A stretch of DNA of 16,397 nucleotides. It comes from an uncultured Verrucomicrobiota bacterium. GTDB taxonomy: Bacteria > Verrucomicrobiota > Verrucomicrobiia > Palsa-1439. A program made the translations under genes and the position numbers. Below the pieces are notes generated by a model that was given only the letters and a program-made list of their open reading frames with translations, was not told the origin of the DNA and did not search any database. Position 1 is the stretch's first letter, and each line of letters starts with the position of its first letter. Shown one piece after another: positions 1 to 16,397 of this stretch. The DNA lies in contig CAZEQV010000042.1 of the NCBI GenBank assembly GCA_964514435.1, positions 1 through 16,397 on the forward strand, in the 5' to 3' direction.

Positions 1-1131
1 CAGCGGATCGGGCATCTGAAACGGTTTGCTCACCCAATACATCACCACATACATGCCGCGCAGCCATGATTCCTGGCCGGTCAGGTGTTGGAGATACGAA
101 CCGATGTTCGTCAGCAACACCCCATACCCGGCCCCGAGCGCCGCCACCGGCAGCGAGAACAAACTGCCCAGCGTCACCCCCAACGCTGCCAAAAATCCCA
201 GCCCGCACCACACCACGGCCAGCGCGCGGATGAAGTTGCCGGCAAATCCGCCCTCGTAGATCAGCAACTCCAACCCGCCGTTCGGATCGAACACCATCGT
301 CAGGGGCAGCGGGTTGATGTTGGCAATTTCCAGCGTCAATGTCCCATCCGCCGCGACCATCGCGCTCGGGATGGCGACCGAATGCAGGCCGCCCGGCGCC
401 GTGTATTCTTGCCGGTACCAGCGGTCTGCCCGGTCCACGGCACCGGCCACGAAAACACAAGCGACCGGATTCTTGTCCGTCAGCGACGACGCAAACTTGT
501 ATCGCAGAATCAACGGACGGCCTGCGGACGGCCACTTCGGGAGACGAAACGTCAGCCGCGTCGCCATACCGGGCGGAACCGTGTGCGCGCGTTGGCGCAA
601 GAACTCGCGGATCGTCTCATCCGAAACCTTCTGCGCGGCGAATGCTTGTCGCGCCTGGTCGGTTACCGGGACAGATTCCGGACAAACCGCCCGACGCGCG
701 ACCAAGATTTCCTCTTGCAATTGCGGGTTGCCGCGCTCCGACCGCAGATTCCAGGACATCAATCCGTACGTCACCCCGCCGGCCACGGCAAGCAGCAGGG
801 CGTTGAGCGTCATCAACCCGAGCCATTTGCCGAGCCAAAGCTCGCACGGACGCACCGGCTTGGTGACGATGAGCTGGATTTGCCGGTCCTGCACTTCCGT
901 CGCCACAGCCGCGCAACCGGCCCAGAGCGTGGAGACCGAGAGAATGATCGTGACCGCTCCGAGCGTGTACCGCAACAGCACCTGCACCCGGCTGACCAAC
1001 GTGCCGTCATCCTTGATCGTCAGCGGCAACGCCACGACCGCCACCAGCAACAAACCCAGCAACACCACGACCACGCGCGACCGCACCGCGTTGCGCACCG
1101 CGATCCCGGCAATGGCGAAAACACTGCTCAT
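1..1131 (-). CDS. ABC-2 family transporter permease, with a large extracytoplasmic loop. It is 3'-truncated by the window edge; the ATG is at 1131-1129.
   Basis: Manual reverse-complement translation from 1131 gives MSSVFAIAGIAVRNAVRSRVVVVLLGLLLVAVVALPLTIKDDGTLVSRVQVLLRYTLGAVTIILSVSTLWAGCAAVATEVQDRQIQLIVTKPVRPCELW... and the frame stays open for 377 codons to position 1. This is the typical ABC-2 permease N-terminus and E-x-Q...KP motif, and it is paralogous to the 9432-10376 product. It lies directly downstream of an ABC ATPase. It is missing from the ORF track only because it has no stop inside the window. Confidence 0.8.
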   Translation of the reverse strand, partial: MSSVFAIAGIAVRNAVRSRVVVVLLGLLLVAVVALPLTIKDDGTLVSRVQVLLRYTLGAVTIILSVSTLWAGCAAVATEVQDRQIQLIVTKPVRPCELWLGKWLGLMTLNALLLAVAGGVTYGLMSWNLRSERGNPQLQEEILVARRAVCPESVPVTDQARQAFAAQKVSDETIREFLRQRAHTVPPGMATRLTFRLPKWPSAGRPLILRYKFASSLTDKNPVACVFVAGAVDRADRWYRQEYTAPGGLHSVAIPSAMVAADGTLTLEIANINPLPLTMVFDPNGGLELLIYEGGFAGNFIRALAVVWCGLGFLAALGVTLGSLFSLPVAALGAGYGVLLTNIGSYLQHLTGQESWLRGMYVVMYWVSKPFQMPDPL

Positions 1132-1199
1132 TGCGATGCCGGCTCTTGTAGGGCGCGCATCCCCGTCGTTTGGGGTGCGGGCCGCGCGTTCGAGCCAAC

Positions 1200-1231
1200 G
1201 GCGGGCAGCCTAAACGACAGGCGTGCCCGCC
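1200..1231 (-). other. GC-rich hairpin in the 137-bp spacer between the ABC ATPase stop and the permease start
   Basis: ggcgggca (1200-1207) and tgcccgcc (1224-1231) are perfect reverse complements around a 16-nt loop. No T-run follows, so it is not a canonical intrinsic terminator. It could be an attenuator or an mRNA processing/stability element. Confidence 0.3.
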
Positions 1232-1268
1232 CTACAATCATGCGGTTGCGATTCGCCCAGTTCATTGC

Positions 1269-2216
1269 CTACTTTGGCGGTTCGACGAGCTGCTGCAACT
1301 TTTCGTCGGCGGTCAGATACTGCGCGACACCCGTGGCGGGGCCGACGCCGCTGGCTTCAGTCGTGGTTTGCCGGGCTTGGGCGACGATGTCGAGGAAGAA
1401 CGCCTCCAAATCGCGCCGGGGATGTTCCAGCGTCGGTTCGCTGCCGAGTTCCGCGCGAGCCGCCGCGAGGATACGCTGCAGCGACTCCGCCGGCAACTCC
1501 GGCAACGCCAGCCGGTATTGCGACTTCTGTTCGAGCAACTCGTTGATCGTGCCCTGCGCCTGAATCTTGCCGTTGTAAAGAATCGCCACCCGGTCGCACA
1601 CGTCCTCCACATCGGCAAGCAGATGCGATGACAGTATCACCGTCTTGCCGCGCGCCGCGAGCGCCTTGATCAAGTCCTTCACCTGCCGGCAACCGATGGG
1701 GTCGAGGCCGGAGGTCGGCTCGTCGAGGATGACGAGGTCCGGATCGTTGATGAGTGCCTGCGCGAGGCCGATGCGGCGCGCCATACCTTTGGAAAATTCG
1801 CCGACTTGCCGGCTGTGCGCGTGGCGGAGGCCGATCATATCGAGCAACTGCGCCGTGCGCTCCCGGCGTTCGCCGGCCGGCAAGTCGAACAACATCCCGT
1901 AAAACGTCAGCGTCTCCCGCGAAGTCAGATACGGATAACTGTAGGTTTCTTCCGGCAAGTAACCGATGCGTTTCTTGGTCTGGACATCGCGCGGCGAACG
2001 GCCGAGCACGCGCAGTTGGCCGCGGGTCGGATGCAACAGCCCGAGGATCATCTTGATCGTGGTGCTCTTGCCGGACCCGTTCGGGCCGAGCAACCCGAAG
2101 ACCTCACCGGCGCGCACTTCAAAAGAAACGTCGTTGACCGCCCGGACTTTCGGCCGCCGCCAAAAATCGGTGAAGACTTTGGTGAGATGCGCCGCTTCGA
2201 TGATCGGATCATTCAT
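1269..2216 (-). CDS. ABC transporter ATP-binding protein (ABC-2 type exporter ATPase)
   Basis: Walker A GPNGSGKST, signature FSKGMARR, Walker B LVILDEPTSGLD and H-loop SSHLL are all present. The true ATG at 2216-2214 (MNDPIIEAAHL) is preferred over the TTG at 2231. This start overlaps the upstream ParE stop by 8 nt. Confidence 0.92.
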   Translation of the reverse strand: MNDPIIEAAHLTKVFTDFWRRPKVRAVNDVSFEVRAGEVFGLLGPNGSGKSTTIKMILGLLHPTRGQLRVLGRSPRDVQTKKRIGYLPEETYSYPYLTSRETLTFYGMLFDLPAGERRERTAQLLDMIGLRHAHSRQVGEFSKGMARRIGLAQALINDPDLVILDEPTSGLDPIGCRQVKDLIKALAARGKTVILSSHLLADVEDVCDRVAILYNGKIQAQGTINELLEQKSQYRLALPELPAESLQRILAAARAELGSEPTLEHPRRDLEAFFLDIVAQARQTTTEASGVGPATGVAQYLTADEKLQQLVEPPK

Positions 2217-2511
2217 CCAGTCGCTCCTCAATTGTGGCAGGTTCCCGCGCCAGATGGAGAATGGCTTTCACAACGATGCGCTCTTGATGAAGCTGGTAAT
2301 AGACACCGTAGGGAAAGGTGCGCAACAAAACACGCCGATGCACGGCATCCACTTGCGGAACCGACTCGGGGAATGCTGCCACCTGCCGCAATGCCTCGTC
2401 CAATGCCTCCAAAAAACGCAATTCCAAACCCACTCCTTGTCGCGCATACCACTGACACCCGTTCCGAATATCCTGCTCCGCGTTTGAGCGGATCACGATG
2501 CGCCGGCTCAT
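2209..2511 (-). CDS. Type II toxin-antitoxin system ParE/RelE family toxin
   Basis: The 100-aa product MSRRIVIRSNAEQDIRNGCQWYAR...FPYGVYYQLHQERIVVKAILHLAREP has the ParE-like fold signature. The internal ATG at 2511-2509 was verified. Its start overlaps the antitoxin stop as ATGA. Confidence 0.8.
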   Translation of the reverse strand: MSRRIVIRSNAEQDIRNGCQWYARQGVGLELRFLEALDEALRQVAAFPESVPQVDAVHRRVLLRTFPYGVYYQLHQERIVVKAILHLAREPATIEERLDE

Positions 2512-2725
2512 AGCTGCCGGCGGATCCGGTCCCTGACGACCTCCCACGGTTCGCCCGCTTCGGGATTCTTCAGAAACTCCTGATGCCGCTCCGCGAGGAT
2601 GCGCCGATGCCATTCGGGGACGGGAATCTCATCCGCATGCGCGGCCACGTCCGACCAGAGTTGGTCAATCAACTGCAACTTGTCGGCGACCGACAGCCTT
2701 TCCACTTCCGGGATCATGAGTTTGC

Positions 2726-2729
<4 letters not shown>
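2508..2729 (-). CDS. Putative addiction-module antitoxin (small helical 'addiction module component' family, pairs with ParE/RelE)
   Basis: The 73-aa acidic product is MSKLMIPEVERLSVADKLQLIDQLWSDVAAHADEIPVPEWHRRILAERHQEFLKNPEAGEPWEV. It sits immediately upstream of the toxin and overlaps it. Its ATG at 2729-2727 overlaps the TGA stop of the P-type ATPase. Confidence 0.72.
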
Positions 2730-4643
<1,914 letters not shown>

Positions 4644-4657
<14 letters not shown>

Positions 4658-5159
4658 AGGCGGCGGAAGAGTGGATGGTTGGATGAGTGGAAGGATGGAT
4701 GGGGGAAAGGGTGGAAGATTGAGGGACTTCGTAGGCGGCATTGGATTCGCGGACGATGAAACTTTCGTTCCAATCACCCTCTTCCAGTTTGTGCTGGAGT
4801 GATTCGATGAGCCTCTTGAGACCATTCTCCATCGTATAGGCAATGGCATCGCATTTTTCGAATTGGTCCGGGGTGATCTGGTTGCTGCGGCGATAGGCGT
4901 GGAGGCCGGAAACGGTTTCGCCGGCGGAACCGAGCGCAATGTTGAGGTGCTGGAGATATTCTTTCAAGGTGCGCCGGCAGTAGCCTTCCGCGATGTTGCG
5001 ATGGATGGAATCGGCAGCGGCCATCTGGTTGGCGGCGATGCGTCGTAATTCGTAGGGAAACGAGCGGAAGATGTCGCAGGTGAGGACGTAGTATTCAATC
5101 GCATCCTGCCAAACAACAAGTTGCCGGTATCCACGATTGATGTTCCGTCGGGGACTCAT
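4644..5159 (-). CDS. Four helix bundle protein (Avd / 23S rRNA-intervening-sequence protein family), copy A. Its C-terminal tail is encoded by the repeat array.
   Basis: The core YRQLVVWQDAIEYYVLTCDIFRSFPYELRRIAANQMAAADSIHRNIAEGYCRRTLKEYLQHLNIALGSAGETVSGL is typical of this family (NIAEG...K.F...L..A.GS..E). The ATG at 5159-5157 was verified (MSPRRNINRG). The last ~30 codons (LSPIHPSTHPTIHSS) are read from the GGATGG array. The stop at 4644 lies 14 nt inside the ATPase start. Confidence 0.75.
4666..4726. repeat. Degenerate GGATGG/GGAAGG heptamer-like tandem array; the downstream (3') arm of the inverted-repeat pair around four-helix gene A
   Basis: Plus strand reads gaagagtggatggttggatgagtggaaggatggatgggggaaagggtggaagattgaggga. 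This is the reverse complement of the array at 5160-5246. Confidence 0.75.
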
Positions 5160-5246
5160 CCACCCTTCCATCCTTCCATCCATCGTTTCCTCCATTATTC
5201 CATCCCTCCCATCTCCCACCTGTCCATCCTTCCATTCTTCCCTCAC
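5160..5246. repeat. CCATCC/CCTTCC heptamer-like tandem array; the upstream arm of the inverted-repeat pair around four-helix gene A
   Basis: Plus strand reads cacccttccatccttccatccatcgtttcctccattattccatccctcccatctcccacctgtccatccttccattcttccctcactcc. It spans exactly from the HflK-like stop (5243-5245) to the four-helix A ATG (5159). Confidence 0.75.
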
Positions 5247-6256
5247 TCCGCCCCTCCGATCGGTTTCGGTTCTGGTGTGAGCAGCAGCCGCAGTTCTTGC
5301 TGGCCGTGCTCGTTTCGGTGGATGAGGAACTTCTGGTCCACGTTGCTGAGCGTGCGGCGGAGCGTGTCTTGGAGCAGCGTCCGCGCGATGATGTCGGGGT
5401 TTTTCTGGTATTGCTCGTAAACTTTGGTGAAGTAATCCGCGCTTGCGCCAACCTCGGCCACGACGCGGCGTTTGTAGGCTTCGCCTTCGGCGATAAGCCG
5501 GGCGGCTTCGCCTTGCGCTTCGTTCAACGTGCGCGTGGCGAGCGCGCGCGCCGCGCTGATCTTGCCGCTGCGTTCCTGCTCCGCCTCGATGACCGCGCTG
5601 AACGCGGCGGCGACTTGCCGGGGCGGCAACAGGGCGAGCACGTCCACACGCTCAATCCGCACCCCAAGCCCCAGCGCATCCACCCGGCGGCGCAACTCAC
5701 CATCCACCGCGTCGCGCAACGCCTCGATCTCGGTCCGCAACGCTTGATCCACGGGGAACCGCGCCGTGCATTTGACGATGGCGTGGTCAAGCTCGCGCTG
5801 GAGAATGGCGGACGGGTCTCTCAGCCGGAAACTATACGTTTCCAAATCCACGACCGTGTAACGGACGGCCCATTTGGCGTGGATCAGGTTGGCGTCGCCG
5901 GTCAGGGTGTAACCATCGGCACCGGGCTGCAACGTCGCGGCGCCCGAGTTCTCACGAGGCATGAACGTGCCGGTTTCCACGGCTTGCACCCGCTCGGTCG
6001 GGATGCGGACGATTTCCGCGACCGGCTTGGGCCACGTCCAATGCAGGCCGGGACCTTTCAACCGGTCCGCACCCATGCCGGCAATCTTGCCGAACACGAG
6101 AACGTAGGCGCGTTCGTGTTGGCCGACGATGAAGACGCCGGAGAACAGGTACGCGACCACGACGCCGACCATCACCCAGCGTAACGCGCGGAAACTCGTC
6201 GTCAGCGCGCCGGTGAGGGCGGCTTGGCCGGTATCGTTGTGTGTGGTCTGAGTCAT
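5243..6256 (-). CDS. SPFH/Band-7 family protein, HflK-like
   Basis: An N-terminal TM segment (WVMVGVVVAYLFSGVFIV) is followed by an SPFH domain (ERAYVLVFGKIAG...GLHWTWP) and a coiled-coil region (AEQERSGKISAARALA...AEGEAYKRRVVAEVGA). The ATG at 6256-6254 overlaps the upstream TAA by 1 nt. Confidence 0.75.
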   Translation of the reverse strand: MTQTTHNDTGQAALTGALTTSFRALRWVMVGVVVAYLFSGVFIVGQHERAYVLVFGKIAGMGADRLKGPGLHWTWPKPVAEIVRIPTERVQAVETGTFMPRENSGAATLQPGADGYTLTGDANLIHAKWAVRYTVVDLETYSFRLRDPSAILQRELDHAIVKCTARFPVDQALRTEIEALRDAVDGELRRRVDALGLGVRIERVDVLALLPPRQVAAAFSAVIEAEQERSGKISAARALATRTLNEAQGEAARLIAEGEAYKRRVVAEVGASADYFTKVYEQYQKNPDIIARTLLQDTLRRTLSNVDQKFLIHRNEHGQQELRLLLTPEPKPIGGAE

Positions 6257-7149
6257 TATTTTTTTGGGAGCGCCTTGTCGCCTTGGAGCAGGTCGAACGG
6301 TTCGGTTTCGCTGCTCAACACGACGGTGGATTTGGTCTTCAACGTCAATTCGAGGACTTCCAATTTCCGGAGGAACATCGCCAGCTCGGGGTTCTTCTCG
6401 AACACCTGATACGATTCCGCCGCCTTCGCATCGCCCTCGGCGCGGATGCCTTTGGCCTCGGCTTCCGCTCTGGCGAGGAGTTGATTGCGGGTGCTGTCGG
6501 CTTCGGCGCGCAACTTGATCGCTTCCCCTTCGCCCTCGGACCGGTAACGCTCGGCAATCTCCTCGCGTTCGGCGCGCATCCGGGCGAACACCTTTTCCGT
6601 GATGGATTCCGGCAACCCAATTTTGCGGACGCCGAGGAACTGCACCTCGACGCCATACCGGCTCACCGCCTCCGGTTGGACTGCCGCCAGCATCTGCTGT
6701 TCGATGGCCTCGAACTGCACGGCGGCGGCGTTGGTGTTGATCAAGCCGGCAAAGGGAAACTGGCCGAGCACGGCGTTTTTCTGACTGCGCAGCAGGCCGT
6801 CGAGATTGCGCTCGGCTTGTTCGACCGTGCCGACGCGTTCGAGAAATTGAATCGGCTGCTGAATCCGCCAGCCGGCATAGACGGCGACGAGGATGTTCTT
6901 GCCGTCGCGGGTCAAAGTTTCTTCAAACGCCCCTTCGAGCGTATGCGTCCGGTTATCGAACCGGTAAATCCGTTGCACCGGCCACGGCCAGCGCGTGTAC
7001 AGCCCGGCCGCGGTGAGTTCGCGCACCGGCTTGCCGAATGTGGTGACAACGACGGCCTCGCCTTCGCGCACCGTGAACAGCACTTGGAGCAGCACAAACA
7101 TCACGGCCACCAGCAGGCCGACGGTTAAAAGCAACGTGTTTCGTTTCAT
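6256..7149 (-). CDS. SPFH/Band-7 family protein, HflC-like
   Basis: MKRNTLLLTVGLLVAVMFVLLQVLFTVREGEAVVVTTFGKPV...RMRAEREEIAERYRSEGEGEAIKLRAEAD parallels the E. coli HflC architecture. A GGAGG sequence sits 7 nt upstream of the ATG 7149-7147. Confidence 0.75.
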   Translation of the reverse strand: MKRNTLLLTVGLLVAVMFVLLQVLFTVREGEAVVVTTFGKPVRELTAAGLYTRWPWPVQRIYRFDNRTHTLEGAFEETLTRDGKNILVAVYAGWRIQQPIQFLERVGTVEQAERNLDGLLRSQKNAVLGQFPFAGLINTNAAAVQFEAIEQQMLAAVQPEAVSRYGVEVQFLGVRKIGLPESITEKVFARMRAEREEIAERYRSEGEGEAIKLRAEADSTRNQLLARAEAEAKGIRAEGDAKAAESYQVFEKNPELAMFLRKLEVLELTLKTKSTVVLSSETEPFDLLQGDKALPKK

Positions 7150-7165
7150 CGGATAACCTCCGTGG

Positions 7166-7229
7166 AAATGACGAATGACGAATGACCAATGACGAAAGAA
7201 TGACGAGGGCGGAAATGACGAATGGATGG
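7166..7229. repeat. AATGACG heptamer tandem array; the downstream arm of the inverted-repeat pair around four-helix gene B
   Basis: gaaatgacgaatgacgaatgaccaatgacgaaagaatgacgagggcggaaatgacgaatggatgg. It is the reverse complement of the array at 7585-7633. It ends in ggatgg, the unit of the element-A arrays. Confidence 0.8.
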
Positions 7230-7231
7230 CA

Positions 7232-7630
7232 TCAGTCGGCGCTCCTTCCGTTGCGCATGATCGCGGCGAAGATCAGATGCAATTCTTTGGCTTCTTGCCA
7301 GAGTTTGCGCGCGGTTTCTTTGTGGGATGGTTCGGCGGTGGCAATCATACGGAGCCAGTGTTTCGTTTCGCGCGCCTCGCGTTTGCAGATGCTGATTTTA
7401 TGCAGAAAATCTTTCTTCGAGTGTGCGTCATCCGCTTCCACGTAGTTGGCCCCGACGCTGGTTCCCGACCGCACTAACTGACTCACCAATGGTAGCGTAA
7501 CCGGCGTGCTAGGCACGCTCCTGCAAAAACCAATGATTGCCTCGCCAAAAACAGCCGTGCGTTCTTCGAGGTCAAATTTCGGCTTCGTCATTGGACATTC
7601 TTTCGTCATTCGGATTTCGTCATTCGTCAT
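7232..7630 (-). CDS. Four helix bundle protein (Avd / 23S rRNA-intervening-sequence protein family), copy B
   Basis: FDLEERTAVFGEAIIGFCRSVPSTPVTLPLVSQLVRSGTSVGANYVEADDAHSKKDFLHKISICKREARETKHWLRMI are family motifs. Three in-frame ATGs (7630, 7609, 7591) are all created by AATGACG repeat units. The ATG at 7630 overlaps the upstream TGA as ATGA, and the likely functional start is 7591 (MTKPKF). Confidence 0.8.
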   Translation of the reverse strand: MTNDEIRMTKECPMTKPKFDLEERTAVFGEAIIGFCRSVPSTPVTLPLVSQLVRSGTSVGANYVEADDAHSKKDFLHKISICKREARETKHWLRMIATAEPSHKETARKLWQEAKELHLIFAAIMRNGRSAD

Positions 7631-7633
7631 TTC
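7585..7633. repeat. CGTCATT heptamer tandem array; the upstream arm of the inverted-repeat pair around four-helix gene B
   Basis: tcgtcattggacattctttcgtcattcggatttcgtcattcgtcatttc. The TGA stop of the upstream SPFH-fusion gene (7629-7627) is itself the first TGA of an AATGACG unit. Confidence 0.8.
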
Positions 7634-9432
7634 TTCGCACCCAGATCGAACAACTCGGGGCGCAGTTTCTCTTCAAAGTTCAGTTGATAGACTTCATTCG
7701 ACGCCGAGGCCGGCACGATAAACTTCCGCGTATCGGTCAACGCCCGCGCCACCGTGTCGAGATACAGGCTGGTGCGGAAAACTTGCGGCGATTTCTTGGC
7801 GGTCTCGGCTTGGATGAGAAACCGCTTGGCCTCGGCGGCGGAAATCTCCGCGCGCTGGGTCCGGTAAGCGGTCGCTTCAAGATTCGCCTTCGACGCCTCG
7901 GCGCCGGCCAGCGTCACGGTCTTGCCGGCTTGGGCGCGGGCGGCGAGCACGGTGGCTTCCTTTTGTTCGAGCGCACCGATGACGGATTGAAACGCCTCGG
8001 CGACTTGCGTCGGCGGATGCACGCCTTGGAGGCCCACGAACACGATGTGAACGCCGAGTTGCCGGCGGTCGGCTTCGGCTTGGATGCGTTGGCGGAGCGA
8101 CTCGGCGATGCGGGCTTGGCCGGGACCCATGATCTCAAACAGGTCGTGCGTGGCGGCTTCGAACGTGAGGCTCCGGTAAGCGATTTGCTCGATCAGGCGA
8201 CCGGCATCGGCGTTGTGGTACGCGAACGCCATCACGTTGGTGATTTGATATTCGACCGGGATATTGAAAGCGACGAGGTTGACCGGCACGCTGCCCTCGC
8301 CGACGCGCGGGGCGGCGACGAGAAATTGGTCTTCGCCTTCGGCGTGCGGGATATTCCACTGAATGACGGCTGGCTCGACGCCGGTGCTTTGGGGTTGGCC
8401 GATGCGAAAATTGAGGACGCGCTTGGCTGGGAAGCGTTGCACGACCTCGAACGGCCACGGGGCTTTCAGGTGAAACCCGCTGTCGAGGTGCGTGACCGGC
8501 TTGCCGAAGCGTTCGAGGATACCGCGTTCGTCGGGGCCGAGGAACACGAGGCAGGAAAGCAGATAGAGCGCGACGATCTGGAAGATGACCAGCGGCAACA
8601 ACGCGCCTTCGAGGAACCGGAACAACCACGTCTCGGAGACTTTGAAGCCGAATTGATAATCGAGCGCCCCGGCGACGTTGCGCGCCCAAGCGCCGGGGGC
8701 GATGAGCAGCTCGCCCAGCCGACTTTCATACGACCGGCAAGGTTCGCCGCGTCGGGGCCGGTAAAGTTCGGCGATGAAGTTGAGGAGGTTTTCCGCCGCC
8801 AAAACCACGAGGAAGCCGGTGAGGATGACGGCCGCCCAACGGTCCGCGGCCGGGAATCCAGCCTCGCCGGCCAACGTTGCCGCACCGGCCATCAACGACG
8901 CGATGCACGCCACGCCCAACGCGATACCGGCCCCGCGCAGCAGTCTTCCCAGTCCGAGCAGATACCGGCTGAGCAGGAACATGGTGAATGCCTGTCCGCC
9001 CAACGCCGCCAACGTCATCAGGCGGTGAGCCGGTGGGGTGGCCGGCAAGTTCAGATGCCGGTAGAGCCACCAAGTCACGGCGGCCAAACCCATGGCCAAT
9101 AGAAGGGCGATGGCGGGGACGAAGAACCGCTCGAATTGTTGCCGCGTGCGGGCGACGGTGAACAGTTCGGGCGCGGTTTCCCGGTCGAAGATCGAAGCGC
9201 TGGTTCGTTCGCGTTCCAGCAAGGCGGCTTCTTGTTTTTCTTCTTCGGCGCGGCGGGCGAGGCGTTCACGGATGAGAACCAGCAAGGACACGGCCAATGC
9301 CAGAGCGGGATAAGCGAGCAACGCCGGCAAGACACGGAGATGCGTCGCGCGGGCGAGCACGGCGTCCACGACCAGCCACGCCACGGCCAGCAGCGCCGCC
9401 AGCAGGGCGATTCGTTCGTTGCGTTTGTCCAT
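7627..9432 (-). CDS. Polytopic membrane protein fused to a C-terminal SPFH/Band-7 (HflK-like) domain
   Basis: Start taken at the verified ATG 9432-9430 (MDKRNERIALLAALLAVAWLV), which overlaps the upstream TGA by 1 nt. About 6-7 predicted TM helices in the first ~330 aa are followed by an SPFH domain (PDERGILERFGKPVTHLDSGFHLKAPWPFEVVQ...). A coiled-coil Ala/Glu-rich tail (ARAQAGKTVTLAGAEASKANLEATAYRTQRAEISAAEAKRF) ends the protein. Confidence 0.7.
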   Translation of the reverse strand: MDKRNERIALLAALLAVAWLVVDAVLARATHLRVLPALLAYPALALAVSLLVLIRERLARRAEEEKQEAALLERERTSASIFDRETAPELFTVARTRQQFERFFVPAIALLLAMGLAAVTWWLYRHLNLPATPPAHRLMTLAALGGQAFTMFLLSRYLLGLGRLLRGAGIALGVACIASLMAGAATLAGEAGFPAADRWAAVILTGFLVVLAAENLLNFIAELYRPRRGEPCRSYESRLGELLIAPGAWARNVAGALDYQFGFKVSETWLFRFLEGALLPLVIFQIVALYLLSCLVFLGPDERGILERFGKPVTHLDSGFHLKAPWPFEVVQRFPAKRVLNFRIGQPQSTGVEPAVIQWNIPHAEGEDQFLVAAPRVGEGSVPVNLVAFNIPVEYQITNVMAFAYHNADAGRLIEQIAYRSLTFEAATHDLFEIMGPGQARIAESLRQRIQAEADRRQLGVHIVFVGLQGVHPPTQVAEAFQSVIGALEQKEATVLAARAQAGKTVTLAGAEASKANLEATAYRTQRAEISAAEAKRFLIQAETAKKSPQVFRTSLYLDTVARALTDTRKFIVPASASNEVYQLNFEEKLRPELFDLGAKK

Positions 9433-10376
9433 CAGGCTTTGGTCTCGACGTTGCGGAACAGGAGCATGCCCAAACTCAGCACCCCAAGCAAATAGAACAT
9501 AGCATAGCCCGTGACTTGCCGGACATACGCCCATGGCACGGTCCCCTCGCCCGCGAGCGCGTCCGCCGTCCAAAAATGCTGCCAGTTCGGCAGGAGATTA
9601 TAGAAGAACGCGGCGAGGATGTTCGTTGGCGCATGTCGTCCGAGGAGGTAATCGGTGATCAATCCGGCCAGAAAGACGACGGTGCAAATAGCCAGGGTGG
9701 GCACGAGGTCAAGCCGGCTTGTCAGCGCCAAGGCGATTCCCGCCAACACGATGGTCGCCAGCGAAACGAGCGCCGATGAAGGCAGGACACGCCAAGAAAA
9801 ACCTTCGCGACCGGTGGCCAGCCACAACATTATGAAAATTAGGGGAATGAGCAGAACGAGCGCGGTGGAGACGAAATGCCAACGCGTGAGAATATTCAGT
9901 GCCGCCGCGACACCCAACGCAACGGCAATCGCCGTGATTGTTCCACCGGCGACCATCCAATCCACCTGATAGGCCTCGTGGCTGGCTTGGGAACTGAGCA
10001 ACGTCCCAAGTGCGATGACCGCGTCGAAGAGACTGAGCACCAAGACCACGCCGGCAAACTTGGCGAGAAAATACAGTTCACGACTGATGGGCTTCACCAA
10101 GACCACCGCCAAAGTGCCTCTTTGGATTTCCTTCCCCAGGGCGAAGCTGGCCGTGTAACCAGCCAGCACCAGACCGGCGACGAAATGCAACGCCAGCGCG
10201 CTGTCTTGGACGACCTGTTGGGCCTGCCCCATGGTGTGCATCAACAAGGCCGGCATCAGGGCTATGAACACCAAGCAGCTCACTGTCAACAGCAGCAGAA
10301 ATGGTTGCCGGACCGCTTCAAACAGAGTTAACGTCGCAACCGCTGCGAATCGCTTGAGAGAGTGGTGAAAGCTCAA
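9432..10376 (-). CDS. ABC-2 family transporter permease (paralog of the 1-1131 product)
   Basis: MSFHHSLKRFAAVATLTLFEAVRQPFLLLLTVSCLVFIAL...KEIQRGTLAVVLVKPISRELYFLAKFAG, with about 6 TM segments. The start codon at 10376 is TTG (no ATG nearby), so the exact start is uncertain. It is the first gene of the minus-strand operon. Confidence 0.65.
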   Translation of the reverse strand: MSFHHSLKRFAAVATLTLFEAVRQPFLLLLTVSCLVFIALMPALLMHTMGQAQQVVQDSALALHFVAGLVLAGYTASFALGKEIQRGTLAVVLVKPISRELYFLAKFAGVVLVLSLFDAVIALGTLLSSQASHEAYQVDWMVAGGTITAIAVALGVAAALNILTRWHFVSTALVLLIPLIFIMLWLATGREGFSWRVLPSSALVSLATIVLAGIALALTSRLDLVPTLAICTVVFLAGLITDYLLGRHAPTNILAAFFYNLLPNWQHFWTADALAGEGTVPWAYVRQVTGYAMFYLLGVLSLGMLLFRNVETKA

Positions 10377-10692
10377 ATGTTCTTAACACATATGACACGA
10401 CCCCATGTTAGGCAAGTGGATACCCCGACCGGTTGCGACTGTAATGTCTGCGCCAATGAACAACGATTGAACGGAATGGCATGAACTCAACTTCATTCTT
10501 GAAAAACAACTTCAAGTGTAGCGGCTGGAGAGTGTCACTCTTGAAACGTTTTGAGCCGGCATGAGTGTGTGTCGCCATTACGGAACTCTAATGTCGTAAT
10601 TCAGGAGTATCCCTGCGGGAATCGTTCCATAATAATAAAACCCAATCACGGCTGTTGGTCATCCTGACCAGCGTCGATAGTTTCAAGCGTAC
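10377..10692. promoter_or_regulatory. Divergent intergenic promoter/operator region between the minus-strand operon and the plus-strand membrane-protein gene
   Basis: This is the only substantial non-coding stretch and is visibly AT-richer (cataataataaaaccc). It contains the inverted repeat CTTGAAaaacaacTTCAAG (10498-10516), a second tcttgaaa copy 42 bp later with the palindrome aaacgttt (10538-10552), and a small ccctgcggg hairpin near 10610. Confidence 0.4.
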
Positions 10693-12705
10693 ATGGATCA
10701 AGCGACAAATCAAATACTGTCGGCTCGGCGCGTGGCGGCGGCGGTGACGGTGGCCTTGCTCGGAAGCGCCATTGTCTGGGTGGCGGTGCCCTATAATAAT
10801 TTCTGGCTCAAGAATACCTACTTGTCCGACACGTTTCTTCCAGAGATTGCCATCGCGTTTCTATTGCTGCTGGTGTTGGTGGTGAATCCGTTGTTGCATG
10901 TGCTCCGGCCGGCTTGGGTGCTGCAACGGCGGCAGGTGGCGTTGATTGCGAGCCTGATGTTGTTTGCGGCGGTGCTGCCCAGTAACGGCTTGATGCGGAT
11001 GTTTCCCCGATTCGTTGCGCAATCGAATCAGGGCATGAATCAGAATCCGACGACGGCGCGCATCGCCGCGGAGGCTGGGTTCCGGCAGGCCTTGTTCCCC
11101 GATCCGTTGCCGGCGCGCGGGGCGGATGGGAGCGTGCAGACGCATGAGACGCCGGTCTCGGACCAGTTTCTGGATGAATTGGCCGAAGGCGCGACGATTC
11201 CGTGGTCGGCGTGGATCTGGCCCATGACGGCGTGGGGGCTGTTGATCGTCGCGCTGTGGACGATGATGATTGGGCTGGGGGGTATGGTGTATCCGCAGTG
11301 GCGGGACCGGGAACGGTTGCCGTTTCCGCTGTTGAACGTCTATCACGCGCTCATCGGCGATCCCGACAACCAGTCAAAAGGTTTGTTGCCGTCGGTATTC
11401 CGAAGCCGGGGCTTTTGGATTGCGGCCATCGTGGTGTTCATCATCCACGCCACGCGCGGGTTGAGCGCGTTCACCGGGGCGTTCCCCGAATTTCCTTTGT
11501 CGTGGAACCTGGAGGCATATTTCACGGACAGCATTTTTCGGCACACCACCATTGCGCTGAAGCGGCAATCCATCTTTTTCGCGCTGATCGGCGTGGCGTA
11601 TTTCATTCCGAACCGGTATGCGATTTCAGTGTGGGGGTGGGTGGTGGGGTATGCGTTGTATGTGATGGCGGGCCGGGCGTTCGTGCCGGCGTTCAATGAG
11701 GGCCAGGCGGCCGACCAGTCGTTTGGCGCGTTGCTGGCGATTGCGGCGTGGGTGTTGTGGTTGGGGCGGACGCATTGGGCGCAGGTCGGCCGCGCGATGC
11801 TCGGCCGGGCCGGTGAGGGAGCGGAAAGCCGCCGGGATGGGCTGGCGGGGTGGATGTTTGCTGGCGGGTGTGCCGGGATCGTTTGTTGGTTGTATTGGGC
11901 GGGGTGTTCGTTGTGGTGGAGTCTGCTGGCCATGTTCGGCTGCGCGGTGGTGACGTTGTTGATGGCGCGCATCATCGCGGAGACGGGGATACCGGTGTTG
12001 TGGGTCGGTCAGATGAGCGTGGGCCAACTGACCGCGCTGTTTCCGCTCTCGTGGCAATCGCCCGTGATTCTCTATTTCACGGGGGTATTTCACGTTTTGT
12101 TGACGCGGGCGTCGGCGATGAGCGCGGCGGTGATCACCACGCTCTCGTTGGGGATGGATCGAAAGGCGTCCGCCGCGAATCATTCCCGGCTGCTCTTGGC
12201 CGGGTTGGTGGTGTTGGTGCTGGGGTTCGTGGTGTGCGGCGCGGTGCATCTGAACATGGGCTACTACAGCGCGGACATCACGACGGAGGCCAAAACGGAC
12301 GCGAGCCGGCTCAACGATTGGGTGCGGGCGGATCGGGCGACCTTCGATTTCTTCACGATCAAGCGATGGCATCAAGGAGTTGGGGCGACGATTGCCGGCG
12401 GGTTGTTGTGGGTGTGTTCGCGTTTTCCATCCTGGCCGATACATCCGGTGGGGATTATTTTTTGCCAGCTCAGCATCGGCAATCTCATCTGGTTCAGCAT
12501 TTTTGCGGGTTGGCTGCTGAAGACGGCCATTACCGGGCTGTTTGGGGGCGGGGCGTACCGGAAAGCGCGGCCGGTTTTCTTGGGATTGATCTTTGGTGAA
12601 TTGTTGGCGGTCATCGTCTGGACGTTGGTGCCGGTGATCATTATTTGGGTGACCGGCGCGGACCCGGCCACGGTGCCGCGCTATATGTTGATGCAATATC
12701 CGTAA
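10693..12705 (+). CDS. Large polytopic integral membrane protein of unknown function (670 aa, more than 12 predicted TM helices)
   Basis: ATG at 10693 and TAA at 12703-12705. Hydrophobic helices run throughout (VALLGSAIVWVAV, IAIAFLLLLVLVV, WGLLIVALWTMMIGLGG, FWIAAIVVFIIHA, AISVWGWVVGYALYVMAG and others). No recognisable catalytic motifs. Trp/Gly-rich. Confidence 0.7.
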   Translation: MDQATNQILSARRVAAAVTVALLGSAIVWVAVPYNNFWLKNTYLSDTFLPEIAIAFLLLLVLVVNPLLHVLRPAWVLQRRQVALIASLMLFAAVLPSNGLMRMFPRFVAQSNQGMNQNPTTARIAAEAGFRQALFPDPLPARGADGSVQTHETPVSDQFLDELAEGATIPWSAWIWPMTAWGLLIVALWTMMIGLGGMVYPQWRDRERLPFPLLNVYHALIGDPDNQSKGLLPSVFRSRGFWIAAIVVFIIHATRGLSAFTGAFPEFPLSWNLEAYFTDSIFRHTTIALKRQSIFFALIGVAYFIPNRYAISVWGWVVGYALYVMAGRAFVPAFNEGQAADQSFGALLAIAAWVLWLGRTHWAQVGRAMLGRAGEGAESRRDGLAGWMFAGGCAGIVCWLYWAGCSLWWSLLAMFGCAVVTLLMARIIAETGIPVLWVGQMSVGQLTALFPLSWQSPVILYFTGVFHVLLTRASAMSAAVITTLSLGMDRKASAANHSRLLLAGLVVLVLGFVVCGAVHLNMGYYSADITTEAKTDASRLNDWVRADRATFDFFTIKRWHQGVGATIAGGLLWVCSRFPSWPIHPVGIIFCQLSIGNLIWFSIFAGWLLKTAITGLFGGGAYRKARPVFLGLIFGELLAVIVWTLVPVIIIWVTGADPATVPRYMLMQYP

Positions 12706-12737
12706 TGCGGAATGCGGAAATCGGAATGCGGAATCAC
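12704..12737. repeat. Solo AATGCGG heptamer tandem array at a gene junction
   Basis: aatgcggaatgcggaaatcggaatgcggaatcac lies immediately after the TAA of the upstream gene. It supplies both candidate ATGs (12705, 12726) of the downstream gene. It is the same unit type as the arrays flanking four-helix gene B, but has no inverted partner and no enclosed gene. Confidence 0.7.
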
Positions 12738-15700
12738 AATACGACAACCTGGGGAAAGGCGCGGGGCGGCGAGCTTCGACCGCATTCTGCTTTTCGCATT
12801 GCGCCTTTGGCGGTCTGGCTGGTTTTGTGGTGCGGTGTTGCGGCGGCGTCCGATGACGATTTTGCGGCGCGCGTGCGGGCGGACACGGAATGGTTGAGCG
12901 GCTACGAGACACGTCAAGTGGGGACCCCAGCGCACCGGCGCGTGCAGGATGATTTGTTGGCCAAGCTTCGGGCGATCCCGGGCGCGCGGGTCTGGACGGA
13001 TGAGTTTCCGGTCGTCGTGCCGGTCCACACGGAGACGTATCTGGAGGTGGCCGGGCGGCGGGAAACGATCTATCCGCTGTGGCCGGATGTGGCGCGGTTG
13101 AATACGACGCCCCCGGACGGGATTAGCGGGAAGTTGATTTATGTGGGGGATGGGGACTACGGGCGATTGCCGGCGCGGAGTCTGCGGGGCAACATCGCCG
13201 TGATGGAGATGTCGGCCTGCGCGGATTACCCGCGAGTGTTCGACTTTGGCGCGTCGGCGGTGATTTTTCTGGAATCAGCGAAGGTCGGCGAGGTGATCAC
13301 CTCGCAACAATCGCTGTACAAGCCCCGGTACTATGTAAAGGCCGGGGCGTTGGCGGACGCGTTGCGCGCCGGCCCGGTTTCGGCCGGCAAGATTGTGTGT
13401 CGGGGCCGGTGGGAGACGGTCATGGCGCGCAACATCTATGCGGCCGTGAACGCGTCCGGTGCGAAAGGCGAGGCGCCGTACGCGGTCGTCGCGCCGTATG
13501 ATTCAATGAGCCGGGTGGTGGGGGTGGCACCGGGCGCTGACAGCGCGTTGGACTGCGCGATTGTGTTGAATCTGTTGCGGGACGTGGCCGGTCAGGCGCC
13601 GCGGCCGTTGCTGTTCGGGTTTGTGGACGCCTACCATATTAATCAACTGGGGATACGGCGGATGTCGGCGATGTTGACGAGCACGCCGAAGTGCCAAACC
13701 CGCGAGGCCTACCGGAAGATCGAACAGAAGGAACTCGACGCCTACCGGGAAGCGGCGAAGGAACTGGCGAAGTTTGACACCGTCGAGGCGGGACTGGCCG
13801 GGTTGAATAACCGGTACGCGGCGCCGCAGTTGCGCCGCTTGTTCAAGGACGCGGTGGGCACGGATTTGCTCCGGCTGCGCGAGCTTCAGGGAGAATTGCG
13901 CCTGGCGTCGCTGCGGATTGAGACGGAGAACTCACCGGCGATGCGGGTGCAGATGCTGGGGGCGTTGGAGAACAGCGCCGCCTGGCTGCTGGCGCATGTG
14001 GCGGGCGAGTTGACGACCGAGCAGCGCGCGGAGTTGGTGGCGGCCCGGCAGTTTGTGGCCGGACAAGATGTGGCGTCCGAGCCTTGGCAGGAGCTGGCCG
14101 GGGCGCGGGAACGGGCGAAGGGTTTGTTGGCGATTTGCACGGGCCCGTTGCGGGCGCGGAATCGGGTGTTGGAGGCGGTGTTGACGGGTGACCGGGAGGT
14201 ACCGGCGGAGTTTCTGCCGGTGGCGCGGACGATCTGGCAGGATGTGGCCGAGCGGGTGCGGGAACAGGTGCGGGAACAGGAGCAGCGGGCCGCGTTTTTC
14301 GAGCCGTTGGACCGCTTGCGGCGTGAAGTCGCGGAGCATTTTCAATTGCACACCGATGGCGTGGACCGGGCCGTGTGCAAGTTTGTCGTGGGCGTTGACC
14401 TGTCCGACTGCGGCGTGTTGGTGGGGCCGGGCATGCTGTGCGGTTACAACCGCATCGAACCGACGGACAAAGACTTGATGCGCGTGTTGAAGCGGGTGGT
14501 GAAACGCGGAGAAATCTGGCCGGCCCATTCGCCGGAGCGCAAGGTGGTCAATCTCGGCGCGATCGAAGGCCGGGTGGGTGGCAGCGGCGACATCGGGCAG
14601 CGGGCGTTGATCACGTCGGCGGCGCGGAGCTTCTTGTTGCCGGGCGTGACGTGGGTGACCGACGACGCGTTGCGCCAGCGGATGGATTCGCCGATGGACC
14701 GGTTTGACCAAGTGGATTGGAGCCGGATTGATCCGCAGTTGCCGGCCACGCGGCGTTTTCTGGATTGGTTGTTCACGTCCAAGGAGTTTGTGCCGGTCGC
14801 GAAGTCCGCGGAGGAAACCGCGGCGGCGTGGCGGCACGGGATGGGGCGCGTGGTCAATGTGTCGGCCGGCGAGACGGTGCCGCGCGTGCCGCAGCGCGGG
14901 TTCTTGGTGACGTTGATTGCCTATGGAGCGAACCGCGATGGCATTCGGCGGCAGGAGTTCGCGTGGACGGGGTACGACGGATCGTTTCGGATTCCGCTGA
15001 TGTGCGGCGAGATCAACGCCAACGTGCTAAACGGCAAAAACTTCAACATGGAGGCATTCAAACTCGATGAGTCGGGCGCGATTGTCGAGTCGTTGACCAA
15101 GACCGAGTCGCTCGTGGCGACGCGGTTGGCGACGACGTTCAGCGTCAGCACCAAGCCCGGCGAGCAACTGCCGCGCGCGGTGACGTTTGAATGCGCGGAG
15201 TTGAACGGGCCGGCATTCTTCGACGCGCGGTTCATGGAGCCGCTGACGCAGGCGATGTTGCTGGACGCGGGGCGCGGCGGGCCGCCGAAGAAGTCGTTGT
15301 TCAAAATGGACAGCACCGGCCAGATGTGGGGGCTGGTTCCGCCGGGAATGCGCTGGCAACTGGTGGTGCGCGCCGGCGCGGCGGGCGTGCGCATGGCGTT
15401 GCTCAACGCGGTGCCGGACGGCCGGCAGCGGGGACTGGATCTGCGTTCCACGTTCCAGCGCGGTTTCGAGGTGGAGGAACGGTTGCCGTCCCTCCCGGCG
15501 CACCTGGCGGCGCAAGACATCTATGTGTTGAACGATTGGCGGCTGACGGATTTCCGCGCGGCCGGGATTCGCAGCGAGAAGATTGACCAGATTCGCGCCG
15601 GCACGAAGAGGGAGTTGGAACTGGCCGCGGCGGCGCAGGCGGCGGATGACGCGGCCCGGTTGCAGCGCGCGGCGAACCGGGCGTTGGCCAGCGAGATCCG

Positions 15701-16397
15701 GGCGTACCGGGCGGTGTCGGATACCGGGCAGGACATCGCGCGCGGGGCGATTTTTCTGATGTTGATGCTCGTGCCGTTCAGCGTGGCGATGGAACGGTTG
15801 CTGTTTGCGTTCGCGCGGATCGGTTCGCAAATCGGGGGCGCGATCGGGATTTTTGCCGGGATGACGGTGTTGTTGTGGAGTTTTCATCCGTCGTTTCGGA
15901 TCAGCGCGCAGCCGTTGGTGATCGTCATGGCGTTCACGATTTTGGCGATGAGCGTGGCGGTGATCAGCATGGTGTTGTCGCGGTTCCGCGGGTCGGTCCG
16001 GGAGTTTCAGAGCGCGCTGGCCGAAGGCGCCGGGGCGAAGATGGGCCGGGGCGGGTTGCTCGGTAGCGCGGTGTTCCTGGGCATCGCCAACATGCGCAAA
16101 CGCCGGGTGCGGACGGCGTTGACCAGCGCCACGATCGTGTTGGTGACGTTTGCGCTGCTGTGTTTTTCCTCGGCGAGCAGTTATGTGGACAAGAAGGAGT
16201 TTCGACTGGAGAACGTGACCGCCGAGCGCGCGTCGGTGTTGGTGCGGCGGCCGTCGTTTGGGCCGATTACGTGGCCGGCAGCGGCGGGGATTGGCAATTT
16301 GTTGGGGGCGTCCGATGTGGTGGTGGGCGTCCGAGCGTGGTTCGTGCCCGGGCTGGGCGACACGGAGCAGACCATGAAGGCCGGAAACATGGAGATC
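12705..16397 (+). CDS. Giant secreted/membrane protein, 3'-truncated (more than 1230 aa). It has a signal peptide, a PA domain, a degenerate M28-peptidase-like domain split by a long helical insert, and MacB/FtsX-type permease TM modules.
   Basis: The frame is open from ATG 12705 (1-nt overlap with the upstream TAA) to the window end, verified by manual translation. The signal peptide reads RIAPLAVWLVLWCGVAAAS|DDDF. The PA-like segment is GKLIYVGDGDYGRLPARSLRGNIAVMEMSACADYPRVFDFGASAVIFLES. The M28-like motifs have catalytic residues replaced (VVAPYDSMSRVVGVAPGADSALDCAIVLNLL, FGFVDAYHINQLG, VNLGAIEG). A C-terminal membrane bundle is present (IFLMLMLVPFSVAMERLLFAFARIGSQIGGAIGIFAGMTVLLW). A second MacB-like TM1 reads GIANMRKRRVRTALTSATIVLVTFALL. 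Confidence 0.75.
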   Translation, partial: MRNAEIGMRNHNTTTWGKARGGELRPHSAFRIAPLAVWLVLWCGVAAASDDDFAARVRADTEWLSGYETRQVGTPAHRRVQDDLLAKLRAIPGARVWTDEFPVVVPVHTETYLEVAGRRETIYPLWPDVARLNTTPPDGISGKLIYVGDGDYGRLPARSLRGNIAVMEMSACADYPRVFDFGASAVIFLESAKVGEVITSQQSLYKPRYYVKAGALADALRAGPVSAGKIVCRGRWETVMARNIYAAVNASGAKGEAPYAVVAPYDSMSRVVGVAPGADSALDCAIVLNLLRDVAGQAPRPLLFGFVDAYHINQLGIRRMSAMLTSTPKCQTREAYRKIEQKELDAYREAAKELAKFDTVEAGLAGLNNRYAAPQLRRLFKDAVGTDLLRLRELQGELRLASLRIETENSPAMRVQMLGALENSAAWLLAHVAGELTTEQRAELVAARQFVAGQDVASEPWQELAGARERAKGLLAICTGPLRARNRVLEAVLTGDREVPAEFLPVARTIWQDVAERVREQVREQEQRAAFFEPLDRLRREVAEHFQLHTDGVDRAVCKFVVGVDLSDCGVLVGPGMLCGYNRIEPTDKDLMRVLKRVVKRGEIWPAHSPERKVVNLGAIEGRVGGSGDIGQRALITSAARSFLLPGVTWVTDDALRQRMDSPMDRFDQVDWSRIDPQLPATRRFLDWLFTSKEFVPVAKSAEETAAAWRHGMGRVVNVSAGETVPRVPQRGFLVTLIAYGANRDGIRRQEFAWTGYDGSFRIPLMCGEINANVLNGKNFNMEAFKLDESGAIVESLTKTESLVATRLATTFSVSTKPGEQLPRAVTFECAELNGPAFFDARFMEPLTQAMLLDAGRGGPPKKSLFKMDSTGQMWGLVPPGMRWQLVVRAGAAGVRMALLNAVPDGRQRGLDLRSTFQRGFEVEERLPSLPAHLAAQDIYVLNDWRLTDFRAAGIRSEKIDQIRAGTKRELELAAAAQAADDAARLQRAANRALASEIRAYRAVSDTGQDIARGAIFLMLMLVPFSVAMERLLFAFARIGSQIGGAIGIFAGMTVLLWSFHPSFRISAQPLVIVMAFTILAMSVAVISMVLSRFRGSVREFQSALAEGAGAKMGRGGLLGSAVFLGIANMRKRRVRTALTSATIVLVTFALLCFSSASSYVDKKEFRLENVTAERASVLVRRPSFGPITWPAAAGIGNLLGASDVVVGVRAWFVPGLGDTEQTMKAGNMEI

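Follow-up and report, generated by a model that had tools for sequence, protein, structure and literature searches.

A gene for a small four-helix-bundle protein, enclosed by two repeat arrays that are reverse complements of each other, occupies the junction between two protein genes of a bacterial operon in the window, by which we mean the whole 16,397-nucleotide stretch of DNA from an uncultured Verrucomicrobiota bacterium that was analyzed. On balance, this unit (cassette A) is probably one copy of a widespread, promoter-less, co-transcribed insertion element of the intervening-sequence (IVS) type that resides between cistrons and would operate through the RNA stem described below. A repeat-bracketed four-helix cassette outside ribosomal RNA is apparently previously undescribed, as a literature search of limited coverage yielded papers on rRNA IVSs and on diversity-generating retroelements (DGRs) and nothing on repeat-bracketed four-helix genes in operons.

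Two cassettes and a hairpin in one window

All genes of the region lie on the minus strand, in the order SPFH gene (7627–9573, the most upstream of the operon), cassette B, HflC-like SPFH gene (6256–7149, with its ATG at 7149–7147), HflK-like SPFH/Band 7 gene (5243–6256; PF01145, 5.2e-21), cassette A, and P-type (E1-E2) ATPase gene (2726–4657; PF00122 and PF00702). The HflK-like and ATPase genes are therefore the upstream and downstream host genes of cassette A. An Rfam scan of the window identified no rRNA and no other family above threshold; a match to CcsR1 inside the SPFH gene was sub-threshold only (E <= 1) and was taken as chance. Scanning cassettes A and B for promoters and terminators revealed no such site inside either. 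Likewise, PADLOC and PHROGs searches gave no meaningful matches, which leaves a defense-system or phage origin without support, and a scan of viral contigs recovered two distant relatives only, neither with arrays.

The initial annotation had assigned the gene of cassette A to the four-helix-bundle family that is encoded in rRNA IVSs, and both profile and fold comparisons bear this out. The open reading frame at 4644–5246 on the minus strand matches PF05635 (E value 4.4e-18, 65.9 bits, cutoff 33.8) and TIGR02436 (70.4 bits, cutoff 24), and protein A is a member of this TIGR02436/PF05635 family. The likely start of the gene (gene A, 4644–5159, minus strand, 171 amino acids) is the ATG at 5159–5157. 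Homologues begin to align at this position, and thus the 29 preceding codons merely translate the upstream array. The conserved core of the protein comprises 143 amino acids (4731–5159) and has the C-terminal end ...WNESFIVRESNAAY, beyond which the last ~25 codons of the gene (..SPIHPSTHPTIHSS..) are translated 3′ array and are unconserved among homologues. This tail had been attributed to the array at the outset, with its length given as about 30 codons.

An AF2 monomer model of protein A (pLDDT 89.3) comprises four long helices and a C-terminal helix. By using Foldseek, we found that the model most resembles 2GSC (TM 0.92–0.94, rmsd about 1.1 Å) and 2RLD (TM 0.77–0.89), and in the comparison with these two structures type A possesses one extra C-terminal helix. 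The model also matches the Avd protein 4DWL (TM 0.87, probability 1.0), a match that is weaker than that to 2GSC and that involves an identity of only about 12%, and its fold further resembles the Avd chains within the DGR ribonucleoprotein. A sequence-profile search of the PDB with protein A did not reach Avd, which was reached by the fold search alone.

The 5′ array of cassette A (5157–5245, minus strand) is GGA-rich and is composed of ~10 degenerate units, which read GGAAGAAT GGAAGGAT GGACAGGT ... GGAAGGGT GGATGAGT on the minus strand. Tandem Repeats Finder assigned it a period of 8 nt, 10.4 copies, and 70% matches, and the unit can be summarized as (A/G)TGGA plus variable bases. The array fills the gap from the TGA of the HflK-like gene (5245–5243, the first triplet of the array region) to the ATG of gene A, and several ATGs are found within it, the last of which is the start of the reading frame. 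The 3′ array (approximately 4664–4722, minus strand) is the reverse complement of the 5′ array and carries CCATCC/CTTCC units. It extends to the likely ATPase start (ATG 4657–4655, MQTRSHAHQH..) and is translated as the tail of the reading frame, whose stop codon (TAG 4646–4644) overlaps the ATPase start, 11 nt beyond the ATPase ATG. The initial annotation had placed an upstream array between the HflK-like stop and the gene's ATG and a downstream array at the 3′ end of the gene running into the ATPase start, and both placements hold (5157–5243 for the former). Its description of the arrays as inverted and as bracketing the gene also stands, but its heptamers do not, as the period in cassette A is 8 nt and true heptamers are found in cassette B and in a hairpin at 12703–12808.

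The pattern TGGAN4TGGAN4TGGA occurs seven times in the window, versus 0.07 expected, and is confined to the two arrays of cassette A. These arrays are inverted complements of each other (71–83% complementary over 24–48 nt, inverted pairs I1–I6), and the MFE and centroid folds predicted for the minus-strand RNA from 4640 to 5260 (z −2.7) each pair one with the other, in agreement with the pairing that had been proposed for them.

Other copies, for which a search had been suggested in the initial annotation, were found both in the window and in many genomes. Cassette B (7147–7634, minus strand) is built in the same manner from 7-nt AATGACG arrays around a second PF05635 gene. Its 5′ array of AATGACG heptamers (7592–7634, minus strand) begins with a unit that holds the TGA of the upstream SPFH gene (7629–7627) inside an ATGA overlap, and the ATG of gene B (7232–7591, minus strand, 119 amino acids; PF05635 3.7e-15, 56.5 bits; TIGR02436 78.4 bits) sits in the last heptamer. 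After the stop codon of gene B follow the CGTCATT heptamers of the 3′ array (7167–7223, minus strand), then GGAGG, and then the HflC-like ATG at 7149–7147. The heptamer pattern of cassette B yields five matches versus 0.27 expected, and in the predicted RNA fold one arm pairs with the other (z −3.0). A further hairpin at 12703–12808 on the plus strand has no reading frame inside. It starts at the TAA of a DUF6785 gene with four copies of AATGCGG, followed about 45 nt on by a partial mirror copy (CCGCATT..CGCATT), and it folds into a stem of about 22 bp (−50 kcal/mol, z −2.4).

Presence and absence at orthologous junctions

Related loci from other genomes are labeled with L-numbers. By combining a metagenome scan with look-ups using the host proteins, we assembled the orthologous SPFH-SPFH-SPFH-ATPase operon from about 15 lineages and compared three junctions: SPFH to HflC-like (J1), HflC-like to HflK-like (J2), and HflK-like to ATPase (J3). 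In the window, J1 holds cassette B, J2 is empty, and J3 holds cassette A. All three junctions are empty in the closest relatives, L018 and L041/42 (HflC 93% identical to that of the window), as well as in L022, L023, L025, and L026 (87–88%) and in L045 (80%). L024 (84%) carries a B cassette at J1, a ~205-nt ORF-less 8-mer hairpin at J2, and an A cassette at J3; L019 and L021 (85%) are occupied in the same way, with the contig ending inside the J3 cassette. L020 (84%) retains both arrays and only the two ends of the reading frame at J1, the ~205-nt ORF-less 8-mer hairpin at J2, and a 5′ array followed by unrelated DNA at J3. L043 (88%) has a decayed B cassette at J1, ~150 nt without arrays at J2, and an empty J3. 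Lastly, L046 (77%) is empty at J1 and J2 and carries at J3 a 100-nt hairpin made of a different heptamer (GTGTTCA), so that one junction is occupied by an 8-mer cassette in one lineage (the window) and by an unlike element in another.

The empty junctions are compact and conserved, with sequences such as AAGTAACGC ATG at J1, ATAATGA at J2, and TAAC ATG at J3; the HflK-like gene of L022 ends ..PPARQ* TAAC ATG. The ATPase start is common to the window and the empty-site relatives, in which ATGCAAACCC stands directly after the HflK gene. The empty site that the initial annotation had suggested looking for at J3 therefore exists (L018, L022, L023, L025, L026, L041/42, and L045) alongside the filled one (window, L019, L021, and L024). 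At filled sites of J1 through J3, other sequence takes the place of the upstream gene's final few codons.

L019, L020, L021, and L024 share 99% identity in their host genes, and in the host-protein tree this filled lineage is nested among empty, paraphyletic lineages that share the same junction sequences. This arrangement indicates that the L019–L024 lineage, at least, gained its three elements. The presence of copies in the window may reflect a gain, or else a loss in L018/L041. The window's cassettes are closest to the cassettes at the same junctions of a different clade (72–75% identity), a pattern with which ancient insertion followed by repeated loss agrees no less well than repeated, site-specific gain.

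Comparison of filled with empty sites at J1, J2, and J3 revealed no target-site duplication, and the combination of terminal inverted repeats and target-site duplication of classical MITEs and transposons was not seen at these junctions. No transposase, reverse transcriptase, or recombinase was found near the cassettes in the window or the related loci. The case for mobility is therefore made solely by comparative presence and absence. Taken broadly, presence and absence at orthologous sites together with an intact empty site qualify the cassette as mobile or as an insertion element. The initial annotation had suggested a mobile or RNA-processed element, and none of the refutation tests that accompanied it, when run, went against that reading.

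The same design recurs in other genomes. Protein A has more than 2100 homologues, of which the best 120 are 60–75% identical and about 150 amino acids long. A scan for type A with one genome per species yielded 16 loci in Kiritimatiellales, Verrucomicrobiota, Limisphaerales, Chthoniobacter, Desulfobacteraceae, Calditrichia, and Phycisphaeraceae MAGs, and inverted 8-nt arrays flank the gene in 15 of these. On the 5′ side of those 15 loci, arrays of GGAATnnT, GGAGTnnT, or GGAAGnnT begin just past the upstream stop codon, and on the 3′ side the reverse-complement array ends just short of the next ATG. Protein B has at least 8000 homologues (68–82% identity), and the two B-type loci examined, one at a gcvPA/gcvPB junction and the other at an ABC ATPase/permease junction, both have inverted 7-nt AATGNCN arrays. 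Neighboring genes are co-directional with the cassette reading frame in at least 18 of 20 cases upstream and at least 18 of 21 downstream. In total, at least nine different repeat units, each mirrored by its own reverse complement, are found at more than 25 loci in several phyla, with array arms of up to about 190 nt (L024). The type A protein tree splits by repeat unit, which indicates that gene and arrays travel together, and its GGAGT clade spans three phyla.

The reading frames evolve under constraint. Pairs of cassettes at orthologous sites give dN/dS values of 0.06–0.10 (0.057 for gene A and its L024 orthologue), which implies that the protein is made and matters. As judged from these ratios, the cassette genes are under strong purifying selection and are not decaying passengers. 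Even so, some copies are frameshifted (L012, L015, and L016), and one has a premature stop codon (L013). Loss of the gene can be followed at individual sites: L006 has an ORF-less hairpin at the exact site of the full cassette in L008 and L012, the J1 copy of L020 is an internal-deletion derivative, and that of L043 is a decayed copy. According to these sequence comparisons, frameshift and internal deletion turn decaying copies into hairpins that lack a reading frame. Many more such inverted-array hairpins, built from various units, are present in cassette-bearing loci, and none are found in empty loci. Array copy number varies among populations that are 99% identical (L019/L021/L024), and members of different genera have kept cassettes at orthologous sites (L004/6/7, L003/8/12/15, and L002/11).

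A proposed mechanism and its rivals

According to the reading that we favor, the mRNA of the host operon would include the cassette, whose two arrays would pair to form a long imperfect stem with the reading frame in the loop. By analogy with the 23S rRNA IVSs that encode the same protein family, RNase III would then cut the stem, thereby freeing the four-helix mRNA and parting the upstream from the downstream cistron without harm. The 5′ array, with its stop triplets and its ATGA, TAATG, and TGATG overlaps, would terminate upstream translation and permit re-initiation on the cassette reading frame. In the window copy, reading through the 3′ array to a stop codon over the ATPase ATG would keep the ATPase translationally coupled. 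The four-helix protein, like Avd with the DGR stem-loop, probably binds the RNA of its own element. Note that we infer the processing step from the rRNA IVSs and the RNA-binding role from Avd.

Several observations bear on the translational part of this proposal. The 5′ array supplies the stop codon of the upstream gene. Stop triplets number 37 in the 5′ arrays and 19 in the mirror-imaged 3′ arrays, a modest difference (p 0.022), and ATGA, TAATG, and TGATG overlaps are twice as frequent in the former. These counts are suggestive of a frame-independent stop and restart in the 5′ array. In three copies (window, L024, and L002), the cassette reading frame extends across the 3′ array, and its stop codon lies at or over the ATG of the gene that follows. 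In the empty locus L018, the HflK-like gene itself overlaps the ATPase ATG and ends at the same TAG as the reading frame of cassette A in the window, and thus the cassette may relay translational coupling.

The arms are about 77% matched, and the stems are broken about every 5–6 bp. Among the mismatches between arms, 63 are transversions, whereas transitions that would give G·U pairs number 17 on the sense strand and 40 on the antisense strand. There is consequently no sense-strand RNA signature, which argues against an RNA-level stem under selection, and part of the antisense excess may reflect the stop triplets in the 5′ arrays. Calculated arm duplex energies favor the sense over the antisense strand in 5 of 17 cases, but these values are noisy, with long flanks forcing spurious pairing.

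The same counts, in which the antisense strand pairs better if anything, are in line with a DNA-level hairpin. The element could be of the REPIN/RAYT or MITE kind, folding in single-stranded DNA and moved by an enzyme encoded elsewhere, with the four-helix gene as a passenger or regulator. The scattering of ORF-less hairpins over many junctions is in keeping with this explanation, as is an IS200-like Y1 gene within inverted repeats in the L028 operon, a weak match (21 bits versus a cutoff of 23). We nonetheless regard it as improbable. A purely DNA-level element would have no need of a reading frame that nearly always points the same way as the host operon, the repeat unit diverges along with the protein clade, and hairpins are traceable to gene-carrying copies that underwent internal deletion. 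Moreover, target-site duplications and a conserved terminal sequence are lacking, and the units of different types (GGAAT, AATGACG, GTGTTCA, and CAGAAGT) are wholly different from one another, so that a single sequence-specific transposase does not fit.

Somewhat less doubtful, yet still unlikely in our estimation, is an anciently domesticated host module whose arrays would modulate translational coupling or mRNA stability, possibly with phase variation by repeat slippage, while the protein has a cellular function of its own. Strong purifying selection, retention at orthologous sites across genera, enrichment of stop and restart motifs, reading frames that end exactly over the next ATG, and differences in array copy number among 99% identical populations would all be expected of such a module. 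What speaks against it is that the closest relatives have no cassette at any junction and that these junctions are compact and conserved, that copies are found frameshifted, decayed, or deleted, that thousands of paralogues reside in unrelated operons, and that unrelated elements occupy the same junction in different lineages. The likeness to Avd, including the Avd chains of the DGR ribonucleoprotein, raises yet another explanation, wherein a reverse transcriptase from a gene elsewhere would use the protein as an Avd-type cofactor and the array-bounded RNA as its template, so that copies spread by way of an RNA intermediate. The co-orientation of the element with transcription would agree with this, as would the duplex around the template and the Avd-binding stem-loop of DGR RNAs. 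We consider it very improbable, because neither a reverse transcriptase nor a template/variable repeat pair nor adenine-specific variation was found in the window or across ~190 kb drawn from related loci, and because the likeness holds at the level of fold only (12% identity, no sequence-profile match). Finally, two slippage-prone, low-complexity spacers might be complementary by chance, given that the arrays are purine-rich or pyrimidine-rich and that shuffled controls already form fairly stable duplexes. This explanation is effectively refuted by recurrence across loci, with at least nine units each mirrored by its own reverse complement at more than 25 loci in several phyla, and the motif counts are far above the shuffled expectation.

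Three other classes were considered and set aside: integron cassettes, as there is no integrase or attC; CsrA-sponge GGA arrays, as type B and other arrays have no GGA; and CRISPR-like arrays, as the arrays contain no spacers.

The IVS-type insertion element that we prefer has a broader form, which we offer tentatively and hold to be less probable than not. Cassettes A and B might belong to a selfish, autonomous class of elements that colonizes operon spacers in several phyla, in which an Avd-like protein would act on its own array-bounded RNA by protection, processing, or RNA-mediated copying, and in which the arms would provide a harmless, frame-independent stop and restart. Gene-less hairpins would then account for much of the intergenic repeat content of these genomes, and the rRNA IVS would be a special case that landed in rRNA.

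Relation to known elements

IVSs that carry an S23p reading frame interrupt the 23S rRNA of Leptospira, Coxiella burnetii, Xanthomonas, and Brucella. The TIGR02436/S23p family has thousands of members and no known function other than that of its distant relative Avd. The IVS of Coxiella contains an S23p reading frame with tandem heptamers (GACAGAT, in variable copy number) directly before the ATG, and RNase III cuts in its stem have been mapped by RACE (PMC4990558). The cassette shares with rRNA IVSs a sense-oriented loop reading frame of the same protein family, a stem (a predicted fold in our case) made by inverted repeats on either side of it, the lack of a promoter with transcription presumably driven by the host promoter, and the occasional deletion of the reading frame. 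Unlike them, it lies between protein genes of an mRNA operon (SPFH and P-type ATPase) and not in helix 25 or 45 of 23S rRNA, and it therefore lacks the defining feature of an rRNA IVS. Both of its arms are long tandem arrays, the 5′ one of which supplies the upstream stop codon, and its gene is under strong purifying selection, whereas Coxiella S23p seems to be unexpressed and decaying.

The REPIN/RAYT (REPtrons) and BIME/REP systems resemble the cassette in that short hairpin repeats are dispersed in operon spacers, a protein gene lies between inverted repeats, and many copies are gene-less. The cassette protein, however, is a PF05635 four-helix bundle with no HUH/Y1 motifs and no PF01797 match; each cassette copy has a repeat unit of its own in place of one genome-wide consensus, and its arms are tandem arrays as opposed to single palindromes. 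Correia/NEMIS elements of Neisseria and other co-transcribed MITEs are small inverted-repeat elements beside genes that show insertion polymorphism among strains, and their RNA hairpins are reported RNase III substrates. Correia elements lack a reading frame, are bounded by defined terminal inverted repeats, and duplicate a TA target. In contrast, the cassette showed no target duplication, its arms are tandem arrays, and its full-length form encodes a conserved protein. The STRR sequences of heterocystous cyanobacteria are likewise 7-nt tandem repeat arrays that are intergenic and inside operons, and we know of no link between them and a four-helix gene or a mirror-image arrangement.

In DGRs, an RNA stem-loop serves as the binding site of Avd, and the TR is flanked by a duplex within the DGR RNA (bioRxiv 10.1101/2023.10.23.563531). 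The cassette protein has the same four-helix-bundle fold, but no reverse transcriptase, template, or variable repeat lies near the cassette, and the nearest solved relatives of protein A are not Avd but 2GSC and 2RLD.

The origin of rRNA IVSs has been a question since about 1990. It is of interest in this regard that the design of a gene within a putative stem is common in mRNA operons, where it appears to be gained and lost at precise gene junctions and to leave gene-less hairpins behind. What had been an annotation curiosity thereby becomes a defined element with testable predictions, namely RNase III ends in the arrays, binding of the protein to array RNA, and a translational stop and restart in the 5′ array. 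Such elements may also explain part of the intergenic short-tandem-repeat content of Verrucomicrobiota and Kiritimatiellota. Many homologues of protein A have repeat-encoded tails (MEERKDGR.., ..HSSIIPPFQ, and LPPIHSSNLPPIHSS), and the array arrangement explains to annotators these odd N- and C-terminal extensions of such small reading frames.

Further elements of the cassette design in the window

Cassette A, the four-helix-bundle gene set between inverted 8-nt arrays, has a counterpart of like design on the minus strand at window positions 7147-7634, flanked by two SPFH genes of the operon that also carries cassette A. The heptamers of this second cassette (AATGACG) are unlike the repeat of cassette A, and its TIGR02436 protein comprises 119 aa with approximately 19% identity to the protein of cassette A. 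An ORF-less hairpin, that is, an inverted-array pair that does not carry a four-helix gene, was also found on the plus strand (12703-12808); it consists of AATGCGG heptamers plus a partial mirror copy, and it begins where a DUF6785/DUF6784 gene ends, at that gene's stop codon.

Two other features of the window were recorded. A toxin-antitoxin pair is located on the minus strand immediately downstream of the P-type ATPase (2209-2729) and includes an Unstab_antitox antitoxin at 2508-2729 (minus strand, E = 7e-14). The toxin of the pair matches ParE and spans 2209-2613 (minus strand, E = 5e-7). Within the SPFH coding region, a minus-strand match to the Rfam family CcsR1 (8763-8840) fell below threshold, with 25.7 bits versus a gathering score of 65.3, and is probably due to chance.

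Array pairs and neighboring elements in other genomes

In locus L021 (450-972), and also in L024 (about 1400-1500), approximately 350 nt of non-coding DNA lie between inverted arrays of CAGAAGT heptamers, wherein another repeat, GCGCGGTCGGGACACCGCCGCCCTACC, occurs twice. Because these arrays bracket non-coding DNA, the contents of array pairs are not limited to the four-helix gene. At the junction between the HflK-like and ATPase genes in locus L020 (2500-3300), the 5′ array of the cassette is followed by unrelated DNA, and no ATPase is present on the contig there. This array is the site either of a rearrangement breakpoint or of an assembly join.

The type II secretion operon of Kiritimatiellales MAGs (L002 and L011) carries a cassette or an array hairpin at each of several consecutive junctions: upstream of gspF, between gspF and gspG, after gspG, and at one position between later pseudopilin genes. 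Downstream of the 5′ array at one of these junctions, a different, REP-like palindrome takes the place of the mirror array.

In locus L028 (140-1130), a 161-aa ORF resides between gcvT and gcvPA in an operon that also carries a cassette with inverted 7-nt arrays. This ORF yields a weak match to IS200-like Y1 transposases (21 bits, under the cutoff of 23) and has long inverted repeats on both sides, and gene calls for the region vary among contigs L028-L037. It is possible that the ORF and its inverted repeats constitute a REPtron-like neighbor of the cassette.

An apparently nested viral gene and a speculation on CRISPR-like repeats

The viral contig IMGVR_UViG_3300025408_000073 (L047) carries a distant four-helix-bundle gene (1492-1848) that lacks arrays and is contained in an 804-aa ORF (63-2477), which from its sequence we take to be a putative PglX/type IIG methyltransferase. 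The large ORF is open in a different frame over the whole small gene, and conserved sequence picks up again beyond it. Judged on sequence, this looks like a gene nested within a gene, the outer one being unbroken.

A figure legend in a CRISPR-discovery study (PMC10910872) includes ‘23S rRNA IVP’ and ‘HflK’ among proteins newly linked to CRISPR adaptation modules or arrays. Purely as speculation, such discovery pipelines might count tandem arrays beside PF05635 genes as CRISPR-like repeats.

Follow-up and report, generated by a model that had tools for sequence, protein, structure and literature searches.

The window we analysed, the whole 16.4-kb stretch (16,397 nt) from an uncultured Verrucomicrobiota bacterium, contains an SPFH operon on its minus strand. 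Its upstream gene (7627-9573) encodes a membrane protein with a C-terminal SPFH/Band-7 domain (Pfam PF01145), and the downstream gene (6256-7149) encodes an HflC-like SPFH protein (PF01145, E = 7e-29). Between them, on the same strand, lies a small gene (7232-7591, 119 aa plus TGA) for a four-helix-bundle (4HB) protein that matches the profiles of the 23S rRNA intervening-sequence protein, S23p (Pfam PF05635, E = 3.7e-15; TIGR02436, E = 4e-22). An independent JGI gene call (P0001) yields the identical 119-aa product, starting at M14 (7589-7591). The gene is enclosed by two heptamer arrays, and together they make up cassette B.

The heptamer AATGACG occurs 10 times in the window against an expectation of 2.9, a count reached by none of 200 shuffled sequences. 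Nine of these copies fall within two opposed arrays (7165-7229 and 7584-7633), with five plus-strand copies at 7167-7220, four minus-strand copies at 7586-7631 and a single copy elsewhere; TRF finds tandem repeats with a period of 7 at 7167-7196 and 7584-7631. In transcript sense, the upstream arm (7584-7633, minus strand) is an imperfect AATGACG array with units at 7625-7631, 7618-7624, 7604-7610 and 7586-7592. The downstream arm (7165-7229, minus strand) presents CGTCATT units on the transcript (plus-strand AATGACG at 7167, 7174, 7188, 7199 and 7214) and is complementary to the upstream arm. The original prediction of a 4HB gene bracketed by inverted AATGACG arrays is therefore borne out by the TRF arrays, the inverted repeat and the PF05635 match.

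The upstream arm holds the host stop codon and a conserved sub-motif, GACGAAAGAATG, that is also found in loci L001, L005, L008, L042, L129 and L130. As predicted, the host TGA (7627-7629) reads as part of the outermost heptamer (7625-7631). The same arm contains three in-frame ATGs (7628-7630, 7607-7609 and 7589-7591), and its four AATGACG heptamers (7586-7631) stand directly upstream of the 4HB start, the last one supplying the ATG. On the other side, the HflC-like gene has its GGAGG ribosome-binding site at 7157-7161 and its ATG at 7147-7149, both identified by reading the minus strand and both just outside the stem. The last downstream heptamer (7167-7173) ends 17 nt before this ATG and 5 nt before the GGAGG, a shorter distance to the GGAGG than the predicted value of about 15 nt.

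The 4HB gene is co-oriented with the SPFH operon, as had been proposed, and a consensus scan of cassette B returned no promoter-like or terminator-like site. The GC3 of the cassette is 0.64, compared with 0.76-0.82 in host genes. No Rfam family matched the heptamer arrays, neither the window nor 19 related loci gave an rRNA match, and no large ORF of the window carries a transposase, integrase or reverse transcriptase domain. A sub-threshold Rfam hit to CcsR1 (8763-8840) lies inside the SPFH gene and is probably due to chance. We rejected a stops-per-frame reading of the cassette B unit, whose stops per frame are 1, 0 and 3; this reading fails also for type-A, AAATCCG and other units.

We then quantified the pairing of the two arms. 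The inverted repeat I1 joins 7165-7202 to 7596-7633 over 38 nt with 89% complementarity. The arm-arm RNA duplex has a folding free energy of -61.8 kcal/mol, compared with -28.5 +/- 4.1 kcal/mol for shuffled arms (z = -8.1), an energy equalled by only 6 of 300 pieces of the window taken in identical geometry. When the whole cassette is folded, the arms pair with each other around the ORF in both the minimum free energy and the centroid structure, giving a stem of roughly 40-60 bp. The calculated energies and folds agree with the stable stem that had been foreseen, and the stem very probably forms in RNA.

The AF2 model of the 4HB protein has four helices (pLDDT 93). Its best Foldseek matches are the S23p structures 2RLD and 2GSC (TM about 0.8-0.89; 2GSC is XCC0516 of Xanthomonas campestris), followed by Avd, a protein of diversity-generating retroelements (DGRs; 8UB7_E and 4DWL, TM 0.62-0.74). 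The protein is basic (pI 9.3) and its alignment across phyla retains 38 invariant columns; with a dN/dS below 0.1, it is under strong purifying selection. This Avd-like bundle is probably pentameric, and our best guess for its role is binding to the heptamer stem of the transcript that encodes it. The further step, that it acts on its own arms, is a tentative suggestion. Synonymous sites are saturated in the 4HB gene (pS 0.68-0.83, vs 0.37-0.66 for HflC), a possible sign that the cassette has been replaced, although its lower GC3 can also explain this saturation.

Two other elements in the window have the same design. Cassette A, a sister element (4644-5241, minus strand) lies between the second SPFH gene and a P-type ATPase gene, and carries an unrelated-looking PF05635 gene (ATG 5157-5159, ORF to 4644) with GGAAGGATGG-type arrays at 5157-5241 and their complement at 4665-4715, as identified by Pfam and TRF; its outer arms pair when folded. 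BLASTP does not align proteins A and B at all, and the repeat units of the two cassettes differ. Locus L095 has a B-family gene at site A while its site B is empty. These three observations uphold the claim that A and B were inserted independently and did not arise by local duplication. A terminal "ggatgg" motif, proposed as common to both cassettes, does not hold up, as it is missing in L128, L129, L130 and L092. The second element, identified by TRF and sequence, is an ORF-less hairpin (12704-12806, plus strand) made of an AATGCGG array, which begins in the TAA of a DUF6785/DUF6784 gene, and its complement at about 12780-12804. It folds into a stem of about 24 bp (-52.3 kcal/mol, z = -2.1).

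Using the HflC-like gene as a query, we collected 24 orthologous loci. Across L084-L104, orthologues of the upstream gene that lack the cassette stop 4-30 nt short of the HflC-like start. An orthologous cassette occupies this junction in L089, L090, L092, L128, L129 and L130, and L091 retains a remnant from which about 330 nt of ORF have been deleted. The junction is empty, 4-30 nt long, within the same operon of L084-88, L093, L096, L097 and L099-102. The closest relative, L097 (HflC 93% identical), has an otherwise identical operon without the cassette, and its junction reads GAAGAAGTAGGAGGATCATGAAACGAAAC. Because the closest relatives have empty sites, the arrangement is not conserved, and the strict conservation that would have counted against the original prediction is not seen. 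The site of cassette A is likewise empty in L084-87, L096, L097, L099, L101 and L102. Comparison of filled junctions (window, L129 and L092) with empty ones (L097, L084 and L087) showed no duplicated target. The gene and its arms are gained or lost together at precise junctions, and the array arms differ in length among close relatives (gaps of 86, 104 and 137 nt in L090, L089 and L092). From these comparisons, cassette B is almost certainly an insertion, in which an arm-gene-arm unit entered, at the DNA level, a very short junction between two co-transcribed SPFH genes. The expected preservation of translational coupling stands in part: both flanking ORFs are intact and the cassette supplies the upstream stop, but the stop-to-start distance is 477 nt, vs 4-30 nt at empty sites.

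In host-gene trees, L097, which lacks the cassette, falls within a group of occupied lineages, and L084-88, also empty, form the sister group of the occupied L089-92. All of the nearest 4HB relatives of cassette B occupy this very site in related hosts, a pattern more in keeping with a single old insertion and subsequent clean losses. The evidence thus favours vertical inheritance within a clade, with a clean loss in at least one lineage. In another lineage, the cassette has shrunk to an ORF-less hairpin. A 155-nt ORF-less hairpin is present in the strain-level variant L081 and is missing from the window and from L082. The junctions show no target-site duplication and the window has no transposase, integrase or reverse transcriptase, although a transposase encoded elsewhere in the genome may act in trans; the patterns of presence and absence suggest that the cassette is mobile.

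The same gene-in-hairpin design is found well beyond this operon. We identified 376 relatives in genome contigs and examined the flanks of 83 related loci from Verrucomicrobiota, Planctomycetota, Lentisphaerae, Patescibacteria, WOR-3 and Omnitrophota. At 66 of the 83 loci, the flanks pair as inverted arrays around the gene (z <= -3), and the best period is 7 in most of the 83 flanks. The automatic test detected no pairing flanks at the other 17, several of which were ORF-end errors recovered by a TRF scan. Arms pair better with their cognate partners (-73 kcal/mol) than with non-cognate ones (-59 kcal/mol, p = 2e-8), and their complementarity extends to the irregular spacers. The distances between arms are bimodal: 58 pairs are 300-550 nt apart and enclose an ORF of 120-150 aa, while 18 are less than 150 nt apart. 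All of the additional ORFs that we checked between arms belong to PF05635. Clean inverted heptamer arrays also surround seven of eight Nostocales plasmid copies, and the architecture is present in complete genomes of cultured Nostocales; the repeat (AATGACC)n is presumably the cyanobacterial STRR2, (TTGGTCA)n. On this comparative evidence, the gene-in-hairpin design recurs in at least seven bacterial phyla. Bacteria in culture that carry it include Nostoc punctiforme, Brevifollis gellanilyticus (L056) and Cerasicoccus frondis (L052).

The positions of these cassettes are varied. The genes that adjoin them are mostly unrelated to one another and, across 80 loci, are ordinary metabolic genes; example sites lie between gcvPA and gcvPB and between SIS and HAD genes, and one Anabaena copy sits between cas2 and cas1. 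The co-orientation seen in the window extends to other loci: same-strand genes flank both sides in 19 of 22 low-GC loci. We drew the orientation evidence from this low-GC subset and from called genes, as spurious antisense ORFs make the automatic neighbour test noisy in high-GC loci. Two identical proteins, P0018 and P0030, each appear on about 50 contigs but occupy one genomic site each across many samples, and so give no sign of recent intragenomic copying. Phages are poor candidates as vectors, with no relatives in IMG/VR and, among GenBank phages, no more than two weak and partial matches.

Cassette B resembles the intervening sequences (IVSs) of 23S rRNA. ORF-bearing 23S rRNA IVSs are known from Leptospira, Coxiella burnetii, Xanthomonas and Brucella, and the Coxiella IVS combines an S23p ORF, tandem heptamers (GACAGAT x3) of strain-variable copy number before the start codon and an inverted-repeat stem that is cut by RNase III (PMC4990558). 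The two share a PF05635/TIGR02436 protein, a sense ORF in the loop of an inverted-repeat stem, a sporadic distribution (which suggests horizontal transfer) and ORF decay in some copies. The label of IVS-like cassette was therefore well chosen, as an S23p-family gene lies in an inverted-repeat loop with tandem heptamers before its start, as in Coxiella. In contrast to the rRNA elements, cassette B is found in an mRNA operon, flanked by protein-coding genes, instead of in helix 25 or 45 of 23S rRNA. Its arms are long arrays on both sides, and strong purifying selection acts on its 4HB protein, whereas the ORF of Coxiella is reported to be decaying and probably untranslated. In the literature searched, which did not extend to subscription journals or database family notes, we found no description of an inverted-array/PF05635 architecture outside rRNA.

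The arrays resemble the STRR heptamer arrays of heterocystous cyanobacteria, which are also tandem 7-nt units in transcribed intergenic spacers. STRR and related arrays often form hairpins between operon genes, for example between hupS and hupL (PMC2670836). This and two other reports describe 70-75 GGGAATC arrays in Xanthomonas, arranged as convergent inverted pairs, and TAACTGA arrays in Beggiatoa/Microcystis, with lengths that vary between close relatives; the passages searched in these papers make no link to a gene inside a hairpin (PMC2670836, PMC4692102, PMC4679880). Unlike those arrays, the arrays of cassette B bracket a PF05635 gene, as do the arrays of seven of the eight Nostocales plasmid copies, and the STRR-like form is represented here by the ORF-less hairpins at 12704-12806 and in L081.

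REPIN/RAYT systems, BIMEs and MITEs are intergenic palindromic repeats, some with one gene between inverted repeat copies. Cassette B shares with them a small gene between inverted repeats, many ORF-less hairpins of the same repeat in transcribed intergenic positions and sites that are polymorphic for presence or absence. However, the enclosed protein is a four-helix bundle of PF05635 only, with no HUH/Y1 or DDE motif, and there are many diverged gene copies instead of one domesticated transposase. Its arms are tandem arrays of variable length and not a fixed palindrome, and we saw no target-site duplication. An integron gene cassette has a single attC hairpin 3' of its ORF and an intI/attI platform, whereas two arms bracket the ORF of cassette B, and no integrase is present.

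We propose that cassette B is a promoter-less, selfish element of the IVS type, transcribed with the operon and probably processed by RNase III at its stem, an explanation that we hold to be reasonably likely. The cassette would be transcribed only within the host operon transcript; its insertion provides the stop codon of the upstream gene and leaves the downstream ribosome-binding site just outside the stem. The arms would then pair in the RNA and, by analogy with the Coxiella 23S IVS, RNase III would cut the stem; we give this processing step an even chance. Cleavage would free the 4HB message and separate the flanking cistrons, and consequently the insertion would be cheap for the host. 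As the 4HB start codon lies inside the stem, its translation probably requires that ribosomes or processing open the stem. Replication slippage would alter the arrays, deletion across the palindrome would remove the cassette and ORF-less hairpins would be decayed or non-autonomous derivatives. With the same design in at least seven phyla and its likeness to 23S rRNA IVSs, cassette B looks like one copy of a widespread, little-described selfish element.

The strongest competitor, although an improbable one, is that the cassette is a regulatory module that benefits the host. Its stem would set the expression ratio of the flanking SPFH genes by acting in processing, stability or translational coupling, and its 4HB protein would be a regulator that binds RNA and is maintained by selection. 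Strong purifying selection and prolonged vertical inheritance are also compatible with such a module: dN/dS is low, the invariant columns persist across phyla and the cassette has been kept vertically in a clade while HflC diverged by 10-16%. In addition, the 7-bp repeat hairpins between hupS and hupL of cyanobacteria have been proposed as transcript stabilisers or translation couplers (PMC2670836). However, L097 and a whole sister group do without the cassette in an otherwise identical operon, dozens of unrelated operons contain cassettes of this type, deletion of the ORF is tolerated (L091) and the cassette's composition is atypical for its host.

We consider it very unlikely that the 4HB gene serves as a CRISPR accessory, in a toxin-antitoxin pair or in anti-phage defence and enters operons in that role. 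A large clustering study lists "23S rRNA IVP" among CRISPR-linked domains (PMC10910872), and one Anabaena copy lies between cas2 and cas1, but a cassette that invades operons and hitch-hikes in them would be expected to produce such a link. Housekeeping operons make up the overwhelming majority of the contexts, PADLOC gave no meaningful match, and the gene stands alone without a partner or relatives in viral contigs.

There is even less room for a reading in which the 4HB gene is the Avd of a DGR and the repeats are part of that retroelement. PF05635 is the domain found most often next to DGR reverse transcriptases (PMC10053308), and the 4HB protein has a fold homologous to that of Avd, whose basic four-helix bundles assemble into a pentameric barrel. 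In DGRs, the RNA contains a stem-loop to which Avd binds, and complementary segments flank the template upstream and downstream (bioRxiv 10.1101/2023.10.23.563531). Yet the 16.4-kb window has no reverse transcriptase and no template/variable repeat pair, only heptamer arrays; in sequence and fold the protein is clearly closer to 2RLD and 2GSC, the S23p structures, and metabolic genes are the neighbours elsewhere. It is just as far-fetched that no cassette unit exists and that slippage-generated simple-sequence repeats, or an assembly artefact, flank a small gene by chance: many bacteria have an excess of heptamer repeats, and the lengths of these repeats differ between relatives (PMC4692102), as those of the arms do here, but these arms are complementary even in their irregular spacers, pair better with their cognates, come and go with the gene at precise junctions and recur in complete cultured Nostocales genomes, and cassette B appears with identical array statistics in three independent metagenome assemblies (L081-L083), which rules out an assembly artefact.

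Returning to the selfish-element reading, it has a broader form that we put forward as a speculation. There may be a pan-bacterial, unnamed class of foldback elements, with PF05635 genes and their inverted heptamer arrays as its autonomous form and ORF-less hairpins (STRR, the inverted GGGAATC pairs of Xanthomonas and 12704-12806) as non-autonomous or decayed derivatives; an Avd-like pentamer would bind its own stem and aid copying or maintenance through an intermediate of RNA or hairpin DNA, perhaps with the help of a reverse transcriptase of the host. The sites colonised would be transcribed ones that tolerate hairpins, such as operon junctions and 23S rRNA helices. If true, 23S IVS ORFs, the large and unexplained four-helix-bundle families of PVC, CPR, Bacteroidota and cyanobacteria, and the STRR-like heptamer arrays known for decades would be one phenomenon, a gene-in-hairpin cassette that lives within the transcripts of other genes, and a protein family of thousands would gain a testable hypothesis for its function, namely binding of its own repeat stem. 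As cassettes split gcvPA/gcvPB, cas2/cas1 and SPFH operons, guilt-by-association would link PF05635 wrongly to the invaded operon. Heptamer arrays may also break contigs, and one report describes assembly difficulty in heptamer repeat regions (PMC4679880).

Cassette B is an intervening-sequence (IVS)-type, promoter-less cassette that sits in an operon junction and is independent of cassette A. The genes of the operon all lie on the minus strand, in the order SPFH-fusion gene (7627-9573, for a membrane protein whose C-terminus carries an SPFH domain), cassette B, HflC-like SPFH gene (6256-7149), second SPFH gene (SPFH2, 5243-6256), cassette A and P-type ATPase gene. The heptamer AATGACG occurs 10 times in the window against 2.9 expected, a count reached in 0 of 200 shuffles, and nine of the 10 copies fall into two patches of opposite polarity (7167-7220, plus; 7586-7631, minus), both of which are period-7 arrays by TRF. 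An inverted repeat joins 7165-7202 to 7596-7633 (38 nt, 89%). The arm-arm RNA duplex has a computed energy of -61.8 kcal/mol, compared with -28.5 +/- 4.1 for shuffled arms and matched by only 6 of 300 window pieces of equal geometry; when the full 521-nt region is folded, the MFE and centroid structures both pair the arms around the ORF. The product of the enclosed ORF matches PF05635 (23S rRNA intervening-sequence protein, E = 3.7e-15) and also TIGR02436 'four helix bundle protein', and the JGI gene call gives an identical 119-aa product that starts at the third in-frame ATG (7589-7591).

The upstream gene's TGA (7627-7629) lies inside the outermost heptamer, where it had been placed, and shares bases with an ATG (ATGA). 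On the downstream side, the final heptamer of the arm stops 5 nt short of the HflC-like gene's GGAGG, a distance first put inexactly at about 15 nt, and 17 nt short of that gene's ATG. As a whole the observation, opposed heptamer arrays around a four-helix-bundle gene, is borne out. We found no promoter-like or terminator-like site in cassette B, no reverse transcriptase, transposase or integrase within the window, and no rRNA in the window or in 19 related loci.

Cassette B is an insertion into the operon junction. Scanning metagenome contigs with the HflC-like protein yielded 24 loci with the same four-gene operon. Site B, the junction that cassette B fills in the window, is empty in L084-L088, L093, L096, L097 and L099-L102, where the HflC-like gene starts 4-30 nt after the SPFH-fusion gene; HflC identity to the window is 86-88% in L084-L088 and 93% in L097. 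The empty junction in L097 reads GAAGAAGTAGGAGGATCATGAAACGAAAC and the filled junction in the window reads GAAGAA[ATGACG...arm-ORF-arm...CATTTCCAC]GGAGGTTATCCGATGAAACGAAAC, with no target-site duplication visible at the filled and empty junctions. A related four-helix-bundle (4HB) gene with AATGAC-type arms occupies the same junction in L089, L090 and L092 (HflC identity 84-85%) and in L128-L130 (86-90%), and the downstream arm varies in length (gaps of 104 nt in L089, 86 nt in L090 and 137 nt in L092). Repeated homing of cassettes to site B is a possible account of this distribution. The simplest history is a single old insertion, inherited vertically and then cleanly lost at least once or twice, because host-gene trees nest the empty L097 among occupied lineages, place the empty L084-88 as sister to the occupied L089-92 and leave every outgroup empty at site B, and because the proteins closest to the window's 4HB protein are precisely the ones encoded at site B of related hosts.

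Cassette A (4644-5241, minus strand) holds a PF05635 gene between GGAAGGATGG-type arrays, a repeat unit different from AATGACG, and BLASTP of its protein against that of cassette B returned no alignment at all, though both belong to PF05635. In L095, a related operon, site B is empty and site A is occupied by yet another kind of PF05635 gene, 46% identical to B, whose arms are of the AAATTCG/CGGATTT type. These three observations uphold the claim that the two cassettes are independent insertions. The cassette A ORF runs through its downstream arm as far as the P-type ATPase gene, whose ATG it overlaps; the same arm reaches ~200 nt in L092. Between the P-type ATPase gene and an ABC-transporter ATPase gene, the minus strand at 2209-2729 carries a gene for a ParE-family toxin (PF05016) together with an ORF (2508-2729) for a possible antitoxin of 73 aa.

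Some heptamer hairpins contain no ORF. The HflC-like/SPFH2 junction is ATAATGA, a 4-nt overlap, in the window and in L082, another assembly with cassette B. In L081, a strain-level variant (97.6-100% protein identity across the operon), the same junction is filled by an ORF-less hairpin of type-A repeats, 155 nt long (2433-2587). L089, L091 and L092 have a hairpin of ~215 nt there, in L089 (2035-2249) and L092 (5894-6120) again ORF-less and of type-A repeats; the hairpin is a strain-level presence/absence polymorphism. A route by which such hairpins can arise is shown by L091, whose B-type cassette (~230-380) has kept both arms and lost ~330 nt of its ORF. The window's own AATGCGG/CCGCATT hairpin (12704-12806, plus strand) has the cassette B design without the gene: four AATGCGG copies start within the TAA of a DUF6785/DUF6784 gene, their complement CCGCATT..CGCATT follows at ~12780-12804, and a plus-strand ORF of >1,190 codons then runs off the window. 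A comparable GCGGAAT hairpin lies in L022 (6745-6814).

A gene within inverted arrays is a general architecture, beyond a local oddity. We detected >7,300 homologues of the B-type protein, the best 120 of which are all 67-83% identical, and a scan using one genome per species gave 376 relatives; the best 80 of these (61-76% identity) come from Verrucomicrobiota, Planctomycetota, Lentisphaerae, Patescibacteria/CPR, WOR-3, Omnitrophota and others. When the 110 nt before and after each gene were compared with shuffles, the flanks paired at z <= -3 in 66 of 83 loci, and most flanks had 7 as their best internal period. In GC-rich hosts the repeated unit is AATGAC[G/C/T] or a relative; in AT-rich CPR hosts it is AATTTCT/TCTAATT. 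The two arms mirror one another, irregular spacers included, and cognate arms pair more strongly than non-cognate arms of the same class (-73 versus -59 kcal/mol, p = 2e-8; in a second class, -49 versus -38 kcal/mol, p = 2e-6). Across 767 kb of sequence, scanning with TRF picked out 84 inverted heptamer/octamer array pairs, and their spacing is bimodal: 58 are 300-550 nt apart and enclose a 120-150-aa ORF (the further ones tested are all PF05635), and 18 are <150 nt apart and form ORF-less hairpins. Wider-spaced 'pairs' are the facing arms of two adjacent elements around an ordinary gene; such arms bracket S17-like ribosomal protein and RNase HI-like genes in two related loci (L054, 4414-5202; L068, 1549-2092). 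On complete plasmids of cultured Nostocales, clean inverted tandem heptamers (GTCGGAG, AATTCAA, GTAATTC, GTCGCAA, AATTCGC, GTCGGAA, GGTCGGA) flank 7 of 8 inspected 4HB genes, and the eighth has its arrays differently arranged.

The AlphaFold model of the cassette B protein is a four-helix bundle (pLDDT 93) whose best structural matches are the S23p-family (IVS protein) structures 2RLD (TM 0.75-0.89; by sequence, E = 9e-14) and 2GSC (TM about 0.8), followed by Avd, the accessory protein of diversity-generating retroelements (TM 0.62-0.74). Across phyla 38 columns are invariant; the N- and C-terminal tails, encoded within or beside the arms, vary freely. Between orthologous cassettes the synonymous sites are saturated and dN is 0.09-0.18, giving a dN/dS below 0.1; the 4HB protein is therefore functional, as judged from its substitution pattern. 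Compared over the same genome pairs, synonymous sites of the 4HB gene show more saturation than those of the neighbouring HflC-like gene, a difference that could reflect composition or cassette replacement; GC3 is 0.64 in the 4HB gene (7232-7591) and 0.76-0.82 in the host genes. Because Avd, the homologue from these retroelements, forms a basic pentamer and binds a stem-loop in RNA (bioRxiv 10.1101/2023.10.23.563531), the most economical guess is that the 4HB protein would bind its own stem.

Cassette B is homologous to, and would work like, the ORF-bearing 23S rRNA IVS. In Coxiella burnetii the 23S IVS has been described as selfish: inverted repeats form a stem that RNase III cleaves, an S23p ORF lies in the loop, and three tandem GACAGAT heptamers, whose copy number differs between strains, precede the start codon (PMC4990558). 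Cassette B likewise has an S23p-family ORF, a stem loop and heptamers before the start, and by analogy its stem would be processed as RNA, with an RNase III step. The two differ in their host, an mRNA operon for cassette B and 23S rRNA in Coxiella; cassette B lies outside rRNA, the position that defines an IVS. The IVS-like reading of a four-helix-bundle gene between inverted arrays at an operon junction was essentially right. Intergenic heptamer arrays known from other groups include STRR (short tandemly repeated repetitive) hairpins between cyanobacterial hupS and hupL (PMC2670836), 70-75 convergent GGGAATC pairs in Xanthomonas (PMC4692102) and TAACTGA arrays (PMC4679880); the passages of these papers that we consulted draw no link between arrays and an enclosed gene. 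In the freely accessible literature searched, we found no description of the cassette architecture outside rRNA.

Called genes place related cassettes between gcvPA and gcvPB, SIS and HAD genes, and SPFH genes; the gap is 22-36 nt on the upstream side and 67-83 nt on the downstream side. The cassette for the P0018 protein (L118-L127) separates the glycine-cleavage genes gcvPA and gcvPB, and the one for the P0030 protein (L108-L117) lies between a SIS-domain gene and a HAD-hydrolase gene; each belongs to an abundant environmental species, in which it has a single fixed site. Same-strand genes flank the cassette on either side in 19 of the 22 low-GC loci, the subset in which ORF calls can be relied on. 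The neighbour proteins are mostly unrelated (45 related pairs among 2,145). On Anabaena cylindrica pANACY.01, cas2 and cas1 are separated by a 4HB gene in antisense orientation (L132, 1527-3618). The CRISPR-linked domains given by a large clustering study include '23S rRNA IVP' (and HflK) (PMC10910872); for 23S rRNA IVP the link may be hitch-hiking by cassettes that invade operons. On Nostoc sp. ATCC 53789 pNsp_c (L137, 946-1842), a cassette whose AATTCGC/GCGAATT arrays are perfect lies between two CDSs, one for a 76-aa 'DNA cytosine methyltransferase' and one for a hypothetical protein of 92 aa, and may have split a methyltransferase gene. On three further Nostoc plasmids (L131, L135, L136), 4HB cassettes recur directly upstream of the xisH/xisI excision-factor genes, also near Tn7-like or integrase genes.

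Follow-up and report, generated by a model that had tools for sequence, protein, structure and literature searches.

A gene-less hairpin with heptamer-array arms at a stop/start junction of an uncultured Verrucomicrobiota bacterium: a probable decayed relative of PF05635 cassettes

We analyzed a stretch of 16,397 nucleotides (hereafter the window) from an uncultured Verrucomicrobiota bacterium (contig CAZEQV010000042.1 of assembly GCA_964514435.1). It contains two cassettes with genes of the PF05635 family and, further downstream, a junction between a membrane protein gene and a giant open reading frame where a short heptamer array is located. The features considered here are as follows.

4665-5241, minus strand: cassette A, a PF05635/TIGR02436 gene (start at 5159) between inverted GGATGGA-type arrays
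7165-7633, minus strand: cassette B, a PF05635/TIGR02436 four-helix gene (7232-7630) between inverted AATGACG arrays
10693-12705, plus strand: upstream gene, a 670-aa DUF6785+DUF6784 membrane protein (open reading frame list, translation, Pfam matches PF20581 at 1.5e-70 and PF20580 at 1.6e-18)
12704-12731, plus strand: 5' arm, AATGCGG AATGCGG AAATCGG AATGCGG (direct read, TRF, pairing, shuffles)
12705-16397, plus strand: 5' part of the giant downstream open reading frame, more than 1231 aa, open to the window end (translation)
12732-12779, plus strand: 48-nt loop opening with the decayed fifth unit AATCACA, translated as HNTTTWGKARGGELR
12780-12807, plus strand: 3' arm, CCGCATT CTGCTTT TCGCATT GCGCCTT, a degenerate inverted heptamer array (23/28 pairing with the 5' arm)

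Read directly, the array at 12704-12738 consists of the units AATGCGG (12704-12710), AATGCGG (12711-12717), AAATCGG (12718-12724) and AATGCGG (12725-12731), followed by the decayed AATCACA (12732-12738). The first-pass annotation had described it as four copies of AATGCGG; the period-7 array is real, but it comprises three perfect units, one variant and one decayed unit. TRF calls it at 12704-12734 (period 7, score 48, 4.4 copies with 83% matches). When two mismatches are allowed, the 14-mer AATGCGGAATGCGG has 4 matches against 0.41 expected, a number reached in none of 200 shuffles. Assemblies L001 and L002 have exactly this junction too, and we therefore rejected an assembly artefact. The first two bases of the array complete the TAA stop of the 670-aa frame (12703-12705), and this stop overlaps the ATG at 12705 (TAATG). 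The same arrangement, a T followed directly by AATGCGG to form the stop, was found again in six metagenome loci, and an identical 21-mer, AATGCGGAAATCGGAATGCGG, is present at two junctions in locus L009.

The array had been taken to lack an inverted partner, which proved wrong. The arms at 12704-12731 and 12780-12807 are complementary at 23 of 28 positions and are separated by 48 nt, giving a 28-bp stem with a 48-nt loop. Pairing of this extent occurred in 0 of 5000 shuffles (maximum 19) and, together with the result for the 14-mer, rules out a chance origin of the array and arms. In the 3' arm only one of the four units is perfect, the others being degenerate; the AAA of variant unit 3 in the 5' arm nevertheless has a TTT counterpart there. 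The predicted RNA fold of the junction has an energy of -50 kcal/mol (z = -2.74), while at the same junction in L004 and L007 the fold is no better than in shuffles (z = -0.06 and +0.54). An intrinsic terminator was ruled out, as no terminator-like site (GC-rich stem and U-tract) was found in 12400-13000. We also ruled out a known RNA family: Rfam gave no match at the gathering threshold across the window and none at E<=1 in 12600-12900.

The absence of a four-helix gene at the array, stated in the same annotation, was borne out, the 48-nt loop having no similarity to PF05635 genes. Comparison of the loop with other loops and with PF05635 genes by blastn-short returned chance matches only, and its MAFFT alignment with a common subfamily of ~46-nt loops was unconvincing. 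The window loop is thus unique, and membership in the wider family described below is judged from the arms alone.

From 12705 the giant open reading frame reads MRNAEIGMRNHN... and remains open to the window end. Its N-terminus is MRNAEIGMRNHNTTTWGKARGGELRPHSAFRIAPLAVWLVLWCGVAAA followed by SDDD, with the 3' arm translated as PHSAFRIAP and leading into the h-region of the signal peptide. According to the N-termini of 16 homologues, the mature part is conserved from DDxxFxxRVxADTxWL on; the protein has no match in Pfam or NCBIfam. Among the ATGs of the 5' arm, those at 12705 and 12726 are in frame with the giant gene and the one at 12712 is out of frame, and these two are the only in-frame ATGs on the 5' side of the h-region. 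For the protein to have a normal signal peptide, translation has to cover at least the fourth unit of the 5' arm, the loop and the whole 3' arm. The earlier proposal that the array is translated into the N-region of the signal peptide gains indirect support from these ATGs and from three further observations: the JGI annotation of L001 places the gene start at the overlapping ATG equivalent to 12705, a start 1 nt past the stop is also found in L004, L007, L013 and L021, and the decayed array of L007 (a 69% relative) encodes the homologous peptide MRNADGGM (22/33 nt identical, counted by eye).

The closest relative, L004 (85% identity), is ~114 nt shorter at this junction and lacks the element. 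Its start reads TAAcATGCGGATT, with a single ATGCGGA at the element's position, and in-frame removal of 12711-12797 from the window would yield MRIAPLAVW..., the L004 form. A search of relatives for a four-helix cassette at this exact junction, as the first-pass annotation had suggested, found none among those examined. The decayed array of L007 occupies the same junction, which may mean that the element is old there, with selection or homogenisation keeping it, or that it was inserted on two occasions.

A rival reading is that a surface-protein gene begins with a contingency (phase-variation) locus, the array being a simple-sequence repeat of local origin. The repeat is indeed a heptamer at the start of the coding sequence for a giant exported protein, a change in unit number would alter which arm ATG is in frame, and the single ATGCGGA of L004 would fit such a history. 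We nevertheless regard this as highly improbable: three assemblies of different samples (the window, L001 and L002) have the same copy number; only three units are perfect; the arm, including its AAATCGG variant, is found in other genomes, and the arm sequence is present in at least 120 contigs; and slippage is not expected to give a paired inverted array.

The window itself contains relatives of the array. Cassette A, located between a Band-7 gene on one side and a P-type ATPase gene on the other, has arms of 48 nt that are 71% complementary and 441 nt apart, while the arms of cassette B measure 38 nt, are 89% complementary and lie 393 nt apart. At cassette B an arm ATG shares bases with the stop codon, TGA, of the upstream Band-7 gene (ATGA). 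The junction unit was correctly assigned to the family of the cassette B arm, as AATGCGG is one base off AATGACG and no other window sequence matches the junction arm as well as that of cassette B (21/28). We defined a family with AATGNCG arms from cassette B, loci L010, L119, L127, L193 and L197, and ~44 mini hairpins.

Metagenome contigs with the layout 5'-[AATGCGG]n-loop-[CCGCATT]n-3' number at least 120, and related PVC genomes have it too. No gene is present in loops of 10-100 nt; those of ~380-450 nt contain a PF05635 four-helix gene. Among the matches listed (128 arrays), an inverted partner lies downstream within 200 nt in 44 cases and at 223-650 nt in 10, so that gene-less copies exceed gene-bearing ones by ~4:1; the partner is downstream in 54 cases and upstream in 2. 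For about half of these arrays (60, the solo ones) no partner could be detected, so members of the repeat family can do without a hairpin. In L119, L127, L193 and L197 the loops are of cassette size and encode PF05635 proteins (E-values from 1e-14 to 1e-25) that start with MRNAECGMRN and end with PHSAFRIPH, the peptides that the arms also encode in the window. An arm-encoded tail such as ..PHSAFRIPH was matched by a regular expression in 107 of the 120 closest database homologues listed.

Enrichment at gene junctions, which the first-pass annotation had proposed to test, is seen for the arrays of metagenome contigs. Among the matches listed, an open reading frame of at least 100 codons ends between -12 and +3 of the array in 30 of 107 cases, compared with 3.0% of random positions, and an arm ATG opens such a frame in 35 of 107, compared with 7.7% at random. 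The arms also covary. Pairing is seen at 79% of positions (slid controls, 29-47%), shuffles give 52 +/- 7 double-change cells where 69 are observed, and AACGCGG is matched by CCGCGTT on the opposite side in all six cases; AATTCGG units are mostly uncompensated, being mirrored in 2 of 13.

This strong bias to the ends and starts of open reading frames and the compensated arm variants would suit a selected, non-mobile regulatory hairpin, acting in coupling, RNase III processing or mRNA stability and evolved separately at each junction with a conserved factor. The conservation of arms with diverged loops (L093 compared with L187) and the occupation of several junctions of the same operon in L007 and L009 point in the same direction. 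We consider such an origin unlikely, however. Identical arms of 21-28 nt occur in unrelated contexts, including sites adjoining tRNA genes, and apparently in a second phylum (judged only from Gemmatimonadetes labels on homologues of the L127 cassette open reading frame); copying is an easier explanation of this than evolution at each junction. The absence of the element from L004 and the poor mirroring of AATTCGG units also argue against it. The mobility of the element is inferred from this distribution only. Inspection by eye revealed no target-site duplication, transposase or other mobility gene, and ~12 well-delimited hairpins, all with terminal inverted repeats, showed no consistent flanking duplication.

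A second junction of the same operon was compared across relatives. In these operons there are 45 period-7 arrays, and gene-less arrays far exceed cassettes; a local HMM search for PF05635 in 77 GTDB loci (1.2 Mb) found only the two window genes and L010. At junction 2 the empty site, the gene-less hairpin and the full cassette are all present: L007 and L009 have gene-less AATGCGG hairpins, L010 has a full but frameshifted PF05635 cassette, and L014, L013, L006, L015, L017 and L019 have no heptamer array. Since junctions without the element carry no array, the arrays arrive together with the element.

These empty junctions bear directly on the earlier suggestion that the window array is a pre-insertion state, with heptamer arrays pre-existing as landing pads for cassettes. 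In L010 the two arms mirror each other, with AATGCCG units outside and AATGCGG units inside, and this could reflect insertion into the loop of an older hairpin, as such a reading would allow. The orthologous junctions that are empty are, however, free of arrays (L004 at the first junction, six relatives at the second), and the window array already has its own inverted partner, making a landing pad scarcely credible here.

The other earlier suggestion, that the array is what remains of a lost cassette, fared better as a general process than for the window copy. It supposes that a full PF05635 cassette lost its gene in situ, leaving the arms and a 48-nt residue. Cassette and gene-less hairpin do occur at the same junction (L010 compared with L007 and L009), the open reading frame of L010 is frameshifted, and L084 is an intermediate in which half of the PF05635 frame is deleted and the C-terminal half remains between intact arms. 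In addition, several mini-hairpin loops of ~46 nt start with GAAGTGGGAGGTCGT-like sequence, resembling the 5' ends of cassette open reading frames. The window loop, on the other hand, is unlike any PF05635 gene or other loop, no relative has a cassette at the exact window junction, and with the ~4:1 excess of gene-less copies among the matches listed, a copy that was already gene-less could have been inserted. Loss of the gene at this very site is thus possible but doubtful.

We conclude that the window array probably forms the 5' arm of a dispersed palindromic element, present here as a gene-less copy in partial decay, and that this element in its full form bears a PF05635 gene. The ends of the element would be inverted heptamer arrays, 5'-[AATGCGG]n ... 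[CCGCATT]n-3', and the full-length loop would hold the gene for a four-helix-bundle protein of the 23S rRNA intervening sequence (IVS) type. The window copy would occupy the stop/start junction that separates the DUF6785 gene from the gene for a giant secreted or membrane protein. In both orientations the arms are free of stop codons in all frames, and each 5' unit has an ATG, so a translationally coupled operon could tolerate the element. The first AA of the element would finish the upstream TAA, an arm ATG (12705, or 12726) would become the start codon of the giant protein, and arms and loop would be read as ~30 extra N-terminal codons (MRNAEIGMRN...RPHSAFRI) before the signal-peptide core. 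In the mRNA the arms are predicted to pair in an imperfect stem of ~28 bp that would bury both start codons. Ribosomes ending at TAATG would melt this stem, and synthesis of the giant protein would in this way be coupled to upstream translation. The unmelted stem is a candidate RNase III site by analogy with rRNA IVSs.

A full-text search of the literature returned no description of these heptamer arms, and we compared the element with several known systems. The Coxiella IVS has 428-444 nt, terminal inverted repeats forming a 28-bp stem and a PF05635 open reading frame in the loop; it is sporadically distributed, is thought to be horizontally transferred and is cut by RNase III in the stem (PMC4990558). 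Cassettes A and B and those of L119, L127, L193 and L197 resemble the 23S rRNA IVSs with an S23p/PF05635 frame (Coxiella burnetii, Leptospira) in size, stem-plus-frame organization and protein family, whereas the window copy shares only the stem of ~28 bp. IVSs are located in helix 9, 25 or 45 of 23S rRNA and the window element at an mRNA stop/start junction, with no rRNA detected by Rfam in the window. The window copy further differs in having tandem heptamers as arms and no open reading frame, and its stem is, by analogy, a candidate for RNase III cleavage.

REPs, palindromes of 20-40 bp that are mobilised by RAYT, form a second group for comparison. They have a proposed role in mRNA stabilisation or termination, and most have a terminal GTAG or CGTC (PMC3733652). 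REP/BIME sequences are similar to the window element as short, imperfect, dispersed palindromes at gene ends and between cistrons; the window arms differ as heptamer arrays that begin with AATG, end with CATT and have no GTAG/CGTC head, no RAYT was noticed, and the window copy sits inside a coding region. The family is also MITE-like, in that the terminal inverted repeats of gene-less copies are those of the longer copies with a gene, that gene-less copies are the more numerous (44 vs 10 among the matches listed) and that a partly deleted intermediate exists (L084). Unlike in MITEs, the cargo of the long form is PF05635 only, with no known transposase. No target-site duplication was seen by eye.

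Tandem heptamers have been described before. The TAACTGA repeats of marine Beggiatoaceae, Cyanobacteria and Bacteroidetes consist of 2-6 mostly intergenic units that end a few nucleotides before starts and sometimes overlap an upstream stop, with one indirect repeat among 170 sets (MacGregor 2015, PMC4679880). They share tandem heptamers, proximity to starts and stops and, apparently, a spread over phyla with the AATGCGG arrays. However, TAACTGA supplies stops in three frames and is almost never inverted, whereas AATGCGG is free of stops in every frame, supplies an ATG, is mostly accompanied by an inverted array and shows a link to PF05635 genes. Geobacter metallireducens has 49 copies of an element with four tandem GGGACCG heptanucleotides (PMC2700814). 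These are likewise multicopy, with about four tandem heptamers, and lie between and within genes, but the unit is different and that report gives no inverted arms or PF05635 link (PMC2700814).

More broadly, we tentatively suggest that the heptamer-array hairpins are an undescribed class of IVS-like elements built for operons, present in PVC MAGs and possibly in Gemmatimonadota (from source labels of protein homologues only), of which the classical 23S rRNA IVSs would be the special case that landed in rRNA. PF05635, annotated as '23S rRNA intervening sequence protein' or 'four helix bundle protein', is among the commonest unexplained small gene families of bacteria, and the origin and movement of rRNA IVSs have been a question since the 1990s. 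Elements of this class would land on stop/start junctions, remake the stop and the start and donate peptides (MRNAECG.../...PHSAFRI), and the PF05635 protein would be their cargo, or a processing or mobility factor. The analysis ties the family to a recognisable structure, the inverted heptamer arrays, and documents, at orthologous operon junctions, copies that have the gene, have lost half of it or lack it. It also indicates that such elements can turn into the 5' coding end of a host gene. A searchable signature is provided by the arms (AATGCGG/CCGCATT) together with the tails MRNAECG and PHSAFRI of database proteins; it can be used to trace the elements, to test RNase III processing and translational coupling, and to correct where many 'four helix bundle' genes and their neighbours are annotated to start and stop.

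The arrangement of the arms varies between loci. In L089 the array lies within the 5' UTR of purA, ahead of a normal Shine-Dalgarno sequence and ATG, and with arrays in 5' UTRs at some loci, arm translation is not general. Both G·U and A·C mismatches are present in individual hairpins, for example in L099.

The array at junction 1, between the stop of the DUF6785 gene and the start of the giant-protein gene, spans 12704-12738 and reads AATGCGG AATGCGG AAATCGG AATGCGG AATCACA. Direct reading, TRF (12704-12734, period 7, 4.4 copies, 83% matches) and translation bear out the array, its position and the peptide quoted for it in the first-pass annotation; of the four AATGCGG units counted there, three are perfect and one is a variant. 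The 14-mer AATGCGGAATGCGG, with up to two mismatches, occurs four times in the window, where 0.41 occurrences would be expected, and none of 200 shuffles contained that many. The TAA of the DUF6785 gene (12703-12705) overlaps the ATG at 12705 to form TAATG, and the giant ORF read from this ATG (MRNAEIGMRNHNTTTWGKARGGELRPHSAFRIAPLAVWLVLWCGVAAASDDD...) is open for 1231 codons up to the window end. In the JGI gene call, the giant-protein gene begins at the overlapping ATG, and the junction is identical in two further assemblies of this organism (L001 and L002). The relevant features of the window are as follows.

10693-12705, upstream ORF of 670 aa, DUF6785 + DUF6784
12780-12807, 3' arm of the element, a degenerate inverted array CCGCATT CTGCTTT TCGCATT GCGCCTT
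7165-7633, cassette B, gene on the minus strand (PF05635/TIGR02436) between inverted AATGACG arrays, arm length 38 nt, 89% complementary, 393 nt apart
4665-5241, cassette A, gene on the minus strand (PF05635/TIGR02436) between inverted GGATGGA-type arrays, arm length 48 nt, 71% complementary, 441 nt apart

The region upstream of the DUF6785 gene (10377-10692) is 316 nt of non-coding DNA with a G+C content of ~54% versus ~62%, and is likely the operon promoter or leader region.

A repeat search paired 12704-12731 with 12780-12807 (arms of 28 nt, 82% complementary, 48 nt between them). These arms match at 23 of 28 positions, whereas shuffling the 300 nt downstream 5000 times gave at best 19 of 28, and the AAA of the variant unit AAATCGG faces a mirroring TTT in the opposite unit. 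The key premise of the first-pass annotation, that the array lacks an inverted counterpart, is thus incorrect. Within the window, the sole other comparable match to the arm complement is the arm of cassette B (21/28). In the computed fold of the RNA 12695-12820, the two arms pair and the energy is -50 kcal/mol (z = -2.74); Rfam returned no match for the element and no terminator was found at it. The element is a gene-less, partly decayed member of the AATGCGG hairpin/cassette family, lying on a stop/start junction, and its arms and their order place it in that family.

Both four-helix cassettes of the window are inserted among genes of the Band-7/P-type ATPase operon. In cassette B, the Band-7 gene upstream has a TGA stop that shares bases with an arm ATG (ATGA), the same geometry as TAATG at junction 1, and in cassette A the ORF crosses the 3' arm and runs into the start of the ATPase gene. 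A second informative site, junction 2, lies ~7 kb downstream in the operon of the giant-protein gene, between a gene ending in KSVNVVLPL* and a gene beginning ...LAWAGW. Ordinary spacers without heptamer arrays are found there in six relatives (L014, L013, L006, L015, L017 and L019), and heptamer arrays are present in four others.

L007, AATGCGG hairpin without a gene, fold z = -3.8
L009, AATGCGG hairpin without a gene, fold z = -5.4
L010, 19149-19700, complete cassette, arms of AATGCCG+AATGCGG, PF05635 ORF frameshifted
L008, arrays that are not complementary

Thus one site is held by gene-less hairpins in some relatives and by a gene-bearing cassette in another. Because the empty orthologous sites have no arrays, the earlier proposal that the array is a landing pad in its pre-insertion state does not hold up. 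The other proposal, that the array is what a lost cassette left behind, is plausible given the hairpins and cassette sharing junction 2. The 3' arm at junction 2 is translated as ...PHCALRTPHSALAWAGW, an arrangement like that of the window. The L010 cassette has outer AATGCCG/CGGCATT and inner AATGCGG/CCGCATT units mirrored on both sides, which could reflect nested insertion or covarying arms. At the same junction, L011 (9693-9900) has a repeat of a different kind, a ~48-nt unit (GGGAGGGCCGGGTTCAACCCCGGCCGCCGTGTTGTAAGTTCGGTGTTC) present about four times with a GGCCGGG/CCCGGCC hairpin inside every copy.

JGI metagenome contigs were scanned for AATGCGGAANNCGGAATGCGG, and at least 120 contigs matched. 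A partner was accepted at 17/21 or better, the null maximum being 15/21. Among the 128 arrays in the matches listed, an inverted partner lies downstream at under 200 nt for 44 and at 223-650 nt for 10, and upstream for only two, so that the order 5'-AATGCGG...CCGCATT-3' is essentially fixed in this set; no partner at this threshold was found for 60, and 12 lie at contig ends. In four contigs (L119, L127, L193 and L197) the loop is of cassette size and encodes a PF05635 protein (E 1e-14 to 1e-25) that starts MRNAECGMRN and ends PHSAFRIPH. Contig L084 (925-1215) retains intact arms around a 223-nt loop in which the PF05635 ORF is reduced to its C-terminal half (profile positions 50-103), apparently an intermediate between cassette and mini hairpin. 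Close homologues of the L127 protein number in the thousands; among the best 120 (P0084-P0203), a regular expression finds a C-terminal tail encoded by the arm, such as ..PHSAFRIPH, in 107, and many are annotated with a start MRNAE.... Public protein annotations thus already contain repeat-arm sequence. The named sources among these 120 are Gemmatimonadetes MAGs, labels which suggest that the AATGCGG arm type also occurs beyond the PVC MAGs (L007, L009 and L010).

The metagenome arrays are biased toward the ends and starts of ORFs. Among the matches listed, 30 of 107 arrays have the end of an ORF (100 codons or longer) between -12 and +3 of the array start (3.0% at random positions), six of them with a T|AATGCGG stop; in 35/107 an ORF of this length begins at an arm ATG (7.7% at random), and 10 arrays have both features. 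In L089 the array lies in a 5' UTR upstream of the purA SD and ATG, and in L151 the loop provides the start codon and translation takes in the 3' arm. In L087 (1116-1250) and L133 (1588-1720), AATGCGG hairpins adjoin apparent tRNA genes with T-arm GGAATCGAACC-type sequence on the opposite strand, so the hairpins are not limited to protein-gene junctions. L093 (1730-1810) and L187 (589-670) represent one locus in two samples, with near-identical arms and flanks and 16-nt loops that differ at most positions.

Variants in the arms are partly compensated. AACGCGG is mirrored by CCGCGTT in all six cases, and AATTCGG is mostly unmirrored (compensated in only 2/13). Overall, 79% of arm cells are paired versus 29-47% in slid controls, and double changes number 69 versus 52 +/- 7 in shuffles, 4 of 500 of which reached the observed value. 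A direct reading of (AATGCGG)n and (CCGCATT)n shows all frames of both to be free of stop codons. The ATG of the second arm unit is out of frame and opens a 61-codon ORF (12712-12897); the third unit, AAATCGG, provides no ATG for the remaining frame. An AAxTCGG middle unit is also present in L007, L009 and many metagenome arrays.

Homologues of the DUF6785 protein (83, the best at 85% identity) provided 77 GTDB loci, all from MAGs and mostly labelled as PVC-group lineages. The closest relative (L004, equal to L003; 85%) has the junction TAAcATGCGGATTCTTCTC..., encoding MRILLIILALCVTGYADD..., with neither array nor hairpin (fold z = -0.06), and the window is longer by about 114 nt in the alignment. 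Removing 12711-12797 in silico (87 nt, in frame) gives ATGCGG|ATTGCG..., or MRIAPLAVWLVLWCGVAAAS, an L004-like signal peptide. In L007 (69%), the junction TAGtATGCGCAACGCGGACGGTGGAATGGGCAAGCAT encodes MRNADGGMGKH... and carries a decayed array, identical to that of the window at 22/33 nt by eye, with no hairpin (fold z = +0.54). The element could be ancient and later lost in L004, or it could have inserted separately in the window and L007 lineages.

The start position is conserved, since the ATG lies 1 nt after the stop in L004, L007, L013 and L021. The only in-frame ATGs ahead of the h-region in the window are 12705 and 12726, and the sole alternative start, TTG 12806, would leave no n-region. 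Every homologue has a signal peptide and, after it, DDxxFxxRVxADTxWL; the segment ahead of the mature part is 17 to about 60 aa long in homologues, a range that includes the 48 aa of the window. With frame continuity and the conserved start geometry, we agree that the array is likely translated, the element being read through as an N-terminal extension of the giant protein. In distant DUF6785 homologues, heptamer arrays with other units start ~10-30 nt from the stop codon, and the junction 3' of these genes has been occupied repeatedly.

L051, 5286-5337, AATGACG array after the stop of the DUF6785 homologue
L053, 2859-2967, GACAGAG x15.6 array after the stop of the DUF6785 homologue
L057, 10256-10332, TTGGAGA and AACATTC arrays after the stop of the DUF6785 homologue

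We rate the element as an IVS-like or MITE-like palindrome that has heptamer arrays for arms and lies within an operon junction. The Coxiella IVS has a 28-bp terminal stem with an S23p ORF in the loop and is cut by RNase III (PMC4990558). Such rRNA IVSs share protein family, size and stem with the hairpin/cassette family, but differ in host site and in their non-repetitive arms. REP/BIME and MITEs are also dispersed palindromes with gene-less derivatives; however, the GTAG/CGTC head, as described in the abstract on REPs (PMC3733652), is absent from the arms here, and of the MITE features no consistent target-site duplication was seen by eye around about 12 well-delimited hairpins, nor was a transposase seen. 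The TAACTGA heptamer repeats of Beggiatoaceae (PMC4679880) are similarly intergenic, beside start codons and overlapping stops, but they are arranged as direct repeats and carry stops in every frame. A close analogue is the set of 49 four-heptamer elements in Geobacter metallireducens (PMC2700814). In the papers searched, we found no description of the arm sequence or of a link between PF05635 and heptamer arms. The stem would form on the mRNA, where it may tie translation of the giant gene to termination at TAATG, and by analogy with the Coxiella IVS it is a candidate RNase III target; the family presumably spreads by copying.

Mini hairpins built from unrelated heptamers are present at other gene junctions in L009 (11348-11410, GCGTGTC/CGACACC) and L070 (20794-20869, GGGGATC/CCGACCC), so the architecture is not bound to one unit sequence. 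Locus L025 (7576-8172) has a GAGAGTG array of ~18 units and, in inverted orientation, a CTCCACA array of six, with about 430 nt between them, as well as an additional CCAACGC array at 7772-7810.

Follow-up and report, generated by a model that had tools for sequence, protein, structure and literature searches.

A giant FtsX-family protein with a pseudo-peptidase ectodomain and its OPT-fold partners in a conserved operon of uncultured Verrucomicrobia-type bacteria

Genes and features at the locus

The window, by which we mean the whole analysed stretch of 16,397 nucleotides from an uncultured Verrucomicrobiota bacterium, ends with two genes, A and B (Table 1). The initial annotation had described them as a translationally coupled pair of unknowns. 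A is a polytopic membrane protein, as that annotation had it, with ~14-16 helices in its AF2 model (pLDDT 89.8). A search against the DUF models of Pfam matched it to DUF6785 (PF20581; E 1.5e-70, 238.6 bits, cut-off 25) and DUF6784 (PF20580; E 1.6e-18, 67.2 bits, cut-off 26.4). The model has the three-dimensional fold of OPT/YS1, so A, although filed under DUFs, is not a complete unknown. Its sole structural relative is HvYS1, an Fe(III)-phytosiderophore transporter. By sequence, A matched neither PF03169 (OPT) at E<=1 nor any PDB entry. The intergenic region upstream of A contained no ORF, no Rfam match even at E<=1 and nothing above chance in a sigma-70 scan.

The last base of the A stop codon (TAA, 12703-12705) is also the first base of the B start codon, ATG at 12705. 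This overlap is present in the window but is not general among relatives: the gene calls leave a gap of 59 nt in one locus (L001) and 14 nt in another (L002). In the closest relative (L004), the stop and start lie 1 nt apart and the tandem heptamer at the junction was not found.

Table 1. Coordinates of the features at the A/B end of the window
Feature	Position	Strand	Description or basis
Intergenic region	10377..10692	.	between the divergent ABC-2 permease gene (-) and A; presumed operon promoter/5' leader
Gene A	10693-12705	+	670-aa polytopic membrane protein; DUF6785+DUF6784; OPT/Yellow-Stripe transporter fold
TAATG, A-stop/B-start overlap	12703..12707	+	direct sequence reading
Tandem heptamer AATGCGG x4.4	12704..12734	+	TRF score 48; covers A stop and first B codons
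Gene B, 5' 72%	12705..16397	+	1231 of ~1700 aa; giant FtsX-family protein with pseudo-peptidase ectodomain; frame open to window end
B aa 1-47, long n-region and Sec-type signal peptide	12705..12845	+	hydrophobic segment aa 29-47; predicted cleavage between ...LVLWCGVAAA and SDDD
B aa 48-125, N-terminal part of M28-like domain	12846..13079	+	profile alignment to 2ek8; AF2 secondary structure
B aa ~126-226, PA (protease-associated) domain	13080..13382	+	inserted in M28 fold
B aa 227-325, M28 core first half	13383..13679	+	degenerate APYDS (P264/D266), APGAD (D279), DAYHINQLG (Y310/H311)
B aa 331-545, all-helical insert, 8 helices	13695..14339	+	AF2 DSSP, pLDDT mostly >90; between former Glu-Glu motif and next M28 strand
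B aa 556-700, M28 core second half	14370..14804	+	VGVDLSD with invariant D565; RMDSPMDRFD with D661
B aa 709-900, beta-rich periplasmic domain	14829..15404	+	AF2 DSSP
B aa 913-1010, helical stalk	15441..15734	+	three long helices leading to membrane; AF2 DSSP
B aa 1011-1090, three TM helices, not FtsX-like	15735..15974	+	hydropathy
B aa 1137-1155, TM1 of canonical MacB/FtsX module	16113..16169	+	hydropathy; LGIANMRKRRVRTALT just before
B aa 1156-1231, start of FtsX-module periplasmic core domain	16170..16397	+	cut at window end

A degenerate M28 fold in the head of B

The order of parts in B is almost beyond doubt: after the signal peptide, the head runs through PA domain, M28 fold, helical insert, beta domain and helical stalk, and three TM helices join it to a single MacB/FtsX module. 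We found 71 homologues of B, ~1600-1750 aa long and with PF02687; the signal peptides of B homologues are short and classical, and their sites are AxA-like. The initial annotation had read the head (here aa ~48-700) as a PA plus an M28-like domain, and the family profile agrees with it, matching the PA-M28 aminopeptidase 2ek8 at E 8e-13 and nicastrin at 5e-4 in the PDB. The M28 alpha/beta fold is present, and one loop of the peptidase domain accommodates the PA fold, which shows the pattern GxIAL..RG....K...A...GA.AVI. An iterated search with the active enzyme of locus L084 as query recovered all B heads at 1e-44 to 1e-58. The Pfam M28 model (PF04389) aligned to aa 243-309 only and stayed below threshold (12.7 bits against 21.3, E 0.11). 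The beta-rich domain had no sequence match in Pfam or the PDB.

The five metal ligands of M28 correspond in B to P264 (His), D279 (Asp, kept), H311 (Glu), D565 (Asp, kept) and D661 (His), where the second-half positions D565 and D661 were mapped by weak alignments plus the fold match. Columns were counted over 66 B homologues. The first His column, P264 in B, holds P in 47, A in 10, Q in 6, G in 2, T in 1 and H in none. The general-base Glu column, Y310 in B, holds Y in 47, D in 10, Q in 4, N in 2 and F in 1, while the ligand Glu column (H311) holds H in 34, G in 19 and others in the rest. D661, in the second His column, is nearly invariant, and both His ligands are missing from 66/66 close homologues. 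Acidic residues are conserved: D565 is invariant, conservation reaches 90% or more at D266, D283, D308, D568, D661 and D665, and 58/66 homologues retain D279, so the pocket is maintained.

As judged from these alignments, the head is almost certainly an M28 fold that lacks the catalytic Glu pair and both His ligands. The picture of a dead peptidase fused to a permease therefore held up, with changes of detail. The motif HxD has become P264-Y-D266 and Glu-Glu has become Y310-H311 within DAYHINQLG, as had been proposed. NLGAIEG, in contrast, is not the equivalent of NxDMxG, which weak alignments place at VGVDLSD (aa 562-568). The inserted helical segment exists with its eight helices, but measures ~215 aa and not 250.

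The membrane part of B

The annotation had FtsX-type modules following the head. There is one canonical module, of which the window contains TM1 and ~75 aa of the periplasmic domain. No FtsX similarity was detected in the three helices at aa 1011-1090 (probability 0.6% against the family's own FtsX domain with hhalign); PADLOC reports CARF_LolE_TM similarity over aa 1012-1187. The alignment to the MacB TM1 region fell below significance, and further downstream the family profile matches YtrF (3e-8), MacB (8e-7), LolF and LolC/E. The periplasmic domain of homologues matches weakly to MacB_PCD (E 0.1, B of L001) and to the LolC/E periplasmic domain (E 0.3-0.5), and PF12704 is precomputed for one homologue (P0066). 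In B orthologues the FtsX domain (TM2-TM4) follows TM1 and the periplasmic domain, with PF02687 at 7e-12 over aa 1444-1552 of the full-length L001 protein. Since the window breaks off early in the periplasmic domain that follows TM1, the assignment of its B to the type VII ABC systems is drawn from full-length relatives that are 60-78% identical.

A and B open an eight-gene operon

We surveyed 79 species-level loci from several phyla. A and B had been presented as a two-gene unit; relatives show instead that they open, with near certainty, a conserved operon A-B-C-D-E-F-G-H of uncultured Verrucomicrobia-type bacteria. C is a second, highly conserved OPT permease, D a soluble protein without an assigned family, E a PqqD-like protein, F a small FtsX protein without a periplasmic domain, and G and H are two MacB/LolD-type ATPases. 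From relatives whose B is 63-78% identical, C-H would be expected to lie next to the window's B, beyond 16397. Among assessable loci, C comes after B in 58/63, D is present in 53/61, E in 50/61, F in 52/59 and an ABC ATPase in 46/56. The proposed co-conservation of A and B was borne out: in 38 of 67 assessable species loci A immediately precedes B, in 43/67 it is found anywhere in the locus, and it adjoins B in all loci where B is at least 50% identical and the upstream sequence is covered. A is absent from the other 24 of the 67 and is thus dispensable for the core. Gene order is at times permuted (B-C-A, B-A-C), and the genes remain together.

Across one set of 34 loci, median identity is 71% for C, the most conserved component, 41% for B and 37% for A. 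Sixteen of the 34 C orthologues match Pfam OPT (PF03169; best 6.3e-12), and some homologues are annotated at NCBI as 'peptide transporter' or 'OPT/YSL family transporter'. E matches PqqD (PF05402) at 2.5e-8 and, weakly, the NCBIfam lasso, SCM and GeoRSP chaperone models. Its gene overlaps that of D, and the two proteins probably pair. F matches the MacB and LolCE models. The cognate ATPase was expected outside the window. No MacB-type ATPase was found within it, where the sole ABC ATPase (1269-2231, minus strand) is of the DrrA/ABC-2 type; orthologous loci have two MacB/LolD-type genes downstream. These, G and H, match the LolD and MacB NBD models at 1e-65 to 1e-68 with Walker A, signature and Walker B motifs intact. 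A literature search found no description of the A-B-C-D-E-F-G-H system, in line with the suggestion that it is undescribed.

The commonest flanking families are M42 (8 loci) and M24 (7 loci) peptidases. An M24 gene directly follows the last ABC gene in 5/44 loci and sits between A and B in one (L107). Beside DUF6785 genes, active PA-M28 or M28 genes occur in L084 and L085 and an M42 gene in L083.

A possible role in peptide capture and uptake

The anatomy of the system is solid; the substrate and the direction of transport are what we infer from it. B, F, G and H would form a heterodimeric type VII ABC mechanotransducer whose periplasmic head is moved as ATP is bound and hydrolyzed on the cytoplasmic side. 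The acidic pocket, vestigial yet strongly conserved, would bind ligands with a free amino terminus, that is peptides, under a lid formed by the PA domain and leave them uncut. The head would then pass these to the OPT-fold permeases A/C, or gate them, for transport across the inner membrane. YS1 forms homodimers and works by a proton-coupled, elevator-like mechanism (PMC9691689), which suggests that A and C may pair likewise. In the cytoplasm, the D-E pair and the neighboring M24/M42 aminopeptidases could take over the ligand; E would be a peptide-binding PqqD/RRE-type domain, and its role in this scheme is a guess. We regard this ATP-assisted peptide capture and uptake complex, with a dead aminopeptidase head as its ligand binder, as a tentative reading that may well prove wrong, while the broader view that the system handles peptides and not the cell wall is the most likely one. 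Several points count against uptake of peptides. The M24/M42 linkage is restricted to the window's own clade (~12/79 loci), and the neighbors of stand-alone DUF6785 genes are for the most part glycan-degrading or unrelated genes instead of peptidases. OPT importers are driven by protons, and we know of no need for an ABC partner. Type VII systems serve in extrusion, extraction and enzyme activation; import by one is not known to us.

An outward direction is unlikely but has points in its favor. A peptide or another product would pass the inner membrane, possibly through A/C after PqqD-like recognition, and the MacB-like motor would expel or process it periplasmically, the dead head serving as a substrate clamp. 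Characterized MacB-type systems, such as MacAB-TolC, LolCDE and the darobactin exporter, act outward, models of MacB, DevA, DarD and bacteriocin-exporter ATPases give good scores with G and H, and PqqD-like domains usually bind leader peptides of exported RiPPs. However, the operon showed no membrane-fusion protein, outer-membrane channel, precursor peptide, modifying enzyme, radical-SAM enzyme or other maturase, and its tightly packed genes leave no room for a hidden ORF between them. Its flanks carry catabolic peptidases, and characterized OPT members are importers (PMC9691689). Less probable than export is a role, in PVC bacteria that degrade polysaccharides, in taking up oligomers that derive from glycans or are otherwise not peptides; here the head would bind an amino-sugar or other cationic ligand. 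The operon and lone DUF6785 genes often lie among genes for glycoside hydrolases, sulfatases, SASA esterases, heparinase/alginate lyase and CBM9, and the host phyla are known glycan degraders. Such neighbors are, however, ubiquitous in these genomes and not conserved beside the operon, C is recognizably of the OPT (peptide/metal-chelate) family, and to our knowledge no OPT member carries sugars.

The initial annotation likened the locus to FtsEX-EnvC, with the dead head relaying ATP-driven movement to cell-wall hydrolases or envelope-remodeling enzymes. The type of permease and ATPase, the catalytically dead peptidase-fold module and the helical insert fit this proposal, which we nevertheless consider improbable. 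The head is M28, not LytM/M23, its insert helices (7-31 residues by AF2 DSSP) are closer to a bundle than to a long EnvC-type coiled coil, and no amidase, LytM/M23, NlpC/P60 or other wall enzyme was found in or beside the operon in 79 loci, where the conserved partners are two OPT-fold permeases and a PqqD-like protein and the flanks carry M42/M24. Slightly more doubtful still is Yellow-Stripe-like uptake of metallophores or metal chelates bound by the acidic former active site. HvYS1 as the relative of A and the retained Asp-rich cluster, with His311 in the window's B, speak for it; against it, H311 occurs in only 34/66 homologues, and neither siderophore biosynthesis genes nor TonB-dependent receptors or metal regulators are conserved near the operon. 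Finally, we give very little credence to B being an enzyme with a non-canonical active site, such as a mono-metal hydrolase or transferase. D279, H311, D565 and D661 could hold one metal in the window protein, and some variants with B-A-C order keep the first His (AHYDA in L138 and L164). Yet the general-base Glu is replaced by Tyr, Asp, Gln or Asn throughout, both His ligands are lost in all 66 close homologues, and the Pfam M28 score is below its cut-off.

Comparison with known systems

Like the type VII ABC systems (MacB, LolCDE, FtsEX, YtrEF, BceAB), B places a periplasmic domain between TM1 and a set of three TM helices matching PF02687; the LolD/MacB-type ATPases are shared through G and H, and the system, like LolC/LolE, combines two different permease subunits. 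B differs in its additional N-terminal periplasmic head of ~960 aa and three further TM helices, F in having no periplasmic domain, and the operon in its two distinct ATPase genes and the lack of an MFP, TolC, LolA or EnvC-type partner. We know of no type VII system with co-operonic OPT-fold permeases, and of no OPT member that works with an ABC system. Within the OPT/Yellow-Stripe-like family (PF03169, TC 2.A.67; HvYS1 7wsr), C belongs by its Pfam matches, while A shares 11-14% identity with YS1. E resembles PqqD/RiPP recognition element proteins in its PF05402 match; unlike RiPP clusters, the operon has the PqqD-like protein only.

FtsEX-EnvC, with its equivalents PcsB, RipC and CwlO, shares the combination of an ATP-driven FtsX-type permease and a catalytically inactive peptidase-fold periplasmic module. 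EnvC, however, is a LytM/M23 protein on its own, contains a long coiled coil and activates amidases, whereas the dead domain of B has the M28/PA fold and is fused in cis. The PA-domain M28 aminopeptidases (Aneurinibacillus AM-1 2ek8, P. aeruginosa PaAP 8ac7, Aeromonas/Vibrio AAP 1rtq) have active relatives beside the DUF6785 genes of L084/L085. Compared to them, B has lost both His ligands and the Glu-Glu pair, carries the helical insert after the former Glu-Glu and forms one polypeptide with a membrane motor. Nicastrin (gamma-secretase), GPAA1 (GPI transamidase) and the transferrin receptor are, like B, inactive membrane-anchored M28-fold ectodomains, and they act as ligand or substrate receptors with polytopic partners, as we read B to do. 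The lineage of B is bacterial, its partners are transporters and not an intramembrane protease or transamidase, and it is coupled to an ABC motor; its dead domain probably arose independently of the eukaryotic ones.

A conserved eight-gene operon

Gene order was compared among contigs bearing homologues (given L numbers below) and 79 species-level genome loci. By this comparison, the unit is a conserved eight-gene operon, A-B-C-D-E-F-G-H, and not the pair. The window does not include genes C to H, and their presence here is extrapolated from L004, the closest relative, and L005, whose B proteins are 63-78% identical. Loci were found in Verrucomicrobiota, Kiritimatiellia, Lentisphaerota/Victivallales, Sumerlaeota, Omnitrophota and Planctomycetota (Phycisphaerae, Tepidisphaerales, Pirellulales and Brocadiia), and single operon-bearing bins in Nitrospirales, Anaerolineales and Desulfobacterales.

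Genes of the operon. Presence was counted over loci with enough sequence; median identity was measured against the proteins of contig L001, with the same 34 loci for all genes
Gene	Product	Assessable loci	Median identity
A	DUF6785/6784, predicted OPT fold	38/67 directly upstream of B; 43/67 anywhere in locus	37%
B	giant FtsX protein with dead-peptidase head		41%
C	665-aa polytopic protein	58/63 (after B)	71%
D	~327-aa soluble protein without detectable relatives	53/61	35%
E	~126 aa, PqqD-like (2.5e-8)	50/61	49%
F	~218-aa FtsX protein, four TM helices, without periplasmic domain	52/59	51%
G, H	two MacB/LolD-type ATPases	46/56 (an ABC ATPase)	

These counts bear out the suggestion that A and B are co-conserved. 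Among loci that include upstream sequence, A adjoins B in every one whose B shares at least 50% identity with that of the window. A is missing mainly in divergent Tepidisphaerales, Phycisphaerae and Sumerlaeota versions, and in some loci it is relocated (B-C-A-D or B-A-C). Tandem arrays of DUF6785 paralogues were also seen directly 5' of B, with five copies in L054 (1-9784) and three in L093 (2399-8962), which suggests that the A-type permease diversifies while the B-C core stays constant. The Walker A, signature and Walker B motifs are intact in G as well as in H. The cognate ABC ATPase had been expected outside the window, and G and H do lie downstream in relatives; the window's only ABC ATPase is of the DrrA type.

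The C protein of L001 has no Pfam match, and the C profile matched none of the PDB sequences. PF03169 (OPT) was matched by 16 of 34 C orthologues, with a best value of 6.3e-12, and NCBI names some C homologues 'peptide transporter' or 'OPT/YSL family transporter'. Judged by sequence, C is an OPT protein and the operon's conserved core. Profile-profile comparison of A and C gave a match at the motif level only (ERLPFPLL versus EELPFPMAP, E 0.003, probability 7-17%), and homology between them at the sequence level is unproven. The D profile found no relatives in PDB, Pfam or NCBIfam. D (L001 17196-18549 and orthologues) is Trp-rich, with invariant W34, W45, W73 and W232, and is without a signal peptide. 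Its gene shares 11 nt with that of the PqqD-like E, and the two products may form a complex.

The A/B junction and the upstream genes

The translational overlap of A and B was confirmed by reading TAATG in the sequence, the TAA stop of A overlapping the ATG of B. A tandem heptamer, AATGCGG, lies exactly on this junction. It gives in-frame ATGs at 12705 and 12726, and it makes the N-terminus in front of the signal peptide unusually long. The repeat was not found in L004, where B starts 2 nt past the A stop and has a short, classical signal peptide of 16 residues. Slippage in such a 7-nt repeat, placed at the start codon, could switch expression of B, for which four copies are weak evidence.

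Features of the window and of protein B (amino acid numbers are those of the window's B)
Feature	Position	Strand	Remark
P-type ATPase	2726-4939	opposite to A	
23S rRNA intervening sequence protein (IVP)/bAvd-like gene	4644-5246	-	four-helix bundle, interleaved with SPFH genes
Three consecutive SPFH/Band-7 (SPFH/HflK-like) genes	5243-9573	-	
23S rRNA IVP/bAvd-like gene	7232-7630	-	four-helix bundle, interleaved with SPFH genes
ABC-2-type permease	9432-10376	opposite to A	
DrrA-type ABC ATPase	upstream of A	opposite to A	
Gene A	10693-12705	+	670 aa
Tandem heptamer	12704-12734		4.4 copies
Gene B	12705 to beyond 16397	+	frame open to window end, 1231 aa visible
B, signal peptide	aa 1-47		
B, M28, N-terminal part	aa 48-125		model
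B, PA domain	aa ~126-226		model
B, M28, first half	aa 227-325		model
B, eight-helix insert	aa 331-545		model
B, M28, second half	aa 556-700		model
B, beta-rich domain	aa 709-900		model
B, three stalk helices	aa 913-1010		model
B, three hydrophobic helices	aa 1011-1090		
B, CARF_LolE_TM match (PADLOC)	aa 1012-1187 (15738-16265)		three extra TM + FtsX TM1, 1.5e-6
B, FtsX TM1	aa 1137-1155		

The genes upstream of A are on the opposite strand and unrelated to A and B. The three SPFH genes adjoin the ABC-2-type permease and the P-type ATPase; the largest encodes a protein of 648 aa, which is HflK-like in its C-terminal half (NCBIfam 4e-35) and has a long extension at the N-terminus. A gene similar to the two small '23S rRNA intervening sequence protein' genes lies between the operon's two ABC ATPase genes in L001 (20246-20704), and these genes look like scattered insertions more than operon members. 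The stretch holding A and B (10500-16397) has a strong positive GC skew of about +0.2 to +0.26 and a negative AT skew. Skew is near zero over most of the remaining window, with GC skew of about +0.2 also around 3.5-5 kb. Rfam matched nothing in the full window or, with a permissive threshold, in the leader, and so gave no riboswitch clue.

Gene A is a predicted OPT-fold permease

Pfam assigns A to DUF6785 (1.5e-70) and DUF6784 (1.6e-18), neither of which is named in any searchable paper. A profile of 43 homologues matched no solved structure among PDB sequences. The AlphaFold model from the 43-homologue alignment reached a pLDDT of 89.8 and a pTM of 0.91, and its one meaningful structural neighbour was barley Yellow Stripe 1 (YS1; Foldseek E 1e-8, probability 1.0, TM-score 0.56-0.62). 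The OPT relationship of A is visible in the fold search alone and not in sequence searches. Together, the confident model and the YS1 match indicate that A is a very divergent OPT-fold permease, so the view of A as a complete unknown no longer holds. YS1 forms a homodimer, and its mechanism is proton-coupled and elevator-like (PMC9691689).

Gene B carries a dead PA-M28 head on an FtsX protein

On its own, the B sequence gives only a marginal match to Pfam M28 (E 0.11, under the threshold). When 66 homologues are combined in a profile, positions 30-315 match 2ek8, an M28 aminopeptidase with a PA domain, at 8e-13. The profile also matches nicastrin at about 5e-4, and three pseudo-peptidases (transferrin receptor, GCPII and GPAA1) score lower but still clearly. 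This supports the PA plus M28-like fold proposed by the initial annotation. A PDB search with a chimeric head alignment lacking the helical insert again reached no further than the first M28 half. The N-termini of B homologues resemble cleavable Sec signal peptides and not TM anchors; we infer the cleavage and the TM topology of B from sequence.

The active site was mapped by HMMER alignment to 2ek8 and by MAFFT/hhalign against two intact M28 genes of related loci, and each column was counted over the 66 homologues. The His of HxD is P264 and is never His in this close family, while the bridging Asp is kept as D279 (58/66). Y310 occupies the place of the general-base Glu (column Y47, D10, Q4, N2, F1), and H311 that of the ligand Glu (H in 34/66, G in 19/66). 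The Asp of NxDMxG corresponds to the invariant D565, and the last His is D661, nearly invariant; these two positions, in the second half of M28, come from sequence alignments that are weak and consistent with the fold match. The earlier reading of APYDS and DAYHINQLG as substituted motifs agrees with this alignment. NLGAIEG, which had been equated with NxDMxG, does not, the matching site being VGVDLSD. The acidic residues clustered about the lost site (D266, D283, D308, D565, D568, D661 and D665) show little or no variation, which argues for a dead active site maintained as a binding pocket and against a decayed relic. Variant metagenome loci (L134, L138, L140, L142, L143 and L164) have the order B-A-C and a shorter B of about 1540-1590 aa; L138 and L164 keep the first His of HxD (AHYDA), with the Glu-Glu pair still absent.

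The membrane part begins with three hydrophobic helices after the stalk. These were considered as a second FtsX module and rejected, since hhalign against the family's own FtsX domain gave a probability of 0.6%. A basic cytoplasmic linker and a typical MacB/FtsX TM1 (LGIANMRKRRVRTALT...) follow, and the window stops about 75 residues into the periplasmic domain of the FtsX module. In full-length homologues of about 1600-1750 aa, a periplasmic domain that may be MacB-like is followed by a single PF02687 FtsX domain (7e-12) and some 150 aa of C-terminal tail. The FtsX fusion described earlier is therefore present, as a single module lying mostly beyond the window and not as several. A known defence system was also rejected, PADLOC giving only a TM-region resemblance to CARF_LolE_TM; this match indicates that the N-terminal TM extension also occurs in LolE-like proteins fused to CARF domains.

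Peptidase genes near DUF6785 and the operon

Three DUF6785 contexts have a genuine MH-clan aminopeptidase as neighbour. The L084 neighbour is an intact PA-M28 gene that shares 8 nt with the DUF6785 gene. An intact M28 gene is followed by DUF6785 and a giant FtsX gene in L085, and DUF6785 is followed by an M42 gene in L083. The motifs were confirmed intact in both M28 genes. An iterated search from the L084 enzyme recovered all B heads at 1e-44 to 1e-58, and the B head probably descends from an enzyme like it. The L085 M28 gene (6693-8399) has all five metal ligands intact and carries hydrophobic, TM-like segments after the Glu-Glu motif, at the position of the helical insert of B; it may be an evolutionary intermediate. 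The operon is flanked most often by genes of the M42 aminopeptidase family (8 loci) and the M24 peptidase family (7 loci), a linkage limited to the clade of the window. In 5/44 loci an M24 gene comes immediately after the last ABC gene, and in L107 M24 lies between A and B.

Proposed mechanism and alternatives

In MacB, LolCDE and FtsEX-type motors, cytoplasmic ATP hydrolysis drives periplasmic movement, and no substrate is translocated through the motor. B and F with G and H would form a heterodimeric type VII ABC motor whose moving part would be the dead PA-M28 head. We propose that the head is a binder of free N-termini of peptides and acts for A and C, the two OPT-fold permeases, which may form a pair like that of YS1. 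The cytoplasmic D-E pair and the nearby M24 and M42 peptidases would act downstream. A peptide-uptake system is the reading we favour, tentatively. More doubtful is the joint claim of a true ABC-OPT hybrid, in which the type VII mechanotransducer physically docks on and loads or gates an OPT-fold permease heterodimer and a nicastrin-like dead aminopeptidase head is the receptor. If true, it would couple an ATP-driven periplasmic motor to proton-driven carriers and be a bacterial parallel to the eukaryotic pairing of a pseudo-M28 ectodomain with a polytopic partner.

Among the alternatives, an export or extrusion machine would be an unlikely identity for the operon. A non-peptide, glycan-derived ligand is less likely again. 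It can be set beside the stand-alone DUF6785 genes, for which no universal partner was found; their diverse, often glycan-degrading neighbours imply that DUF6785 proteins as a class need not be peptide-specific. The initial annotation had favoured FtsEX-EnvC-like control of a cell-wall hydrolase through mechanotransmission. Three points weaken that model, which is now improbable: the operon shows no linkage to wall enzymes, the fold of the dead domain is that of M28 and not of LytM, and the partners are transporters. YS1, the structural representative of the OPT family, is an iron-phytosiderophore transporter; metallophore uptake by the operon is still less probable. Residual catalysis in B, with its substituted Glu-Glu pair, comes last among these readings.

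Novelty and comparison with known systems

No paper on this system was found in the literature, and public databases label its proteins 'hypothetical protein', 'FtsX-like permease', 'DUF6785 family protein' or 'peptide transporter'. An exhaustive phmmer search with the head against 1.84 billion representative proteins gave 1118 matches at E<=1e-3, 628 at E<=1e-10 and 73 at E<=1e-30, and most of the best 150 were 1450-1790 aa long. Every locus examined comes from a metagenome-assembled genome, and no cultured host was seen among named cluster members. The family is sizeable, with 628 clusters at E<=1e-10, and entirely unstudied.

Each part is of a known kind, the combination is undescribed, and the class is that of type VII ABC mechanotransducers. 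Type VII ABC systems are understood to work as motors in the periplasm, for efflux, for the extraction of lipoproteins or for control of hydrolases. If the operon couples its motor to two OPT-fold permeases via the dead head, the type VII superfamily would gain a new job and a new class of partner. DUF6785 and DUF6784 would gain a fold and a functional context. PVC-group bacteria are abundant, mostly uncultured degraders in sediments and mats, and their OPT proteins would receive a first functional handle. The head would be an independent bacterial example of an M28 pseudo-enzyme serving as the receptor of a membrane complex, as nicastrin and GPAA1 likewise do in eukaryotes.
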